Source of the DNA: Candidatus Zipacnadia bacterium
Lineage (GTDB): Bacteria; Armatimonadota; Zipacnadia; Zipacnadales; UBA5352
Assembly (NCBI GenBank): GCA_029821735.1
Contig: JALGSU010000017.1
Coordinates: 107,406-171,405, forward strand
DNA: 64,000 nucleotides
Direction of reading: 5' to 3'
Shown: one piece after another, positions 1-64,000 of the stretch
Position numbering within the stretch: the first letter of the stretch is position 1
How the letters are laid out: every line of letters starts with the position of its first letter
Made by a program: the position numbers and the translations under genes
Notes under the pieces: model-generated
What the model saw: the letters and a program-made list of their open reading frames with translations, nothing else
Databases searched by the model: none
What the model was told of the DNA's origin: nothing

Positions 1-1367
1 GCCACCGTCGTCCGCAACTGGTCCCAGTTCCGCCCTGTCGAGAACACCCCGTATGAGCCGATGAACGGGATGCGCCCCTCGCACGCCAGTCCCGCCGCCA
101 CGGTGGTCATGTTGGCCTCGGCGATCCCACAGGTGATGAACCGCCGCTTGCGCTCGGGGTCCTCATTCTCGCCGTCGGGCTTGTAGAAGTAGTCCATCCG
201 GATTGAGCCAGTGATGTCGGCACCGTGCGCCACGGTCCTCTCGTCGCCGCTGACTTCTCTGAGCCCGTTCCCGAAACCGTTGCGCGTTGCGTCCATCTCC
301 ACCTGCATGTCGCGGCCCTCGTTCCACCACCAGTCGCGGCTGAACTTCGGCATATCCGCCTCGACCAGCGCGTCCGCCGCCGCCTGGTAATCGTCGGCGA
401 ACTGCAGAATCTCGTCGACGCGCTCCTCCGGGAAAACATCCGCCACACCGATGCACAGCAGCGCTGACTCCAGGGACTCCTCGCCCCGGCGACCGTCCTT
501 GGGAGGCACCCCGTGATAACCCACCACATTCTCCGCGAAGTCTACGCACTTTCCTTTGATGGTGCGCGCGATGATGACCGTCGGCTTGCCCCGAACCGCA
601 TCGGCGCGCCGCAGCGTGTTCAGAACCTCAACCATATCGTGGCCGTCGCACTCGAGGACTTCCCAGCCGAACGCGCGGTACTTCTCGACCAGTGACTCGA
701 TGTTGCACACTTCTGCGGTCTCCCCATCGATCTGCAGACCATTGTCGTCAATGATCGCCACGAGGTTGTCGAGGCCGTGGTGCGCGGCGAACATTGCCCC
801 CTCCCACACTGAGCCCTCCTGTTGCTCACCATCACCCATGATGCAATAGATGCGGTGGTCAGCCCCGCGCAGCTTCGCGTCGATCGCAGCGCCACAGGCG
901 ACCCCAAGGCCCTGGCCGAGTGATCCCGCCGACACCTCAATGCCGGGAAGCTTGCGGGCGTTGGGATGGCCCTCGAACGGAGAGCCCAGTTTACGCAGCA
1001 GGACAGTCTGTTGGATGCCTTCAATATCCGCAAACTGCTCAAGTGGTTCGCCATGGAAGCTTACGGGCATCTCGTCGAAGTACCCCGCCATGCCCAGCAC
1101 CGAATAGATCAGCGGAGCCTTGTGACCGGCTGACCAGAAGACCCGGTCGCGTCCGTCCCATTTCGGATCGGCGGGGTCGTGGTTGATGTGCTGTAGATAC
1201 AAGGCTGTGGCAATGTCAGCTATCGACATTGAGCCACCCGTGTGCCCTGAACCCGCTGCCTCCAGGGCGATCATTACCCAGCCGCGTATCTCTCGTGCTG
1301 CTTCCTCAAGCTCATCCAGCGTCAGATCGGCCTGCACGTCCTGCGTCCGTGAGTTGACGATCGGCAT
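1..1367 (-). CDS. tkt: Transketolase, fused N-terminal TPP-binding and pyrimidine-binding domains. The start codon is at 1367; the 3' end runs past the window edge.
   Basis: My own minus-strand translation from the ATG at 1365-1367 gives MPIVNSRTQD...GSGHTGGSMSIADIATALY...GDGEQQEGSVWEG...IIDDNGLQIDGE...GIAEANMTTVAAGLA, which are classic transketolase motifs. There is no in-window stop, so the ORF track omitted it. Confidence 0.8.
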   Translation of the reverse strand, partial: MPIVNSRTQDVQADLTLDELEEAAREIRGWVMIALEAAGSGHTGGSMSIADIATALYLQHINHDPADPKWDGRDRVFWSAGHKAPLIYSVLGMAGYFDEMPVSFHGEPLEQFADIEGIQQTVLLRKLGSPFEGHPNARKLPGIEVSAGSLGQGLGVACGAAIDAKLRGADHRIYCIMGDGEQQEGSVWEGAMFAAHHGLDNLVAIIDDNGLQIDGETAEVCNIESLVEKYRAFGWEVLECDGHDMVEVLNTLRRADAVRGKPTVIIARTIKGKCVDFAENVVGYHGVPPKDGRRGEESLESALLCIGVADVFPEERVDEILQFADDYQAAADALVEADMPKFSRDWWWNEGRDMQVEMDATRNGFGNGLREVSGDERTVAHGADITGSIRMDYFYKPDGENEDPERKRRFITCGIAEANMTTVAAGLACEGRIPFIGSYGVFSTGRNWDQLRTTV

Positions 1368-1663
1368 GGTCGCTTCCTCCCAGTTCCCACAAAAGCACTG
1401 ACGGTCGTGCCCCTCATCGCGTCTCCCGGAGGTAGTCTCGCCTCATCTCACCACCTTACGGGTCTGAGCGTCGAGGCTGCAGCGCTGCTGCAAGGCAGGT
1501 AGCAATTGTACTGCGAGGGAATACAGCCTTACTTGCCCGTTAGCTTAGCATACTTCAGCCGACAGATTCAAGAGTAGAACCCAAGAGTGCGGCCCCAGTT
1601 CGTTCTCCAGCGGGGTCTTCAGACCGCCATCGGGATCGCGCTTGCAGGGGAGGAGCCTGGCTT

Positions 1664-3073
1664 ATGTCCGCGGATCGACCCGCCAACCTGCTTGTCCTGT
1701 TGTGTGACCAGCTCCAGCGCAACACCATCGAGCCATACGGTGGCCGCGTCCCCACCCCTCACCTCAACCGCCTCGCCACGGGCAGCGCCATCTTCGACCG
1801 GTTCTACTGCGCCACGCCTCTGTGCGTACCCACTCGCCCCTCAATGATGACCGGGCGCTGGCCCCACACTCACGGCTCCACCTCATTCGGCGAGGGCCAC
1901 GCCCAGATCAACCCGGGCGAGGAGTTGCTCATCGACCGGCTGCAGGACGCTGGCTACCACGTCGGCTACGAGGGCATCTGGCACATCAACCGCCCCGCCG
2001 ACGAAGATCGCCGTGATGACTACGCATACTTCAGCGACACCGGATTCCCCTACGCCCCACACCGCGAGATGATGGCCGAACAGGCCCTTCCGGACGGCGC
2101 CCAGCAGGGCCAGGTCCGCACTCGCACCGATGATGGCTGGCACGATTGGGGCTTCTCGATACCAGTGCCCGCCGAATGGACCCGGCCCGTTGAGCAGCAT
2201 CCCGACATGGTCCGCGCGCGCACCATCGCCGAGTTCATCCTCGGCACCCCCGAGGACCAGCCCTTTGCCGCCTGGTGTTCGCTCGGCGCTCCGCATCCGC
2301 CCATACTTGTCCCCGAGCCGTGGCTCAGTCTCTTCCGTCCCGAGGACATCGACGTCCCGCCCGGCTTTGACATGGACATGACTGAGATGCCCGAGGCCAT
2401 CGCTCAAGCCGCCGGCCGTCAGGCCACCGCACACTGGGAATGGGAGGAATGGTCTCGGGGGATAGCCGGTTACCTCGGCTTCGTCGCCTTCGCCGATGAG
2501 TGCCTCGGCATAGTCCTCGACGCCCTCGAGGAGACCGGTCGGGCCGATGAGACCCTAACCATCTTCACTGGCGACCACGGTGAAATGCTCGGCGCCCTGC
2601 GTGCGTACCAGAAGGGCGTCCTCTACGATCGCGCCTGCCGCCTCGCCTGCCTCATGCGCGGGCCGGGAATCGAGCCCGGCCGCCGCGACCAGCTCGCCGG
2701 GCACGTGGACCTCGCGCCCACGGTCCTCGACCTGCTCGGCATGGCCCCGCTTCCGCAGGCGCAGGGCGAGAGCTTGGCCCCGATCCTCCGCGACCCCGAC
2801 GCCGCTGGCCCCGACTTCACCTTCGTCGAGTTCAACGGCTACATCACTGGCGGCTGGCACATCCGCGGCGCCGTCGGCGAGCGCTTCAAGTATGTCTACC
2901 ACCACGAGGACCAGCGCGACCAGCTCTTCGACCTCCACGCTGATCCCGACGAACTCACCAACCTCGTGGCCGATCCGGCACACGCCGATCGTGTGGCGAC
3001 TATGCGGACGGCACTCGCCACCTGGATGGCCGAGACCGGTGACTTCATCGATCTCCCGCAAGCTTGGGCGTGA
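1664..3073 (+). CDS. Sulfatase (arylsulfatase family), with no signal peptide
   Basis: Formylglycine signature C-V-P-T-R-P-S-M-M-T-G-R, the GDHGEMLG motif and the overall length. A GGAGGAG RBS lies 7 nt upstream of the ATG. Confidence 0.85.
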   Translation: MSADRPANLLVLLCDQLQRNTIEPYGGRVPTPHLNRLATGSAIFDRFYCATPLCVPTRPSMMTGRWPHTHGSTSFGEGHAQINPGEELLIDRLQDAGYHVGYEGIWHINRPADEDRRDDYAYFSDTGFPYAPHREMMAEQALPDGAQQGQVRTRTDDGWHDWGFSIPVPAEWTRPVEQHPDMVRARTIAEFILGTPEDQPFAAWCSLGAPHPPILVPEPWLSLFRPEDIDVPPGFDMDMTEMPEAIAQAAGRQATAHWEWEEWSRGIAGYLGFVAFADECLGIVLDALEETGRADETLTIFTGDHGEMLGALRAYQKGVLYDRACRLACLMRGPGIEPGRRDQLAGHVDLAPTVLDLLGMAPLPQAQGESLAPILRDPDAAGPDFTFVEFNGYITGGWHIRGAVGERFKYVYHHEDQRDQLFDLHADPDELTNLVADPAHADRVATMRTALATWMAETGDFIDLPQAWA

Positions 3074-3211
3074 GACATCGTGCGTACTGTTTACATTACT
3101 GTTACACAACAGCACTTGACACCATAACGCCCTGAGAGCATCCTTGAGCGAACGTAGAGGTAATTCGCGCCCAATCGGCATCAGTCACTCCGAGCCAATT
3201 GCTGTTTTCTC

Positions 3212-3240
3212 TTGACGTTTTCGCTTGCTTCTTGTATCGT
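3212..3240 (+). promoter_or_regulatory. Candidate sigma70-like promoter (TTGACG, 17-nt spacer, TATCGT) in the AT-richer leader of the PEP-CTERM gene
   Basis: Read directly from the sequence. The 3074-3353 region is clearly lower in GC than its surroundings. Confidence 0.25.
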
Positions 3241-3353
3241 GACGGGTAATTACGTGGGACAAGTTGTTGAGGCCAGCCCACCGAGACCGTTCGCGGTGGG
3301 GCTTGAAGCCACCGATCACCTTGCCGAAAAAGCGACAGTGATGGAGGGTCACA

Positions 3354-4331
3354 GTGCGCATCCATTCTCTAACACCCGTTCTCCTCGTAATCATTGTTCT
3401 GCTCGCGGGATCCATTGCGTCCGCAGACCTGCTCTACGATCACTTCGGCGTTACCCTTTCTCTGGGGTCCCAAGTGACCGAGCCGGTAAACGGCAACTAC
3501 TATCCGTTCGCCAACGGTACCTTCGTTCCCTCGGATACCGGCCGAATGGACTATGTGACTGACGACTGGTATGGGTCGTGGAGCGACACCGACTTCAACG
3601 ATGTCACCAGCGGCAACGGTGGCACCGTACCGTCCGGTGGCGAGCCCTACGACGTCGAAGCCCTCTTCTTCGACAACACCAACCAAGACCTCTATATCGT
3701 CGTGGTCACTTCTTTCGACCCACCTGCAGGACACGACGAGCCGCGACTCGAGCAGTTCGGCATCACCCCGATGATCGCCACCGGTGACCTCGCGCTCGAC
3801 TTTGGCCTGAACAGCGAATACACCGATGGCTTCAGCTACGACTATGGGGTCAACATCAACAACGAGAACCGCCCCGCTCTCTCCGGGCAGAACGCGACTT
3901 CCGGCGGCACGACTGTCGGCAACGCGCTCTACCGGACGGGCAACTCCGACTGGTATGTCGGCAGCGACTACAACGATGTTGACGCGGGCGGCGAATTGAC
4001 CAACTTCGACCCGGGCTGGAGCAGCTTCGGCGGCACCTCGCTCGGCAGCACCACAGTCAGCTACTCTCAGTATGACTTCGGTGGTGGCCTCCAGGAGGGC
4101 CGCTACGCGACCTACGTCATTGAGGTCACGATCCCGCGCTCGCTCCTCCCCGATGTCGAGGACGGCGACCTGATCGGCATCAGTTGGGTTGAGGGCTGCC
4201 GAAACGACGGTGGCGACGCCATCGTCCGCCTCAACGGTGATGTTGACGTGCCCGAGCCCTGCACCATGGTCCTCACCGGCCTCGGCGTCCTGGGCATGGG
4301 TTGGTGGAGGCGCCGGCGCTCCGCCGCCTGA
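3354..4331 (+). CDS. Secreted PEP-CTERM domain protein (exosortase substrate), GTG start
   Basis: N-terminal signal peptide (RIHSLTPVLLVIIVLLAGSIASA). The C-terminus is VPEPCTMVLTGLGVLGMGWWRRRRSAA, which is PEP plus a TM helix plus an Arg cluster. GGAGGG RBS. Confidence 0.7.
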   Translation: MRIHSLTPVLLVIIVLLAGSIASADLLYDHFGVTLSLGSQVTEPVNGNYYPFANGTFVPSDTGRMDYVTDDWYGSWSDTDFNDVTSGNGGTVPSGGEPYDVEALFFDNTNQDLYIVVVTSFDPPAGHDEPRLEQFGITPMIATGDLALDFGLNSEYTDGFSYDYGVNINNENRPALSGQNATSGGTTVGNALYRTGNSDWYVGSDYNDVDAGGELTNFDPGWSSFGGTSLGSTTVSYSQYDFGGGLQEGRYATYVIEVTIPRSLLPDVEDGDLIGISWVEGCRNDGGDAIVRLNGDVDVPEPCTMVLTGLGVLGMGWWRRRRSAA

Positions 4332-4355
4332 CGCCCCGCCTGAATCCAGACCATA

Positions 4356-4390
4356 CAAAGCGGCGCCCACATCGGGCGCCGCTTTTTTTG
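4356..4390 (+). terminator. Rho-independent terminator
   Basis: AAAGCGGCGCCC-acatc-GGGCGCCGCTTT followed by TTTTTTT, immediately after the PEP-CTERM gene stop. Confidence 0.7.
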
Positions 4391-4486
4391 TGGGGCAGTT
4401 CTCTGGCCCCGCCCGTCGTTGCCTTTGCTGTCGCTTCTGCTGTCTCTTTCGTTTCTGTCCTTTCTGCCATTCCGGGAGACTCCACC

Positions 4487-5344
4487 GTGCCGCCGCCTGA
4501 CCGCAAACGCGAACTCGCTCAGTTCTTCACGCCGCCGCAGGTAGCCACGCTGGCGTGGGACCTGCTCACCTGCTTCGGCGCGACACCCGACAACGCGCTC
4601 ATCGCCGACCCCGCTTGCGGCGCGGGCGTGTGGTTGGCCGAAGCCCGACGCCGTGGCGCGCCTCGCGAGCTGCATGGCTGCGATCTCGACGAGCGCCAGA
4701 CCGCCGCGTGGCTGCGGTCTGGCCTGAGCGCCGACGAGGCCTGTGCCCTCGGCGTCAGCGACGGCCTGCTCCTCGACGCCGCTCCGCCCGGCTTCGATGT
4801 CGTCACCGGCAACCCGCCCTTCGGCATTACTCTCGATGGCTGCGACCCCGACCACCTCGCACGCGTCGCCGCCCGCCACCACCTGTACCTCGGCGCCGCG
4901 GGTTCGCGCACTCCGCCCCTCAACCCGACGCCCGGCGACCTCGACCGCCTGCGCCGCTTCCCACTCGAGCTGCTCTTCCTCGAGCGCTTCGTGGCGCTGT
5001 GCCGCCCCGGCGGCTGGATCGCCATCATCCTCCCCGAGGGCATCGCCGCCAACGCGCGCTGGCGCTACGTCCGCGAGTGGCTGCTGACCGGTCGCGCGAT
5101 GCACGCCGTCATCGCCCTGCCACGTGGCACCTTCGGCGCGCACGGCACTCAGGCCAGCACCTGCCTGATGATCCTGCGCAACGCCCCCGCCGCCGCCAAT
5201 CACCAGGCGATCCTGACCGGTCTCGACTCATGCACGCCAGCCGCCTGCGACGAACTCGTCTCCCGCGTCACCGCCGATGCCTTCCCGCCCGCGAGCGCCG
5301 CCGATCTCCCCGCCGGTCTCCTCCCGCCACCCCTGATGCGCTGA
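4487..5344 (+). CDS. N6-adenine-specific DNA methyltransferase (amino-MTase, gamma-like, N6_Mtase/Eco57I-type), apparently orphan
   Basis: FFTP motif, ADPACGAGVWL (motif I) and DVVTGNPPFG (motif IV). I chose the GTG at 4487 as start because the upstream ATG (4301) overlaps the previous gene and its terminator. Confidence 0.6.
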   Translation: MPPPDRKRELAQFFTPPQVATLAWDLLTCFGATPDNALIADPACGAGVWLAEARRRGAPRELHGCDLDERQTAAWLRSGLSADEACALGVSDGLLLDAAPPGFDVVTGNPPFGITLDGCDPDHLARVAARHHLYLGAAGSRTPPLNPTPGDLDRLRRFPLELLFLERFVALCRPGGWIAIILPEGIAANARWRYVREWLLTGRAMHAVIALPRGTFGAHGTQASTCLMILRNAPAAANHQAILTGLDSCTPAACDELVSRVTADAFPPASAADLPAGLLPPPLMR

Positions 5345-5422
5345 CGCCCGCTGGAGGTCGCTTCACCTCGCCCGACGAATCACTGACCCTCAGCACTGGC
5401 CTGCCGAAGGAGACTGATCCCC

Positions 5423-6736
5423 ATGACCACCGTCGCGGAGTTTGGCGCTCGCGGAGATGGCGTAACCGACGACACCGATGCGATCCAGCGCGCGGTCCGC
5501 GAGGGCGCGGGCCCGATCCGTCTCGACCGAGGCGACTACCTCATCACTCGCCCGATACTCGTCGACCTCGCCGACTGCGGTCGCCTGGGGATCGATGGCG
5601 GTGGCGTCGCCACGCTCGTCATGGCTGGCGCCGGTCCGGCGCTTGACGTCGTCGGCACCCATCACGGCAGCGCTTCGCCCGCCTCCTTCGACGCGGGTGT
5701 GATGGAGGGCCAGCGCATGCCCACCATCGCCGGCCTCGAGATCCTCGGCGCCCACGACCAGGCCGATGGCATCCGCCTCACCTGCACGCACGCCGCCACG
5801 CTCACCGGCGTGCAGATCCGCGAGTGCCGCCACGGCGTCCACCTCGTCGAGCGCGACCGCAACTTGATCATCAGCGACTGCCACATCTATCACAACCGCG
5901 GGGTGGGCGTCTTCTACGACGGGGTGAACATCCACCAGAGCAACATCACCGGCTCGCACATCAGCTACAACGCGGGCGGCGGCATCAAGCTCCTCGACGC
6001 CGAGGTGCGCAACATCCAGTTCACCGGCAATGACATCGAGTACAACTTCGACCAGGCCGCCGACGCCTCCGCTGACGTCTGGATCGACTGCGGCTCCACG
6101 TCCATCCGCGAGGGCGCGATCACCGGCAACACCATCCAGGCCGTCGCCAGCCCCGGTGGCGCGAACGTCCGCATCATCGGCGTCTGCGCGGATCGCCCCA
6201 CTGCCGCCGGCAACCTCACCGTCTCCGGCAACCTGATCTCCAGCCAGGAGACCAACGTTCACTTGGTCGAATGTCGCGGCGTAGTCGTCTCCGGCAATCA
6301 CTTCTTCAGTGGCCACCGGCACGCGGTGCACGTCGAGCGCTCGGAGTTCGTGAACATCGCCGGCAACGTCTTCGGCAACAATCCTGAGTATCGCGTCGAC
6401 ACTTTGGACGGGGTGCTGATCGAGGACAGCGTTGGCTGCTCGCTCACTGGTTGCGTCTTCGAGGATTGCCTCGCCGGTGATTCTGACACCGGTGGCACGG
6501 TTGACGTCCGCCGCAGCCGCTCGTTCCTGATGAGCGCCTGCCAGATTCACGACCCGTCTCACCGCGCCCTGTATATGTCCAACGTCCAGCGCGCAATCGT
6601 CTCTTCGTGCATGGTCTCCTGCAACGAGCCCGAGCCGACGATGGTTGAGTCCGCGCGCATGGCTGCCTGCTCGGACGTCGAACTCTCCGCCAACATGCTG
6701 CTCGCCGGCTCCAAGGGCGAGGTCACCGAGGTATAG
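5423..6736 (+). CDS. Right-handed parallel beta-helix protein of the pectate-lyase superfamily (GH28/GH55-like glycosidase or lyase)
   Basis: N-terminal FGARGDGVTDDTDAIQRAV, and repeated beta-helix rungs (NIxxSHISYNAGGGI, FTGNDIEYN, VSGNLIS, VSGNHF). GAAGGAG RBS. Confidence 0.65.
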   Translation: MTTVAEFGARGDGVTDDTDAIQRAVREGAGPIRLDRGDYLITRPILVDLADCGRLGIDGGGVATLVMAGAGPALDVVGTHHGSASPASFDAGVMEGQRMPTIAGLEILGAHDQADGIRLTCTHAATLTGVQIRECRHGVHLVERDRNLIISDCHIYHNRGVGVFYDGVNIHQSNITGSHISYNAGGGIKLLDAEVRNIQFTGNDIEYNFDQAADASADVWIDCGSTSIREGAITGNTIQAVASPGGANVRIIGVCADRPTAAGNLTVSGNLISSQETNVHLVECRGVVVSGNHFFSGHRHAVHVERSEFVNIAGNVFGNNPEYRVDTLDGVLIEDSVGCSLTGCVFEDCLAGDSDTGGTVDVRRSRSFLMSACQIHDPSHRALYMSNVQRAIVSSCMVSCNEPEPTMVESARMAACSDVELSANMLLAGSKGEVTEV

Positions 6737-6890
6737 CCGTCCGCCTTTGCCATTTTTGCCGTTCTCTGCGTCTCCGTGACTCTGCGGTTTGCCTTGGCCG
6801 TCCGCCTTCGCCTCGTCGTTCAGGTGGGGCCGGATTATGTCCGGATGCGATGCATCCGACATCCGGCCCGGTCGTTCTCACCCCAGAACC
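6737..6890. repeat. Structured intergenic repeat, copy A (GCCGTT-rich motifs plus a roughly 43-bp near-perfect palindrome GGCCGGATTATGTCCGGATGCGATGCATCCGACATCCGGCC)
   Basis: Nearly identical to 7655-7745, and shares gccgttctctgcgtctccg with 15470-15490. Confidence 0.5.
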
Positions 6891-7621
6891 GTCCACGGAT
6901 ATTCCGGTGCGATATGCGTCGCCGGCACGTCCGGGAATATCTCCTTCAGGTAATCCACCATCGCCATCATCGCCGGGATCTCGCCCATCCCGTGCGCGAC
7001 GAAGATCACTGGCACTCCCATCCCCAGCGCCCACAGCCCGTCGCGCGTCCACGAGTTCCCGTCGTCGGTCGCGAGGATCACGTCTGCTCCGAGGTCGTAC
7101 ATCTCTGGCAGTCGCGTGATCGCCCCGGTCCCCACTGCCATTCGGTGCACCACCTTGTCGGGGTCACCCACCACCAGCGCCGACTCCTGCCCGAGTTCCC
7201 GGATGCGCTCCACCACATGTGCGGCCAGCGCGCGCACGCTCATCCCGCCGGTCAGGCAGATGCGGTAGAAGCTCTCGGTCTCACGCGGTTCGCTCTCCAG
7301 CCTCAGCCATTTCGCCCACGAGTCCGGGATGCCCCAGACGGTCATACCCAGCTCATCGAGCAGCGCGCGCCGTTCGGCGAACGTCTTCTCGGTTGTCGGA
7401 TGTTCCTGATGCTGGTCGTAGAACATCCCCTCATGGCTGATGATGAGGTCAGCTCCGAACTCCGCTGCGGCTCGGATGACTTTGTCGGTCCCGATCCAGC
7501 ATGTGGCGATTCCGCTGACGTGGTTGTCGGGGTCCCCGTGCATGAACTGGTCGCAACTGTTGTCCCAGTCCACCCATGTCCCGACCGACTTGAAATGCTC
7601 ATAAACATCCCGCGCCGTCAT
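6878..7621 (-). CDS. Nif3/YqfO-family dinuclear metal-centre protein
   Basis: WVDWDNSCDQFMHGD and ADLIISHEGMFY motifs. I chose the ATG at 7621 because GGAGGA sits 6 nt upstream of it; the ORF track extends to 7654. Confidence 0.6.
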   Translation of the reverse strand: MTARDVYEHFKSVGTWVDWDNSCDQFMHGDPDNHVSGIATCWIGTDKVIRAAAEFGADLIISHEGMFYDQHQEHPTTEKTFAERRALLDELGMTVWGIPDSWAKWLRLESEPRETESFYRICLTGGMSVRALAAHVVERIRELGQESALVVGDPDKVVHRMAVGTGAITRLPEMYDLGADVILATDDGNSWTRDGLWALGMGVPVIFVAHGMGEIPAMMAMVDYLKEIFPDVPATHIAPEYPWTVLG

Positions 7622-7639
7622 GCTCATTCCTCCTGCCCA

Positions 7640-7960
7640 TCCTCCCGCACCCATCTGTCGCCTTTGTCTCGTCGTTCAGGGGGGGCCGGATTATGTTCGG
7701 ATGCGATGCATCCGACATTCGGCCCGGTCGTTGCCATGGCTGTTCGCCTTCGCCTTGGCCGTTTGGAGGGGCGGGGCTACGTCCCCGCCCGGCCTTTGCC
7801 GTGGCCGTCCGCCTTCGCCTTGGCCGTTTGGAGGGGCCGTGGCTTCAGCCCGGCCCGCCGTTCGCCTTCGCCCTCGCCGTACGGAGGGCCGATTCGTCAA
7901 AATCGGCCGGTCGTTGTCGTGGCGTTCAGCGTGTCACCGGCGCAGGCTCGTCCGTCCCGT
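7640..7960. repeat. Structured intergenic repeat cluster, copy B: the palindromic element (7676-7740) followed by three tandem ~60-bp units (7744-7800, 7807-7862, 7863-7915), each with a cgccttcgccttggccgtttggagggg core and a variable GC hairpin
   Basis: Direct reading. The hairpins are GGGGCGGGG/CCCCGCCC, GGGCCG/CGGCCC and GGCCGATT/AATCGGCC. ORFs 7620..8060 and 7693..7971 over this region are rejected. Confidence 0.55.
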
Positions 7961-7967
7961 CCTCACC

Positions 7968-10406
7968 CTAGACAATTCTCGCTTTGATGGGGTTCTCGAT
8001 ATTGGAGACTGCCTTCGACGCCGCATCTCGCACGTCGCCTTCCGGGTCGTCAGATCCTAGCCTCCGAAGGTCTTCCACGGCATCAGCCGCTCTTGTACCA
8101 CTTTCACCCAAGGCGAACGCAGCCCTGCTTCTGATCTTCCCGTTGATGTGTCGAAGTGCTTCGCGTAGCGGCTCCACGGCCGCCTCCCCAATCATCGCCA
8201 ACGCGATGGCAAATCCTGTCCATTTGGGGTCGTCCACGTTGCACAGCGCCTCAAGCAAAGGCGTGACGGCTTTCGGGCTATCGGTACAGCCCAGTGCTGT
8301 CGCAGCGTTGTAACGCAGGTCGGGGTCCTCAGAGCGAAGGAGGGGGACAAGAGGCTCCAGCACGACTTCCCCCAAGTTGCCCAAAACGTACGCCGCACGG
8401 AGGTTGAAGCCTCCGGCGTCTCTGTCCAAGGAGCCGTTCTCCAAGGCCTCCATGAGCCGATCCACGATCGCTTGGTCACTCTCACCCAGACGCGCCAGCG
8501 CGTGAGCAACCCAGGCGCGAACGTGAGGATCGTCGTCATTCAGTTTGCCGCGCAAGGGCTCCACCGCCCGCACATCGCCCAACTCACCCAGCGCCTCCGC
8601 CGCCCGCCATCGCACGCCCTCACTCTCGTCCCTATCCTCCAGCCTCTGGATGAGCGGGTCCACAGCCCGCGCGTCGCCCAACTGCCCCAGCGCCACCGCC
8701 GCGTGTACACGCACGTGCTCATTCTCGTCTTTGTCCATCAGCCTGCCGATAAGCGGCTCCACCGCCCGCGCGTCGCCCAAATCGCCCAGCGTCGCCACCA
8801 CGTTCGCGCGCACGTCCGCGCTCTCGTACTTCAGCCTTGCGATGAGCGGCCCCACTGCCCGCGTGTCGCCCAAATCGCTCAGCGCTATCGCCGCGTTCGC
8901 GCGCACTGCTGCCTCTTCATCCACCAGTACCTCGATCAGTGGCTCCAGTGCCCGCCTGTTACCCAAGGAACCTAGCGCCCGAGCCCCCTGCGCCCGCTTC
9001 TCGTAGTCCTCCGACTTGAGCCATGCCATCGCGTTGTCAAACGCATCGCCCGGCTCCCCGTCCGGTGCGGCGGCCACTGATGTGTGCGACAGATACTTCT
9101 CGGGGTCATCCTCATCGAGGGGCGGCGCTGTCTTGAGCAAGTCGATCAGACGGGTATCCCCGGCGGCCTCCATGTAATGTCTGGCGCGCTCTTCGCCGAT
9201 CTCACCCTTTGCTCGCCCCCGCCGCTCCAGCATGGCGGTCTGCTCTGCCTCCTCGCCGGGCTTCCGGGACGCTTCTTGGTCCTCGAACATCAGCCTCGGC
9301 AGCATTGCGTAGAGCTCGAAGGACTTCGGGAACGCCATCTGTATACCCAGCACCTTCGCCAGCTTGTTGGGGTCTAGCTCGGGCGCCACCTCAGCGAGGA
9401 AGCCATGCGTCATGCAGAATCGCTTGATGGCCCGCGGGTTCCGCCCGAATACCTTATCTATCAGCAAGTCGCGAAGAGTGTCGTTCACCATACGGTTCTT
9501 GCGCATCAACTTAGAGCAGTGGCGGAAGAAGGCCCTAGTCTTCTTGTCATTCAGTCGCGGCAGATAGAACGGAAGCTGCACGATCTTGTCAAGATACCGG
9601 TCCTTGATCTCGCGTGCTTCGTCGCCCTCCCGGCTGTACAACTCGCCGATCGCCTCCCTGACCATGTCCGGGTCCGCCGCGAGCACAAACACGCAGTCCT
9701 TCTGGTTCAGGTAGAGCTTGATGGTTTCCAGCACTTCGGGGATGACCTTACGCGGCGCCCGGTCGAGGTCGTCTATCAGGACGAGCACGCGCCCATTCTC
9801 TCCAAGCGCGGTCCTCAGGTCTTGCTTGAAATAGGTGCGGTACTGCTGTGCCAGACTGGCATCCGAGGAGAACAGTTTGTCGGCTGCCTTCCCGAGCCCC
9901 GCCGGCAACACGCCACCGGTCAGGACTCGGCCGACCAATGAGAGGAGCGCCAAGACGACTTGGCCCACAACTCCTCTCACGCCGGGGTTGCGGCGCCAGA
10001 ACGCCCGAAGCTTCAGCCACGAGTTGGTGGCATTATCCCTCCAAGCTTGCCCCTTCAGCAAGTCCCACCGCCAAGGCGGTGTGCACCAGAGACCCGCCCA
10101 CAGACTCGATGCCAGCAGCCGCTTCGCGTCCTCGGGCTTATCGCACTCCCACGGGTTGACGCGCACCACGCGCCATTTGCAGGTGCGCTCATCAGCGTAC
10201 TCATCCGAGAGCGCCGCATCCTCCAGCATGTTCAGGAAGCTGGTCTTGCCCGAGCCCCAGCTACCGAACACGCCCACCGTGAACGGCGTCTCCGCGCGCT
10301 CCATCGTGCGCAGCAGCCCGAAGATGTACCGCCCCAACTTCAGACGATCCTCCGCCAGCCCCTCGATTGCCTCGTCGCCCAGCCGCGCCCCGTTCTCGTC
10401 TGCCAT
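7968..10406 (-). CDS. KAP-family P-loop NTPase with a membrane insertion, fused to a C-terminal array of HEAT (PBS-lyase / E-Z type) repeats
   Basis: Walker A VGVFGSWGSGKTSFLNML, a hydrophobic insert (GVVGQVVLALLSLVGRVLTGGVLPAGL), and the KAP signature Walker B VLVLIDDLDR. The C-terminal half has at least 9 repeats of VRxxAAxALGxLGDxRAVEPLIxxL. Confidence 0.75.
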   Translation of the reverse strand: MADENGARLGDEAIEGLAEDRLKLGRYIFGLLRTMERAETPFTVGVFGSWGSGKTSFLNMLEDAALSDEYADERTCKWRVVRVNPWECDKPEDAKRLLASSLWAGLWCTPPWRWDLLKGQAWRDNATNSWLKLRAFWRRNPGVRGVVGQVVLALLSLVGRVLTGGVLPAGLGKAADKLFSSDASLAQQYRTYFKQDLRTALGENGRVLVLIDDLDRAPRKVIPEVLETIKLYLNQKDCVFVLAADPDMVREAIGELYSREGDEAREIKDRYLDKIVQLPFYLPRLNDKKTRAFFRHCSKLMRKNRMVNDTLRDLLIDKVFGRNPRAIKRFCMTHGFLAEVAPELDPNKLAKVLGIQMAFPKSFELYAMLPRLMFEDQEASRKPGEEAEQTAMLERRGRAKGEIGEERARHYMEAAGDTRLIDLLKTAPPLDEDDPEKYLSHTSVAAAPDGEPGDAFDNAMAWLKSEDYEKRAQGARALGSLGNRRALEPLIEVLVDEEAAVRANAAIALSDLGDTRAVGPLIARLKYESADVRANVVATLGDLGDARAVEPLIGRLMDKDENEHVRVHAAVALGQLGDARAVDPLIQRLEDRDESEGVRWRAAEALGELGDVRAVEPLRGKLNDDDPHVRAWVAHALARLGESDQAIVDRLMEALENGSLDRDAGGFNLRAAYVLGNLGEVVLEPLVPLLRSEDPDLRYNAATALGCTDSPKAVTPLLEALCNVDDPKWTGFAIALAMIGEAAVEPLREALRHINGKIRSRAAFALGESGTRAADAVEDLRRLGSDDPEGDVRDAASKAVSNIENPIKARIV

Positions 10407-10471
10407 CGCTCGCCCCGCCCATTGCCAAGATGTCGCACCTCATCCCCAGACTTCCCCGCCGCCCGCGCCAT

Positions 10472-10490
10472 CCCTGCCACCTTGGCAGGG
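10472..10490. promoter_or_regulatory. Perfect 7-bp inverted repeat CCCTGCC-ACCTT-GGCAGGG in the divergent KAP / M28 intergenic region
   Basis: Seen in sequence. It sits between the divergent starts at 10406 and 10559. Confidence 0.25.
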
Positions 10491-10558
10491 GCCTTGCCCC
10501 CAACGGCGAAACTGCCTCCCGTAGCCTCACCGGTCGCGCACACGAGAGGGATGGTCTC

Positions 10559-12613
10559 ATGTTCCGCAAGGTCTACGAGTTGCTGGCCCGCGAGGTCTCC
10601 GGCGAGAACACCCGCAACATGGCCGCCGACATCTGGCGCCACGACCGTACCTGTTCCTTCGCCGAGCACTACAAGTCCGCCCGCTACTGCGTCGACCGCC
10701 TCACCGAGGCCCGCGCCTCCGACGTCGAGATCATCTCTTTCCCGGCCACTGGCAAGGCCGTCTACGGAGCCTTCCGCCTCCAGCGCGCCTGGGACGGCCA
10801 CGATGCCGAGTTGCACATCACCGCCCCCGAGTCCGCCGCCGTCCGCCTCTGCTCATACCGTGACGACCCCTGGTCGCTGGCCCAGGGCAGCACGCCCACG
10901 CCCGACGGTGGCATCGAGGCCGAGGTCGTCGCCATCGAGGGCGGCGCGGCCGAGAAGGACTACAAGGGCGTCGACGTCAAGGGCAAGTTCGTCTTCAGTT
11001 CCGCCGCGCCGCGCGGGATCATGGACCTCGCGAAGAAGAAGGGCGCGGTCGGCCTCATCACCGACTTCATGCCCACCAACCCCGCCACCCGGCCGACGCC
11101 CATGGACCTGCCCGACGCCCGCAACTGGACCACGCTCCGCCCCGAGGGCAAGCTCCCCGCCTTCGTACTCACCCCCCGCCAGGGCCAGCACATGCGCAAG
11201 CTCATCGCCGACAACGCGAAGACCGGCGGCGTGCGCCTGCGCGCCTGGGTCGACGCCCGCGCATACGATGGCGAGCACGAGATGGTCTCCGCGCGCATCC
11301 CCGGCAAAGGGAAGACCGCCAGCGAGGAGGTCGCGCTCGTCGCTCACCTCTACGAGCCCGGCGCGAACGATAACGCGTCCGGCGCAGCGGTCCTGCTCGA
11401 GACCGCCCGCGCACTCGGCGCCCTCATCAAGGTCGGCACGCTCCCCCGCCCGCGCCGCAGCATTCGCCTCTGGCTCACTCACGAGTTCCAGTCGCTCTCG
11501 GCCCTCCTTTACGAGCAGCCCGAGGCCATCGAGCGCGTCGTCGCCTGCGCGAACGTCGACATGGTTGGCGAGGATCAGGGCGCTTCCGGCGCCTCGCTCA
11601 TGTTCCAGGACGGCCCCGATTCCCTGCCCTCGTATCTCAACCACTACACCCACGCGCTGATGGATTACTTCCAGTCCCGCCCCTACACCTGGGGAAATGT
11701 CGACTCCACTGAGACGCGCATGGCGACCGTCAACACGCCCTTCTGGATGAACGATAACTTCATCTCCGACCCCTCTGTGGGCATCCCCTCGATCGCCCTC
11801 ATTGCCTGGCCGGACACCTACTATCACACCAACGAAGACACGCCCGAGAGGATTTCGACCGACTCCATCGGCCGCGTCGCGATCCTCTCTGCCACCTGGG
11901 CTTACGTCCTCGCCAGCATGGGGGAGAGCGAGGTGCTGGCCCTCGCCGAGACCGTTGCCGAGCGCGCCGATCAGTTCATGGGCCGCGCCGTCCAGCGCCG
12001 CCTCGACCACTACCGCGCCGCGCTCGAGAAGCTCGCCGCCGATGCTCTCGCTGACGACGGTCCAGCCACGCTCACCGAGGCCGCCGACGATCTCCGCGAC
12101 CGCCTGCCGTACCTGGCCGCCCGCGAGTTGGCGGCGTTCGAGTCGCTCACTTCGCTGCTCACTGAGGCCCAGGCGAAGCGCCACGCATCCCGCCTCGCGC
12201 AGGTCCGTGCCGAGGTCGAGGAAGCGGCGGCACGCTGGCAGTCGCGGGCCACACGCAGGCTCGCGGACCTCGCCGGTGAGTTCGATCTCCCCGCGCCCGA
12301 GCCCACACCCGACAAGCCCCTGACGGCTGCCGAGAAGCGCGCGGCCGCGATCGTGCCTTACCGCAAGATCCGGGGGATTGTGCAGCACGAGAACTTGCCG
12401 AAGAAGGGTCGCGAGGCGATTGCGAAGGCGTCGAAGGGTGGCGTGCCGCGCCTGATGCTATTCTGGGTGGATGGCGAGCGGAGCTTGCTGGACATCTGCC
12501 GATTGACGAAGATCGAGGGTGATGGCCCGGCGATTGACCCGTCCCGCGCGGTGAAGTGGGCCGAAGCGATGAAGCTCGCCGGCGTCATCACCTTCCGCCG
12601 GGCGAAGTCTTAG
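10559..12613 (+). CDS. M28-family zinc peptidase with a long C-terminal helical extension
   Basis: HLYEPGANDNASGAAV and NVDMVGED metal-ligand motifs. The start at 10559 is supported by a GAGAGGGA RBS; the 10367 extension is an Arg/Pro-rich GC artefact. Confidence 0.7.
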   Translation: MFRKVYELLAREVSGENTRNMAADIWRHDRTCSFAEHYKSARYCVDRLTEARASDVEIISFPATGKAVYGAFRLQRAWDGHDAELHITAPESAAVRLCSYRDDPWSLAQGSTPTPDGGIEAEVVAIEGGAAEKDYKGVDVKGKFVFSSAAPRGIMDLAKKKGAVGLITDFMPTNPATRPTPMDLPDARNWTTLRPEGKLPAFVLTPRQGQHMRKLIADNAKTGGVRLRAWVDARAYDGEHEMVSARIPGKGKTASEEVALVAHLYEPGANDNASGAAVLLETARALGALIKVGTLPRPRRSIRLWLTHEFQSLSALLYEQPEAIERVVACANVDMVGEDQGASGASLMFQDGPDSLPSYLNHYTHALMDYFQSRPYTWGNVDSTETRMATVNTPFWMNDNFISDPSVGIPSIALIAWPDTYYHTNEDTPERISTDSIGRVAILSATWAYVLASMGESEVLALAETVAERADQFMGRAVQRRLDHYRAALEKLAADALADDGPATLTEAADDLRDRLPYLAARELAAFESLTSLLTEAQAKRHASRLAQVRAEVEEAAARWQSRATRRLADLAGEFDLPAPEPTPDKPLTAAEKRAAAIVPYRKIRGIVQHENLPKKGREAIAKASKGGVPRLMLFWVDGERSLLDICRLTKIEGDGPAIDPSRAVKWAEAMKLAGVITFRRAKS

Positions 12614-12614
12614 C

Positions 12615-12935
12615 GTTGAGTGCCGATTTCGTTGCCATGGCCGTTAACCGTAGGGCTTCCAGCCCGACAATCAATTGGTCCCGCTGCATTTGCCGTCGCT
12701 GTGGTCGTATGGCGGGCGGGTCTTTCTCGGGCACCGTAGCTTTAGCGAAGGTGTCAGACCCGCCGGTCGTCGCCGTATGCCGTGTGGAGGGGCGGGACCC
12801 CGTCCCCGCCCGGCCGTTGCTGTCGCCCCACCTTGCAGGACTAACCCTCTCGCCGTCGAATATCCTACTGGCGGAGTGCAGCGGGGGGACTGTCGGAGTC
12901 ATTCCGACCGAGCGGACAGTTCTGGTGGCCATGAG
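12615..12935. repeat. Structured intergenic repeat, copy C (gctttagcgaaggtgtcagacccgcc ... gccgtgtggaggggcgggaccccgtccccgcccggccgttgc)
   Basis: Shares the GGAGGGG-hairpin unit with copy B, and the ctttagcgaaggtgtcagacccgcc motif with 17680-17725. Confidence 0.45.
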
Positions 12936-12946
12936 GAGTGTTTGTC

Positions 12947-15391
12947 ATGAAGCGTTTCATCGTCGCGATGTTGCTCGTCGTTCTCGTCGTCCCCTGCAGC
13001 GCGCAGTTCGATATCAAGATCCCCGGACCTGGCGACTTGGAGATCGATATCAAGATCCCTGGTCTGAGCAAGATACTCCGCGCGGAGCCCGCTCTGGGAA
13101 CCAGCATTGAGGACGCCCTGACCGGCGTTGCCTTCCTCGATGACTATGACCCGGCCGTGCTCATCCCCATGGTCGAGGCCCCGCGCGTCAGCGACGCTGG
13201 TTTTGCGCTCGCCCCCGGCGCCTGGTATGCCTCCATGGAGAGCTACTGCCTCCACGCCGGCGTGCATGGCCCCAGTAGCGGCGAGGGCTATCTCTGGGCT
13301 CCGCTCAAGGGCCCGTTGGCTGACGAAATCACTGACATCATGAGCAACGCGGCCCTGCACCCCGAGGTCCCGCAGCGCGATATCCAGGTCCTCGTATGGG
13401 GCCTGCTGGCGCGAACTAAGATCAGCGACATGTCCGACCCGTTGCGGCAGGCGGCCCGAGCCCTGCTCACCTCCAAGCAGATTCGCGGCCTCAACGGTGG
13501 CGCGCTGTCGCGGATCCCCGAGAAGCTCTTCGACCGCGCGTTTGGTGAGTTGCCTCCTGCGGTCCGCGACATCATGGAGGCCGAGGCGCGCATCCGCAAC
13601 ATGATCTCCGGCGAGATCAGCGACTTCAACGCCATTGAGGGCATCGCCGTCGTGCCTGGCGATCCGCCCTTCGACCCCAACGCGGCCTACCTCCCCCGAG
13701 GTCGCTGGTCATACGTCCCCGGTGGTTTCTTCACCCGCTACCTGCCCGATGGCTATGACCGCACTGACACGACCGTCGTTGTGCCCGCGCAGGTCACCTA
13801 CCAGCAGGATGCGCTCGGGCGCATCACAGCCATGGAGGACCGGGCCGGCAACCGTGTCGAGGCCAGCTACAATGACACGATCGCCCCGGCCACCGTCGCG
13901 GGCGACGCTGCCGTTCTCGGCTACGCCTTCGAGTCCCTCCGCCTCATGGCCCCCGACTCTGCCGCTCCCGGTGGCGTTCGCGAGATGACGCTCACCGACG
14001 TCGGCTGGACCCTTGTCGGCACCGCCTCCGGCGCAGGCCAGGCGCAGGCGGGCGCCGCGCCCTACGCTGATCTCGCCGAGCGATACGCCTGGGCCGTTCA
14101 GCACGCTGCTGAATTGGGCCCACTCGTCGCCAGCGTGAAGCAGGCTGGCGAGGCCCCCGCCTCTGATGCTGACACCGCCGCGGCGGTCGCGCTCATGGCC
14201 AACCTCGCCAACTTCCACCAGGCCCTCCAGCGCGCCACGGCATCGACCACCGCCGAGCCCTGGATGCACGCCCCCGTGGAAGTGGCCCGCCAGGCCTGGA
14301 TGGCCGCCCTCAGCTCCGTCAGCGACGGCCGCGGCGCTCCCGAGGTCCAGCAGGCCAGCATCGAGGCCCGCCAGCCGGTCCGGTTGGCCTCCACGTTGCT
14401 CTCACCGATCATCTTCTCTGGCGGCGAGGTGCGCTATTCCGGCGGCGGGCTGAAGCCCTTCCGCCCGGGCGGTGGCGCGGCGCAGCCCACCGGCGGGCGT
14501 CAGCGGCTCGGCCAGTCCCACCGCCCGCGCGAGCTCAAGCCCTTCAAGCCTGACGAAGACGACGATGACGATGACGATGACGATGACAGCGGCAACGGTA
14601 AGGGCGTCCTCAACAAGGCCAAGAAAGCCATCGGCTGGATAAGCAAGGGCAAGCAGGTCGTCGATGCAGTCACCAATCCCGTCGGCACCATTGCCGGGCA
14701 GGTCGGCTTTGGCATCCAGGGCCAGATGCAGTCGGGTTACTTCGACTGGCTCTTCGGCACCTCTGCCAAGATATCGAAGGCACTCGGCGGCGACCCGCCC
14801 CGCCCCGATTTTGACATCATCGAGCCTCTCACGCAGGTCGCTATTGGCTCGCCGCAGGACTTTGGGCAGATACCGGCCGCTCGCGCGGCTGCCCTCAATG
14901 ACTTGCGCTTTGCTCTGGACAATCTCGTCGCCACTTCGCGTGTCGCGAAGATCTCCCTCGACCGTCTTGGCGGGGCCATGGAAGCCGGGAATGCCGAGTG
15001 GGAGCAGAATCAGGCGATGGCTTTCATGCAGCAGAAGCGCACCACTGGCGTGTGGTTCACCGAGACCGCCCGCTGCCTCGATGCCTTGCTCGATGAACTC
15101 GCGGCGGAGGGCATCAACGATATCCAGATCACGTCCGACGCGTATGCGGCCTACCAGGCGCGCCTGCAGGCAACCGGCTTCACTGCTGACGAGTTGCAGG
15201 CGGCTCAGATGGCTGGTCTGACTGGCGCCGAGATCGCGGCCGAGTTGCAGTATCGGCTGTCGCTGAATCCTGCGTCTGAGGCTGGCAGTCTGATCGAGGG
15301 AGGTCGCGAAGCCGCCGAGGTCATGCGTGCCTTGGGTGCGCGCTGGGAGTCTTTGCCCGACAGCCACCTCGAGGACATCCTGGGCGAGTAA
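12947..15391 (+). CDS. Secreted hypothetical protein with an internal poly-Asp tract (D x10 at nt 14557-14592)
   Basis: Signal peptide MKRFIVAMLLVVLVVPCSAQ. GAGGAG RBS 8 nt upstream of the 12947 ATG. I recognised no family. Confidence 0.5.
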   Translation: MKRFIVAMLLVVLVVPCSAQFDIKIPGPGDLEIDIKIPGLSKILRAEPALGTSIEDALTGVAFLDDYDPAVLIPMVEAPRVSDAGFALAPGAWYASMESYCLHAGVHGPSSGEGYLWAPLKGPLADEITDIMSNAALHPEVPQRDIQVLVWGLLARTKISDMSDPLRQAARALLTSKQIRGLNGGALSRIPEKLFDRAFGELPPAVRDIMEAEARIRNMISGEISDFNAIEGIAVVPGDPPFDPNAAYLPRGRWSYVPGGFFTRYLPDGYDRTDTTVVVPAQVTYQQDALGRITAMEDRAGNRVEASYNDTIAPATVAGDAAVLGYAFESLRLMAPDSAAPGGVREMTLTDVGWTLVGTASGAGQAQAGAAPYADLAERYAWAVQHAAELGPLVASVKQAGEAPASDADTAAAVALMANLANFHQALQRATASTTAEPWMHAPVEVARQAWMAALSSVSDGRGAPEVQQASIEARQPVRLASTLLSPIIFSGGEVRYSGGGLKPFRPGGGAAQPTGGRQRLGQSHRPRELKPFKPDEDDDDDDDDDDSGNGKGVLNKAKKAIGWISKGKQVVDAVTNPVGTIAGQVGFGIQGQMQSGYFDWLFGTSAKISKALGGDPPRPDFDIIEPLTQVAIGSPQDFGQIPAARAAALNDLRFALDNLVATSRVAKISLDRLGGAMEAGNAEWEQNQAMAFMQQKRTTGVWFTETARCLDALLDELAAEGINDIQITSDAYAAYQARLQATGFTADELQAAQMAGLTGAEIAAELQYRLSLNPASEAGSLIEGGREAAEVMRALGARWESLPDSHLEDILGE

Positions 15392-15544
15392 TCTCGGCCG
15401 CTGCCTTCGCCGTCACTCCCCTCTCCTGAGCCGGCGCTTGCGTCGGCCAGGGAGAGGGGGCCGTCCGCCCCCGCCGTTCTCTGCGTCTCCGCGGTTTTCC
15501 GTTGCTGGAAGGATTCCCCCCTCCCGTCCCCGAAGCCCGTACCC
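15392..15544. repeat. Structured intergenic repeat, copy D (CCCCTCTCC...GGAGAGGGG hairpin plus ccgccgttctctgcgtctccg)
   Basis: Shares the gccgttctctgcgtctccg motif with copy A. Confidence 0.4.
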
Positions 15545-17551
15545 ATGACCGGTGCGCGCCACACGCTGACCCCGAGGTCGATCATCATCGGCGCCATTGG
15601 CGCGGCGGTGGTCTGCTTCGTCATTGGTTGGGGCGAGATGGTCGTTGGCGCGATCCAGATAGCCATCTGCCAGTTCAATCCCGCCGCGATAGGCCTTCTT
15701 CTCATCGTGGTCTTGGCCAACCTCGCCGTCGGCTGGCTCGCCCCGCGAATGGCCCTGCGCCCTCACGAGATCATCATCATCTACCTGATGATTCTTGCCG
15801 CCGCGCTGACCATGAGTCGCGGTCTCCTCGAGCGCTGGATACCCGCGCTGATCGCCGTCAACTACTACGCCAATCCCTCCAACCACTGGCAGGAACTCTT
15901 CTTCGAGCACATTCCCCAGTGGGCCGTTCCCTTCGATGTCGAAGGCGGCACCGAGCAGCCCCTGGCGCGCTACTTCTACGAGGGTCTGCGCCCGGGCACG
16001 CCCCTGCCCATCCGCGAGTGGGCTCCCGCACTCATCGCCTGGTTGCCGCCCGTGCTCTCCATGTTTGTCGCTTACTTCTGCATGGCCTCACTCATCCGCC
16101 GCCAGTGGGTGGACAACGAGAAGCTCTCCTTTCCGCTGACCACCTTGCCCGTTGAGATGGCTGTGCACAGTCACTGGTCGAAGTCGCTCTTCGGCAACTG
16201 GCTGATGTGGATCGGCTTCGCCATCCCCTTCCTCATCTTTACGCTCAACGGTCTGCACACGCTCTTCCCGCAGATCCCCGAAATCCCCGTGGTCTATCGC
16301 CTCAACCGGATGGTCTTCAACACCATGGGCCGCCCGTGGCGAGACCTTGGCAACACCACCGCCTACTGCTCGATGGCCGCTGTCGGCTTCGCGTATTTCC
16401 TCCCCGCGCAGGTGCTCTTTTCGCTCTGGTCCTTCTACGTGATCTCCCGCGTGCAGAACATCACCTTCTCGGCCTTCGGCGCTGCGCCCCAGGCCATGCC
16501 GCTCTTCCCGACCAAGCTGTGGAACGGTTACCAGGTCATGGGCGCGTATGTCGTCCTCGCGGGCTACATGGTCAGGTCCGCCTGGCCGCATCTGCAGCGC
16601 ACCTGGGCGGCCGCCACTGCCGGCGCGGAGCTCCCTCCCGAGGACGCCGTCCCCAGTCGTTACGGTGGCCAGTCCGAGCGCGCCCGCCCGGCTCTGCCCC
16701 CGAGGGTCGCGCTCATTGGCCTCGGCGTATCGGCGGTCGTCGCGGCGTGGTGGTTCACGTTGCTTGGCATGGCCCCGTGGATGGCCGTGCTCGAGGTCGT
16801 CGCCTTCCTCGGCGTGGTCTGCCTGGTGATGGCCCGCAGCGTCGGCGAGGCCGGTCTGCTCATGACCGAGACCAGCTTCCGCCCTGTCGACATGGTCCGC
16901 CTGGTCAGTCCCATGAAGGCGCTCGGCGCTCCGACGCTCACTGCTCTCTCGCTGGCTGATGCGGTATTCACCCGCGACTTGCGCGGCAACTTGCTCTCGA
17001 CGCTCCTCGATGGCCTGAAGATGAGTGACCTCACGGACCTCGACCGCCGCCACTTATTCGCGGCGATCGCGATCGCGCTCGTGGTCGCGTTGGGGGTTGG
17101 CGGGTGGTTGCACTTGGCCTTGCCGTATGCCAATGGCGGGGTGGGGATGTATAGCTACGTGTATCGGGGCAACCCGTTGCTCGGCTTCCGCTATTTCGCG
17201 CCGGTGCTCGAGGGCGGCGATGAGTATGATGCGCGCTTGCCGATCTTCTTCGGATCGGGAGTAGCGGTGGCCTTGGGGTTGAGTTGGATGCGGACCCAGC
17301 ACGTCTGGTGGCCGTTGTCTCCGCTGGGTTTGGCGCTATCGGGTTCGTGGTCGATGATAGTCTTCTGGTTCCCGATGTTGATTGCGTGGTTGATCAAGGG
17401 CGGGGTAGTCCGCTACGGTGGCATGAAGTTGTATTCGAATCTCCGCCCGTTCTTCTTGGGGATGATCTTGGGCGAATTCTCTCAGGCGGTGATTTGGGCG
17501 ACGATCTGCGGCGTCTACCGCACCCCCGCCCCCTTCTTCCCCTGGCCATAG
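15545..17551 (+). CDS. Large polytopic integral membrane protein (about 14 predicted TM helices), function unknown
   Basis: Long hydrophobic segments throughout. The RBS is weak, so the start is uncertain. Confidence 0.5.
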   Translation: MTGARHTLTPRSIIIGAIGAAVVCFVIGWGEMVVGAIQIAICQFNPAAIGLLLIVVLANLAVGWLAPRMALRPHEIIIIYLMILAAALTMSRGLLERWIPALIAVNYYANPSNHWQELFFEHIPQWAVPFDVEGGTEQPLARYFYEGLRPGTPLPIREWAPALIAWLPPVLSMFVAYFCMASLIRRQWVDNEKLSFPLTTLPVEMAVHSHWSKSLFGNWLMWIGFAIPFLIFTLNGLHTLFPQIPEIPVVYRLNRMVFNTMGRPWRDLGNTTAYCSMAAVGFAYFLPAQVLFSLWSFYVISRVQNITFSAFGAAPQAMPLFPTKLWNGYQVMGAYVVLAGYMVRSAWPHLQRTWAAATAGAELPPEDAVPSRYGGQSERARPALPPRVALIGLGVSAVVAAWWFTLLGMAPWMAVLEVVAFLGVVCLVMARSVGEAGLLMTETSFRPVDMVRLVSPMKALGAPTLTALSLADAVFTRDLRGNLLSTLLDGLKMSDLTDLDRRHLFAAIAIALVVALGVGGWLHLALPYANGGVGMYSYVYRGNPLLGFRYFAPVLEGGDEYDARLPIFFGSGVAVALGLSWMRTQHVWWPLSPLGLALSGSWSMIVFWFPMLIAWLIKGGVVRYGGMKLYSNLRPFFLGMILGEFSQAVIWATICGVYRTPAPFFPWP

Positions 17552-17750
17552 CGCGCCGTCTCTTCCTTTGCCGTTGCTTCCGCCGTTCTCCTTGCCGTAC
17601 GGAGGGGCCGCGGCTTCAGCCCGGCCCGCCGTTGCCGTTGCCGTATGGAGGGCGCGGCTTTCCTTGGGCACCGACTTGTGGGCCGGAGCTTTAGCGAAGG
17701 TCCAAGCTTCAGCGAAGGTGTCAGACCCGCCCCGCCGTTGCCGTTTGCCT
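17552..17750. repeat. Structured intergenic repeat, copy E (two gccgtacggaggggccgcggcttcagcccggcccgccgtt-type units plus a duplicated agcgaaggt...cagcgaaggtgtcagacccgcc motif)
   Basis: The hairpin unit is almost identical to unit 2 of copy B. Confidence 0.5.
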
Positions 17751-19469
17751 TCACCGGTCCGCCTCTCGCCTCTGCGCCTCTTGCTCTATAGCCGCCTTCG
17801 CTCGCGGGTCCTTGTCCTGGTAGCGCAGGAGTCTCATGATCTCCCCACGCGGCTTGCCCTCCGCTCCATCCAGCCCCGCCACCAGCGCATCGATGGCGTC
17901 GCCCTTCATTTGACCCAGGGCGCTGGCGGCCTCGCGCTTGACGTTCCTCTCCTCATGCCCGAGCAGTTTCACGAGCGGGCCCGCCGCGGCAGGCCCTATC
18001 GCCACAAGGGCCGCCCCGACGGCTGAATTGCGGCCGGATTCTTTGTCGCTCATCTCGTCAATCAGCGGGCCGATGGCCCGCGCATCGCCCAGCTCGCCAA
18101 GCGCCTTGATCGCCGCGATGACGGCCCGCGCATCTCCGAGTTGACCCAGCGAAGTGGCCGCATTCGCGACGGTGACCCGGTCCTCTCGTTGCAGCGCAGA
18201 GATCAGCTTCTTCACGGCCGACCCGTCGCCTATGGCGCCAAGCGCCTTCACTGCGGCCTGCTGCACCGACTTCTCGGGATCGTCAAGCCCTGCCATCAGC
18301 GCAGGCACTGCGGGCCCATACTTGAGCTTGCCGAGCGAGTCCGCCGCATACGCACGAACCTGCCTGTCGGCAGCATCGTCCTCCAGCACGCCCAGCAGCG
18401 CCGCGCCGGCGCGCTGATCGCCGATCTTGCCCAGCGCCCGGGCCGCAAGCCACCCCGTATCAGTCTTCAGTGCCTCGATCAGCAGGTCGATGGCCTCCGG
18501 ATCTCCCGTCGAACTCAAAGCGTATACGCCCCATTCGCCCCGCGCCTGTCCCCGCTGCCATGCCCCGATCAGGGCCGACGTAGCGGCGGGGCCGAACGCT
18601 TCGATGGCCGCGAAGGCCGCATTGCCCACGACGCGGTGCGGGTGATCCAGCGCACGAATGATCGTCTCCAGTGCGCGGGCGTCGCCCAATCTCCCCAGCG
18701 CTTGAACTGCAGCCCCGGCCGCCTTCGCCTCTTTCTCGACGCGAGCGGTCTCAGCCTTGCGGCGCTCGGCCTCGGCCATGTCCCTGCCGAGAGGCGTCGC
18801 GACGGCGGGAGCCATGGCCGCCACTGCGTGCCGCCGATGCGCCGCCATCAGCGGGGCGAAGGCTGCAACGATCGCCGTCGGGTCCTCCTTGCCGATGGCG
18901 CTCAGCGCATTCGCGGCTGCCCCCACCGTGACCGCATCATCTTCCTCGAGTGCCGCGATCAGGGCGGGGACGGCCGGACGCCCCATCCCCGCCAGTGCGA
19001 AGCCCGCGCCTACCACGGCGCCCTCCTCCCTGCTGCGAAACACCTCGAGCACGCGCTCCAATACCGCCTCGTCCGAATCGCCCAGCCTGCCCAGGCTGAT
19101 GCCGGCGGAGCGCGCCCGATTGGGGTCGTCATCACTGAGCTTTGCGATGAGGAGGTCCACCTCGGTCTTGGTGGGCTGCCAAAGAGCTTCCGGTGCCGGG
19201 CTGCCCTCGTCCTCCAGGCGTGCGCTCAGCACGTCTCGCACCCCCGTCGTCACCCACACCAGGAAGATCCCCACCGCCACGAGCAGCACGAACTTCCGCA
19301 TAATGGGGTATGACTCCGGCTCCGGTTGCGGGGCCGAAGGCCCGACCACACGGTAAGACTGACCGCATTCGCACCGGTAAACGCTCCCGGCGGCCCCCGC
19401 TTCGACCTCGCGCTCTTGCCCGCATCGTGGACACTTAACTGTAATCATAATCCCGCTTCCTCCGCTCAT
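17751..19469 (-). CDS. Zinc-ribbon / single-TM / HEAT-repeat protein, paralog 1 (the most diverged)
   Basis: N-terminal VKCPRCGQ...YRCECGQ zinc ribbon, then TM helix FVLLVAVGIFLVWV, then more than 10 PBS-lyase HEAT repeats. The C-terminus has the LLRYQDKDPRAKAAIEQEA motif shared with the paralogs. An alternative start lies at 19448. Confidence 0.7.
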   Translation of the reverse strand: MSGGSGIMITVKCPRCGQEREVEAGAAGSVYRCECGQSYRVVGPSAPQPEPESYPIMRKFVLLVAVGIFLVWVTTGVRDVLSARLEDEGSPAPEALWQPTKTEVDLLIAKLSDDDPNRARSAGISLGRLGDSDEAVLERVLEVFRSREEGAVVGAGFALAGMGRPAVPALIAALEEDDAVTVGAAANALSAIGKEDPTAIVAAFAPLMAAHRRHAVAAMAPAVATPLGRDMAEAERRKAETARVEKEAKAAGAAVQALGRLGDARALETIIRALDHPHRVVGNAAFAAIEAFGPAATSALIGAWQRGQARGEWGVYALSSTGDPEAIDLLIEALKTDTGWLAARALGKIGDQRAGAALLGVLEDDAADRQVRAYAADSLGKLKYGPAVPALMAGLDDPEKSVQQAAVKALGAIGDGSAVKKLISALQREDRVTVANAATSLGQLGDARAVIAAIKALGELGDARAIGPLIDEMSDKESGRNSAVGAALVAIGPAAAGPLVKLLGHEERNVKREAASALGQMKGDAIDALVAGLDGAEGKPRGEIMRLLRYQDKDPRAKAAIEQEAQRREADR

Positions 19470-19488
19470 CCGGCCCTTACGCCTCTCC

Positions 19489-21111
19489 TCACTCCGCCTC
19501 TTGCTCTATCGCCGCCTTCGCTCGCGGGTCCTCATACCTGGCGCGCAGCAGCCTCAGAATCTCCGCGCGTTGTTCGCTCCCCGCCTTAGCCAGCCCGGCC
19601 ACAAGCGCATCGATGGCTTCCTCATCCATCCTCTGCAGCGCGCTCTCCGTGCGGGACCTGACCACTGTACTCTCACTGGCCAGACCCGCCACCAGCGCTT
19701 CGAGGCCATCGCCCCTCATCCTGCCCAGAGCATCCAACGCACTGGACCTGACGCTCCCACGGTCATGGTCAAGCAGCTCCACCAGTGCCTTCGCTGCGCG
19801 TTTGCCCCCGATCTCTGCCAGCGCCTTGATGGCTACTTTGACCACCTCGCTGGACTCATCATCGAGGGCGCCGATCAGTGGCTCGACCGCTTCCGCGCAT
19901 CCCAGCTTACCCAGCGCCTGAGCTCCCATCTTCCGCTGGTATTCCTTCTCGTGATTGAGGGTCGTAGCGAGGGCCGGTAAGGCCCGCGCGTCCCCAAATG
20001 CGCCGAGTGGTTCGATGGCGTAGTGATCGCCCCTCTCGACGGCCTTGATCAGCACCGGCACAGCGCGCGTGTCGCCCTTGCTCACCATGATCTGTGCAGC
20101 GGCGGAGACCATCGAGCCGTTGTCAGACATCAATCGGCGCAGCACCTCTTCCTCAGACACCAGTGTGTACGGGTCGGCGGTGACCTCCAGAACCATCGCT
20201 CGGACGTCCGGCCTCATCCTCCATATGTCCGCCCGCAGCGCCGGAAGAGCGTCCGGCCCAATCTTATTGAGCGCTTCAACGATCGTGCGGTCCATCTCCC
20301 GACCCATGTGCCCCAACGTCGCAACAAGCTCGTCAGTGGCCTCGCCCGCCCCTATCTCGCCCAGAGCCTTCGCCATGGCTTCCGCCGCTTTACTGTGCAT
20401 CTTGAGCCGATCCGGGTCCAGCCGCCGTCGTTTGAACCACCGCCAGGCCCCGAGGTCCTCCGCCAGTACGTGCTTCTTGAACTCCTGAATCAGAAGCTCT
20501 GTGGCCTGTGCGTCGCCGATCTCTCCCAGTGCCCGAGCGGCTTCGGTCGCGACCGCGATGTCTCTGCTAACCAGCGCCTTCAGCAGCGCCGGCACCGCCG
20601 ACTCGCCTATAGCCGCCAGAGCGCTCCTCGCGCTGCTGCGAACTCTGTCGTCGTCGGAACGCAGCGCTCTGATGAGCGGCCCAATTGCCCGCTCGCCCTT
20701 CTCCCCGAGCAGCCCGACGGCTGACTCGCGCACGCGCTCGTCGTCCCTGGAAAGCCGTTTGATGAGTTCGCGTACGGACCCCTCACGGGGTTGTCCGTAC
20801 AAGAGGGCTTCGACGTCCGTCACTCCGAGGTGCCAGTAGATTCCATTCACCAGTTGCAGGGCTGCGACGAGGGCTATGAAGCCGAGGGAGACGCCGACAA
20901 CCGCCCGCCACTTCGGCGACAGGCGATTCAGGGCGTTTCGCGGCCCGGGAAGTGGGCGCTCCGGCTTGGCACTTGGGGCACGGAACTCTCCGCCACACTG
21001 GCAGCGGTGCATCCGCCCCAGGTTCTCTGGCGCGATCTCCACCCGCGCGCTGCAGTGAGGGCACTTCACGATCGTGCTCTTCTGCTCGCCGTCCCCGTCC
21101 ATCCTTCTCAT
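19489..21111 (-). CDS. Zinc-ribbon / single-TM / HEAT-repeat protein, paralog 2
   Basis: MRRMDGDGEQKSTIVKCPHCSARVEIAPENLGRMHRCQCGGEFRAP, then TM helix, then HEAT repeats. GAAGGAG RBS 7 nt upstream. Confidence 0.7.
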   Translation of the reverse strand: MRRMDGDGEQKSTIVKCPHCSARVEIAPENLGRMHRCQCGGEFRAPSAKPERPLPGPRNALNRLSPKWRAVVGVSLGFIALVAALQLVNGIYWHLGVTDVEALLYGQPREGSVRELIKRLSRDDERVRESAVGLLGEKGERAIGPLIRALRSDDDRVRSSARSALAAIGESAVPALLKALVSRDIAVATEAARALGEIGDAQATELLIQEFKKHVLAEDLGAWRWFKRRRLDPDRLKMHSKAAEAMAKALGEIGAGEATDELVATLGHMGREMDRTIVEALNKIGPDALPALRADIWRMRPDVRAMVLEVTADPYTLVSEEEVLRRLMSDNGSMVSAAAQIMVSKGDTRAVPVLIKAVERGDHYAIEPLGAFGDARALPALATTLNHEKEYQRKMGAQALGKLGCAEAVEPLIGALDDESSEVVKVAIKALAEIGGKRAAKALVELLDHDRGSVRSSALDALGRMRGDGLEALVAGLASESTVVRSRTESALQRMDEEAIDALVAGLAKAGSEQRAEILRLLRARYEDPRAKAAIEQEAE

Positions 21112-22043
21112 CCCCGCTCCTTCGGGTCCTGACGCTGCTCGCCCGCTCGCTCAATCGCCGGCGTGGCGCTGGCCCCCATCCTCTTCAGCGCCTCGGCGAT
21201 GGTCTGGTCGAGGCTCGGGTCTATCGTCCCCAACGCCATCGAGAGCGCGTCAGCGGCCTCGCTGGCCCTCAACTCCCCCAGAGCCTTGGCCATCGCGTTC
21301 GCCGCGTTGACGTGGTGCTTGCGCTGATCGGCATCCAGCCCGGCTGTGCTGGCGGACGGCCTGATGGGTGAGGCCGCCATCGCGATATGTTCCTCGAATT
21401 CCCTGAGCAAGGGCCCTGTGGCGCGCGGGTCCCCGATGTCCCCCAATGCCCACGCTACCCAGGTCGCGACCCTGGTATCTTCCTCCGCCAGCGCCTCGAT
21501 GAGCGATGGCAATGCTGGCTCGCCGATCCTGACCAGAGCTTGCTGAGCGTTGCTGCAAGTCAAGAAGTCCTTGGAATGCAACGCGAGCATCAGCGGCTCG
21601 ATTGCGCTCTCGCCCCTTCGGACGAGTTCCCTGGTAGCCAGCCCGCCGATGTTCCGGTCCCGGTCAGAAAGCTGAGTGATGAGTTCGTCCATGCTCAGCT
21701 CGGAGCGCTGCACCTCGGTCGGGGCCCCGGGGTCTGTCATTTCGGTGGGCCACAAGCCAAACCAGCAAGCCGCGTACAGGCCTGCTGTCAGAATCCCGAA
21801 GCCGAGCGCTGAGGCTATGACCACGTTGAGAACGCTCCGCCACATCGGTGACAGTCGGACCGCTGCACTTCCTGGCTCGCGAAGTGCTCGGGGCGGCTTG
21901 CCCCCGGGCGCCCGGAACTGTCCACCGCATTCGCAGCGGTGGACACGCCCGAGGCCCTGCGGCGCGATCTCCACCCGCGCACCGCAGTGCGGACACTTGA
22001 CGATGGTTTTCTTCTGCTCGCCGTCCCCGTCCATGCTTCTCAA
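21108..22043 (-). CDS. Zinc-ribbon / single-TM / short HEAT-repeat protein, paralog 3 (truncated relative to its neighbours, TTG start)
   Basis: Same N-terminus, (MRS)MDGDGEQKKTIVKCPHCGARVEIAPQGLGRVHRCECGGQF. It is only 311 aa, and its stop overlaps the next gene's start (ATGA). Confidence 0.55.
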   Translation of the reverse strand: MRSMDGDGEQKKTIVKCPHCGARVEIAPQGLGRVHRCECGGQFRAPGGKPPRALREPGSAAVRLSPMWRSVLNVVIASALGFGILTAGLYAACWFGLWPTEMTDPGAPTEVQRSELSMDELITQLSDRDRNIGGLATRELVRRGESAIEPLMLALHSKDFLTCSNAQQALVRIGEPALPSLIEALAEEDTRVATWVAWALGDIGDPRATGPLLREFEEHIAMAASPIRPSASTAGLDADQRKHHVNAANAMAKALGELRASEAADALSMALGTIDPSLDQTIAEALKRMGASATPAIERAGEQRQDPKERG

Positions 22044-22060
22044 GCCCGCTCCCTTCGCCG

Positions 22061-23851
22061 TTACTGCCCTCTCCGCCGCTCACCTTCGTTGCGCGCCGCG
22101 TTCCTCGCGCTCGCGCGCCTGTGAATCATCCGAACCCCGCCTTCCCGCTCTATCGCCGCCGCCGCTCGCGGGTCATCGCGCTGGTGCACCAGGAGCTGGT
22201 CGATTGACACGCGAGCGTCTGGATTCGCGCCCTCCAGCCCGGCCACAAGCGCATCAATGGCATCGCTCTTCATGTTCCCCAGTGCGCTGCGGGCGTGGGT
22301 TCGCACCTGCTCACGCTCATCGCTGAGCGCAGACACCAGCGCCGGTGCCGCGTCCGCCCCCATGTGCTCGAGCATTTTACGCGCCGCGTGGCTTGCCGTG
22401 GAGTTGCCCTTGTCCAACTCGTCGATCAGCAGAGGAATGGCCTCGGTCCCTGCGATCATCCCCAGAGCCACGGACGCCGCTGCGTTAATCTCCCAGTCGT
22501 CAACTTCCAGGGCCTGCTTGAGCGGCTCAATCGCTCGCCGGTCGCCGATGCGGCCCAACGCCCGCGCGGCCCGCCGGGCCACGTACCCTTCCGTGTCCTT
22601 GAGGGCCTCGACCAGCGGCTCGACCGCGTCTGCGTGCCCGAACTCCGCGAGGGCGTCCGCTGCTTCCGTCCTGACGCCATGCTTCTCGTGTCCGAGGGCC
22701 CCGATGAGGACTGGCACGGCACGCGCATCTCCGAGTTCCACCAACAACTTGATCGCAGCATTGACGCGGTCCGGCCAGTCCTCTTCGATGGCCTTGATCA
22801 ACACCGGCAGCGCGCGCTTGTCGCCCCTGCTAACCAGGTCTCTTGCGGCGGTCAGAGCCACATCATGCTCCTCCGACCCCAGCAGCCGCATCAGATCTTC
22901 CTCAGGCAATGGTGCCCCGAGCTTGGTGCTGACGTCCAATATGACCGCACGGGCTTCTGGCCCCAAGTGCCACAGATTCTCCTGCAGCACCGGAACAGCG
23001 CTCGGACCAATCTCCTCTAGCGCCTTGGCGATGGTCCGGTCCAGGCCGTCATCAATCGTTCCTACCGCCATCATGAGCGCGTAGGAGGCCTCGGTTGCCC
23101 CCACCTGTCCCAGAGCCTTGGCTATATTGTCGGCTGTCGTCCTGTGTCTCTTGCGTTCATCCGGATCCTGCGGGCGCGTTCCGGCTGACGGCCCGCCGGT
23201 TGAGCTCGCCGCCGCGGCGTGCTTCTCGAACTCCCCAAGCAGCGCCTCGGCCGCGCGCGAGTCCCCGATCTCCCCCAGAGCCCACGCTACCCAGCCCGCG
23301 GGTGCCCTGTCGTCCTCCGTAAGTGCCTTGATGAGCGCCGGTACCGCTGGTTCGCCCACTCTGACCAGAGCCCGCGCCGCATTGTAGCGGGTCTTGGCGT
23401 CGTCGGAGCGCAGTACGCGCACCAGCGGTCCGATCGCCGGCTCGCCCTTGTCGCCGAGTTCTCTGACGGCGCGGAAGCGGATATCAGGGTCTTCATCCGC
23501 GAGCAGAGCGATCAGTTCGCCTATGGATCTCTCGCGGGGTGGTCCAATGATCGGTGCTGCGGGGTTCATCATCGCATTGTGCCAGCGGATCTCCTTCACC
23601 AGTTTCGTGACTGCGATCAGGACTACAAAGCCGAGGATAGTCACAGCAATCGCCCGCCACTTCGGCGACAGGCGAGGTGCGGCGTTGCGCGGCGAGGGAA
23701 GTGGGCGCTTCGGGTTGCCTTCCGGGGCGCGGAACTCTCCGCCACACTGACAGCGGTGCACCCGCCCCAGATTCTCTGGCGCGATCTGCACGCGCGTGTT
23801 GCAGTGCGGACATTCAACGGTCGTGCTCTTCTGCTCGATGTCCCCGTCCAT
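22061..23851 (-). CDS. Zinc-ribbon / single-TM / HEAT-repeat protein, paralog 4
   Basis: MDGDIEQKSTTVECPHCNTRVQIAPENLGRVHRCQCGGEFRAP, then TM helix, then HEAT repeats. Start set at the ATG at 23851, because the track's ORF start (23926) would overlap vapC and the codon at the conserved start position here is CTG. Confidence 0.65.
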   Translation of the reverse strand: MDGDIEQKSTTVECPHCNTRVQIAPENLGRVHRCQCGGEFRAPEGNPKRPLPSPRNAAPRLSPKWRAIAVTILGFVVLIAVTKLVKEIRWHNAMMNPAAPIIGPPRERSIGELIALLADEDPDIRFRAVRELGDKGEPAIGPLVRVLRSDDAKTRYNAARALVRVGEPAVPALIKALTEDDRAPAGWVAWALGEIGDSRAAEALLGEFEKHAAAASSTGGPSAGTRPQDPDERKRHRTTADNIAKALGQVGATEASYALMMAVGTIDDGLDRTIAKALEEIGPSAVPVLQENLWHLGPEARAVILDVSTKLGAPLPEEDLMRLLGSEEHDVALTAARDLVSRGDKRALPVLIKAIEEDWPDRVNAAIKLLVELGDARAVPVLIGALGHEKHGVRTEAADALAEFGHADAVEPLVEALKDTEGYVARRAARALGRIGDRRAIEPLKQALEVDDWEINAAASVALGMIAGTEAIPLLIDELDKGNSTASHAARKMLEHMGADAAPALVSALSDEREQVRTHARSALGNMKSDAIDALVAGLEGANPDARVSIDQLLVHQRDDPRAAAAIEREGGVRMIHRRASARNAARNEGERRRGQ

Positions 23852-23885
23852 CCTTCTCAGCCCCGCTCCTCTTGGCCCGATCCGC

Positions 23886-24257
23886 TTACGTCTCTCCCAC
23901 GACCTCGACCCCGGCCAGACCCACAAAATCCGTGTCCATCGTGATCAGCGTCGCATCATGGTGGCGCGCGGTCGCGTACACAACGGCATCCGCCATCGCC
24001 AAACCGTGCTCGAGGCTCAGATCAGCAGCGAACAGCGCCAGTCTGCTATCCAGAACCGTCACTCGTGACTCCTGCATCAATGCCGCCCCACCGTCTGCCA
24101 CCTCGACGGATACTTCCCGACACAGGAACTTGTACACTTCATAGATCACGATGGTCGGAACCACCAGATCATCCGAGGCCAGAACCTTCTCGAACCGATC
24201 CGCCAACGGCCTGTCCGTGAGATGCTCAATCCAGCCGGAGGAATCAACGAGAATCAA
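23886..24257 (-). CDS. vapC: PIN-domain ribonuclease toxin VapC
   Basis: MILVDSSGWIEHL...TIVIYEV...ADAVVYATARHHDATLITMDTDF, with the PIN acidic residues. It overlaps vapB by 4 nt. Confidence 0.75.
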   Translation of the reverse strand: MILVDSSGWIEHLTDRPLADRFEKVLASDDLVVPTIVIYEVYKFLCREVSVEVADGGAALMQESRVTVLDSRLALFAADLSLEHGLAMADAVVYATARHHDATLITMDTDFVGLAGVEVVGET

Positions 24258-24472
24258 AGCCGATCCACCTTCTCACGGATGTTGCTGATGTCCGCGCCGC
24301 GGGCGATCCCTCGCAACCCCTCAAGCGTTGGCACCGGTACCAGACTCACGGAACGGCCCTTCGCGATCCACACCAATTTCTTCCCCGACTGAAACCCGGG
24401 AATCTCGCGAATGGACTTTGGGACCACGACCTGATACTTGCTCGATATCTTCGTTGCGTCCATCGATATCAA
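24254..24472 (-). CDS. vapB: AbrB/MazE/SpoVT-type antitoxin VapB
   Basis: 72 aa. YQVVVPKSIREIPGFQSGKKLVW swapped-hairpin motif. It overlaps vapC (ATGA). Confidence 0.65.
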   Translation of the reverse strand: MISMDATKISSKYQVVVPKSIREIPGFQSGKKLVWIAKGRSVSLVPVPTLEGLRGIARGADISNIREKVDRL

Positions 24473-24611
24473 CTCCGTAAGACGAATGCTTATCGATACG
24501 GATTATAGCCCACCAAACACGCATCGTCAAGCAGATCGACCGAAAAATCCCCACCGAATTGGCGCCCCGCACCCCGCCCCAGCGTGACCCGCCCTTGTTA
24601 AGAACCCCCCT

Positions 24612-24629
24612 GTGAGGTGTTAACTAACA
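24612..24629. promoter_or_regulatory. Perfect inverted repeat AGGTGTTA-AC-TAACACCT, with adjacent TGTTAGGT direct repeats, upstream of vapB
   Basis: Seen in sequence, in an AT-richer patch about 140 bp upstream of the vapB start and downstream of the 24653 gene end. Confidence 0.3.
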
Positions 24630-24652
24630 CCTGTTAGGTCTCGTGTTAGGTA

Positions 24653-27600
24653 CTACCGCAGCCAGACCATCCCGAATCTGCGTGCCTTCACCTCGATGCT
24701 GAGAGCGCCCCCCTCCACCGAGATCGGCTCCATGGAAATCGGATTCATTGCCGTAGCGCCCTCTGCAAGCCCCAGAGCGCCGAAATCGACTGTCAGCGGA
24801 ATCGCGCGGTCCTCATCAGTCATATTGGAGACGATCACCAGAGCCGCCCCAGGCTTGCTGTACAGGCCAATAAGGACGTTTTCCGCCTCTGTAGCCACAA
24901 AATCCTGATCTCGCCAATAAGGATGGAAAACCGCATCTGAAGTCATCCCAAACCGCGCTTTGGCCTCCCAGCTCTCCTGTACGGGCCTTCCCGCGCACCA
25001 GATCGGCCAAACCTCGATGTCGTGCTGGAGCGTGAGCGCGAGCATCTGCTCAGTCTCGTCTGGACGCCCGTACACGGCCGTATCGCGCCAGGCCGGTAAA
25101 AGCACGGAGACAGTCCCAGACTGGGCTGAGAGGAATTCTGCCCTCCAACCATCGAGCGGAACGATCTCGTGATAGGGCTTCTTATCGGTGTTGATCGGGT
25201 GGTAAAACTGCTCGCCCGAACAGGCCGAATCAGCGTAGAAATAGTGGGGCATCTTCCAGCGCGACGATGTGATGATCAGCGGCTCGATCCCATGCTGCAG
25301 GAAGAGCCCGCGGATACGCTGATAACAGCGCCTTGCGGCGAATATGGGCACTGTGGGCCGAATCTCGCCATCCCGTTCGTATCCGCATCCGTGCTCGGTA
25401 TTCGAGCACGGATGCACTCCCACGAGATCGATGTAGACCCCTTGCGGCTGATGATCACGCAGCAGCTTCTCCGCGTAGAAAACGGCGTAGTGGGCAAAAT
25501 CCGACCCGTAGCACGATTTCACCATCTGGTCAGCGGTCCTTCTCGGGACGGTCCCCCACAGCTCAGCGTATCGGGCCCCTTCCGGGGAGAGCGTGGGCAC
25601 TGAACCCGATTCCATGTAAGGTAGCAGATTCCCGCCCTTCCCCTCCAAATACCGCGCGTAGTCGCCCATACGCGAGTATTCCCACGATTCTGGCCAGCCG
25701 ATCGTGTCCGAAAACAGAGTGAACCAGTAGCAGGAGATGTTGAACCATTTCTGGTCAGGATCTCGATCCGGCGGCGCCTCGAAATCCCACGTCTGGCTGA
25801 TCCAGCGCCACCCCCGCCAATTCTCCGGGAGCGGTCGAGCGGGCGTCGCCTGAATCGCGAAATCAAGCGTCACAGGCTCTTTAAGCGCCCTCAGGGCCCC
25901 GAAGCTGATTTGCAGATCGGTCCGTTCTCCCGACCGAATGACCTCAATCGCCGGATCGTCCTCACCGAGGTCGAACGCGCGGTCGTCCTCCATCATCCAC
26001 GACAGCCCGAGCTCTTCATTCCCAAGCCAGAGGAAGGGCACGAAGCCCGCCGACCAGACCACTCCGTCCTCGGCCGGCAGCCCGTGTGCGAACGAGCCCT
26101 CGCCTTCGTAGACCGGCGCCTCGTCGCGGCTCATCGGCGTGTAGTTCAGCAGCGTCGTGAATTCGGACTGCAGCGGAATCGTGAGCGTCAGATCCGTCAA
26201 ATCGCGCGGGTCGTCGGGCGTGAGCGTGATCTGGTATCGGAGCAGGCCGTCGTACTCAATGCGGCCGGAGAGCTCCGTGAGGAGGCCATAGCGCTTGCTC
26301 CGCGACTTCACCTCTGCGGCAACATCGCCCCGGCGCGCGACGTCGGCGCTCGGGCCGATGAGCGAAACTTCCTCATCGCCGAGCCGCGCAGTCAGCGTCA
26401 TTGGCGCCGCCAGCAGCTCCTCGCTCTGGCTGGTGAGGGACACGGGCAGGCCCGCTGACAGATCGCAGTCCCGGCCCCAGCATGAGGCCACGGAGCCGCG
26501 CACCTGGACGGGCGTCCAAGGCGGGAGGACTCCCTCCACTACGCCGAGCGAGCGCAGCCATTCCCAGCCATCTTCCTCGCATTCCCACTCGCGCTCGACA
26601 GTCGCCAGCGCAGCGCCGTCCGCATCCACGACCGCGCCGGCGAGGTGGTAGATTCCGGCCTTGAGCGCGCTGACGTCCGCCGTAGCGGCGAAAGTCCCCT
26701 CCAGCGTCAGCGGCAGGTCAAGCGCCAGTTGAGCGCGCCCGTCGCGGGCGAGAGTCACAGTCGCGTGGTCGCCGCGCACCACCAGATCGTCGCGGGCGGG
26801 GCGCAGGGCGATCTGCAGTTCCTCGTCGAACCGATAGTAGGTCAGTTCGGCGCTCAGTGGCTTGAGGAAGCTCGCGGGCAGCACCGCGTGCAGAGCCGTG
26901 CGATCGCCCTCTGCCTCGTGGGCGGTGAGCGTGAGTTCCAGCGCCACCGCGTCGGGATTGCCCAGAGGCACTTCCACCCATATCTCGCGCTGATGGGCCC
27001 CTACGGTCCGCTCCGTGGGCTGAGAGATGTGAAAGTCGGTACCGGTGACGGTCTTGAGATCCGCGGCGAAGTGCGTCGTCGGCCACGACGAGTAGCCGCG
27101 CAGGCGGACACCGACGCGCAGACGGTCGGGGCCCCACTCAAGAGGAAGCATCAGCGCGCCAGGCAGGGCATGAGCTGTCGCGATTGTGCCCAGGCTCCCT
27201 GGGTCCGTCGGGTCGAGCGCATGCGCCCACATCACCGACGAGTCCGCGGCCGGGTGAATGACGATGTTCATACGAGCGGTGCCGCTGATGCGTCCTGCTG
27301 CACTAACCTCGCCGCCTGGCAGCAGTATCCCTGGCCCGTCTGGAGTCTTGCCCGGGACCACCATCGGGAGCACGAGTTCGCCCCGCCACTGGCCGCCATC
27401 GAGGCTCGCGTGGGCGGTCAGACCATCGGCGTCCGATCTCGGTCCGGTTAACGCTCCGTCGGTGGCTATCCTGATCTGCGCCACTGTTCCGTCAGGCCCT
27501 GGCGTATACAGGTCAAGAGAGGGCTGAGCGTCCGCGCCGCCCGCTCGAACAGTCCAGCGCAGGTACAGGTTCCTGCCCTCGCTCACCATGAGCACTTCGG

Positions 27601-28432
27601 GCTGGGTGACCGCGAGCGCGCCGGTGGTCGGGTCGATGAAGCCGCGCACGCCGGCGGCCCATTGCCACGAAGGGTCGTCGGGCGATCCGAGCTCCGCCGG
27701 TGGGATATCGATCTGCGGGACGGCAAGGTGGGGCGGCGCGTACACGCCTGCATCGGCCAGACCGAGGCGCAGCCAGGCTGCTCGCACCTCGGCGTCGGTC
27801 AACGGGCGATCGTAGATGTAGACTTCGTCGATGTCAGTCTGGGCTTGGCCTCCGAGGCCGCCGGTGCTGGTGCCGATGTGGAAGGTCGGGTCGATGACGG
27901 TGGGCAGCACGCCGGTAGTACGCTTGGCGAGAACCCCGTCACGGTAGATCGCCATATCGCCGCCTTCCCAGACGGCGCAGATGTGATACCAGCGCTCGAC
28001 ATCCCAGTCGGTGATGTCCATCCAGGCCGCGGTCCCACTCTCGGCGCCCTCGCCGATCATGTAGAAGAGCATGTTGGCGCCCTGGTACTTGTAGACGTGG
28101 AAGCCGTGGGTGCCGAAGAGAGTGGAGAAGTTCTGGTCGCCGGGAGCCCAGTCCACAGACCTCGCCCACATCTCGATGCTGCCGCGCTGCAGGTCGAAGT
28201 TCCCGGGAATGGCGTAGTCAACCTGGCCCATCTCACCGCCAGCGCGCAGGGCGGTGCCCTTCTTTCCGGGCACAAGCGCGGCCTCACCGGCAGGCCGGGC
28301 GAGAGGATCGCCAGCAGCGATCTCAGCGTTCAGGCTCGCGTCATAGGACGCGTGGAAGGTGGGGCGGGGGAAGCACCAGGCCGGGAGCGCAATGACGCTC
28401 AGCACCAGAGCCAGCATCGCGGTGCGCCTCAC
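24653..28432 (-). CDS. Large (1259 aa) secreted protein with an N-terminal LamG / concanavalin-A-like lectin domain; the rest is uncharacterised and may be glycan-active
   Basis: Signal peptide MRRTAMLALVLSVIALPAWC. LamG-like block (RGSIEMWARSVDW, WYHICAVWEGGDMAIYRDG, DIDEVYIYDRPLTDAEV). Confidence 0.5.
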   Translation of the reverse strand: MRRTAMLALVLSVIALPAWCFPRPTFHASYDASLNAEIAAGDPLARPAGEAALVPGKKGTALRAGGEMGQVDYAIPGNFDLQRGSIEMWARSVDWAPGDQNFSTLFGTHGFHVYKYQGANMLFYMIGEGAESGTAAWMDITDWDVERWYHICAVWEGGDMAIYRDGVLAKRTTGVLPTVIDPTFHIGTSTGGLGGQAQTDIDEVYIYDRPLTDAEVRAAWLRLGLADAGVYAPPHLAVPQIDIPPAELGSPDDPSWQWAAGVRGFIDPTTGALAVTQPEVLMVSEGRNLYLRWTVRAGGADAQPSLDLYTPGPDGTVAQIRIATDGALTGPRSDADGLTAHASLDGGQWRGELVLPMVVPGKTPDGPGILLPGGEVSAAGRISGTARMNIVIHPAADSSVMWAHALDPTDPGSLGTIATAHALPGALMLPLEWGPDRLRVGVRLRGYSSWPTTHFAADLKTVTGTDFHISQPTERTVGAHQREIWVEVPLGNPDAVALELTLTAHEAEGDRTALHAVLPASFLKPLSAELTYYRFDEELQIALRPARDDLVVRGDHATVTLARDGRAQLALDLPLTLEGTFAATADVSALKAGIYHLAGAVVDADGAALATVEREWECEEDGWEWLRSLGVVEGVLPPWTPVQVRGSVASCWGRDCDLSAGLPVSLTSQSEELLAAPMTLTARLGDEEVSLIGPSADVARRGDVAAEVKSRSKRYGLLTELSGRIEYDGLLRYQITLTPDDPRDLTDLTLTIPLQSEFTTLLNYTPMSRDEAPVYEGEGSFAHGLPAEDGVVWSAGFVPFLWLGNEELGLSWMMEDDRAFDLGEDDPAIEVIRSGERTDLQISFGALRALKEPVTLDFAIQATPARPLPENWRGWRWISQTWDFEAPPDRDPDQKWFNISCYWFTLFSDTIGWPESWEYSRMGDYARYLEGKGGNLLPYMESGSVPTLSPEGARYAELWGTVPRRTADQMVKSCYGSDFAHYAVFYAEKLLRDHQPQGVYIDLVGVHPCSNTEHGCGYERDGEIRPTVPIFAARRCYQRIRGLFLQHGIEPLIITSSRWKMPHYFYADSACSGEQFYHPINTDKKPYHEIVPLDGWRAEFLSAQSGTVSVLLPAWRDTAVYGRPDETEQMLALTLQHDIEVWPIWCAGRPVQESWEAKARFGMTSDAVFHPYWRDQDFVATEAENVLIGLYSKPGAALVIVSNMTDEDRAIPLTVDFGALGLAEGATAMNPISMEPISVEGGALSIEVKARRFGMVWLR

Positions 28433-28478
28433 GATGGGTCACCTCGCTTGGGGGGTGTGACCGTTTGTGGCCGGTCGA

Positions 28479-29816
28479 CTATTCGAAGAAGCGCTTCGAC
28501 ATCTCCTCGATCTGACCCGCGAACGGCTCGGGAATCGCGCGGGCGTAGGGAGGGTCGGTGAATGCCGCCGCGTGTGCCAGGCGTGCGGTGGCGGTTGCGC
28601 AGCGGGCGATCTCATCGGCCGAAACCACAGGCAGATCGTCCAGCTCCGCGTGGTGGAAGAAGCGCATCCCCGGCATGTTCGTGCGGTAGAGCCACAGCGA
28701 TGGCGCGCCGTGGATGTTGTAGGGGAACATGTCCGAGTAAGGCGAGACCTCCTCGATCACGCTGCACGAGTAGCCGCACCCCTCGGGGACATCTGCCGGC
28801 ACCGCGCCCAGCTCGGGCAAGCCTACGAGTTCGCGTACGTGGCTCGTCAGCTCGGGAGGCCCGACGACGCGACACTCGTTCCGCCCGGCGATGGATCCGA
28901 CGGAGTCGAGTTGGATGCACAGGCGCGTGCGGTCCACTTCATCGCGGTGGGCCGCAACGTATCGGCGCGCGCCCTCGGAGAGCTGTTCCTCGGCGCCGTA
29001 CCCAATGAAGCGGACCGTGCGCAGAGGCGTGGCGTCGATCTGGCCCAGCAGGCGCGCGACCTCGAGCGTCACCGCGACTCCGGATGCGTCATCGTCAGCA
29101 CCGGTTCCCACAACGACCGAATCGAGGTGGCCGCCAACGTGGACGAACTCGTCGCCTGAGCCGGGAAGGTCGCCGAAGACATTGACTGAGGGCTTGGGCT
29201 TGGACCACAGATCCGAGCGCAGCCGCACCCGGACGCTTGCGCCGGCGGAGACAAGCGCGTGGAGTTCCCAAGCGTCGGTGTAGGCTACGCAGACCTGGGG
29301 CAGTTGGCAGATATTGCGCCAGTCATAGGGCGTGCCGATGGACACGGGCCAGTCAAAGGGCAGGCGATCGTCCACCCACAGGATGCCCGCCGCGCCGCAC
29401 TCGTTGAGTGCTGCGAGCTTGCTCGAGTCGCCGCCGTGCGGCCCCCAGATCAGCAGGATCTTGTCGCGGACGTCCTGGCGCGCGAGGTCAGCAGGCAGCG
29501 CGTTGTCTACGCAGACGAGTCTTCCCGCAACGCCATCGGCGGGCGTAGGCTGCGAGCTGGCGACCGGGATCGTCTCGATCTCGGACCAGCCCGAACTCGT
29601 CTTCCACGCCACCTCGCACGTATCGTAGCCCCACTCGTGGAAGGGAAAATCCTCCAAAGCCACGCCCGATAGTCCCAGCGACTGCAGGTAGTCGCCCACG
29701 TACTCAGCCCCGAGACGCTCGTTGTCGGACGCCGCCAGGCGGTTACCGATATCGGCGCAGAGGGCGTCGAGGTGAGCCTGTATGTGCTTGGCAGATGCAG
29801 TCAGGTCGGGCTTCAT
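28479..29816 (-). CDS. M28-family zinc aminopeptidase
   Basis: HVGGHLDSVVVGTGADDDASGVAV and GYGAEEQ metal-binding motifs. Confidence 0.7.
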   Translation of the reverse strand: MKPDLTASAKHIQAHLDALCADIGNRLAASDNERLGAEYVGDYLQSLGLSGVALEDFPFHEWGYDTCEVAWKTSSGWSEIETIPVASSQPTPADGVAGRLVCVDNALPADLARQDVRDKILLIWGPHGGDSSKLAALNECGAAGILWVDDRLPFDWPVSIGTPYDWRNICQLPQVCVAYTDAWELHALVSAGASVRVRLRSDLWSKPKPSVNVFGDLPGSGDEFVHVGGHLDSVVVGTGADDDASGVAVTLEVARLLGQIDATPLRTVRFIGYGAEEQLSEGARRYVAAHRDEVDRTRLCIQLDSVGSIAGRNECRVVGPPELTSHVRELVGLPELGAVPADVPEGCGYSCSVIEEVSPYSDMFPYNIHGAPSLWLYRTNMPGMRFFHHAELDDLPVVSADEIARCATATARLAHAAAFTDPPYARAIPEPFAGQIEEMSKRFFE

Positions 29817-29838
29817 GGTGGGCCTCCCACGGGTCGGT

Positions 29839-30873
29839 TCAGAACTCGTCTGCGGTGAAGTAGTAACCGCGGATCTGAGCCATCGGCGCGTCGTCTTTGA
29901 TGTAGTTGACCGCGAAGAAGCGGCCGTCGGGCAGGTGCACCCAGCCTGAGTAGGACGAGTCTGACTGAGCGTTGCGATCGTGGTCGAGTGGCGCGATGAT
30001 TCCCGTCTGATTAGCTCGCATTGGCGCGAGCGCGGAGTCGACGGTCTCCTTGTAGGCGAAGAAGTTCTTGGCGAAGGGGCCGCCGGGCATGAAGCGGTAG
30101 AGGACCATCACTTCGCCGTCGTCGGTCATGCCCACGGCCGGTCGGTGCAGCCCGTCCATCATGGTGTCGAAGGGCCCGAGCCAGTCCTCGCCCTCATCCC
30201 AGGAGATGCACTTCGGGCCAGGGATTCCGGTGCGGGAGTTGTCGCGCATGTAGCAGACCAGTTCGCCGCCGGGAAGCTGCACGATACCGCCCTCGCACGA
30301 CTGGTAGTGATGCGTGGCGCAGACGGTGATCGGCCCGCGCCAGGTCGCCGCGCCGTCGTCGGAGATGTGCACCATCTGCCGGTACACGCCGAGGTCGTCG
30401 TCGCGCACATGGCTGGCCAGAAGCACTCGCCCGGAGGCGAGCTGGATGGCCTTGTCGGGCACGATGCCGCAGACGGGGGTCTCGACCGGGCCGGTGAAGG
30501 TCGCGCCGTCGTCCTCGCTGGTCCACAGGAAGATCTTCGAATCGTATTGCGAGCCGCCCTCGCCCGGCGGGACCGGGTAGCCGTCGCAGAGGATGATGAC
30601 ACGCCCGTCGGCCAGTTGCGACACGCGCGGGCAGTTCCACTTGAAGAGGACGCCGCCCTCGGCTTCGCTCTTGACCAGGTATAGCTTGTCCGACCACGTC
30701 TGTCCCTGGTCGTCGCTGGTGCGACATAGCAGGTGGGAGTACTCCTGGCACGAGTGGCCGTCGGACTCGCGATAGGTGATGACGAGCCGACCGGTGTCGG
30801 TCATACACACGTCAGGGAAGCACTCGTAAATTGAGTCATCGCGGCTGATGGTGAACTTCTCGATCATGGTCAT
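29839..30873 (-). CDS. BNR-repeat sialidase/neuraminidase-like (GH33-like) protein
   Basis: Asp-box motifs SDDQGQTW, SEDDGATF and SDDGAATW. Start set at MTMIEKF (30873); the upstream extension is Pro/Arg-rich GC artefact. Confidence 0.7.
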   Translation of the reverse strand: MTMIEKFTISRDDSIYECFPDVCMTDTGRLVITYRESDGHSCQEYSHLLCRTSDDQGQTWSDKLYLVKSEAEGGVLFKWNCPRVSQLADGRVIILCDGYPVPPGEGGSQYDSKIFLWTSEDDGATFTGPVETPVCGIVPDKAIQLASGRVLLASHVRDDDLGVYRQMVHISDDGAATWRGPITVCATHHYQSCEGGIVQLPGGELVCYMRDNSRTGIPGPKCISWDEGEDWLGPFDTMMDGLHRPAVGMTDDGEVMVLYRFMPGGPFAKNFFAYKETVDSALAPMRANQTGIIAPLDHDRNAQSDSSYSGWVHLPDGRFFAVNYIKDDAPMAQIRGYYFTADEF

Positions 30874-30960
30874 CGCCCCCGTTGGGGATTGTGGCCGCTT
30901 GCGGTGGGTAGTTCCCCCGACGGGAGGCGGAGGCCTGCCCCGATCGTGGTCGTACAGAGA

Positions 30961-30989
30961 GGCCGGGGGCGCAAGACGCGCCCCCGGCC
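30961..30989. terminator. GC-rich hairpin GGCCGGGGGCGC-aaga-GCGCCCCCGGCC downstream of the flotillin gene
   Basis: A perfect 12-bp stem. There is no T-tract, so this may be a structural or REP-like hairpin rather than a classic terminator. Confidence 0.35.
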
Positions 30990-31015
30990 TGTGTGCCATT
31001 CAACTCGACCGCGCG

Positions 31016-32986
31016 TCAGCTGATCTCGTCCTCGTCGTCGGGTTTGGAGACGACCTCGACGCTGACGTCCACGTCGGACTCAGACGAAGTGTCCTCGTCG
31101 GGCTCTTCGGCCTCCGCCGCTGCGGCTTCCAGCAACGGCTTGAGCTTCGGGAACGCCGCCGACAAGGTGGCAGCAGCGGTCCGGATCGTGTCTTCGGGCA
31201 TTGTCTGCTGCATCCCCTCAACGAAGGCACCGATGCCGGCCGCCTTCGTGAAGGCGTCCATCGCAGTGCCGAGCATCTCCGGGTTGCCGTAGAGGTTGAT
31301 GTCTGCGGCGCTGAGCGCCTGACCAAAGGCACTCGCGAATGCCACACCGACGTCCTTGCGGGCGCCAATGTCGGCGAGGACCTTCTCGAGCTCAACGGAG
31401 ATGCGATCGTATTCGGCCTTGGCCGCAAGCTCGTTGCGCAGGACTGTGACGCGCGCGGCGTCGACGTCGGCAACGCGAGCGGCGTCAACGGAGACTTCCT
31501 CGCGCTTGACGTTGACCGGGACCATCTGCTGGGCCTGGTCACCGGTGGCTGAGAGCAGGTCGGCGTCACGCTCGGCCTCGGCCTTGGCGCGGATCGCCTC
31601 GGCGAGGAGCTGCGCGGCTGACTGCTCACCCTCGGCCAGCTTGGCATTGGTGTAGGCTTCGATGTCGGCCTCCATCTGCTGGCCAATCTTCTCCTGCTCC
31701 GCGCTCTGCTCGGCCGCGATGACCTGAACGCGCTTGCTGCGATCGGCCTCAGCGACTTCCTCGACCGTGATGACTTCCTGAGCAGCTCTCTCGCGCTCGG
31801 CTTCCGTCGTCAACTGCTGCTGCTCGGCGCTCGCGCGGCGCTGCTCTGCTTCGGCGACCGCGATCTGCTGCTCGCGGCGGGTGACTTCGACCACCCGCTC
31901 GCGCTCAACATCGGCGGCCTCGATGGCTTGGTTGCGCAGGATGTCAGCCGTCTGCTGCTCCTGCTCGCGGGCGATGATGTCCTTCTGAGCGTCAACCTGC
32001 GCAACCTGCACCAGCAGGTCGCGCTCGACTCCGGCTTCCTTGACCGTGCGGTCCTTGTCGATATCGACCGTTTCGACGATGCGGCGCTGGTCGATCTCAT
32101 AGGCCTCGGCTTCCTGCCGGCGTACCGACCGGATCTTGGAGACCTCGGAGGCCTGAGTCGCCTCCGCCTCGGCCTGCTCTCTCTCGAGATCAAGGACCAT
32201 CTTGCGGGTATCGACGTCCTTCTGAACGATGCTGCGCTCCGCGTCACGCTCGTAGAGGTTGCGCTCTACGCGGGCCTGCTGAGTGATCTCAGCGATCTTG
32301 CGCAGGCCCTGGGCGTCGAAGACGTTGCCGTCGTTCAGCCGCTCAGTGTTCGTCTGGTCGAGGCGCGAGATGGTGACCGACTCGAGCGTCAGACCGTTGG
32401 ACTTGAGGTCCTCGCGGACCAGCTCTGACACCGCGCCGGCGAAGTCGTCGCGCTCAGCGTGGAGCTGCGCCAGGTCACGGGTAGCGGCGACCGATCGCAG
32501 CGAGGAGACCAGCTTCTCGAAGATCAGGTCATTCACCGCGGGCCCGTTGATTGAGCGATCACCGAGTGATCGCGATGCGTTGAGGATGTCGTCGTTGACC
32601 GCCTGCACCTTGATGTAGAACTCGGCTGCCATGTCGCAGCGCAGGTTGTCGCGGGTAATCAACGCATCCTCGCCGGTGCGCTCGACCTCCAGTTTCATGG
32701 TCTCCAGAGAGACCTGGACAACCTTGTGCACTACCGGGACCACGATGGAACCGCCATCGAGGATGACCCGGCGACCGCCCCAACCTGTGCGGACGAATGC
32801 TTCATTGGCGGCCGTGCGCTGGTACAGCCTGGCGATGACGATCATCGTGCCAGAAACGATTAGAACCACCGCGCCAATACCGGTGAGAATCAGACGACTG
32901 GTCCATCCGATCGACCCCATCGCATCCGTCCACGGACCGACCATCAACACCAATCCTACCAACACCATGCCAATGGCAACTATCAT
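31016..32986 (-). CDS. Flotillin / band-7 (SPFH) family protein (YqiK-like)
   Basis: N-terminal TM helix, an SPFH domain, then a very long Ala/Glu/Gln-rich coiled coil. GGAGGAGAG RBS. Confidence 0.85.
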   Translation of the reverse strand: MIVAIGMVLVGLVLMVGPWTDAMGSIGWTSRLILTGIGAVVLIVSGTMIVIARLYQRTAANEAFVRTGWGGRRVILDGGSIVVPVVHKVVQVSLETMKLEVERTGEDALITRDNLRCDMAAEFYIKVQAVNDDILNASRSLGDRSINGPAVNDLIFEKLVSSLRSVAATRDLAQLHAERDDFAGAVSELVREDLKSNGLTLESVTISRLDQTNTERLNDGNVFDAQGLRKIAEITQQARVERNLYERDAERSIVQKDVDTRKMVLDLEREQAEAEATQASEVSKIRSVRRQEAEAYEIDQRRIVETVDIDKDRTVKEAGVERDLLVQVAQVDAQKDIIAREQEQQTADILRNQAIEAADVERERVVEVTRREQQIAVAEAEQRRASAEQQQLTTEAERERAAQEVITVEEVAEADRSKRVQVIAAEQSAEQEKIGQQMEADIEAYTNAKLAEGEQSAAQLLAEAIRAKAEAERDADLLSATGDQAQQMVPVNVKREEVSVDAARVADVDAARVTVLRNELAAKAEYDRISVELEKVLADIGARKDVGVAFASAFGQALSAADINLYGNPEMLGTAMDAFTKAAGIGAFVEGMQQTMPEDTIRTAAATLSAAFPKLKPLLEAAAAEAEEPDEDTSSESDVDVSVEVVSKPDDEDEIS

Positions 32987-33157
32987 TTTCGTCTCTCCTC
33001 CATAGGGAACGACGGTAGTGGATCAGGACCTGCCGTGTTGGCTCAGGTCACTTTGGGCGGCGGCAGATTGGCCTCGCTCAAGTAGCCAGCCATCTCAGAC
33101 GCCAACGTGCTGATCGCGGCAACAACGCGGCAAGAGCCAGCAGATGGCGCACGCAGT

Positions 33158-34081
33158 CTACAGCGGCGATGCCGAGACATCGTAGTGGCCCTCCTCCGCG
33201 CGGTAACGCACAACGATGACTTCAGTGCCCTTGGGTAGATCGGTATCGTGTGACACGGCGGCTATCTGCTGCACCGTGCCGCCGGCGTCGTGACAGTGGA
33301 CGACGCCAGGGCGCCCGGCAGTGAGCGGGTATACGGCGGTGCCGACGCAGCCCACCAGATCGCCGGGGCGGATCGCGTACGTCTCGGTGGTCGGCATGAT
33401 CCGGCCCATGCCCCGGGCGATGGTGCCGGTGAGTGTGAGCGAGACCAGCACCGCCAACGCCAGCGACGGCCAGACGTAGAGCGCCGGACCCCACGACCAG
33501 GGAAGCACGTGCTCGAACAGACCATTGGCCACCAGGCCGGTGGCGCCAAAGAGCACCGCCAGACACAGGAAGAGGATGGACATGGGGACCTTGCCGAAGC
33601 CGATCACTGACAAGGCGCGCAACATCAGCGAGTCGTTGTGGCCGCCCCCTACGTGATGGTCGTGCCCGCCACCGTGGCGGAACTCATGGTCAGCGTCGAG
33701 ACCATGCTCCATCCCGTGGTCGATGTCCACGTCGTGGTCAATATCGACGTCGTGGTCCATCGATACATCGTGCTCGAGGTCGACGTCGTGGTCTATCGAG
33801 ACATCGTGGTCGAGATCAACGTCGTGGTCCATCGAGACATCATGGTCGAGATCGACGTCATGGTCCATCGACAGGTCGTGGTCGAGGTCATGGTCCATCG
33901 ATACATCATGGTCGAGGTCGACGTCATGGTCCATCGTCACGTCGTGGTCGACGTGGACGTCGGCGTCAGCATCTGTGTCGGCGCCACTCAGTCCCGTGGC
34001 GCTCAGTATCAGGTAGATCGCGGCAAGCGCGATCGGGGCGACGAAGATCAGGTTATGCCATTCCAGAAGCTGCATGGCCAT
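33158..34081 (-). CDS. NfeD/YqiJ-family membrane protein with an extended (DHDV)n His/Asp repeat region
   Basis: More than 14 near-perfect DHDVxxDHDV repeats, TM helices, and a C-terminal OB-fold-like NfeD segment (GDLVGCVGTAVYPLTAGRPGVVHC...GTEVIVVRY). It is immediately upstream of the flotillin gene, the canonical nfeD-flotillin pair. GGAGG RBS supports a start at 34081 or 34075. Confidence 0.7.
   Translation of the reverse strand: MAMQLLEWHNLIFVAPIALAAIYLILSATGLSGADTDADADVHVDHDVTMDHDVDLDHDVSMDHDLDHDLSMDHDVDLDHDVSMDHDVDLDHDVSIDHDVDLEHDVSMDHDVDIDHDVDIDHGMEHGLDADHEFRHGGGHDHHVGGGHNDSLMLRALSVIGFGKVPMSILFLCLAVLFGATGLVANGLFEHVLPWSWGPALYVWPSLALAVLVSLTLTGTIARGMGRIMPTTETYAIRPGDLVGCVGTAVYPLTAGRPGVVHCHDAGGTVQQIAAVSHDTDLPKGTEVIVVRYRAEEGHYDVSASPL
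33690..33960. repeat. Tandem 12/24-bp nucleotide repeats encoding the DHDV repeats inside nfeD
   Basis: gtcgtggtccatcga / gtcatggtcgaggtcgac units repeated head-to-tail. Confidence 0.6.
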
Positions 34082-34184
34082 AAGCCTCCATTTCACCCGC
34101 ACTTGCCCGTGCGGTCTTACTCACGTGGCTGCCTGAGACAAGTTGCTCACGCACCCGCTCAAGTAAGTTGTGCCCACGGGTCCG

Positions 34185-34766
34185 TCAGGGCTTGGGCCAG
34201 AGCTGCTCCACCGTATCTTGCTCAACAAGAATTCGCGCTTGCTCCCGAATCTCCTCTTGGCCAGTGGCGATTCCGCTGGCCGTCACGGGCGTCTCCCCCG
34301 CATCGAAGGCCGCCAGGACATCGAGCCTGGCCGCCTCCGCCCGTGCTTCATCTTCCATCTGCACGAGGGCCTCGGAGTCGGGCGCATCCGACGTGTCGGC
34401 CACGAAGCGTCGCAAGCGCTCGCGCTCGGCGTTGAGCTGGTCCAGGCGCCGGGTCTCGCCCAGCCGCTGCATGTCCTCGGCGGCCTGCGCCTGCCGACGG
34501 TGGAAGCGCTCGATGGCTTCGCTGGCTCGGGCGCGTTCCTCAGTCAGCCGCGAGACGAGAGACCTCAGTGAAGCGGTGTCGGGTTCTTCATCGGCGAGCG
34601 CATCGCGAAGCTGCAACTCGGTGTGCCCCGCCTCAGCGACCGCCAGTGATGCGATGGCTCGCAGAGCGCTCAGTTCGCGCTCGAAGTCCTCGCGGATCTG
34701 GGCGTCGTCATCGGGACCGCCGAAGTAATCGGCCACGACGCGTCGCAGCCAACTGAGCATTCTCAT
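34185..34766 (-). CDS. Coiled-coil hypothetical protein (amphipathic N-terminus MLSWLRRVVADYF; possibly PspA/IM30-like)
   Basis: Glu/Arg/Ala-rich helical composition. The start is uncertain, and the family assignment is weak. Confidence 0.3.
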   Translation of the reverse strand: MRMLSWLRRVVADYFGGPDDDAQIREDFERELSALRAIASLAVAEAGHTELQLRDALADEEPDTASLRSLVSRLTEERARASEAIERFHRRQAQAAEDMQRLGETRRLDQLNAERERLRRFVADTSDAPDSEALVQMEDEARAEAARLDVLAAFDAGETPVTASGIATGQEEIREQARILVEQDTVEQLWPKP

Positions 34767-35019
34767 CGCTGATCCGCGCGCTTGCGCGCCCCTCCCTGCG
34801 GCAGATGCGACCGGCACGACCAGTAGGGGAGATATGGTCGATCAAGAGGATGAAAGAGCATTCTTCTACTTCCCCCATATATAGATATACCCGGCCTGCA
34901 TGGGGCAAAACGGAAATCGGTCGGATACCGGCGCCGGGCGCGCACACCGGTCCAGATACGCAAAAAGCCCCGACGGATGCCGGGGCTCGGGTGGCGACAG
35001 GCAAGCAGTTGCTGGCGCT

Positions 35020-35652
35020 TCAGGCGTGCACTTCGCCCTCTTCGGGCTCGGGCTCGAAGTCCAGCTCCGCTTCCATTGAGTCCCAGAAAACCAGTTCGGC
35101 GTCCCACGGCGGCACCGCTTCGGTCTTGCCGATGACACGAGCGGTGTAGCGCCTGGTGAAAGCCGCACCGATACCCAGCGTGCTGAGCAGATACAGCTGG
35201 CCGAGCTTGTGCTGCACATGAACGCGATACTCCAGCGGCGAGCCCCACGCATCGAGCATCATGTATTCGTAGAGCCGACCGCCCAGCCATGCGCCGATGC
35301 ACACGCCGACCACGTAAGGCGCGACCGCCGCTGCGCCGGTGCGCAGGGCGTCGCCGAACTCCAGGCGGCTGAGCATCGCCATTGCCGACGCGCCGAGCAG
35401 CGCTCCCGCCGCCAGCCCGAGCCGATAGAGGAACTCAGTATTGGCGGGCAACTCCCACCAGCCATGCTGGCCCGGGCCGAGCGCGAGGCGCACGGCTCCG
35501 ACGCCGACGGGGCCGCCGACGAGCGCGCCCCAGCCGGCACGGCGGAGCGTCCTCAGCCAGCGCTGGGGCATGTAGGGCGCGTATGATTGGATGTAAAGGC
35601 ATCCCGCCGCCGATGCGAGCAGCACCGCTGCGGTCAGCCAGTGCGTGAACAT
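35020..35652 (-). CDS. Hypothetical integral membrane protein
   Basis: Four or five hydrophobic helices. GGAGAA RBS upstream of the ATG at 35652. Confidence 0.45.
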   Translation of the reverse strand: MFTHWLTAAVLLASAAGCLYIQSYAPYMPQRWLRTLRRAGWGALVGGPVGVGAVRLALGPGQHGWWELPANTEFLYRLGLAAGALLGASAMAMLSRLEFGDALRTGAAAVAPYVVGVCIGAWLGGRLYEYMMLDAWGSPLEYRVHVQHKLGQLYLLSTLGIGAAFTRRYTARVIGKTEAVPPWDAELVFWDSMEAELDFEPEPEEGEVHA

Positions 35653-35734
35653 GCTGGTTTCTCCACTGAGCCCTGTAACTGGTAGTATACCACATTCCCC
35701 GCCGGGGAACACGTTCCTGCATCACTTGAGATAT

Positions 35735-36925
35735 CTATGTGACCACGCCGAACTCGGCAAGACGATCGCCTATCTGCCGGATGCGGTCGATCGAGGCCGC
35801 CGGCGGGGTGGTATCGGCGATACTGAAGATGATGCCCCGACCGTCTCCCGCAGCGCTGACGACATCGTCAAGGTGAGCCGCGAACTCATCGTCTGACATG
35901 CTGTCTTTGAGTACGCTGACCGAGCACACACCGCCCCAGATCGCCGGGCGGGTGCCGAACTGACGGCGGTACTCCGCCAGCGACAGCCGGGTCATAGGTG
36001 ACGGACAGACGGAGTCGGCGACGTCCACGCCGCACCGGACATACGCTTCGCACAGTCCATCGTTTTCACCGTCGGTATGTGTGGCCAGCAACTTGCCCGC
36101 CGCGTGCAGACGGTCAGCGGCGGAGCTGAGCGTGGGCGCAATATGTTCGGCGAAGATGCCCGGTGTGGTGAGCGAGACATCGTAGTTTGCGCCGAAGAGG
36201 ACGACCTCGGCCTCGCTCGCGGCGCAGGCATCGATCACGCCATCGAAGTAGCCCGTCATGCGTTCGGCGGTATCGAGAACCAGTTGCGGCTGGTCGTGCA
36301 GGTCATAGAAGAATTGGTCGAAGGGAACGAGTTCCTTGAGCAGATGGTGCACCGGCGAGGCGGCGACGTTTGCGTAGCCGACCACGATCCCGGCATCGGC
36401 GACCTCGTCGCGAAGCTCGCCGTAGCGACCACCGTCGGCGATGATTTCGAGGTCCTCGAAGATGTACGCGACAGTTGCGTAGTCCTCCGGTCGCTTGATG
36501 ACGCGGTCGGCGACGTGCATGAGAGTGACGCCATCGCGCCGCATATGTTCGGTGTACAGCAGCCGGGCGGAGACCTCGCCCACGGGCGTCTTGTAGGTCA
36601 CGTGGATCTCGTCGCCGTCGCGCTCGACGACCCGCTCGGTGCGGCGGAAGCGCAGGCGGTAGGGCTGGTTTCGGCAGTGGTCAATCCCGAGGCAGCGGTC
36701 GGCGTCCTCGTCGGGGTGCTCGGTGTTCAGGAAGTCGGGGATGACTTCGTGGCGCCCGACGCCGAGGTCCGCGATGATCTGGGCCAGGGAGGCGTCGGCC
36801 CATTCGCGCGGCAGCGTGCCGCAGTAGCGGTTCGCATTGTACCACAGGTCCAGACGTGGCACCCAGGGCAGTTGGTCCACCGGTTCGGCGCGCAGGGCTG
36901 CAAGTATGCGCTCGCGCGGGGTCAT
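35735..36925 (-). CDS. Uroporphyrinogen-decarboxylase (URO-D) family protein, possibly a methyltransferase-type enzyme
   Basis: Length and composition are typical of URO-D/MtaA-like proteins. Start at 36925 with a GGGAGAGAGG RBS; the upstream extension is rejected. Confidence 0.5.
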   Translation of the reverse strand: MTPRERILAALRAEPVDQLPWVPRLDLWYNANRYCGTLPREWADASLAQIIADLGVGRHEVIPDFLNTEHPDEDADRCLGIDHCRNQPYRLRFRRTERVVERDGDEIHVTYKTPVGEVSARLLYTEHMRRDGVTLMHVADRVIKRPEDYATVAYIFEDLEIIADGGRYGELRDEVADAGIVVGYANVAASPVHHLLKELVPFDQFFYDLHDQPQLVLDTAERMTGYFDGVIDACAASEAEVVLFGANYDVSLTTPGIFAEHIAPTLSSAADRLHAAGKLLATHTDGENDGLCEAYVRCGVDVADSVCPSPMTRLSLAEYRRQFGTRPAIWGGVCSVSVLKDSMSDDEFAAHLDDVVSAAGDGRGIIFSIADTTPPAASIDRIRQIGDRLAEFGVVT

Positions 36926-37069
36926 TGGCCTCTCTCCCGGCTTGTGGTAAACTAAGTGACCGTGATTTCGTCTCGGGCCGAGGGGGCACCTGCGGAGAAG
37001 GTTGGCGCCCGCGCAGAGACGAATTGGCGGTTTCCCATTAAATGATACAAGATGCGAAGGTCGAAGAGA

Positions 37070-38358
37070 TGGCATACACCGACGAAGGCAGATTGCTGAC
37101 TCGCGGGCAGATCGACGCGCTGCAGGTTCAGGCACTGCCGGATCTGCTGACTCGCGCCGACCGCGCCCCCGCCTATCGAGGCAAGCTCGGGGGTCTGGAG
37201 ATCAATACTCCGGCGGACATCCGGAAGCTGCCGCTGACCACGAAAGAGGAGCTGCGGGCGGGCATGCCCGAGGGCTTTCTGGCCGTGCCGAAGGCCGACG
37301 TGGTGCGCATGCACTACTCGTCCGGCACGACCGGGCTGGCGACGTCGGTGTATCACACCGCAGATGATGTCCTGCGCTGGTCGGAGTGTGTGGCAAGAGG
37401 GATGCTGGCAGCGGGTCTGAACCGTGATGACATCTTCCAGAACATGATGGGCTACGGGCTGTTCACCGGGGGCCTCGGGTTCCACTACGCCGGGGAACTG
37501 CTGGGCATGATGACCATTCCCGCCAGCTCGGGCAATACCGAGCGGCAGATACATTTGATGCAGTCCTTCGGCTCGACGGTGCTGCACATCATCCCCAGCT
37601 ACGCTCTGCGGGTGCTGCACATATGCGTGGGCGACGGGATCGATCCGCGCGAGGACTTCTCGGTGCGGGCGATCTTCGTTGGCGGTGAGCCGCATACCGA
37701 GAAGATTCGCCGGCGGATCGAGGACGGCTTCGGCGCGCGCGTCTACAACTGCTACGGGCTCTCGGAGATGTGCGGTCCGGGCGTCGCGATGGAGTGCGGC
37801 CAGCAGGACGGGCTGCATGTGTGCGAGGACCACTACCTGGCCGAGATCATCGACCCGGTGACGCTCGAGCCGGTCGAGCCCGGTGAGCAGGGGGAACTGG
37901 TGCTCACCAGTCTGCGCCGCGAGGCGATGCCACTGATCCGCTATCGCACGCGCGACATCACCCACCAGATCGTCGGCGACTGCCCGTGCGGCAGCGCCCA
38001 TATGCGGGTGGCGCGCATGGAGGGCCGCACCGACGACATGCTGGTGGTGCGCGGGGTGAACGTCTACCCGATGCAGGTCGAGCGGGCCTTGATGGAGATC
38101 GACGAAGTGGGCAACAACTACGTCATTGAGCTGGACCGCCCTGAGGACCTGGATGTGATGACAGTCGGCGTCGAGGTGACTCAGGAGGCGTTCCGCGACG
38201 AGATGCGCCAGTTGAGCGCCCTGCAGGATCGCATCGCCGCGCGGCTGCGCCAGGAGCTGGATATCAGCGTGAAGGTGCAGCTCCATGAGCCCGGCGGACT
38301 GCCGGTGAGCGAAGGTAAGGCCGTGCGCGTCATAGATACGCGGGACCAGGAGAGCTAG
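37070..38358 (+). CDS. paaK: Phenylacetate-CoA ligase family (PaaK / coenzyme F390 synthetase-like) adenylating enzyme
   Basis: YSSGTTG adenylation motif, and GYGLFTGGLG. It is paralogous to 43051..44352. Confidence 0.75.
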
Positions 38359-38366
38359 AGCTGACT

Positions 38367-40148
38367 ATGGCTGATACTGCAGGCGACCGTTCGGAACTAT
38401 TGCTGCTATCGGGCAACCAGGCGATCGCGCGTGGCGCGTGGGAGGCCGGCGCGCGCTTCGGCAGCGGCTACCCGGGCACGCCCTCGTCGGAGATTCTGCC
38501 GGCGCTGGGTGAACTGGGCGGGTGCTACGTGGAGTGGTCGGTGAACGAGAAGGTGGCGCTTGAGGCCGGGATCGGAGCATCGATCGCCGGCGCGCGCGTG
38601 CTCGTCACCATGAAGCACGTCGGCCTGAATGTGGCCGCTGACCCGCTCTTCACGCTGGTCTACACCGGTGTTGAGGGCGGCATGGTGATCGTCACCGCCG
38701 ACGACCCGTCCATGCGCAGCTCGCAGAACGAGCAGGATAACCGCCAGTATGCGCGCGCGGCCAAGGCGCCGATGCTCGAACCGGCCGACAGTGCGGAGGC
38801 GCGTGAGATGACGCGCCTGGGCTTTGAACTGAGCGAGCGCTTCGACACGCCAGTGTTGCTGCGGCCGGTTACGCGGGTCTGCCACTCCGACACGCTGGTG
38901 CAGGTGGGCGAGCGCGAAGAGGTCGAGCTGCGCGGCGACCTGGAGCCCAATCCGCGCAAGTATGTCATGATCCCGGCGTGGGCACAGATACGCCGCAGCG
39001 ATATGGCTGAGCGGATGCGCGCGATGGTGGCCTTCGCTGAGGAGAGTGACCTGAACTTTGAGATAGAGGGCGACCGGTCGGTGGGCATCATCGCATCGGG
39101 CACGCCCTTCCAGTATGCGCGCGAGGTCATGCCCGACGCGTCCTTCCTCAAGCTCGGCATGGTCTGGCCGCTGCCACCTGAGAAGATCCGGGCCTTCGCC
39201 GAAAGTGTTGACACGCTTTATGTCATCGAGGAGCTCGACCCGTTCCTGACCCGCGAGATCATGGCGATGGGCGTGCAGGTCGAGCCAGTCGACGAGAGCT
39301 TCCGCGAGGGCGAACTGACGCCGGCGCGCGTGCGCGAGATTCTCACCGGCAAGCCGGCGCCCACGATTGCGGTCGACGAGGATCTGCCGCCGCGGCCGCC
39401 GGTGCTTTGCGCGGGCTGCCCGCATCGGGCGGTGTACTCGCTGCTGAGCAAACTGAAGGTCTACGTGAACGGTGACATCGGCTGCTACACGCTGGGCGCG
39501 CTGCCGCCACTGAACGCGCTGCACACGTGCGTGTGCATGGGTGCCGGGGTCAGCCAGGCGCATGGGATCCAGAAGGTGCGCGGGCATGAGGCCAAAGTGG
39601 TGGCGGTGATCGGGGACTCGACCTTCGTGCACTCGGGGATTACCGGGCTGGTGAATATCGCCTACAACTCGGGCGTGAGCACCGTGGTGATTCTCGATAA
39701 CGGGACCACCGCGATGACCGGCGGGCAGGTGCATCCGGGAGTGGGGGAGACGCTTTCGGGGATGCCGGGTGGGCAGCTCGACTTCGAGGCCCTGTGTCGA
39801 GCGATCGGCATCGAGGACGTCGTGACCGTGGACCCGTACGACATGGCCGCGACCGAGGCGGCGCTCAAGGCCGCGATTGCCACGCCGACTCCCTCGGTGG
39901 TCATCGCCCGGCGCGAGTGTGTGCTCATGGTCCGCGACCGGCAGCCTGCGCCGAGCTTCGATCTGGACACGTGCATCCGCTGCGGGCGCTGCATCCAGCT
40001 TGGCTGCCCGGCACTGTCGGCGCTCGATGACGGTGAGAAGCGACCACGGCCGCTGATCGACGAGGACATGTGCACGGGCTGCAACCAGTGTGTTCAGGTG
40101 TGCCCGGTGGGCGCCCTCAAGGCCGCCTCCGATGGAGATGAAGCATAG
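38367..40148 (+). CDS. iorA: Indolepyruvate:ferredoxin oxidoreductase alpha subunit
   Basis: About 590 aa, with a TPP-binding region and two C-terminal 4Fe-4S ferredoxin motifs (CIRCGRCIQLGCP, CTGCNQCVQVCP). Confidence 0.85.
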   Translation: MADTAGDRSELLLLSGNQAIARGAWEAGARFGSGYPGTPSSEILPALGELGGCYVEWSVNEKVALEAGIGASIAGARVLVTMKHVGLNVAADPLFTLVYTGVEGGMVIVTADDPSMRSSQNEQDNRQYARAAKAPMLEPADSAEAREMTRLGFELSERFDTPVLLRPVTRVCHSDTLVQVGEREEVELRGDLEPNPRKYVMIPAWAQIRRSDMAERMRAMVAFAEESDLNFEIEGDRSVGIIASGTPFQYAREVMPDASFLKLGMVWPLPPEKIRAFAESVDTLYVIEELDPFLTREIMAMGVQVEPVDESFREGELTPARVREILTGKPAPTIAVDEDLPPRPPVLCAGCPHRAVYSLLSKLKVYVNGDIGCYTLGALPPLNALHTCVCMGAGVSQAHGIQKVRGHEAKVVAVIGDSTFVHSGITGLVNIAYNSGVSTVVILDNGTTAMTGGQVHPGVGETLSGMPGGQLDFEALCRAIGIEDVVTVDPYDMAATEAALKAAIATPTPSVVIARRECVLMVRDRQPAPSFDLDTCIRCGRCIQLGCPALSALDDGEKRPRPLIDEDMCTGCNQCVQVCPVGALKAASDGDEA

Positions 40149-40742
40149 ATGACCACGAACGTGCTGCTCACCGGCGTCGGCGGACAGGGAATCATCACTG
40201 CCAGCAGCGTGCTGTGTCAGGCGTGTCGGCTGGCCGGGTGGCAGGTGAAGAAGAGCGAAGTCCACGGGATGAGCCAGCGCGGCGGCTCGGTGGACAGCTT
40301 CGTGCGCTTCAGCCCCGACGAGCCAGTCTTCTCGCCGCTGATCCCCGACGGCGAAGTCGATGTGTTGCTGGCCTTCGAACCACTCGAGGCCGTCCGCCAG
40401 GTCCTGCAGACCAGGCCGGGCGCGGTGGTGCTGGTTGAGGAGCGCGTGCTGCCGCCTGTAACAGTCAGCACGGGCCCGTACCAATATCCGGAAGACGCCA
40501 TTGAGCGGCTCATGGCGACCGGGCGCACGGTGAAGGTCATTCCTGCCTTCGAGCACGCTGCCGGGCTGGGCGAGCCGCGGGCGGCCAACACGGTGATGCT
40601 GGGTGCGCTGTCGGCGATGCTCGATCTGCCCGCCGAAGTCTGGAAGCAGGCACTTCGTGCCGGCCTCAAGCCGAAGGCCGTCGAGGTAAACCTGAAGGCG
40701 TTCGAGGACGGTCGTTCGTTCAGCGGGACAGGAAGCGACTGA
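40149..40742 (+). CDS. iorB: Indolepyruvate:ferredoxin oxidoreductase beta subunit
   Basis: TGVGGQGIITAS pyruvate/ketoisovalerate oxidoreductase gamma-like motif. It is translationally coupled to iorA (TAGATG). Confidence 0.8.
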   Translation: MTTNVLLTGVGGQGIITASSVLCQACRLAGWQVKKSEVHGMSQRGGSVDSFVRFSPDEPVFSPLIPDGEVDVLLAFEPLEAVRQVLQTRPGAVVLVEERVLPPVTVSTGPYQYPEDAIERLMATGRTVKVIPAFEHAAGLGEPRAANTVMLGALSAMLDLPAEVWKQALRAGLKPKAVEVNLKAFEDGRSFSGTGSD

Positions 40743-40770
40743 TAGCCGGACATCTACAGGGGGCCCCCCG

Positions 40771-42945
40771 ATGATAGTATCCTCGCCGATTCGTGTCACC
40801 CTCCCAGTATTGCTGGTTCTGCTGACGCTGGGCGTGTGTTCGCAGGTGGGCGCGCAGACGATCCCTGTACCCACCGCCGACCTGCTCCCGACGCCTGACG
40901 AGGTCAAGAACGACAGCTTGTTTGGTCACCCATGCTTCCCTCTCAGCAGGGACGACGGGAACTGGCCAGCCCAGTCCATGCACCTGCTGCCGCCGACGAC
41001 GACGGTCAAATACGCGTCCGCGACTGGTGACAGGACCGCCGTGCGTAGAGTATCGTCGGACCCGCTGGCCTGGCGGGTGCCGTACCCCACAGGCGCCAAC
41101 TACGCTTGTAGCCAGCGCGTGCGAGAACTCGCGATTGTCGAGCTGGCGGCCCCGCCCAACAACAACCAACAGCTCTTCGCTCAGGTCCTGACCATGGTCA
41201 TCACCCGGTTCGCCGATCCCGCTCACGCGACCGCTGCACTCAGGGAGAGGCGTGATCGCGACGGGCGCGCGGGCCAGTTGGGCGACACTATCAACTTGCT
41301 CGGCGTCGAGGGCTACCAGCGCAAGGACGGCGCCGACCGCTTCGCCGACGCCAGAGACGTGTACCTGGTGGCGCAGCAGGGCAGCTTCCACATCATACTC
41401 GCCATCGACTGCCCATCGCCCTACTACCGGCCTTGGCTCGTGCAACTCGTGCAGTCCTTGGCCATGAGGATTGCGGATAGGGTCAAGCCGTTCAGCGGCG
41501 GCATATCTACCCCAACGACGCCGCCGGTCACACCACCAGTGGTGACCCCACCGACAATACCGCCTCCGACTTCACCGGGCTACCGCGTCTTCATCGACGG
41601 ACAGCTCCTGCGCACGCAGACGCCGCCGATGGTCATCAGTGGGCGCATGCTCGTCGGGCTGGCGGACATCTTCCGCGCGTTGGGCGCGAAAGTCGTCTGG
41701 GACGGTCCGACGAAGAAGATCACCGCAACGCGAGCTTCACAGACCGTGGAGCTCTGGATAGGTCGCACGACCGCGTTCGTTGATGGAGCGGCGGTCGCGC
41801 TTGATGTCCCGGCGATGATACGCAACTCCAGGACCTACGTCCCCATACGTTTCGTCTCGCAGGCCCTCGGCGCGGGCGTTCAGTATGATGGGCCCAACCG
41901 TGCGGTCCTGATCACCACCACAAGCATGCCACCGATTGGCGGCACACCGACCAACCCGCCTCCGCAGGTCACAGCACTGACCATCACATCTCCTGCCGAC
42001 GGCTCCGCGGTGCCTGCGCAGTTCACCATCCAGGGAACCGGCCCCCCCGCTAAGGCCGTGCAGATCGCCGCCACCGCCGACGCCACGATCAAGGCCACCG
42101 GCAAGAACGCGACATCGCCGATGGGCAACTACGTCGCTACGGTCGCCAACAACGGCAGGTGGAGCTTGGGCATCAACGCCAGCAACATCTTCAGCGATCA
42201 GAGCATAACGCTCACGCAGATGAACATCACGGCGATGATACTCGTGAATGGCATGCCCGTCGAGCAGGTGGCCATCGCCCTGCGACCGGGCGGGCAGCCG
42301 GGAACAGGCACGCCGCCGGCGGTCGGCCCACTCACCGTCATCTCTCCTGTCGACGGCGCGACCGTGCCGGCGCAGTTCTCCATCGGCGGAGCTGGCACCC
42401 CGGGTCGGACAGTGTACGTTACCGCCATGGCCGAGGCGACGCTCAAGGCCACCGGCCAGAACGCGACATCACCGCTTCTCCAGGACGCCACAGACACGGT
42501 CCGCACCGATCACACGTGGTGGGTCAACGTCAACGCCAGCGCCGTCTACAACGATCAGACCGTCCAACTCAAGCAGATCAACATCACGGTGGAGACGCGG
42601 GCGAATGGCGCGGTCCTCGAGAAGGTGACGCTGGTCGTGCGACCGCCAGGCCTCCCGACCGCAGGCAATCGTCCGCCGACCGCGCCCACGGTGACCATCG
42701 GCCCGGCCAGACCCGCCGCGGGCGATGACCTGTACTGCAAAGCCGAGGGCAGTATCGACCCCGACGGGGACGTGGTCGAATATCGCGTCCAGTGGTACAA
42801 TAATGGGCAACTTGCCGACGGGCGGATCTTCGCGGGACTGGCGGCGAAGTGGACGAAGAGCGGCCAGACGTGGATGTGCGTGGTCACCCCGACCGACGGG
42901 AAGCTGGACGGGCCGAGTGTGCAGGCGTCGGTGACGATCAGATAG
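40771..42945 (+). CDS. Secreted protein with a copper-amine-oxidase N-terminal-like domain and two tandem ~115-aa internal repeats
   Basis: Signal peptide. The block RMLVGLADIFRALGAKVVWDG...RTYVPIRFVSQALGAGVQYDG resembles a Cu_amine_oxidN1 domain. There is a duplicated TxTSPxDGxxVPAQF...ATGxNATSP module. Confidence 0.5.
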   Translation: MIVSSPIRVTLPVLLVLLTLGVCSQVGAQTIPVPTADLLPTPDEVKNDSLFGHPCFPLSRDDGNWPAQSMHLLPPTTTVKYASATGDRTAVRRVSSDPLAWRVPYPTGANYACSQRVRELAIVELAAPPNNNQQLFAQVLTMVITRFADPAHATAALRERRDRDGRAGQLGDTINLLGVEGYQRKDGADRFADARDVYLVAQQGSFHIILAIDCPSPYYRPWLVQLVQSLAMRIADRVKPFSGGISTPTTPPVTPPVVTPPTIPPPTSPGYRVFIDGQLLRTQTPPMVISGRMLVGLADIFRALGAKVVWDGPTKKITATRASQTVELWIGRTTAFVDGAAVALDVPAMIRNSRTYVPIRFVSQALGAGVQYDGPNRAVLITTTSMPPIGGTPTNPPPQVTALTITSPADGSAVPAQFTIQGTGPPAKAVQIAATADATIKATGKNATSPMGNYVATVANNGRWSLGINASNIFSDQSITLTQMNITAMILVNGMPVEQVAIALRPGGQPGTGTPPAVGPLTVISPVDGATVPAQFSIGGAGTPGRTVYVTAMAEATLKATGQNATSPLLQDATDTVRTDHTWWVNVNASAVYNDQTVQLKQINITVETRANGAVLEKVTLVVRPPGLPTAGNRPPTAPTVTIGPARPAAGDDLYCKAEGSIDPDGDVVEYRVQWYNNGQLADGRIFAGLAAKWTKSGQTWMCVVTPTDGKLDGPSVQASVTIR

Positions 42946-43050
42946 TCGAGGGCGGCGGATAGTGGAAATCTACGACCGAGGCGCGCTTTCTTGCAGGTCG
43001 CTGGCGATGGTCAGCGAACTGACCCCCAGCATTAAGGAGGGGATCTTCCC

Positions 43051-44352
43051 ATGATCTTTCAGCCATACTATGAGTGCATGGACCCGGAGCAACGGGCTGA
43101 GCTGCAGGTGCGGCGGCTGCGCGAGACCGTGGCGCGGATGGAAGCGAACGTGCCGTGGTACGCCGAGAAGCTCAAGGAGAAGGGCATAACCGCAGCGGAC
43201 ATCGTCTCGCTTGACGACCTGCGGCATCTGCCCTTCACGATCAAACAGGATCTGCGCGACAACTACCCGTTCGGTCTCTTCGCGGTGCCGCCACATGAGT
43301 GCGTGCGCATCCACGCCTCGTCGGGCACTACGGGTAAGCCGGTCATCGGGGGCTACACCCGCGAGGACATCGCGATCTGGTCCGACACCATGGCGCGCAC
43401 CATATGCTGTGGTGGCGGCACCTCCGAGGACGTGCTGCAGAACGCCTACGGTTACGGGCTGTTCACCGGTGGCCTGGGGGCGCACTACGGTGGCGAGCGC
43501 CTCGGCTGCATGGTGGTGCCGATCTCCGGCGGCAATACCGAGCGCCAGCTCATGCTCATGCAGGACCTCGGTAGCACGATCCTGTGCGCCACACCGTCCT
43601 ACGCGCTGACGATGGTCGACGAAGCGGCTGACCTTGGTATCGACATCCGCGAGCTGCCGCTCAAGGCCGGGCTGTTCGGCGCCGAACCATGGAGCGAGGG
43701 TGCCCGGGAGGCCGTTGAGGAGCGAATGGGCATCTCGGCGCATGACATCTACGGTCTGACCGAGATCATCGGACCGGGCGTGTCCGCCGAGTGTGAGGTC
43801 AAGGGCGGGATGCACGTCTTCGACGACCACTTCATCCCCGAGATAATCGACCCGGAAACCGGGGAGCCGATGCCCGAGGGCGAGCGCGGCGAACTGGTCT
43901 TCACCTGCGTGACCAAGCGCGCCATGCCCCTGCTGCGTTTCCGCACGAGAGACATCACCGCCCTGCACCACGGGCAGTGCGCCTGCGGACGGACGCATCC
44001 GCGCATGGACCGGGTCACGGGTCGCACCGATGATATGCTGATCATCCGCGGCGTGAACGTCTTCCCTTCACAGATAGAGGATGTGCTGACGGGGATCGAG
44101 GGCGTCGAGCCGCACTACCAACTGGTGCTGACGCGGGAGGGGCGATTGGACAATCTCGAGATCCAGGTCGAAGTGTCACCGGGCATCTTCTCTGATGAGG
44201 TGCGGCACCTCGAGGAACTGACCGAGAAGATCGGCGATCGGGTGGCCAGCGCCCTGGCGATCCGCGTCGACGTCAAGCTTGTCGAACCCAAGAGCATTGA
44301 GCGAAGCGTTGGCAAGGCCAAGCGCGTTATCGACATGCGTGAGGAGGCATAA
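43051..44352 (+). CDS. paaK: Phenylacetate-CoA ligase family (PaaK-like) adenylating enzyme, second paralog
   Basis: HASSGTTGKP and GYGLFTGGLG motifs. GGAGGGGA RBS. Confidence 0.8.
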   Translation: MIFQPYYECMDPEQRAELQVRRLRETVARMEANVPWYAEKLKEKGITAADIVSLDDLRHLPFTIKQDLRDNYPFGLFAVPPHECVRIHASSGTTGKPVIGGYTREDIAIWSDTMARTICCGGGTSEDVLQNAYGYGLFTGGLGAHYGGERLGCMVVPISGGNTERQLMLMQDLGSTILCATPSYALTMVDEAADLGIDIRELPLKAGLFGAEPWSEGAREAVEERMGISAHDIYGLTEIIGPGVSAECEVKGGMHVFDDHFIPEIIDPETGEPMPEGERGELVFTCVTKRAMPLLRFRTRDITALHHGQCACGRTHPRMDRVTGRTDDMLIIRGVNVFPSQIEDVLTGIEGVEPHYQLVLTREGRLDNLEIQVEVSPGIFSDEVRHLEELTEKIGDRVASALAIRVDVKLVEPKSIERSVGKAKRVIDMREEA

Positions 44353-44355
44353 GCG

Positions 44356-44808
44356 ATGAGCAACACCGATCTGCTTGCCAAACAGGTGTCGATCTTCCTG
44401 GAGAACAAGTCCGGGCGACTGGCGGAGGTGTGCCGGGTTCTGGGCGAGCATGGGATCAACATCCGAGCTCTGTGCATCGCCGACACATCCGACTTCGGTA
44501 TCCTGCGGCTGATCGTCGACAGTCCGGACAAGGCGGTTGACGTGCTGCAGGCCGTAGGCTTTTCAGTGGGCAGCACCGGCGTGCTGGCGCTGCGCATCCC
44601 CGACCAGCCAGGCGGGTTGGGCGGCGTTCTCGGCAAGCTTGAGGAAGCTGGGGTCAACGTCGAGTACATGTATGCGTTCTTTATCACCGTTGAGGGCGAT
44701 GCGATAGTGCTCTTCAAGGTCGACGATTCGTCACTGGACGCCACCGTGAAGGTGATGGGCGAGGCCGGAGTGGGCATCGTGCCCGGCGACGAGGTACACG
44801 GGCTGTAG
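44356..44808 (+). CDS. ACT-domain regulatory protein (tandem ACT)
   Basis: It is typically found downstream of paaK in ior / aromatic acid-CoA clusters. Two ACT-like halves. Confidence 0.6.
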   Translation: MSNTDLLAKQVSIFLENKSGRLAEVCRVLGEHGINIRALCIADTSDFGILRLIVDSPDKAVDVLQAVGFSVGSTGVLALRIPDQPGGLGGVLGKLEEAGVNVEYMYAFFITVEGDAIVLFKVDDSSLDATVKVMGEAGVGIVPGDEVHGL

Positions 44809-44831
44809 GCGCAAGCACTCCAGAACAGAAG

Positions 44832-44858
44832 CCGGCCCGGCGATCGTCGCCGGGCCGG
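44832..44858. terminator. Bidirectional terminator-like hairpin CCGGCCCGGCGA-tcg-TCGCCGGGCCGG between convergent genes
   Basis: Perfect 12-bp palindrome, read from the sequence. Confidence 0.45.
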
Positions 44859-44890
44859 TATCGGTTCCACAGTGTTTAGGTCAGACCTCG

Positions 44891-45988
44891 CTACAGCGCG
44901 CCGCGCACCGCCGCGCAGACCTCGTCGATCTGGTCACCGGTCAGTTCGGGATACATTGGCAGGGAAAGTACTTCCTCCGACGCCCGCTCGGTCTCCGGCA
45001 GGCTTCCGGGGCCCATCCCAAGCTCACTCACGGCCGCCTGCAGGTGCACCGGAATTCGGTAGTGCACCGCATGGCCGATATCGGCCGCCTCCAGGGCGTC
45101 GGCGATGGCGTCTCGCTGCGGCGAGCGAATCGTGTAGACGTGGTAGACATGCTCGGCCCAGTCGGCCGCGGTCGGAACCTGCACCACGTCGGCGAGCTGC
45201 TCGGTGTAGCGCGCCGCATGCTGCCGACGGGCTTCGTTCCACTCGTCAAGACGGCGCAGCTTGATGCGCAACACGGCGGCCTGCAACTCGTCGAGGCGGC
45301 TGTTGTAGCCGATCAGATCGTGACAGTATCTCTCCGCACTGCCATGGACCCGCAGCTTGCGGATCCTGTCGCTCACGGCGTCGTCGGCGGCGGTGATCAT
45401 CCCACCTTCACCGTAGCCGGCGAGGTTCTTGCTCAGGTAGAAGCTGAACGCGGCGGCGTCGCCGAGTGAACCGCAGCGCGCGCCTTTGTAGCGTGCACCA
45501 TGCGCCTGTGCCGCGTCCTCGAGCACCACGATATCGTCACGGTCACCGATCGCCGCATCGGCTCTGTCCATGTCCGCCGGGTGGCCATACAGATGTACCG
45601 GGATCACGGCGCGGGTACGCGGGGTGATCGCCTCGGCGAGCTTCTCAGGACTGATGCAGAAGGTGTCCGGATCGATGTCCACCAGCACGGGCGTCGCGCC
45701 CACGTGGTAGATGCACTCAACGCTGGCGATGAAGGTGAAAGCGACGGTGATGACCTCGTCGCCGGGGCCTATGCCGAGTCCTTTGAGCGCCAGCGACAGG
45801 GCCTCGGTACCGTTGCCGACGCCGATCGCGTGCGGGGCGTCGCAGTAGCTGGCCCATTCGCTTTCGAGCGCCCGGACGTTCGGGCCCAACACCAGTTGCA
45901 TGCTGTCGAGCGCCTCGCCAAAGGCGGTCATCACTTCGTCGCGCAGTTCTTCGTACTGGATGCGCAGATCAACCAGGGGGATTGCCAC
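44891..45988 (-). CDS. DegT/DnrJ/EryC1/StrS-family PLP-dependent sugar aminotransferase
   Basis: Sequence MAIPLVDLRIQYEELRDE...GNGTEAL, of typical length. Confidence 0.8.
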   Translation of the reverse strand: MAIPLVDLRIQYEELRDEVMTAFGEALDSMQLVLGPNVRALESEWASYCDAPHAIGVGNGTEALSLALKGLGIGPGDEVITVAFTFIASVECIYHVGATPVLVDIDPDTFCISPEKLAEAITPRTRAVIPVHLYGHPADMDRADAAIGDRDDIVVLEDAAQAHGARYKGARCGSLGDAAAFSFYLSKNLAGYGEGGMITAADDAVSDRIRKLRVHGSAERYCHDLIGYNSRLDELQAAVLRIKLRRLDEWNEARRQHAARYTEQLADVVQVPTAADWAEHVYHVYTIRSPQRDAIADALEAADIGHAVHYRIPVHLQAAVSELGMGPGSLPETERASEEVLSLPMYPELTGDQIDEVCAAVRGAL

Positions 45989-46190
45989 TTGTAGAGCACC
46001 TCAGACTCTCTCGGCCACGTGGTGGCGCCGGCGGAGAGGTTTGAAAGACTTGAGGAAGACCACTCGTCTCCCCGCAGCTTTCGCTAATATTGCAGTTGGG
46101 GCCGCAGTCAGGCAACCGTGCGGGGATATGCCACGACCTCGGGCCTTCCGCAGTTTTAGAGACTCTCGGCGGTGAAAAGTTGCGGCCCGG

Positions 46191-48386
46191 TCAGGAGGAG
46201 GGCGGCAGTTGGCGGATGCTGATAACGTCGATGAGCTGGCGCAGGCGGCCGAGGACGTGCTGCAGGTCACGACGAGTGCGGATGTCGAGGGTCAGAGTGA
46301 GGTGGGCCACCCCTGATTCGGTGGTGGTCGCAGTGGCTTGGGCGATGTTGATGCCGCAGTCGCTGACAATCGCGGTGATGTGCGAGAACAAGCCAGCGCG
46401 GTCGGCGGCAATCACCTCGACCCTCTGGCGGAAGACCGAGGCCGCCGTCTCGCCCGTCCAGTTCAGCGGGACGACCCGGTGCGGCTCGTTGACGGCATGA
46501 TACTGCAGGTTTTTGCAGTCACTGCGGTGTATGGTCAGGCCTCGTCCGCGAGTCACGTAGCCGGTGATGTCGTCGCCGGGCAGTGGCGAACAGCATTTGC
46601 TGAGCCGGCACTGGAAGCCATCGGCGCCGTCCACCTCGACCGGCAGGGCGCTCTGGTCGCGGCGGCTTTTCTGCTCGTCGGTCTCGGGACGAAGCCGAGC
46701 CACCTCTTCAGCCAGACTCTCGGGTTTGGCTTTCTCCTCGACCAAGTCCCGCACGATGGTGAGCGCTTCCACGTCACCGTAGCCGATCGCGGCGAGCAGG
46801 TCATCGGGGTGGGTGTAGCCGTGTTTCTGACATACCTCCGTAAGTTGCTCGAGGTCAACCAGCGTGCGCAGCGCCGGCGGCTGGCTACCCAGTGCATCGC
46901 GCAGACTCTCGCGGCCAGTGACGATGTTCTCGGCGCGGGCCTTGCCTTTGAGGTGCCTGCGGACCTTCGCCTTTGCCGACGATGTCTTGATGATATCGAG
47001 CCAGTCGCGGCTGGGCTCAGCGCTGGGGTTGGTGCTGATTTCGGCGATGTCACCGTTACTGAACGTGTAGGTCAGTGGCACCTGCTGTCCATTGACTTTC
47101 GCGCCGACGCAATGATGGCCGACTTCGGAGTGAATCCGGTAGGCGAAGTCGATGGGGCCAGCGCCTGCGGGCAGATCGACGACGTCGCCACCGGGCGTGA
47201 ATACGAACACCTGGTCCTGGAAGAGATCGAGTTGGAGCATCTCCAGGAACTCGTGGCTTTCCGTGAGATCGGTCTCGAGTTCGATGACCTGGCGCAGGAG
47301 AGTGATCTGCTCATCGGCTCCCACACCGGCCTCCTCGCCCTCCTTGTAGCGCCAGTGGGCGGCGACGCCATACTCAGCCACCTTGTGCATCTCCCAGGTG
47401 CGGATCTGCACCTCCAGAGGGGAGTTGTCCGAACCGATGACCTTGGTGTGCAGCGACTGGTACTTGTTGGATTTGGGCTTGGCGATGTAGTCGGTAAACA
47501 TGCCCTGGATGGGCATCCACAGCTCATGCACCAGCCCCAGCGCGGCGTAGCAGTCGGCGACTGAGTCTGTGATGATGCGAATGGCGGCGAGGTCCGCGAT
47601 CTGTTCGAAGCTGATGTTCTGATCGCGCATCTTGCGCGCGATCGAGTAGATATGCTTGGCTCGTCCCTGAACCTGAGCGTTGATGCCGGTCTCCTTGAGG
47701 CGCTCGGAAACCGCCTGCCGTACCTCCTGGATGCGGGCTTCCCTCTCCTCGCGCCCGTGGCCGAGCAGCCGGGCCACCTCATAGTATTGTTCGGGCTCAA
47801 GATAGCGCAAGGAGTAGTCCTCAAGTTCCCACTTGAAGCGCCAGACACCGAGGCGATGGGCTAGCGGGGCGAAGATCTGCAGGGTCTCCTCAGCGATGGT
47901 AATCTGCTTCTCCGGGGCAAGCGCGTAGAGGGTGCGCATGTTGTGCAGGCGGTCGGCGAACTTTATGAGGATGACGCGGATGTCGCGGGCCATTGCCAGG
48001 AACATCTTGCGCAGGTTGCTCGCCTGGGTCTCCTGCTTGGTGTGGAAGCTCAGGCGCGTGAGTTTGGTGACCCCATCGACGAGTTCGGCCACGGTGTCGC
48101 CGAATTGCTTGCGTATCTCGTCGATGGTCGCCTCAGTGTCCTCGACCGTATCGTGCAACACTCCGGCGATGACGCTCGGAGGATCGGCTTCAATGTCGGC
48201 GAGGATTTCGGCGACGGCAAGCGGGTGAGTGATGAATGGTTCGCCGGTCTTGCGGGGAGCGTCATCCTTGTGCCGGTCGAGGGCGAACTCGTAGGCCTCT
48301 TTCAGGCGCGTGATTTCGGCCTCGGGCCAGTAGGTTTTGACCCGGTGCAAAATATGGTCCAGATTGGTTACCTGAACATCGCCCAT
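46191..48386 (-). CDS. relA: Bifunctional (p)ppGpp synthetase/hydrolase (RelA/SpoT homolog)
   Basis: HD hydrolase motifs (HDTVEDT), and synthetase, TGS and ACT regions. Start at 48386 (MGDVQV) with a GGAGAGAAG RBS. Confidence 0.85.
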   Translation of the reverse strand: MGDVQVTNLDHILHRVKTYWPEAEITRLKEAYEFALDRHKDDAPRKTGEPFITHPLAVAEILADIEADPPSVIAGVLHDTVEDTEATIDEIRKQFGDTVAELVDGVTKLTRLSFHTKQETQASNLRKMFLAMARDIRVILIKFADRLHNMRTLYALAPEKQITIAEETLQIFAPLAHRLGVWRFKWELEDYSLRYLEPEQYYEVARLLGHGREEREARIQEVRQAVSERLKETGINAQVQGRAKHIYSIARKMRDQNISFEQIADLAAIRIITDSVADCYAALGLVHELWMPIQGMFTDYIAKPKSNKYQSLHTKVIGSDNSPLEVQIRTWEMHKVAEYGVAAHWRYKEGEEAGVGADEQITLLRQVIELETDLTESHEFLEMLQLDLFQDQVFVFTPGGDVVDLPAGAGPIDFAYRIHSEVGHHCVGAKVNGQQVPLTYTFSNGDIAEISTNPSAEPSRDWLDIIKTSSAKAKVRRHLKGKARAENIVTGRESLRDALGSQPPALRTLVDLEQLTEVCQKHGYTHPDDLLAAIGYGDVEALTIVRDLVEEKAKPESLAEEVARLRPETDEQKSRRDQSALPVEVDGADGFQCRLSKCCSPLPGDDITGYVTRGRGLTIHRSDCKNLQYHAVNEPHRVVPLNWTGETAASVFRQRVEVIAADRAGLFSHITAIVSDCGINIAQATATTTESGVAHLTLTLDIRTRRDLQHVLGRLRQLIDVISIRQLPPSS

Positions 48387-48472
48387 GGCTTCTCTCCGGG
48401 GGCCTTTGTGCGCCCTGCCAGCCAGTATACCACGGGCGGTATAGTGGCGCAATCGGGGGGCGTGGCGCGTCG

Positions 48473-48501
48473 TTGACAAGGGGGTATGAACCTGCTAACC
48501 T
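48473..48501 (+). promoter_or_regulatory. Candidate promoter (TTGACA, 17-nt spacer, TAACCT) upstream of rfbD
   Basis: Read directly. The -10 is weak. Confidence 0.2.
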
Positions 48502-48507
48502 ATCCTC

Positions 48508-49389
48508 GTGATGCCGGCTTTGGCCCCCGTACCAGTCGCCGTAACCGGGGCCGCGGGTATGCTGGGGCAGGACGTGTGCAAAACGGCTCCCCGGTGGGCC
48601 ATGGTTGCGGCTTTGACCAGAGACGACGGTGACCTCGTGGACGCTGCCAGCGCCCGTGAGGCGCTTGTTGGCGTGTCGCCGGCGATCATCATCCACTGCG
48701 CGGCATACACTGACGTTGACGGGTGCACGCGTGACCCTGAACGGGCCACCGCCGGCAATGCCACCGCCACACGGAACGTGGCGGAGGTCGCCGACAGCAT
48801 CGGGGCGACGCTGCTCTACGTGAGCACGGACTATGTATTCGACGGCTTGAAGGGCGAGCCGTATCTCGAGGACGACGCACCTTCGCCGCTGAACCCCTAC
48901 GGTGAGAGCAAGCTGGAGGGAGAGCGTGCGGCCGGGGGTTGTGCCGAGCACCTCATTGTGCGCACCCAGTGGTTGTATGGCCCGGGCGGCAAGAGCTTCG
49001 TGCTGGCAATTCTGCGTGCCGCGGCGGCGGGACGGGACCTGCGCGTGGTTTCAGACGAGATCGGGTGCCCCACGTACACACCTGACCTTGCCTCGGGCAT
49101 CTGGCGGCTGCTGGAGAGCGGGGGGCGTGGCGTCTTCCATATGACCGGTACCGGCGCATGTTCGCGGCTGGAACTGGCGCGCGCGGCGCTGGATCAGGCA
49201 GGGATGGGGGACGTGCCCGTAGCCCCCATGCGCAGCGCGGACTGGGACAGCCCGACAGTGCGCCCGCTGGACTCTACCTTGGGCAGTCGCCGACTGGTAG
49301 AGGTGGACGTGGCGCCGCTGCGGCCGTGGCGAGAGGCCCTCGTCGACTATGTTGACTGGCTCCAGGACACCGATGCCCTGAGACCGTGA
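48508..49389 (+). CDS. rfbD: dTDP-4-dehydrorhamnose reductase
   Basis: VTGAAGMLG Rossmann motif, an YxxxK-type region, and typical length. Confidence 0.75.
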   Translation: MMPALAPVPVAVTGAAGMLGQDVCKTAPRWAMVAALTRDDGDLVDAASAREALVGVSPAIIIHCAAYTDVDGCTRDPERATAGNATATRNVAEVADSIGATLLYVSTDYVFDGLKGEPYLEDDAPSPLNPYGESKLEGERAAGGCAEHLIVRTQWLYGPGGKSFVLAILRAAAAGRDLRVVSDEIGCPTYTPDLASGIWRLLESGGRGVFHMTGTGACSRLELARAALDQAGMGDVPVAPMRSADWDSPTVRPLDSTLGSRRLVEVDVAPLRPWREALVDYVDWLQDTDALRP

Positions 49390-49406
49390 GGAACCAGGAG
49401 ATCGCT

Positions 49407-51632
<2,226 letters not shown>

Positions 51633-51650
51633 GGCGGAGCGGATGGGTAG

Positions 51651-53471
51651 ATGAGCGACCTGGTACTGCTGAGCATCATCTTCGTGGGAACGATCGCGGC
51701 TGCGAGCGTCCTGCGCGTCGGACTGCGTCCACCACCCGGACAGAAGCAACCCCGGCTGGAGGCGCGCGGTCTGCTTCTGTTCGTACCTCTGCTTGTTCTT
51801 CTGGCTGCGGATGCTCCCGGAGACCTGCTCGTTCCGGTGCTCGGGGCCCTGGCCATCTATTTGCTGTGCGCGATCGGTGAGGCGCTAGGCACCGCGCGGC
51901 TCGCGCGCATACTGGTCGTCATCGTGACCGGCGTCATCGTCTACTCCCAGGGCGTGAGCATCGACACCCTCAAGATTCCTCTGAGCGACGTATGGTTCAG
52001 CCTCGGCTGGGCTTCGCCGGTGTTGACCGTGCTGTGGCTGTGGGTGTGCGCCTCGCTCTTTGGTCGCGCGGGCTCGATACCAGGTGTGGCCTACGGCGTG
52101 GCGGGCCTGAGTGGCGTGACCTTCTACCTGGTATGCCTGATGGTACCCTGGGCGACGGGCGATTCAGCCCGACTGCTGGCAATAGCGATCGCGGGCGTGT
52201 CGCTGGCGCAACTGCCTGCGGTGGGTCAAGTCGCCACGCGGCCGGCCGTCCCTAGCTCGTATGCGATGGGCTTTCTGATCGGCTGTCTGGCTATTCTCGG
52301 GGCGCTCAAACACACGGCCGCCCTAGCGGCCCTGCTGCCCATTCTGGCGATCAGCGTTCCGCTCTTCGGCGCGACCTACACCTTCGCGGCGGCCCTCCGC
52401 GGGCGCGCGCGTGGGATGCTGATCGGGCAGCGGCGCCAGCACCTGCACGAGCTGCTGCTCGAGCAGGGGTACTCGCCGGGCCAGGTCTTCGGAGTGTTGA
52501 TGTCGGTGTCGGCGTACATGTGCCTGCTGGGTCTGGCGCTGGTCTCGCTGATCGGGCAGCCGGCGTGGCTCAAGCTGCTGGTGCTGGCGCTGGGCATTAC
52601 GGTCGGCCCCTCGTTCTTCTTCGTAGTGCTGCGCATGCTCAGGCATGGCCCAGCGCCCCAGATGCAGGACGGCGAACCGCCTGTGATTGACCTGTTCAAT
52701 GTTCGGCTGCACCCGGTGACCATGGACGACGCGCTCGCGCAAGCAGAGCGGTTCATGAGCGAGGGCGGGCCGCACATGATCGTCACCAGCGACACCTCGG
52801 CGGTCGTGCGCGCGCAACACGACGAGGAGCTGCGAACCATCATCAACGAGGCCGACCTCGCGACGGTCGACGGGCAGGGCGTGGTGGTCTGCGCCCGCCT
52901 GCTGAACATTCCGATCATGCAGCGCGTCGCGGGTGTCGACATGGTCGGGCGGCTGTGCGAGATAGCAGCGCGCCTTGGCCAGCCTGTAGCGATGCTCGGC
53001 GCAGCGCCGGGCGTGGCCGACGAGGCTGCTCAGAACCTGAAGCAGATGTATCCGGGCCTGGAGGTCGTGTATACCCAGCACGGCTATTTCGGCGACGATG
53101 ATGAGCCTCGCATACTCGCCGAGATCAAGGAAGCGGCGCCGATGGTGCTTTTCGTGGCCATGGGGATACCCAAGCAGGAGAAGTGGATCAAGAAGCACAT
53201 GGACGAGCTTGGCGTGCCGGTATCCATGGGAGTGGGCGGCAGCCTCGACGTCTTCGCAGGACGGGTGAAGCGCGCCCCGGCGTGGATGCGCAGCTGCGGG
53301 CTGGAGTGGCTCTACCGAACGGCGAAAGACCCGAAGAGAGCGCCGCGTCTGGCGGCTTTGCCGCGCATGTTCCTGATGACGGTCTGGGAGCTCTTGATGT
53401 CCCCGGCGCCGCCTTCGGGCGTGATGGCGCCATCCTCGCCGGAGAGCGGGACGGGTGCCCCCGAGCAGTAG
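51651..53471 (+). CDS. Fusion protein: an N-terminal polytopic membrane domain (about 10 TM) plus a C-terminal WecB/TagA/CpsF-family glycosyltransferase
   Basis: The C-terminal 250 aa (IDLFNVRLHPVTMDDAL...VDGQGVV...GIPKQEKWI...GVGGSLDVFAG) match the TagA/WecB family. The N-terminus is hydrophobic with no motif I recognise. Confidence 0.6.
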   Translation: MSDLVLLSIIFVGTIAAASVLRVGLRPPPGQKQPRLEARGLLLFVPLLVLLAADAPGDLLVPVLGALAIYLLCAIGEALGTARLARILVVIVTGVIVYSQGVSIDTLKIPLSDVWFSLGWASPVLTVLWLWVCASLFGRAGSIPGVAYGVAGLSGVTFYLVCLMVPWATGDSARLLAIAIAGVSLAQLPAVGQVATRPAVPSSYAMGFLIGCLAILGALKHTAALAALLPILAISVPLFGATYTFAAALRGRARGMLIGQRRQHLHELLLEQGYSPGQVFGVLMSVSAYMCLLGLALVSLIGQPAWLKLLVLALGITVGPSFFFVVLRMLRHGPAPQMQDGEPPVIDLFNVRLHPVTMDDALAQAERFMSEGGPHMIVTSDTSAVVRAQHDEELRTIINEADLATVDGQGVVVCARLLNIPIMQRVAGVDMVGRLCEIAARLGQPVAMLGAAPGVADEAAQNLKQMYPGLEVVYTQHGYFGDDDEPRILAEIKEAAPMVLFVAMGIPKQEKWIKKHMDELGVPVSMGVGGSLDVFAGRVKRAPAWMRSCGLEWLYRTAKDPKRAPRLAALPRMFLMTVWELLMSPAPPSGVMAPSSPESGTGAPEQ

Positions 53472-53517
53472 TACACCCACCCGGGTTAACTCAATCTACA
53501 TGAGACGGGAAGCAGAC

Positions 53518-54465
53518 ATGGCAGAGGTACTGATAGTCGGCTCGATGGCGCTCGACAGCGTGAAGACGCCCTTTGGCGAGGTCGAACGCGTCGTGGGAGG
53601 CGCAGCGGTCTACGCCGCTACCGCAGCGAGTATGCTCGCGCCGCCACGGGTTGTGGGCGTGGTGGGCGGCGACTTCCCCCAGGAAGCGCTGGACTTCCTG
53701 GCCTCACGCGGGAGCGACCTGGCTGGCGTCGAGCGCGTTGAGGACGGCAAGTCGTTCTTCTGGAGCGGTGTCTACGACTATGCGCTGGGCGAGCGAGAGA
53801 CGCTCGATACCCAGCTCAACGTATTTGGCGACTTCAACCCGGTCCTGCCTGAGAGCTACAGCGACAGCCGGTACTGCTTCCTCGCCAATATCCAGCCACA
53901 GGTGCAGGCGGCGGTGCTCGATCAGGTGAGCGACACCTGCTTTGTGATGTGCGACACCATGAACCTGTGGATTGAGACCGAGCGCGAGGCCCTCGAGGGT
54001 GTGCTGGCGAGAGTCGACCTGGCTCTACTGAACGACGCCGAGGCACGCCAACTCGCGGACACGCCGAACCTGCAGCTCGCCGCCGAGCGCATCATGGCGA
54101 TGGGGCCGCGGTATCTGGTCATCAAGAAGGGCGAGTACGGCGCGACACTGGTCACCGCCGATGACATCTTCTCGATCCCGGCCTATCCGCTGCCGAATGT
54201 GGTTGATCCCACGGGCGCGGGTGACAGCTTCGCCGGCGGCATGATCGGCTTCCTCGCGAGGCAGGACGATTGCGGCAACATGCAGTTGCGCAAGTCGATG
54301 GCCTTCGGCACGGCAATTGCGTCGGCCGCAGTCGAAGACTTCAGCCTCGCCGGGCTCAAGCAGTTCGGCATGCCGCAAGTGGCCGAGCGATACAACGCGT
54401 TGCGCGACATGGTCCGGTTCGACGCGATGGACCACGAACTCGCGCAAATCTGTCAGTCATCCTGA
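53518..54465 (+). CDS. PfkB-family (ribokinase-like) carbohydrate kinase
   Basis: DPTGAGDSFAGG motif. Start at 53518 (MAEVLIVGS); the upstream extension overlaps the previous gene. Confidence 0.7.
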   Translation: MAEVLIVGSMALDSVKTPFGEVERVVGGAAVYAATAASMLAPPRVVGVVGGDFPQEALDFLASRGSDLAGVERVEDGKSFFWSGVYDYALGERETLDTQLNVFGDFNPVLPESYSDSRYCFLANIQPQVQAAVLDQVSDTCFVMCDTMNLWIETEREALEGVLARVDLALLNDAEARQLADTPNLQLAAERIMAMGPRYLVIKKGEYGATLVTADDIFSIPAYPLPNVVDPTGAGDSFAGGMIGFLARQDDCGNMQLRKSMAFGTAIASAAVEDFSLAGLKQFGMPQVAERYNALRDMVRFDAMDHELAQICQSS

Positions 54466-54490
54466 CGAGGACAGTTAGCGCACGAAGGAC

Positions 54491-54519
54491 AGTTCAACGG
54501 CGTAGCGAAATACTATAAT
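54491..54519 (+). promoter_or_regulatory. Candidate promoter with a perfect TATAAT -10 (54514-54519) upstream of fbaB
   Basis: Read directly. The -35 is weak. Confidence 0.3.
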
Positions 54520-54577
54520 TCGTTTCGAGGGTCGTACATGGACTGGCACCGAATCTGAGGGTGGATGGTGAGTCAAT

Positions 54578-55645
54578 ATGACGAAGACCGACATTGAGGC
54601 TCTACTTGGCGATGATGCGAGTCTCCTGACATACGAAGCAACCGGCGTTGACCAGAGCATGCTCAATCTCCCGGGCCCCGACTTCATCGATCGTGTGGTG
54701 GCGGACAGCGATCGCTCCACGCGGGTGATGGGCAGTCTGCAGCGAATCATGAACTCCGGGCGGCTGGCAGGGACGGGCTTCGTGTCCTTCCTGCCCGTGG
54801 ATCAGGGCATGGAACACTCGGCGGCGGCTTCGTTCGCGCCCAATCCGGCCTACTTTGATCCGGCGAATATCGTCAAGCTGGCCATCGAGGGCGGCTGCAA
54901 CGGCGTGGCGTCGACGCTCGGCGTGCTGGGTTCTGTGGGGCGCAAGTATGCGCACCAGATCCCGTTTATCGTGAAGCTCAATCACAGCCAACTGCTGACC
55001 TACCCCAACGAGTATGACCAGGTAATGTATGCCACGGTTGAGCAGGCGTGGGACCTCGGCGCGGTCGGCGTAGGTGCGACGATCTATTACGGAGCGCCCG
55101 AGTCCGACCGGCAGATGCAGGAGGTCACGGAGGCCTTCGCGCGCGCTCATGAACTGGGCATGGTCACCGTTTTGTGGACCTATCTGCGCAACTCCGCGTT
55201 CAAGACCGACAAGGATTACCACGTGTCGGCCGACCTGACCGGTCAGGCGAATTACCAGGGCGTCACCATCGAGGCGGACATCGTCAAGCAGAAGCAGCCC
55301 GAGAACAATGGCGGCTACCCGGCGATGAATATCGACGGCAAGTACGGTCGCACCGACGATCGCCTGTACGATGGCACGCTGATACCCGACAACCCGATCG
55401 AGTGGACTCGATGGCAGGTTGTCAACTGCTACATGGGCCGCGCCGGTCTGATCAACTCCGGCGGCGCATCCACCGGTGGCGACGATCTGGCGCAGGCGGC
55501 CCGCACCGCCGTGATCAACAAGCGCGCGGGCGGGATGGGGCTGATCACCGGCCGGAAGGCGTTCCAGAAGCCGATGGCCGAGGGGATCGAGATTCTGCAG
55601 ACTGTCCAGGACGTGTATCTTTGCGAGGACGTGACTGTGGCCTGA
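54578..55645 (+). CDS. fbaB: Class I fructose-bisphosphate aldolase (FbaB/DhnA type)
   Basis: Near-collinear with E. coli FbaB across the whole length ([66 protein letters not shown]). Confidence 0.85.
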
Positions 55646-55787
55646 CGGGCCGCGGATACTATAGACCTGAGCAAGCAACGATGGGGCCCGAGCGGGCCCA
55701 CCGGCCCGTGACGGGCGCCGGTGTTGTGTAGCTGCATCGTTTTGTCTCAGGACCAAGGGGCGCAAAGCCTCAAGAGGGTGAACGAAG

Positions 55788-57020
55788 ATGGGAGCCATGC
55801 TCACAGGACGCGAGCTGCGCAAGATCTATGACCTGTTTTGCCCGTTCGATGACGAGCTGAACCTCAAGCCCGAGGAAGAGCGTGTGACACTGCTGGCCGC
55901 GAACGCCAACAACTGGTGGCAGACGCGCGCCTTCGTGATGCTCTCGGCGCTGGACAAGCAGTCGCCGATCATCATTCAGTTCTCACACAACGCGAACACC
56001 AAGATTGGTGGCCTGCCGGGCAAGATCTTTGCGCCGGAGGGTCTGGGCTACCGCGGCAACCCCGCCATCCGTGGCGCGCGTGCCATGGCCACGTGGATCG
56101 AGGAAGAGGTCGAGGCATGGGGCGCCGATCTGGTCGCCGCGTCGCTGGACCACTTCGCGGTTCCGAAGTTCGACGCCGACAAGGACTACCCGCAGTGCGC
56201 GGTGCCGACCGGCTACGCCGACGCGATTGACGCGTCCATCGCCTATCTCGAAGGCGTCGACCTCGGCCACATGATGGAGGACATGTCCGGCGGCCTGAAG
56301 GACAAGTACATATCCTACCTGTCCAGCGTCGAGTACCAGGACTTCCGCTCCGACTTCATGGAGACTGTCGAAGTCATCAAGCCCGCATGGGGCATGATTG
56401 ACACCGAGGGTATCCCGCCGGTGCTGGACTTCGCCGTCAGCCGCGACATCGCCGACGCGACCCGCATCGAGCTGGGCAACCACGACATGATGCTCGAAGC
56501 CGAGCTTGGCGAGACCGGCCAGTCCGGCGACGACAAGGAGTACGTCGCGATGGCGGGCCAGGACCTCGAAGACTTCGCGAACCTGACTGCCGCCTTCGTC
56601 GAGTACACCGGCGCCGAGGGTCTGTCGTATGACATCGGCATGAAGCACGCGGCCACGGCCACGGAGAAGCACCCGATCGATGAGAACAAGATCGAGGCTG
56701 TCGAGCGGCGCGTCATCGAGAAGACGGGCACCTACGCAGCCTTCGCCCAGCACGGCGGCACCGGTTCGGCCGGCGTTGCCAAGGGTCTCATCGGCAAGAC
56801 CAACATCAACACCGCCTTCCTGGTGGCCGGCTCCATCGGTCGCCACGAGTTCTTCGCCAGTGACCCCGAGGGTGTCATGGGCGGGAACAAGAAGATGTGC
56901 GGCACCGACGTCGAGACCAGCATCTACCTCGAGTCCGTCTACGACGAGGCAGTCCGGCGCATGGAGCCCACCGGCAGCATGAACACCGGCCCGGCCTGCT
57001 TCAAGGCTCTCGGCTGGTAG
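55788..57020 (+). CDS. Class II (metal-dependent) fructose/tagatose-bisphosphate aldolase-family protein, divergent
   Basis: Blocks align to FbaA: PIIIQFSHNANTKIGGLPG ~ PVIVQFSNGGASFIAGKG, LEAELGETGQSGDD ~ LEIELGCTGGEEDG, and AQHGGTGS ~ FHGGSGS. Confidence 0.5.
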   Translation: MGAMLTGRELRKIYDLFCPFDDELNLKPEEERVTLLAANANNWWQTRAFVMLSALDKQSPIIIQFSHNANTKIGGLPGKIFAPEGLGYRGNPAIRGARAMATWIEEEVEAWGADLVAASLDHFAVPKFDADKDYPQCAVPTGYADAIDASIAYLEGVDLGHMMEDMSGGLKDKYISYLSSVEYQDFRSDFMETVEVIKPAWGMIDTEGIPPVLDFAVSRDIADATRIELGNHDMMLEAELGETGQSGDDKEYVAMAGQDLEDFANLTAAFVEYTGAEGLSYDIGMKHAATATEKHPIDENKIEAVERRVIEKTGTYAAFAQHGGTGSAGVAKGLIGKTNINTAFLVAGSIGRHEFFASDPEGVMGGNKKMCGTDVETSIYLESVYDEAVRRMEPTGSMNTGPACFKALGW

Positions 57021-57107
57021 GACGTTCCAGCACAGCACCAACGCCATAAACAGGCAGCCGAGCCCGCAGGGGCTCGGCTGCCTGAGCAAACGACAGGAGG
57101 GTCGCCG

Positions 57108-58838
57108 ATGCAGGTGCACGAGTGTGATGTGCTGGTTGTTGGCGCAGGTGGAGCCGGGCTGCGGGCTGCCATTGAGGCCGCGCAGGCAGGCGCAAAGGTC
57201 ATCGTCGCCGCCAAGGGCACACCCGGCGCGTGCGGCACTACCTACACCGCCGCCTCGGACTGGATGGCCTTCGGTGCGGCCTTCGGCCACGCTGATGAGG
57301 CGGACGCTCCTCACGAGCACTGGATCGACATCCTCGTCAAGGGCGGTCTGGTCTGCAAGCCCGAGCTGTCGCGAGCGGTCGCGGAGGACGCACCGGCGCG
57401 CTTCCAGGAGCTTGAGGACTGGGGCGGCGACTTCGACAAGACCGAGGACGGCAAGTTCGTGCAGATACTCAGCGACGGTGCGCGCTACCCGCGCGCCTGC
57501 GGACGGGGCGCGGATACCGGACCGATCATCGTCAGCGTGCTCATGGAGCAGTGCCAGCGTGTGACCGAAAAGGGTCCCGGCTCAGTGGAGTTCCTGCCGC
57601 GAACCATGGTGGTCGACGTGGTCACCGACGGTGGCGCAGTGGTAGGCGCGTGGGGCGTCGACCACAATGACGAGCCGGTCGCCGTGGCCGCTCCCGCAGT
57701 AGTTCTGGCGTCCGGTGGCGCGGGCCAGCTTTACACGATAAACGTCTTCCCGCTCGGCTCAACCGGCGACGGCTATGCCATGGCTCTTCGCGCAGGCGTG
57801 CCGCTGGTGAACTTCGAGTTCGTCCAGATCGGCCCGAGCATCGTGCACCCGATCCACTTCGCGCTCTCGGGAGTATTCTGGCGGCTGGACCCGAAGATCA
57901 CCAATGTCAACGGTGAGGAGTTCATCTCCCGGTACATCCCGGAGGGCGTGGACATTGCCGAAGCGATCTACATCAAGGGCGTCTCGTATCCGTTCACTAT
58001 CCGCAACGCGAGCAAGTGGGTGGACGTGGGCGTCTTCACCGAAATCAGCGAGGGTCGGGGCACCGAGCACAACGGTGTGCTGATGAGCCTCGCGCACCGG
58101 CCGGCTGACGTGATCGAGACCGAGGCACATGTGCCGTTCGAGCACCTGATGCGCAGTAATCTGGATCTGCGCACTGAGGCGGTGGAGTTCGCGCCCGCCA
58201 TCCAGCACTTCAACGGTGGGGCCGAGATCGATGTGACCGCGGCGACGGCCTGTGCGGGGCTGTTCGCCTGCGGCGAGAGTGCAGGCGGGCAGCACGGCGC
58301 TGACCGACCGGGCGGGAATGCGCTGGCCGACTGTCAGGCCTTCGGCAAGCGTGCGGGCGAGAGCGCCGCTGCGGTGAGCGCCACGGCGAACGCCGGTGTC
58401 GTTGCACAGGCGGCCCAAGAGGGATACAATGAGCTTGGTGCATCCTGCGACGGTGAGTCCGTCGCGGCGATTACCGGGCGCCTGAGTTGGGAGATGTGGA
58501 AGGGCGCGTCGGTGGTTCGGACTGAGGAGACTTTGGCCGCTGCGCTTGCGGCTGCTGAGCAGGCCGCTGAACAATCGCAGGACGCCGCTGGCACGCGCTG
58601 GCAGCGGGCGGAACTGCGGAATCTGGCGCTGCTCGGCCAGTGCGTGGCCTTGCCCGCCGGGATGCGCAACGAGAGCCGTGGCACGCACTATCGGGCCGAC
58701 TGCGAGGCGGTTAATGACACCGACTGGCAGCGGCAGATACGAGTGAGTCTCGACGGCGGCGACGTGCGCGCCGAGGTGCTTGAGGCAATTGTCATGCCCG
58801 ACGAACTGGCTGGCATCGAGAAGCTGCTCGAGGGATAG
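57108..58838 (+). CDS. FAD-dependent oxidoreductase of the fumarate reductase / succinate dehydrogenase / L-aspartate oxidase flavoprotein family
   Basis: DVLVVGAGGAGLRAAIEAAQAGAKVIV dinucleotide fold and the family's overall architecture. I did not see a covalent-FAD His motif. Confidence 0.6.
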   Translation: MQVHECDVLVVGAGGAGLRAAIEAAQAGAKVIVAAKGTPGACGTTYTAASDWMAFGAAFGHADEADAPHEHWIDILVKGGLVCKPELSRAVAEDAPARFQELEDWGGDFDKTEDGKFVQILSDGARYPRACGRGADTGPIIVSVLMEQCQRVTEKGPGSVEFLPRTMVVDVVTDGGAVVGAWGVDHNDEPVAVAAPAVVLASGGAGQLYTINVFPLGSTGDGYAMALRAGVPLVNFEFVQIGPSIVHPIHFALSGVFWRLDPKITNVNGEEFISRYIPEGVDIAEAIYIKGVSYPFTIRNASKWVDVGVFTEISEGRGTEHNGVLMSLAHRPADVIETEAHVPFEHLMRSNLDLRTEAVEFAPAIQHFNGGAEIDVTAATACAGLFACGESAGGQHGADRPGGNALADCQAFGKRAGESAAAVSATANAGVVAQAAQEGYNELGASCDGESVAAITGRLSWEMWKGASVVRTEETLAAALAAAEQAAEQSQDAAGTRWQRAELRNLALLGQCVALPAGMRNESRGTHYRADCEAVNDTDWQRQIRVSLDGGDVRAEVLEAIVMPDELAGIEKLLEG

Positions 58839-58861
58839 AGCAGGCGGGAGGAGCGATCGAG

Positions 58862-59407
58862 ATGGCATGCGCGAACCACGCGGACCGTGAGAGCGTCGCG
58901 ATCTGCATGACCTGCAAGCAGGAGTTGTGTGACGAGTGCCGGCAGGTGGGCCCGGACGGCAAGTCCTACTGCGCCGAGCATGTTCCGGCTGACGTTGAGA
59001 TGCCGCCGATGGGCACGGCGCAACCTGCGACCGGCTCGAGCACTGAGTCCCCGATACTGGCGGCCCTGTGCTACCTGTGCTGGATACTTACGCCGATCAG
59101 CTTTCTGGTGCCGGTGATCGTGTTGGCGGGGGACTACAAGCAGTCGCGCTACATGCGCTACCATGCCTACAACGGGATTTTCTGGGGGCTGGCGCTGATC
59201 GTGATCGGCGTTGCTCTTTCGGTGGCGATCTGGGTGATGAAGGCTATCGGCCTGCCCGGGTTCATCCGAGCGCCGCTTGGCCTCGTGAGCTGGGCGGTGC
59301 TGCCGGTGGGGTTGATTGCGTCAATTCTCTTCGCAAGCAAGGCCAATAACCGCCAGGACGTCAAGATCCCGGGCATTTCTGGTCTCGCTGACAAGCAGGC
59401 CAAGTAA
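58862..59407 (+). CDS. Membrane protein with an N-terminal zinc-ribbon/B-box-like domain and a DUF4870-like TM domain
   Basis: CANHADRESVAICMTCKQELCDECRQ...YCAEH, then 3 TM helices. Confidence 0.45.
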   Translation: MACANHADRESVAICMTCKQELCDECRQVGPDGKSYCAEHVPADVEMPPMGTAQPATGSSTESPILAALCYLCWILTPISFLVPVIVLAGDYKQSRYMRYHAYNGIFWGLALIVIGVALSVAIWVMKAIGLPGFIRAPLGLVSWAVLPVGLIASILFASKANNRQDVKIPGISGLADKQAK

Positions 59408-59445
59408 GGTCCGAGCACACCATCTTTCGCTGAGCAAGGACATGG

Positions 59446-59976
59446 ATGAGCGAGTATGACCCCCTCGCCGACGCCGAGGAGTTGGGCGGCGAGGGCGTAG
59501 ACAACGATGGACAGGGCATCTACCCGTCCGAGGAACTGGACGAGGGCGTCCGCATACCCACGATCATCGAGTCGCGCACGCTCATCGTGTGCAGCTACCT
59601 GAGCGCTGCGGCCGCTCCTTACCTCATCTTCCTCCCCGCGATCTCGCTCGTCGTGCCCGCTATGAAACGTTCGCCGTGGATGCGCTTCCACGCGTGGAAC
59701 TCGCTGCTGCTGCATGTGGCTGTCACGGCGGCGGTCGAGTTGCTGAATCTGACAGGCCTGTGGTTCACGTTGATGCCGGGGGCTTCGCCGGACCCGGTCA
59801 ATATCGTTTCGCTGGTCCGCTGGGTGCTGGTCCCAACTGCGGCAGTGCTCTACAGCGCCCAGCTCGCATACGACGCGGCGAAGCGGCGGCCGACGCATAT
59901 CCCGCTGATTTCGTCGAGGGCGCATCGCCTCGCGAAAGATGAAGAGGACGAGGAGTTACCCGAGACGGACGAGTGA
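59446..59976 (+). CDS. DUF4870-like membrane protein (a paralog of the preceding gene that lacks the zinc ribbon), with acidic termini
   Basis: Similar TM core (AAPYLIFLP...RFHAWNSLLLHV). D/E-rich N- and C-termini. Confidence 0.4.
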   Translation: MSEYDPLADAEELGGEGVDNDGQGIYPSEELDEGVRIPTIIESRTLIVCSYLSAAAAPYLIFLPAISLVVPAMKRSPWMRFHAWNSLLLHVAVTAAVELLNLTGLWFTLMPGASPDPVNIVSLVRWVLVPTAAVLYSAQLAYDAAKRRPTHIPLISSRAHRLAKDEEDEELPETDE

Positions 59977-60060
59977 AGCGCAATACCATTCAGAACCGAT
60001 GCGGCGCGGCTTCATGATGAAGCCGCGCCGCTTACTTTGTGTGGCTGCGATGACCGGCGC

Positions 60061-61674
60061 TCAGCCGTTGAAGTCCACTTTCCCGTAGACCTCCCAGAAA
60101 TCAGCGACCTGGTTGGCGCAGGTGGCCGCGAGGATGGCGAAGTAGTCGGGCGTGAGGAAGGCGACGGGGACCTGTGACTCCCAGGCCACGTCCAGATCCG
60201 AGTCCAGCGCCAGCCGGCCAAAGGGGTCGTCCCAGTTGCGCTGGAGCAACTCAATCGCGAACTGGCCCTTCTGAGTGAGGTTCTCGCCGGGCATCCCGCC
60301 GGTGTACGCCTGAGTGTAGACGATGCCGTTGAGGATGATGCTGGCGTAGACGGAGACCTCGTTGTCATAGGGGAGCTTGAAGTATCTGTTGCCCTCGCCC
60401 TCGCGCTCCATGGTCTCATAGTTCAGTTCGGCGGCCTTGATGTGCTCTTCGAGCTTGTTGGTTAGCTCCGCCTCGTCTCCGCCTGGATACAGAGCTCCCA
60501 CTTCAGTCATGTCCTCGACGTTCATGAACTGGCCCCACCGCTCAATCTGTGTGCTGCCCGCTCGGGTGAGGGTCGCGAGGTAGTCGGGGGTGGCCACCGA
60601 CATCGGCACCTGCGCCTCCCAATAGAGGAGGTAGACGCCCTCCCTGTTGCGCAAGCTCATCCGGCCTACCGGGTCCTCGTAGTTGAAGCGCAGCGCCGCG
60701 ATGGCCGCACAGCCCTTCAGGTACGCGTTCTCGCCGGGCAGTTCGCTGATTTCGGCGTAGACGCGCAGGAAGTCCTCATACTCGTGCACATAGACGGCCT
60801 GACCTTCATCGGGTGTGACAGCGAAGGTGCCAGTGCCCGCCTGCTCGTAGGTGAGGTTGGTGACCGCGAGCAGCTCGCGAATGGCCTTGCCGGGGATGGG
60901 GGGCGGCGGGTCCGATGCCGGGTCGGTGGCCAGCCAGTCGCTGACGACTTTGGAGGGGATGGCGAACTTGGTGAGCATCCCGGAACTGACGAGCGTGAGC
61001 GTGTGCACGCCGGTGACGCTGCCGTCGGCGATGACGACCGGGCCACCGGAGTTGCCCTCCTCAGCGGAGGCATCGTGCTCGATATAGCGGCTGCCCTCCC
61101 AGTTGCGGTGGGCGGTGATGGTGCCCATGCGGATGGAGAACTCGCGCAAGCCGAGGGGATGCCCACAGACATAGATGCGGGAAGTCTCCACCACGTCGTC
61201 TGAGTTGACGAACCCCAGATAGACCGGGGTCGGCTGCTGGATCTGCAGCAGGGCAAGGTCGAGGTCATGGTTCTCGCGCAGCACTTCGGCCTCGAACTTC
61301 TGCTCTTCTCCGGTTGCCGGGTGGAAGACGACCACGACCTGCCGGGCCGTGGCGACAGTGACGCCGCCGAAATCGTCTTCAGAGGTCATGCTTACCACGT
61401 GGGCGTTAGTCACGACTTTGCCGTCGGCGCTGATGACGAAGCCGCTACCGCTGGCGCCGGTTTCACCGTCGGGCATGGTCAGTGTGACCTCGATCAGGAC
61501 CACGGCGTCCTTGAGCTTCGTGACCAGCGTCCCGGGGAGCGTCTGGGCTTGGGCCGCGGACATCAGTGGGGCTGGCGCGAAGGCGCACAGTCCGGCGATC
61601 ACGGCGGTCAGAACGACTGGCAGCAACAGGCCTCCCCGCGATCGGCCTGTCGACGGGCGGGGGTGGCGTACCAT
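60061..61674 (-). CDS. Secreted trypsin-like (S1C/DegP-like) serine protease fused to two C-terminal putative YbjN-like domains
   Basis: Signal peptide, catalytic triad context (VVTNAHVV, D, EGNSGGPV), then a duplicated ~130-aa module resembling YbjN-type sensory-transduction-regulator domains. Confidence 0.6.
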   Translation of the reverse strand: MVRHPRPSTGRSRGGLLLPVVLTAVIAGLCAFAPAPLMSAAQAQTLPGTLVTKLKDAVVLIEVTLTMPDGETGASGSGFVISADGKVVTNAHVVSMTSEDDFGGVTVATARQVVVVFHPATGEEQKFEAEVLRENHDLDLALLQIQQPTPVYLGFVNSDDVVETSRIYVCGHPLGLREFSIRMGTITAHRNWEGSRYIEHDASAEEGNSGGPVVIADGSVTGVHTLTLVSSGMLTKFAIPSKVVSDWLATDPASDPPPPIPGKAIRELLAVTNLTYEQAGTGTFAVTPDEGQAVYVHEYEDFLRVYAEISELPGENAYLKGCAAIAALRFNYEDPVGRMSLRNREGVYLLYWEAQVPMSVATPDYLATLTRAGSTQIERWGQFMNVEDMTEVGALYPGGDEAELTNKLEEHIKAAELNYETMEREGEGNRYFKLPYDNEVSVYASIILNGIVYTQAYTGGMPGENLTQKGQFAIELLQRNWDDPFGRLALDSDLDVAWESQVPVAFLTPDYFAILAATCANQVADFWEVYGKVDFNG

Positions 61675-61784
61675 TCCGGTTCCTCCTCGGACACGATCTC
61701 GATGGCGCAGGTCGTGCGCACCTTAAGGGAAGTTCGACACCCCGCTCGTTTTGGCCTCTGACGACTCCCGCGGCCGGCGGACAA

Positions 61785-63554
61785 CTACCAGCGCACCACT
61801 ACCTCATGCGAACCGCCTGCGAGTGCTACATGTGCCCACCAGCGTCCGTACTCGTGACGCACTTCGGCCTGCGCGTGTTCACCATTGATGGTCGCCGACA
61901 TCGCTTCGCACGGCACCGGCACCGTCGCGACGTAGCCGGTATCCCAGTCGCACTCGATCGCGAATGACACGCTGGCTGCTTCCTCGCGGGCGTGGCTGAT
62001 GGTGGCAGCGCTGCGCGCCCGCCACCAGAAAGTGATCTCGGCGTTGCTCATATGCACCGCGCGAATGCCGCGCTCGTCGATGTAACGCAGCGCCTCGTCG
62101 ATCGCGTCCCGGCACGATGAGTAGGCGTTTATGCACACAGGATGGTAGAACATGTTGCATGTTGTGTGCCAGAAAGCCGCGTTGTCGATGGCCCGATACA
62201 TCGGCTCGACCGCGAGCTGGTTCGCTTCGCGATCGTACCCGGATTCGTAGGCGTTGATGGGCTGGGCGATGAAGTCGAGTCGCTCGTTCGCCGCGTCCGG
62301 CCCCAGGCGGAAGAAGAACGGGAGACTGGTCCCGTAAGCATACCCGCACAGATTGAGGGGGTTGATTGCCGGCACGTTGGAGCAGAAACGGCTGTTGTCG
62401 GCCAGTACGCCCTCCTCGCGCAGCCACTGAGCCGGCTCAGTCCACCCGCACCACAATAGGTAGTGGAAGACCGTGCAGACGGGCGTCTCCCCGTACACCT
62501 CTCGGTAGAGCCGCACCTGCGCCTGCAGGTCCTCGCGAGTGAAGTGCAGCGGGTGCTCGTAGTCGTCGATGAAGTTCAGGTGCAGCGAGGGCTCGGTGCG
62601 GTTCTCCCGCATGCGGGCAAATTCCTCGGTGGACACGGTGAACTGCCCGTCGCGGGGCATGATGTTGACTTGGTAGGGGAGCCCGCGCTCGGCCATGAAG
62701 TCCGAGGCTACCATCTGCGCGCCGGCCAGGGCCTCGTCGTCGCCGCCCCAGAAGAAGAGGGCGTCCGCACAGGCCCCATCGAGCGCTGGAAGCTGGTGGA
62801 TCATCGGCTGGCCGGTCAGCGCAACGATGTTTCGCAGCAGGTTGACCAAGAGGTCGGTGAACGGCACCGCGGGGTCGCGGTCGCCGACAATCATCCCGTC
62901 GGAGCTGCGCAGATAGCCGTCCGGCACCCAATCGCCCTCGATCGGTCGCCCCTGCTGAATGGCCCAGACTGTGTGCGCGAGGTCGAAGGTGAACAGGCAA
63001 GCGTAGCCTTCGCCGACGCGCCGCAAGGTGATCGCAGGACGTCCGAGTGAGACGCCCTCGGTATCATTCAGAGCTGCGATCTGATCGGCACCGTCGAGGG
63101 TCACCAGGCGGACATCGCCGACGGTCAGCATTTCCTGGTCGGGCATGTCGGGGTGATAGAGCGGGGTTGCCAGGTCGCCATCGGTGAAGCGCAGAGCCGC
63201 GCTGATCTCCCAGGGGCCAAGACCTGCGATTCGTCCGTCGGAGTCCACGCCGAAGATCTCGTCGAGGCCCTCGGTGGCCATCCCGATCAGCAACCCGCCC
63301 GCGTGCACCCACTCGGCGAGCGCCTGGCGCTGATCATCGGTGAGGTAATCCGCGTGCAGACCGGGCAGCGCCAGTGTGGACAGGTGCGCGAGCGCGGCTG
63401 GATTGTGGAGCGCCTCGGGCGGCAGCGCCACCGCCTGCGCGCCGATGCTCTCGAAGAGGTCGTGCGCCCATGCGAACCAGTAGTTCTCGCCGCGGGCGTT
63501 GGCGGCCTCGAGCAGCGACTCATCCCACAGGTATGCAGTGCTGATTGCTCGCAT
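61785..63554 (-). CDS. Hypothetical protein (about 590 aa), Trp/aromatic-rich, possibly carbohydrate-active
   Basis: Start at 63554 with a CAGGAGGG RBS. I recognised no family. Confidence 0.4.
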   Translation of the reverse strand: MRAISTAYLWDESLLEAANARGENYWFAWAHDLFESIGAQAVALPPEALHNPAALAHLSTLALPGLHADYLTDDQRQALAEWVHAGGLLIGMATEGLDEIFGVDSDGRIAGLGPWEISAALRFTDGDLATPLYHPDMPDQEMLTVGDVRLVTLDGADQIAALNDTEGVSLGRPAITLRRVGEGYACLFTFDLAHTVWAIQQGRPIEGDWVPDGYLRSSDGMIVGDRDPAVPFTDLLVNLLRNIVALTGQPMIHQLPALDGACADALFFWGGDDEALAGAQMVASDFMAERGLPYQVNIMPRDGQFTVSTEEFARMRENRTEPSLHLNFIDDYEHPLHFTREDLQAQVRLYREVYGETPVCTVFHYLLWCGWTEPAQWLREEGVLADNSRFCSNVPAINPLNLCGYAYGTSLPFFFRLGPDAANERLDFIAQPINAYESGYDREANQLAVEPMYRAIDNAAFWHTTCNMFYHPVCINAYSSCRDAIDEALRYIDERGIRAVHMSNAEITFWWRARSAATISHAREEAASVSFAIECDWDTGYVATVPVPCEAMSATINGEHAQAEVRHEYGRWWAHVALAGGSHEVVVRW

Positions 63555-63760
63555 AGGCAGACCCTCCTGGAGAATAATCACGCCGGTCTTCGCCCTCTGT
63601 CGCGGGTGAACCTGCCCATGCGCGTGGCGCTGGTGATGACGCATGGCAGGAGGGAGGGATGAACTTGCATTCGGCGAATTAATGTGTTAGAACAGTCGGG
63701 TACTGTTGACTGAGAATACCACGGAGCAAAACCCCTGGGGTAAACGAGGAGAGTTGACGG

Positions 63761-64000
63761 ATGACGGATGAACAAGTCGGACTGTTGCAGGACCTGATGT
63801 TCAACACCGTGCCGGGCGATCTGGCGAATGCCGAGGACAGCTTCCGGGCGGACATGAAGACGATGCACGCGAAGGCAAGCAAGGCCGCCAAGGCCGACAT
63901 CGCTGAGGCACTGGCCGAGAGCGCCATCGACCTCAAGTCTCTGCTGCCGAAGTGGAATCTGCTCAACAAGGACCGCCACGGCGCCGCCGCCTGCTCTGAG
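63761..64000 (+). CDS. Hypothetical protein (only the 5' end is in the window)
   Basis: ATG at 63761 preceded by an AACGAGGAGAG RBS and an AT-rich leader. The open frame runs to the window edge. Confidence 0.4.
   Translation, partial: MTDEQVGLLQDLMFNTVPGDLANAEDSFRADMKTMHAKASKAAKADIAEALAESAIDLKSLLPKWNLLNKDRHGAAACSE

What the first reader, a model, noticed from the sequence alone, without database searches (positions are those of the whole stretch)
6737..17750. A family of structured intergenic repeats (GCCGTT-rich motifs, a GGAGGGG core and variable GC hairpins) at five gene boundaries
Five intergenic regions (6737-6890, 7640-7960, 12615-12935, 15392-15544, 17552-17750) share motif blocks. 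These are a core like gccgt(t/a)(t/c)ggagggg followed by a different perfect GC hairpin in each unit, the motif gctttagcgaaggtgtcagacccgcc, and the motif gccgttctctgcgtctccg. Copy B has three tandem ~60-bp units. They sit mostly at convergent gene ends, which is consistent with REP/BIME-like elements acting as terminators or mRNA stabilisers. They could also be MITE-like, or the processing sites of an unknown ncRNA family.
Basis: seen in the sequence. Interest (0 to 1): 0.6.

Follow-up and report, generated by a model that had tools for sequence, protein, structure and literature searches.

The report
REP-type palindromic repeats, Armatimonadota genome
Five gene boundaries in this uncultured Armatimonadota genome carry short GC-rich hairpin repeats that belong to a REP family, and in related genomes the same kind of repeat flanks its own REP-associated transposase gene, so this is a new family of a well-known class of bacterial repeat.

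Summary
Nine head-plus-hairpin units, plus two shared non-palindromic modules, lie in five intergenic regions between 6.7 and 17.8 kb. All are on the + strand and none occurs elsewhere in the 64 kb. A unit is a run of GYCGTN hexamers, a GGAG tag, a stable GC hairpin whose stem opens GGGCSG and closes CSGCCC, and a GSYCGTT tail. Five hairpin subtypes recur.

The same subtypes form an array at an unrelated locus in a Candidatus Zipacnadia (Armatimonadota) MAG. Related units occur in several metagenome contigs. A strain about 96% identical differs by exactly one 51-nt unit in one array.

The decisive result comes from three related contigs. Each carries a REP-associated tyrosine transposase (RAYT) gene that passes the curated NCBIfam cut-off and is closest to E. 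coli TnpA-REP (4ER8). Each gene is flanked by GGAG-GGGGCCG...ATCCGGCCC units. A pattern taken from those flanks hits the window only at two of its units (0.01 expected).

I therefore read this as a RAYT-associated REP/BIME family. It is unusual in having GGAG where GTAG is expected, and in its strictly head-to-tail arrays. No RAYT lies in the window. Any terminator or mRNA-stabiliser role is inferred, not shown. MITE, integron attC and known ncRNA readings were not supported. Interest is moderate to low.

The parts
6737..6802 (+). Non-palindromic module M1 (CCGTCCGCC...GCCGTTCTCTGCGTCTCCG...GCGGTTT) followed by GCCKTN hexamers. It lies just after the stop codon of the beta-helix gene 5423-6736.
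   Evidence: The exact 19-mer is shared with 15473-15491. The scan flags a weak stem plus T-run at 6774-6796.
6803..6876 (+). Unit U1, subtype He. Head GTCGTTCAGGTG, nested hairpin 6827-6869 (GGGCCGGAT...ATCCGGCCC), tail GGTCGTT.
   Evidence: 93% identical to 7659-7732 (D18). MFE -29.4 kcal/mol, top 0.1% of random windows. Matches the pattern taken from RAYT flanks. Identical in strain L129.
7659..7732 (+). Unit U2, subtype He. Hairpin 7683-7725.
7743..7797 (+). Unit U3, subtype Ha. Head GCCGTTTGGAG, hairpin 7769-7790 (GGGCGGGG ctacgt CCCCGCCC).
   Evidence: The identical hairpin occurs in L001.
7808..7862 (+). Unit U4, subtype Hb. Hairpin 7834-7856 (GGGCCGtGGC ttca GCCCGGCCC), tail GCCGTT.
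   Evidence: The same subtype occurs at 17605-17627 and in L001.
7861..7915 (+). Unit U5, subtype Hc. Hairpin 7887-7908 (GGCCGATT cgtcaa AATCGGCC), tail GGTCGTT.
12653..12665 (+). Small hairpin GGGCT tcc AGCCC, preceded by GCCGTT hexamers. Possibly a degenerate unit.
   Evidence: It is weak (top 2.7% of random windows), so membership is uncertain.
12700..12773 (+). Unit U9, subtype Hd. Head GTCGTATGGCG, long hairpin 12715-12764 (GGCGGGTCT...AGACCCGCC) whose apex carries the conserved 26-mer, tail GGTCGTC.
   Evidence: The same subtype occurs in L001.
12779..12822 (+). Unit U6, subtype Ha. Hairpin 12790-12811.
   Evidence: (D12).
15417..15460 (+). Long palindrome Hf (CTCCCCTCTCC..GCCGGCG cttg CGTCGGC..GGGAGAGGGGG).
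   Evidence: MFE -36.4 kcal/mol, top 0.03% of random windows. In strain L128 one inner-stem pair that is G-T in the window is a Watson-Crick A-T pair. Membership in the family is inferred from context only.
15461..15504 (+). Module M1, second copy (CCGTCCGCC..GCCGTTCTCTGCGTCTCCGCGGTTTTCC).
   Evidence: An 8-nt indel separates it from strain L128. The scan flags a weak stem plus T-run at 15481-15504.
17552..17593 (+). Hexamer leader (GCCGTY-type repeats) after the stop codon of the DUF6785 gene.
   Evidence: Read directly from the sequence.
17594..17633 (+). Unit U7, subtype Hb. Hairpin 17605-17627.
17640..17743 (+). Unit U8, an Hd unit with an internal duplication of the apex motif. Its 3' arm is fused to that of a lost Ha unit, and its hairpin is imperfect.
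   Evidence: Strain L128 keeps the extra 51-nt unit, and the deletion lies between two CCCGCC repeats. The fold is not better than background.

Best explanation
The repeats are REPs (repetitive extragenic palindromes) of a RAYT-associated family, assembled into BIME-like mosaic arrays in an uncultured Armatimonadota genome.

Each unit is a run of GYCGTN hexamers, an unpaired GGAG tag, a GC-rich imperfect palindrome and a GSYCGTT tail.

The proposed mechanism is inferred from what is established for E. coli TnpA-REP and the IS200/IS605 family. A single-copy, domesticated HUH/Y1 transposase (RAYT) recognises the hairpin plus its 5' tag on single-stranded DNA, then cuts and rejoins there. This seeds copies into intergenic DNA downstream of genes.

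Once seeded, arrays grow and shrink by slippage or recombination between the near-identical stem arms. One such event is shown here: a one-unit deletion between strains.

When transcribed, the stable hairpins at gene 3' ends probably act as orientation-independent barriers to 3'-5' exonucleases, or as weak terminators. That step is inferred and not shown.
For: - The family is real and strand-consistent in the window.
- The same hairpin subtypes, with the same head and tail, form an array at a non-homologous locus in MAG JALGSS010000082 (Candidatus Zipacnadia, Armatimonadota). Only the repeats align between that locus and the window.
- Related units occur in independent metagenome contigs L027, L102, L048/L064, L051, L058, L092, L115 and L020.
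- The closest relatives that lack the units in the flanks recovered here have 72-83% identical DUF6785 orthologues. This suggests the family is restricted to certain lineages.
- A strain 96% identical shows a one-unit (51-nt) indel and an 8-nt indel in the arrays.
- RAYT link in L131: the gene 2228-2746 scores 83.9 bits against NF047646 'REP-associated tyrosine transposase' (cut-off 80). Its best PDB match is 4ER8 TnpA-REP, with the HUH motif and the Y-x3-NPV motif aligned. It is flanked by two inverted units, GCCGT(T)AATGGAGGGGCCGAATGCC...GCATCCGGCCC, each with a hexamer leader.
- Two further RAYT homologues are flanked in the same way: L132 (82% identical) and L133 (47% identical). L133 has the same inverted doublet on both sides of the gene.
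- The pattern GGGGCCGN{15,45}ATYCGGCCC, taken from those flanks, hits the window only at U1 and U2, with 0.01 expected.
- All arrays lie downstream of at least one gene's 3' end, and none lies in the divergent promoter region 10407-10558. This matches the published distribution of REPs (PMC3733652).
Against: - No Y1/RAYT gene lies among the roughly 40 genes of the window or in the 19.7 kb of the L001 contig.
- The tag is GGAG, with variants GGTG, GGGG and GGCG. It is not the GTAG that defines classical REPs.
- All adjacent units in the window, L001 and L027 are head-to-tail. That arrangement is rare in described REP families, where inverted dimers dominate (PMC3733652).
- Only subtype He matches the RAYT-flanking units closely. 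A profile built only from RAYT flanks ranks U1 and U2 first in the window, but weakly (E 0.035 and 0.3).
- Subtypes Ha, Hb, Hc and Hd were not seen next to a RAYT.
- Genome-wide copy number is unknown. Within the window the units are confined to 11 kb.
- No transposition event, transcript or RNA 3' end was observed.
Confidence: 0.78

Rival explanations
1. The repeats are a transposase-independent minisatellite or local-duplication family. The units would arise and spread only by replication slippage, unequal recombination and gene conversion among neighbouring intergenic regions. The resemblance to RAYT-flanking REPs would then be convergent GC-hairpin similarity.
For: The arrays are strictly head-to-tail with hexamer runs. 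The only dynamics observed are a one-unit deletion between 6-nt microhomologies and an 8-nt indel. All copies in the window lie within 11 kb. No RAYT lies in the window.
Against: The same subtypes occur at an unrelated locus in a different genome. The specific tag, stem base and leader are shared with the units flanking three RAYT genes, which local slippage cannot explain.
Confidence: 0.1
2. The units are primarily functional RNA elements: I-shaped terminators without a U-tract, or 3'-end stabilisers selected at these genes. Sequence similarity would be maintained by selection rather than by mobility.
For: Every array follows at least one gene's 3' end. The hairpins are very stable. Module M1 has a weak stem plus T-run on the sense strand after two + strand genes. 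One inner-stem position of palindrome Hf is G-T in the window and A-T in L128, so pairing is kept only if G-U pairs count.
Against: Orthologous genes in relatives lack the units. Arrays are antisense to the upstream gene in L001, L027 and window region 7622-7967, and sense elsewhere. The units have no U-tract, although the genome has a canonical terminator. The zero-substitution runs between strains extend into coding DNA, so they reflect patchy divergence and not selection on the repeats. This role is compatible with the REP reading as a secondary effect.
Confidence: 0.07
3. The units are attC-like recombination sites that delimit gene cassettes in a variable region, in the manner of an integron.
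For: Same-strand structured repeats lie at five consecutive gene boundaries. The NIF3 gene is bracketed by 93%-identical direct 74-nt repeats (D18). The 814-aa gene between the M28 peptidase and DUF6785 genes is absent in an 80% relative, where those two genes are adjacent.
Against: No integrase or recombinase lies in the window. The flanks are direct GCCGT repeats and not the inverse R''/R' core sites of attC. Several units stand in tandem with no ORF between them. DUF6785 has different neighbours in every relative even where no units are present. The units associate with RAYT genes.
Confidence: 0.03
4. The units are MITEs, non-autonomous derivatives of a DDE insertion sequence.
For: They are short, intergenic and multi-copy.
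Against: They have no terminal inverted repeats, no inverted copies between loci and no consistent target-site duplication beyond the repeated GCCGT hexamers.
Confidence: 0.02

Closest known systems
REP/BIME elements with their RAYT (REPtron), e.g. E. coli REP with TnpA-REP (PDB 4ER8), and the GTAG families of Di Nocera et al. 2013 (PMC3733652) and Nunvar et al. 2010 (PMC2817692)
   Same: Short GC-rich imperfect palindromes with an unpaired conserved tetranucleotide directly 5' of the stem. Several stem and loop subtypes occur within one family. They are intergenic, downstream of genes, and absent from the divergent promoter region. They form mosaic clusters with other short motifs. The same repeat type flanks a RAYT gene that carries the HUH and Y-x3-NPV motifs.
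   Different: The tag is GGAG and not GTAG; published variants are GYAG, GYRG, GTRG, GTMG and GTGG. Adjacent units in the window, L001 and L027 are all head-to-tail, whereas inverted (HH or TT) dimers dominate described families. A run of GYCGTN hexamers precedes each unit. Some apices carry long conserved inserts. The host phylum is Armatimonadota, for which the paper library returned no REP description.
REPINs (inverted REP doublets) of Pseudomonas fluorescens
   Same: In L133 the RAYT is flanked on both sides by an inverted doublet of two hairpin units with the tags on the outside.
   Different: No inverted doublet exists in the window.
CGTC-tagged REPs (PMC3733652)
   Same: Small tagged palindromes. 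The GYCGT flanks superficially resemble a CGTC tag.
   Different: CGTC REPs have 8-9 bp stems that start with A-T pairs, 4-5 nt loops and a CCA tail, and they are not linked to a transposase. None of this fits here.
MIRU-type intergenic tandem repeats of Mycobacterium
   Same: Head-to-tail tandem units of 45-65 nt in intergenic regions, with unit number varying between strains.
   Different: MIRUs are oriented with the operon and carry small overlapping ORFs. They are not tagged palindromes and have no RAYT link. This comparison rests on my own knowledge and was not tested.

Membership tests
REP (RAYT-associated repetitive extragenic palindromes) | Short imperfect palindrome that can form a stable stem-loop | tested here: met
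   Stems of 8-10 bp with loops of 3-33 nt. Nine of 11 hairpins fall in the top 2% of random windows by folding energy.
REP (RAYT-associated repetitive extragenic palindromes) | Conserved unpaired GTAG tetranucleotide at the 5' end of the palindrome | tested here: not met
   An unpaired conserved tetranucleotide is present at that position, but it reads GGAG. It is GGAG in 6 of 9 window units and in every unit in L001, L027, L131, L132 and L133. The window variants are GGTG, GGGG and GGCG.
REP (RAYT-associated repetitive extragenic palindromes) | The same repeat type flanks a RAYT gene (REPtron) | tested here: met
   Met in three related contigs, L131, L132 and L133. Not met in the window itself, which has no Y1_Tnp gene. 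The rest of this genome could not be searched.
REP (RAYT-associated repetitive extragenic palindromes) | High copy number dispersed over the genome (usually more than 100 copies) | not testable with these tools
   Only 64 kb of this genome is available. It holds 9 units in 5 intergenic regions, all within 11 kb. There are 4 units in 19.7 kb of the L001 contig. Dispersal to non-homologous loci in two genomes is shown.
REP (RAYT-associated repetitive extragenic palindromes) | Extragenic, mostly between convergent or co-directional genes | tested here: met
   Two convergent and three co-directional regions carry units, and none lies in the divergent region 10407-10558. The L001 array lies between co-directional genes.
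BIME (mosaic REP clusters) | REPs in regularly alternating orientation, separated by conserved linker motifs | tested here: not met
   Conserved linker modules exist (M1 and the hexamer runs). However, all units are co-oriented and head-to-tail, and no inverted copies were found.
Integron attC sites | Inverse core and core sites (RYYYAAC ... GTTRRRY) bracketing an imperfect palindrome, next to an integron integrase | tested here: not met
   The flanks are direct GCCGT repeats, as read from the sequence. No integrase lies in the window.
MITE | Terminal inverted repeats and target-site duplication | tested here: not met
   No terminal inverted repeats beyond the unit hairpins themselves.
Any Rfam RNA family | Covariance-model match | tested here: not met
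   No match at gathering score in the window. In 6600-18000 at E up to 1, the only hit is a sub-threshold Guanidine-II match inside a gene.

The most novel reading that the evidence does not exclude
This would be a distinct branch of REP/RAYT systems. The transposase would read a GGAG tag instead of GTAG, and would deposit units head-to-tail next to a GYCGTN hexamer target. That would build same-strand arrays that mark, and perhaps cause, the gene-order breakpoints seen between relatives in this variable region. REP arrays would then act as cassette-shuffling hotspots in Armatimonadota.
Probability: 0.15. Interest if true: 0.6.

Novelty: new member of a known kind. Interest (0 to 1): 0.33.

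Why it matters
REP/RAYT systems have been studied almost entirely in Proteobacteria. This finding gives a sequence-defined REP family in the poorly known phylum Armatimonadota, with candidate cognate transposases in hand.

Its tag reads GGAG where the supposedly near-universal tag is GTAG, and its arrays are head-to-tail. That makes it a natural test case for how RAYTs recognise their substrates and how arrays grow.

In practice, these repeats explain assembly breaks and unit-number variation between strains in such MAGs. They should also be masked when looking for regulatory RNAs or terminators. It does not change the current understanding of REPs.

Tried and rejected
- **Metagenome scan.** The tandem-core pattern mostly returned unrelated coding tandem repeats (GREEGR-type and similar).
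- **Viral contigs.** Three subtype patterns gave no match.
- **Whole-region RNA folding.** Z-scores were not significant on the + strand, because GC-rich DNA folds well anyway. Only the per-unit comparison with genomic background was informative.
- **Perfect-stem counting.** 21 were found against about 14 in shuffles, so the count does not discriminate.
- **Purifying selection.** Regions 12614-12946 and 17552-17750 have 0 substitutions against strain L128. However, substitution-free runs of 973, 635 and 474 nt also cover coding DNA. Divergence is patchy and the argument was dropped.
- **Orientation versus GC skew.** The sense strand is the C-rich strand in the window, L001, L027 and L092, but not in L058, L064 or L048. 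This is inconclusive on short contigs.
- **GC3-based gene calling.** It mis-called the strand of the TPR gene in L001. This was corrected by translation.
- **Retrieving the window's own contig.** The 185-kb contig could not be fetched by exact protein look-up, so the rest of the genome could not be scanned for a RAYT.
- **Formal covariation test.** MAFFT put subtypes Ha and Hb one column out of register at the 3' arm. I therefore ran no formal test on alignment A5 and built no covariance model.
- **Profile from RAYT-flanking units only.** It ranked U1 and U2 first in the window, but only weakly (E 0.035 and 0.3). The explicit pattern was clearer.


Full report
**What is there**

The window has 64-66% G+C. 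Pfam domains and the nearest homologues place it in Armatimonadota.

Between 6.7 and 17.8 kb there are five intergenic regions. With the source's gene starts they are 6737-6877, 7622-7967, 12614-12946, 15392-15544 and 17552-17750. They separate these genes:
- a beta-helix protein gene (+)
- NIF3 (-)
- a KAP-NTPase/HEAT protein gene (-)
- an M28 peptidase gene (+)
- an 814-aa gene of unknown function (+)
- a DUF6785/DUF6784 protein gene (+)
- a HEAT-repeat protein gene (-)

- The core GCCGTWYGGAGGG occurs six times, always on the + strand, against 0.42 expected.
- The 26-mer occurs twice.
- The 19-mer occurs twice.
- A 74-nt segment is repeated at 93% identity on both sides of NIF3.

None of the other roughly 18 intergenic gaps in the window contains these motifs. 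A maximum-sensitivity nhmmer profile of 17 units hits only these regions and only the + strand.

**Anatomy**

A unit reads as follows:
- a run of degenerate GYCGTN hexamers
- the tag GGAG (variants GGTG, GGGG, GGCG)
- a GC-rich hairpin whose stem opens GGGCSG and closes CSGCCC
- a tail GSYCGTT

The sense strand is T-rich and A-poor.

The hairpins are not all different. Five subtypes recur:
- Ha, GGGCGGGG..CCCCGCCC, at 7769 and 12790
- Hb, GGGCCGYGGC ttca GCCCGGCCC, at 7834 and 17605
- Hc, GGCCGATT..AATCGGCC, at 7887
- Hd, GGCGGGTCT..AGACCCGCC, with a conserved 32-nt structured apex that contains the 26-mer, at 12715 and 17650
- He, GGGCCGGAT..ATYCGGCCC, with a nested inner stem, at 6827 and 7683

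Nine of 11 hairpins are more stable than 98% of random same-length windows of this DNA. A non-palindromic module (M1, which holds the 19-mer) and a long palindrome (15417-15460) complete the mosaic.

There are no inverted copies and no terminal inverted repeats. There is no Rfam match. No T-run follows the GC hairpins, whereas a textbook terminator with a T-run sits at 4357-4395.

**Elsewhere**

The 26-mer found one genome record, a Candidatus Zipacnadia (Armatimonadota) MAG. There, an array of four units of subtypes Ha, Hd and Hb plus a degenerate one lies between a TPR gene and a URO-D-family gene. The heads and tails are the same as in the window, but the array is antisense to both genes. 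Only the repeats align between that locus and the window. The family is therefore dispersed and not a local duplication.

The metagenome scan was mostly wasted on coding tandem repeats. It still recovered true relatives:
- L027, with at least five tandem 44-nt units
- L102, L051 and L058
- a group sharing GGGGCCGnAT..ATcCGGCCCC with complementary but different apices: L048/L064, L092, L115 and L020

**Relatives and strains**

Orthologues of the DUF6785 gene at 72-83% identity have no units in their flanks, and each has different neighbouring genes. In one relative the M28 peptidase and DUF6785 genes are adjacent, so the 814-aa gene that the repeats bracket here is absent.

A strain 96% identical (L128 and L129, JGI 3300033143) is syntenic with the window:
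- Its region matching 12614-12946 is identical.
- Its region matching 15392-15544 differs by an 8-nt indel and six substitutions.
- Its region matching 17552-17750 has exactly one more 51-nt unit.

The window's version of that last region is a deletion between two CCCGCC stem arms. This explains the imperfect hairpin of unit U8.

Substitution-free runs between the strains extend well into coding DNA. The identity of the repeats is therefore not evidence of selection on them.

**The link to a transposase**

I fetched relatives of the URO-D gene next to the L001 array. One of them, contig L131, carries a Y1-transposase gene.

That protein passes the curated cut-off of NCBIfam NF047646, 'REP-associated tyrosine transposase' (83.9 bits against 80). 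It is closest to E. coli TnpA-REP (4ER8), with the HUH and Y-x3-NPV motifs aligned.

The gene is flanked by two inverted units, GCCGT(T)AATGGAG-GGGGCCGAATGCC...GCATCCGGCCC. Each is preceded by GYCGTN hexamers.

Two further RAYT homologues show the same arrangement:
- L132 (82% identical) has one unit on each side.
- L133 (47% identical) comes from the same sample series as the window's relatives. It has the same inverted doublet on both sides of the gene.

In these three loci, every occurrence of GGAGGGGCCG lies within about 110 nt of the RAYT gene.

A pattern taken only from those flanks, GGGGCCGN{15,45}ATYCGGCCC, matches the window at exactly two places, units U1 and U2, with 0.01 expected. 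It also matches the metagenome arrays listed above.

**Interpretation**

These are REPs of a RAYT lineage, arranged as BIME-like mosaics.

What is shown:
- the family, its structure and its subtypes
- its dispersal to unrelated loci in two genomes
- its absence from the recovered flanks of the 72-83% relatives
- unit loss by microhomology between strains
- the REPtron arrangement in three relatives

What is inferred from established work on TnpA-REP and IS200/IS605:
- that the RAYT recognises the GGAG tag plus hairpin on single-stranded DNA and disperses the units
- that the transcribed hairpins protect or terminate mRNAs

What does not fit the classical definition (PMC3733652):
- the tag is GGAG and not GTAG
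- adjacent units are always head-to-tail
- a hexamer run precedes each unit

What could not be tested:
- genome-wide copy number
- whether this genome has its own RAYT; none is in the window

**Verdict**

The finding is a new family of a known kind of element, in a phylum for which the paper library holds no REP description. Interest is moderate to low.

Noticed in passing
window 4357-4395 (+): A canonical intrinsic terminator (12-bp GC stem, 5-nt loop, T-run) lies inside the mechanically listed ORF 4301-5344. The real start of the N6-methylase gene must therefore be downstream of it. It also shows that this organism uses terminators with a U-tract.
   Followed up: partly
window 7968-10406 and 17751-23926 (-): A cluster of paralogous HEAT/PBS-lyase-repeat protein genes, one of them fused to a KAP P-loop NTPase domain. 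They carry internal 93-99-nt repeats and share conserved C-terminal segments (D2-D8).
   Followed up: no
window 33662-33985, inside ORF 33158-34102 (-): About ten copies of an 18-nt-period tandem repeat inside a 314-aa ORF that has no Pfam match (D1).
   Followed up: no
window 1-64000: GC skew of the + strand is negative from 1 to about 26 kb and positive from about 36 kb onward. The cumulative curve bottoms out near 24-26 kb. Between 1.6 and 17.5 kb the skew runs against the coding strand. This might mark a replication-related switch. All REP units lie on the C-rich strand of that left arm.
   Followed up: partly
window 37042-38358 and 43051-44352 (+): Two paralogous AMP-binding (phenylacetate-CoA-ligase-like) genes bracket a TPP/ferredoxin oxidoreductase pair and a protein with a copper amine oxidase N-terminal domain (D20).
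   Followed up: no
window 23927-24652: A 726-nt stretch of lower G+C (0.57) in which my filter found no long ORF with high third-position G+C. Relatives carry small PIN-domain genes in comparable places, so this may hold small toxin-antitoxin-type genes.
   Followed up: no
window 5.4-24 kb compared with L122, L124, L125 and L127: Gene order around the DUF6785 gene differs in every relative recovered. For example, M28 peptidase and DUF6785 are adjacent in L124/L125, and response-regulator and histidine-kinase genes replace the NIF3/KAP/M28 block in L127. This is a plastic region, whether or not REP units are present.
   Followed up: partly
L095 6489-6944 and L112 1093-1979: Unrelated metagenome arrays share a CCGTACGGAGGGGG head, but there CGGAGGG is itself the 5' arm of the hairpin (..tttatCTCCCTCCG). 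This may be another tagged-palindrome family.
   Followed up: no
L128 1-107: The first 107 nt of this strain contig align to window 12478-12584, while positions 94 onward align from window 12028. This is probably an assembly artefact at the contig end.
   Followed up: no
window 9947-10008 (+): A sub-threshold Guanidine-II riboswitch match (22.7 bits against a gathering score of 32, E 0.46) inside the KAP/HEAT gene, antisense to it. Probably chance.
   Followed up: no

What the first reader, a model, noticed from the sequence alone, without database searches (positions are those of the whole stretch)
7968..10406. KAP-family NTPase with an internal TM insertion fused to at least 9 HEAT repeats
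KAP NTPases (Walker A GSGKT, the hallmark DDLDR Walker B, and TM helices inserted into the P-loop fold) are usually fused to varied C-terminal modules. A long E-Z/PBS-lyase HEAT array as the partner, matching neighbouring paralogs, looks like a distinct and possibly undescribed architecture.
Basis: partly seen in the sequence, partly recalled or inferred. Interest (0 to 1): 0.7.

Follow-up and report, generated by a model that had tools for sequence, protein, structure and literature searches.

The report
Soluble KAP ATPase fused to HEAT repeats
This gene encodes a KAP-family ATPase joined to about eleven HEAT repeats, but the claimed membrane-spanning insertion is not supported, and the fusion is a rare member of a known group of switch ATPases that carry varied repeat arms.

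Summary
The ORF at 7968-10406 (-) is real: 812 aa, with a KAP_NTPase domain (Pfam E 3.5e-36) that has an intact Walker A (GSWGSGKT) and Walker B (LVLIDDLDR), then a helical linker and 10-11 PBS-lyase-type HEAT repeats.

The "internal TM insertion" is not supported. The Walker A-Walker B insert has one hydrophobic stretch (aa 143-169). It lies in window-specific indels, is absent from all six orthologues that cover it, and is modelled with pLDDT below 50. True TM-bearing KAPs found in the same search have two stronger segments and a longer insert.

The "neighbouring paralogs" are a separate zinc-ribbon + TM + HEAT family sharing only generic repeat similarity (28-38% identity).

The KAP domain sits among soluble KAP NTPases whose C-terminal module tracks the KAP clade: TPR, pentapeptide, FGE-sulfatase, SWIB, L7/L12-C and HEAT, the last in two separate clades. 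Its closest solved relative is RdrA, the ring-forming RADAR ATPase.

The orthogroup is tiny (WS1 and Armatimonadota MAGs). It has no conserved neighbours and sits among housekeeping genes.

Most likely it is a cytoplasmic NTP-driven oligomeric switch with a HEAT binding arm. Its biological role is unresolved. Modest interest: a new variant of a known kind.

The parts
7968..10406 (-). Complete ORF, 812 aa plus stop: KAP NTPase + helical linker + HEAT array
   Evidence: ORF list and translation. GC3 0.78 is typical of genes in this window. The N-terminus aligns from residue 1 with orthologue P0001.
9411..10295 (-). KAP_NTPase P-loop domain (aa 38-332)
   Evidence: Pfam PF07693 E 3.5e-36, profile positions 17-284 of 293. 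AF2 KAP-only model has pLDDT 85.3 and pTM 0.84. Best solved-structure matches are RdrA, then ORC/Cdc6 and CED-4.
10242..10265 (-). Walker A, GSWGSGKT (aa 48-55)
   Evidence: Motif search. W50, G51, G53 and K54 are invariant in 71 aligned KAP relatives.
9759..9785 (-). Walker B, LVLIDDLDR (aa 208-216)
   Evidence: Motif search. D212, D213, L214, D215 and R216 are invariant in 71 relatives.
9852..10124 (-). Helical insert between the Walker A half and Walker B (aa 95-185): the position where classical KAPs carry TM helices. It is the least conserved part of the protein.
   Evidence: 33% identity to orthologues against 51-67% in the core, with 22 window-specific extra residues. pLDDT is 36-59.
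9900..9980 (-). Single hydrophobic stretch VRGVVGQVVLALLSLVGRVLTGGVLPA (aa 143-169), specific to this lineage
   Evidence: KD19 maximum 1.94. Absent from P0001-P0004, P0123 and L004. pLDDT below 50.
9420..9440 (-). Conserved NPRxIKR motif (aa 323-329); candidate sensor or arginine-finger region (inference)
   Evidence: N323, P324, R325, K328 and R329 are at least 90% conserved in 71 relatives.
9057..9410 (-). All-helical C-terminal KAP region and charged linker (aa 333-450)
   Evidence: AF2 helices H346-H443 with pLDDT mostly 80-96. 33-35% identity to orthologues.
7974..9053 (-). HEAT (PBS-lyase/E-Z type) solenoid, a capping helix plus 10 helix pairs (aa 452-811)
   Evidence: HEAT_2 E 4.6e-56, HEAT_PBS E 5.2e-38, HEAT_EZ E 1.7e-21. 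AF2 helix pairs. Foldseek top hits are alphaRep proteins at 35-47% identity, TMt 0.8-0.9.

Best explanation
The gene encodes a cytoplasmic, TM-less member of the KAP family of P-loop NTPases, with a 10-11-repeat HEAT solenoid fused to its C-terminus.

Shown:
- The domain identities.
- An intact catalytic set: Walker A Lys54, Walker B Asp212/Asp213, and the family motifs QLPF and NPRxIKR.
- Membership of a clade of soluble KAP NTPases whose C-terminal repeat or binding module varies with the KAP clade.
- Closest solved relative RdrA, the heptameric ring ATPase of RADAR.

Inferred:
- The KAP domain works as an NTP-dependent oligomerisation switch, ring-forming as in RdrA, ORC/Cdc6 and STAND proteins.
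- The HEAT solenoid is the arm that binds a protein partner or ligand and couples binding to the nucleotide cycle.
- The protein has no recognisable effector domain and no conserved partner gene. It sits among housekeeping genes in every locus of its clade examined.
- I therefore take it to be a stand-alone chromosomal scaffold or regulator of a protein complex, not part of a mobile defence island. An immune-sensor role is not excluded.
For: - Domains and motifs.
- Soluble clade: none of the 4 closest database orthologues, and very few of the 120 closest homologues, have a hydrophobic segment between Walker A and Walker B. In the exhaustive search, 105 of 137 have none.
- Modular C-terminal partners that track KAP clades (HEAT, TPR, pentapeptide, FGE-sulfatase, SWIB, L7/L12_C, CheY).
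- The KAP-HEAT clade (window orthogroup + P0126 + P0135) is recovered in 97 of 100 NJ bootstraps. The second KAP-HEAT clade (P0102/P0108) stays separate in 100 of 100.
- Housekeeping contexts with no conserved neighbour: NIF3 and M28 peptidase in the window; NTP_transferase and purH for P0002; HisRS for P0001; dapB and asd at 44 and 13 nt spacing for P0126.
- The rest of the window is ordinary chromosome, with no tRNA genes and no integrase or transposase domain among the ORFs scanned.
- Literature: QatA, a KAP NTPase, multimerises (bioRxiv 10.1101/2025.09.03.674047). In EF_KAP both the Walker B motif and the fused C-terminal region are needed for function (bioRxiv 10.1101/2025.10.07.681051).
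Against: - No experiment or oligomer model supports ring formation for this protein.
- The inter-domain arrangement is uncertain: full-length pTM 0.59.
- The window protein, unlike its orthologues, does carry a hydrophobic 27-residue stretch that could mediate membrane association.
- All experimentally characterised prokaryotic KAP NTPases found here are anti-phage (PifA, QatA, RdrA, EF_KAP). A second KAP-HEAT clade member lies beside a Type I R-M system. A 'housekeeping' role therefore rests on context in only four loci.
Confidence: 0.6

Rival explanations
1. Single-gene anti-phage or conflict sensor that works like a STAND (Avs-type) protein. The HEAT solenoid recognises a phage protein. The KAP domain then oligomerises and hydrolyses NTP. 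The output is NTP depletion, or membrane perturbation by the hydrophobic insert.
For: - Sub-threshold hits to the defence KAPs QatA, PifA and PDC-S20, and to HEAT-containing defence proteins.
- The closest solved relative is RdrA of RADAR.
- KAP NTPases fused to variable C-terminal regions give phage defence in Enterococcus.
- KAP NTPase + CLec proteins are DGR-diversified putative antigen sensors (PMC10907252).
- P0108, from the other KAP-HEAT clade, lies next to a Type I R-M system.
- Some neighbours of distant relatives carry ResIII/HSDR_N, TIR_2, Mrr_cat or BrxC domains.
Against: - No effector domain.
- No defence genes flank the gene in the window or in the P0001, P0002 and P0126 loci. 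All four contexts are housekeeping, and one is inside a dapB-asd cluster.
- No mobile-element marks: no tRNA genes and no integrase or transposase domain among the ORFs scanned, and GC content is typical of the window.
- The defence signal among neighbours of distant relatives is small and has no control: about 10 of 131.
- The nearest methyltransferase-like ORF (4301-5344) is separated from the gene by two unrelated genes.
Confidence: 0.25
2. One reading: a canonical membrane-embedded KAP NTPase whose P-loop domain is anchored by TM helices inserted between Walker A and Walker B.
For: - The insert sits at the canonical position.
- One stretch (aa 143-169) exceeds the usual Kyte-Doolittle TM threshold, with a maximum of 1.94.
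Against: - There is only one hydrophobic segment. A single pass would put the two halves of the NTPase fold on opposite sides of the membrane (inference). It is too short for a hairpin of two full TM helices and has Arg160 at its centre.
- It is absent from every orthologue and lies in window-specific indels.
- AF2 confidence there is below 50.
- True TM-KAPs in the same search (for example P0213, P0160, P0231, P0261) have two segments with KD 2-3 and a 183-223 aa gap.
- At most it could be a monotopic or re-entrant anchor acquired recently.
Confidence: 0.1
3. The HEAT part is a CpcE/NblB-type bilin lyase or related cofactor-handling module, and the NTPase assists cofactor or protein maturation.
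For: NCBIfam hits to CpcE (E 2.1e-30), NblB (E 2.5e-26) and CpcF.
Against: - All scores are far below the curated cutoffs: 106 against 330, 92.5 against 300, 48.5 against 220. They reflect the shared repeat type.
- The same hits appear for the unrelated neighbouring HEAT ORFs.
- None of the ORFs scanned in the window matched a phycobiliprotein family.
Confidence: 0.03

Closest known systems
KAP family P-loop NTPases (Pfam PF07693; named after Kidins220/ARMS and PifA; Aravind et al. 2004 Genome Biol 5:R30, cited from my own knowledge because the paper is not in the held library)
   Same: - Strong profile match.
- GxxGxGKT Walker A and hhhDDLDR Walker B.
- NAW/NPW strand motif, QLPF and NPRxIKR motifs.
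- A helical insert between Walker A and Walker B.
- A variable fused module.
   Different: - No convincing TM helices in the insert. PifA also lacks them according to PMC13001434.
- The fused partner is a PBS-type HEAT solenoid, which I did not find described in the literature.
RdrA, the ATPase of the RADAR anti-phage system (PDB 8fnt, 8fnu, 8hr8)
   Same: - A soluble KAP-like NTPase without TM helices.
- The only solved-structure hit of the KAP profile at E 1e-4 or better (E 1.4e-7).
- A large C-terminal helical region follows the NTPase.
- It forms nucleotide-dependent rings, which is the mechanistic model adopted here.
   Different: - Only 12-16% identity.
- RdrA works with an adjacent RdrB deaminase. 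No deaminase is adjacent here or in orthologous loci.
- RdrA's C-terminal part is not a HEAT_PBS array.
Soluble KAP NTPases fused to TPR, pentapeptide, FGE-sulfatase/CLec, SWIB or L7/L12-C modules (database proteins P0005-P0120; KAP+CLec DGR targets in PMC10907252)
   Same: - Same KAP sub-type (23-30% identity, no TM).
- Same layout of an N-terminal NTPase followed by a C-terminal repeat or binding module.
- The module type is clade-specific.
   Different: - A different C-terminal module.
- The window orthogroup is a long, isolated branch: only 10 representatives at E below 1e-30 among 19,386 relatives.
STAND NTPases with C-terminal repeat sensors (Avs, NLR, Apaf-1/CED-4, MalT)
   Same: - NTPase followed by a superstructure-forming repeat array.
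- The likely logic is ligand binding coupled to oligomerisation.
   Different: - Not a member: no NACHT or NB-ARC profile hit, and AAA_22 scores only 23.3 bits, below its cutoff.
- No N-terminal effector domain.
QatA (QatABCD) and PifA (F plasmid)
   Same: KAP NTPase domain. PADLOC QatA E 2.6e-25 and PifA E 2.8e-20; NCBIfam QatA E 4.1e-31.
   Different: - The matches cover only the KAP domain.
- The NCBIfam QatA score is 108 against a cutoff of 600.
- There are no qatBCD neighbours and no plasmid context.

Membership tests
KAP family P-loop NTPase (PF07693) | Profile match above Pfam's gathering score | tested here: met
   125.4 bits against 20, E 3.5e-36, aa 38-332 on profile positions 17-284 of 293.
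KAP family P-loop NTPase (PF07693) | Walker A GxxGxGK[ST] and Walker B hhhhDD[LI]DR | tested here: met
   GSWGSGKT at aa 48 and LVLIDDLDR at aa 208. These columns are invariant in 71 relatives.
KAP family P-loop NTPase (PF07693) | Conserved post-Walker B motifs (K..Q..F..P and NPR..KR) | tested here: met
   K274, Q277, F280, P283, N323, P324, R325, K328 and R329 are at least 90% conserved and present in the window protein.
KAP family P-loop NTPase (PF07693) | Two or four TM helices inserted in the P-loop domain between Walker A and Walker B (classical description; not universal, since PifA lacks them) | tested here: not met
   - One hydrophobic stretch only (aa 143-169, KD 1.94), specific to this protein.
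- pLDDT below 50.
- Positive controls in the same search show two segments with KD 2-3.
- No dedicated TM predictor was available.
RADAR (RdrA/RdrB) | KAP-like ATPase encoded next to an RdrB adenosine deaminase | tested here: not met
   - The neighbours are NIF3 and an M28 peptidase.
- The orthologue loci have no deaminase.
- tblastn with the one deaminase found beside P0108 hits no other locus and not the window.
QatA of QatABCD | NCBIfam NF041923 equivalog score and a qatBCD operon | tested here: not met
   108.3 bits against a cutoff of 600. There are no QueC-like or TatD neighbours.
STAND NTPases (NACHT/NB-ARC) | NACHT, NB-ARC or other STAND profile match | tested here: not met
   No such Pfam family at E up to 1. 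Only AAA_22, at 23.3 bits, below its cutoff of 27.
HEAT repeat (PBS-lyase / E-Z type) | Repeated HEAT_2, HEAT_PBS or HEAT_EZ profile matches and an alpha-solenoid of helix pairs | tested here: met
   HEAT_2 187.5 bits, HEAT_PBS 125.6 bits with 8 stretches. Ten helix pairs plus a capping helix in the AF2 model. AlphaRep structures are the top Foldseek hits.
CpcE/CpcF/NblB phycobilin lyase family | NCBIfam equivalog score above the cutoff | tested here: not met
   CpcE 106.1 against 330; NblB 92.5 against 300; CpcF 48.5 against 220.

The most novel reading that the evidence does not exclude
The KAP-HEAT clade is a previously unrecognised stand-alone sensor-switch. The HEAT solenoid recognises a specific (possibly viral) protein, and nucleotide-driven ring assembly is itself the output.

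In the window lineage, the newly acquired hydrophobic hairpin in the P-loop insert would be a latent membrane-inserting effector, exposed on activation. That would recreate, from a soluble ancestor, the membrane coupling of classical KAP NTPases, and would give a PifA-like membrane-leak outcome from a single protein.
Probability: 0.1. Interest if true: 0.6.

Novelty: new variant of a known kind. Interest (0 to 1): 0.3.

Why it matters
KAP NTPases are a large family: 19,386 representative relatives at 50% clustering in this search. They remain poorly understood, and the few studied prokaryotic members all act in phage defence.

This case supports the view that a large soluble branch of the family is built like STAND proteins: an NTPase switch plus an exchangeable repeat or binding arm. 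HEAT solenoids appear to have been recruited in at least two separate clades. RdrA offers a structural template for how these proteins might assemble.

The KAP-HEAT clade sits in housekeeping contexts. If that holds, it hints at a non-defence role for some KAP NTPases, which would be worth testing.

For genome annotation, the practical lesson is that 'KAP' does not imply 'membrane protein'. Public records label such proteins only as 'HEAT repeat domain-containing protein'.

Tried and rejected
- Genome-collection scan with the single protein found no relative. The scan with the orthologue alignment worked.
- phmmer of the KAP half against PDB sequences gave only chance-level P-loop hits. The family profile was needed to reach RdrA.
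- The Aravind et al. 2004 KAP paper is not in the held library. Its content is cited from memory and marked as such.
- An exact look-up of the window protein's contig found no record. The cluster look-up shows only that the protein is a singleton on a 185-kb NCBI/JGI contig without a name.
- RADAR-like pairing. An adenine deaminase overlaps the KAP-HEAT gene P0108 by 23 nt. tblastn found it in no other fetched locus and not in the window, so I rejected it as a general feature.
- Neighbour survey of 131 ORFs flanking 34 distant KAP relatives. The mix contained GNAT (9), ResIII/DEAD (4), HSDR_N, TIR_2 and Mrr_cat (2 each), and BrxC (1). It uses crude ORF calling and has no control, so I treat it as inconclusive.
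- Fold search with the full-length model is swamped by HEAT and alphaRep hits. A KAP-only model was needed.
- 'Paralogy' with the neighbouring HEAT ORFs is rejected. Identity is 28-38% in shifted registers, and the N-terminal architecture differs.
- The phycobilin-lyase reading is rejected on the curated cutoffs.
Full report
**1. What is in the sequence**

The minus-strand ORF 7968-10406 is the longest ORF at this position and encodes 812 aa. Its codon-position GC (GC3 0.78) matches other genes in this roughly 65% GC window.

Pfam finds:
- KAP_NTPase (PF07693) on aa 38-332, 125.4 bits against a cutoff of 20, E 3.5e-36.
- Strong HEAT matches in the C-terminal half: HEAT_2 E 4.6e-56, HEAT_PBS E 5.2e-38 in 8 stretches, HEAT_EZ E 1.7e-21.

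Walker A is GSWGSGKT at aa 48 and Walker B is LVLIDDLDR at aa 208. In an alignment with 70 relatives, these residues are invariant: W50, G51, G53, K54, W86, D212-R216 and E227. These are at least 90% conserved: K274, Q277, F280, P283, N323, P324, R325, K328 and R329. All are present in the window protein, so nothing suggests a dead enzyme.

AlphaFold2 gives a confident model (mean pLDDT 84). It has a five-stranded P-loop core, an all-helical region to about aa 443, and then a capping helix plus ten helix pairs from aa 452 to 811. 'At least 9 HEAT repeats' is therefore correct; I count 10-11.

**2. The 'TM insertion'**

There is an insert of about 90 aa between the Walker A half and Walker B (aa 95-185). 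This is the position where classical KAP NTPases carry two or four TM helices (Aravind et al. 2004, from my own knowledge).

- A Kyte-Doolittle scan finds one stretch above 1.6: aa 143-169, maximum 1.94, with Arg160 in the middle. The Trp-rich first half of the insert is not hydrophobic.
- Alignment with the orthologues shows that this stretch coincides with 22 residues, in three indels, that only the window protein has. The six orthologues covering the region (P0001, P0002, P0003, P0004, P0123, L004) have a shorter, polar insert and no hydrophobic segment.
- The insert is the least conserved part of the protein: 33% identity against 51-67% in the core.
- It is the only long low-confidence region in both AF2 models, with pLDDT below 50.
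- Very few of the 120 nearest database homologues have a hydrophobic segment between the two motifs.
- In the exhaustive representative search, 105 of 137 proteins with both motifs have none. The 32 that do include clear positive controls (P0213, P0160, P0231, P0261, P0178) with two segments of KD about 2-3 and a Walker A-Walker B gap of 183-223 aa, against 160 aa here.

A single membrane pass inside a P-loop domain would separate the two halves of the fold (inference). I conclude that this lineage is a soluble KAP NTPase. The window protein's hydrophobic stretch is a recent local feature. At most it is a peripheral or re-entrant membrane anchor. No dedicated TM predictor was available.

**3. 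The 'neighbouring paralogs'**

Four tandem minus-strand ORFs at 17751-23926 are HEAT_2/HEAT_PBS proteins. Their N-termini carry a CPxC...CxCG zinc-ribbon-like motif followed by a hydrophobic segment. They have no KAP domain.

Their repeats match the KAP-HEAT array at only 28-38% identity, in many shifted registers. That is less than the array's identity to the longer artificial consensus alphaRep chains (35-47%). The similarity is that of the repeat type, not specific paralogy.

**4. Relatives and distribution**

A word-indexed search with aa 1-450 found four close relatives at 42-46% identity: P0001 (731 aa) and P0002 (699 aa), both KAP+HEAT, plus two fragments. Identity then drops to 30% or less.

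The exhaustive search found 19,386 representative relatives at E up to 1e-3, but only 10 at E up to 1e-30. The window protein itself is a singleton cluster on a 185-kb NCBI/JGI contig and has no name.

Genome scans place the orthologues in MAGs of candidate division WS1 and Candidatus Zipacnadia, a class of Armatimonadota. One of these is a degenerate copy (L008).

The more distant relatives are soluble KAP NTPases fused to other modules:
- FGE-sulfatase
- TPR
- pentapeptide repeats
- SWIB
- ribosomal L7/L12 C-terminal domain
- CheY
- HEAT again (P0102, P0108, P0126, P0135)
- some that are KAP-only or tandem double KAPs

In NJ trees of the KAP domain, the C-terminal module tracks the KAP clade. 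The window orthogroup joins P0126 and P0135 in 97 of 100 bootstraps. P0102 and P0108 form a separate clade in 100 of 100 and never join the others. HEAT arrays therefore appear to have been joined to KAP domains at least twice. This rests on NJ only and should be confirmed.

**5. Structure**

A profile of the KAP alignment hits one solved protein convincingly: S. suis RdrA (8fnu), deposited as 'KAP NTPase domain-containing protein', at E 1.4e-7. The alignment runs through Walker A and an IDDLD Walker B. RdrA is a heptameric, two-layered ring ATPase (PMC9994260).

The HEAT half superposes on alphaRep proteins (TMt 0.8-0.9).

**6. Genomic context**

In the window the gene is flanked by a NIF3-family gene (6878-7654, minus strand, 314 nt downstream) and a divergently oriented M28 peptidase.

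The wider window is ordinary chromosome. It holds a sulfatase, a PEP-CTERM protein, a beta-helix protein, DUF6785, glycoside hydrolases, RelA/SpoT, indolepyruvate-type oxidoreductase subunits, RmlD and AdoHcy hydrolase. It has no tRNA genes, and none of the ORFs scanned matched an integrase or transposase domain.

Orthologue and clade-mate loci are equally mundane and share no neighbour:
- P0002: NTP_transferase and purH
- P0001: HisRS
- L008: GFO/IDH oxidoreductase and an ABC transporter
- P0126: wedged between dapB (44 nt) and asd (13 nt) on the same strand

The other KAP-HEAT clade differs. P0108 overlaps a downstream adenine deaminase by 23 nt and lies beside a Type I R-M system. The deaminase pairing does not recur in the 84 loci fetched up to that point or in the window.

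A crude survey of 131 ORFs flanking 34 distant KAP relatives shows a few restriction, TIR or BREX domains among mostly unrelated genes. I treat this as inconclusive.

**7. How it most likely works**

Shown:
- An intact KAP NTPase without conserved TM helices, fused to a HEAT solenoid.
- Membership of a modular, soluble KAP branch.
- Nearest solved relative a ring-forming ATPase.

Inferred:
- The KAP domain acts as a nucleotide-dependent oligomerisation switch.
- The HEAT solenoid is the binding arm for a protein partner or ligand.
- Together they behave like a STAND-type sensor-switch without being a STAND member.

Published work on other KAP NTPases fits this picture:
- QatA multimerises.
- EF_KAP needs both its Walker B motif and its fused C-terminal region.
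- KAP+CLec proteins are diversified like antigen sensors.
- A recent preprint states that KAP ATPases often contain repeats and that PifA lacks TM helices.

The biological role is open. The housekeeping contexts, the lack of an effector domain and the lack of mobile-element marks lean away from a defence island. All characterised prokaryotic KAPs are defensive, which leans the other way.

My estimates are:
- 0.6 for the mechanistic statement
- 0.25 for a dedicated defence role
- 0.1 for the membrane-embedded reading
- 0.03 for a lyase-type role

**8. Comparison and novelty**

This is a member of the KAP family. It passes the profile, the motifs and the post-Walker B signatures, and fails only the TM criterion, which is not universal.

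It is not RdrA, QatA or PifA: there is no partner gene and the scores are far below the cutoffs. It is not a STAND NTPase, as no profile matches. It is not a CpcE/NblB lyase, as the scores fall below the cutoffs.

I found no paper describing a KAP-HEAT fusion. The architecture is present, unnamed or labelled 'HEAT repeat domain-containing protein', in public protein sets.

I rate it a new variant of a known kind, with modest interest (0.3).

Noticed in passing
window 17751-23926 (-): Four tandem paralogous ORFs (572, 540, 311 and 621 aa). Each has an N-terminal CPxC...CxCG zinc-ribbon-like motif, then a hydrophobic segment, then HEAT_2/HEAT_PBS repeats. This is a locally expanded family of apparently membrane-anchored HEAT proteins, unrelated in architecture to the KAP-HEAT gene.
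   Followed up: partly
window 12938-15391 (+): An 817-aa ORF with gene-like codon statistics (GC3 0.82) but no hit in Pfam, NCBIfam or PADLOC. It lies about 2.5 kb from the KAP-HEAT gene on the opposite strand.
   Followed up: partly
L083 8001-11613 (also L084): The KAP-HEAT protein P0108, from the second KAP-HEAT clade, overlaps a downstream 579-aa adenine deaminase (Amidohydro_1 + Adenine_deam_C) by 23 nt. It sits next to a Type I R-M system and a DUF772 transposase fragment. A KAP ATPase paired with a deaminase recalls RADAR. The pairing was not found in any other fetched locus.
   Followed up: partly
L083/L084 1-7032: The contig carrying P0108 encodes archaeal markers: exosome Rrp41/42/4, proteasome alpha, TFIIE and SBDS. 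Yet the near-identical NCBI protein P0268 is labelled 'Desulfobacteria bacterium'. This is probably a mis-binned MAG contig.
   Followed up: no
L008 9533-10993: In a Candidatus Zipacnadia MAG, the homologous ORF (486 aa) keeps only the first ~70 positions of the KAP profile (the Walker A region) and one HEAT_2 match. It looks like an internally deleted or decaying copy.
   Followed up: partly
P0124, P0125, P0132 (database proteins, 947-1013 aa): Among the closest out-group relatives are proteins with two KAP NTPase domains in tandem. Pfam gives three KAP stretches plus a second set of P-loop hits at about aa 640-830.
   Followed up: no
window 4301-5344 (+): A 347-aa ORF with N6_Mtase and type II methyltransferase-like hits (Pfam E 1.4e-12, PADLOC MTase_II E 1.9e-22). 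No restriction partner is evident. Long ORFs overlap it on both strands in a 70% GC stretch, so the true gene model is uncertain.
   Followed up: no
loci L005-L043, ORFs flanking distant KAP relatives: GNAT acetyltransferases were the most frequent neighbour domain: 9 of 131 flanking ORFs. This may reflect orthologous Firmicutes loci rather than a functional link.
   Followed up: no
window 15545-17551 (+): A 668-aa protein with a full-length DUF6785 (E 1.2e-126) plus DUF6784: a large uncharacterised family member between the unknown 817-aa ORF and the HEAT paralog array.
   Followed up: no
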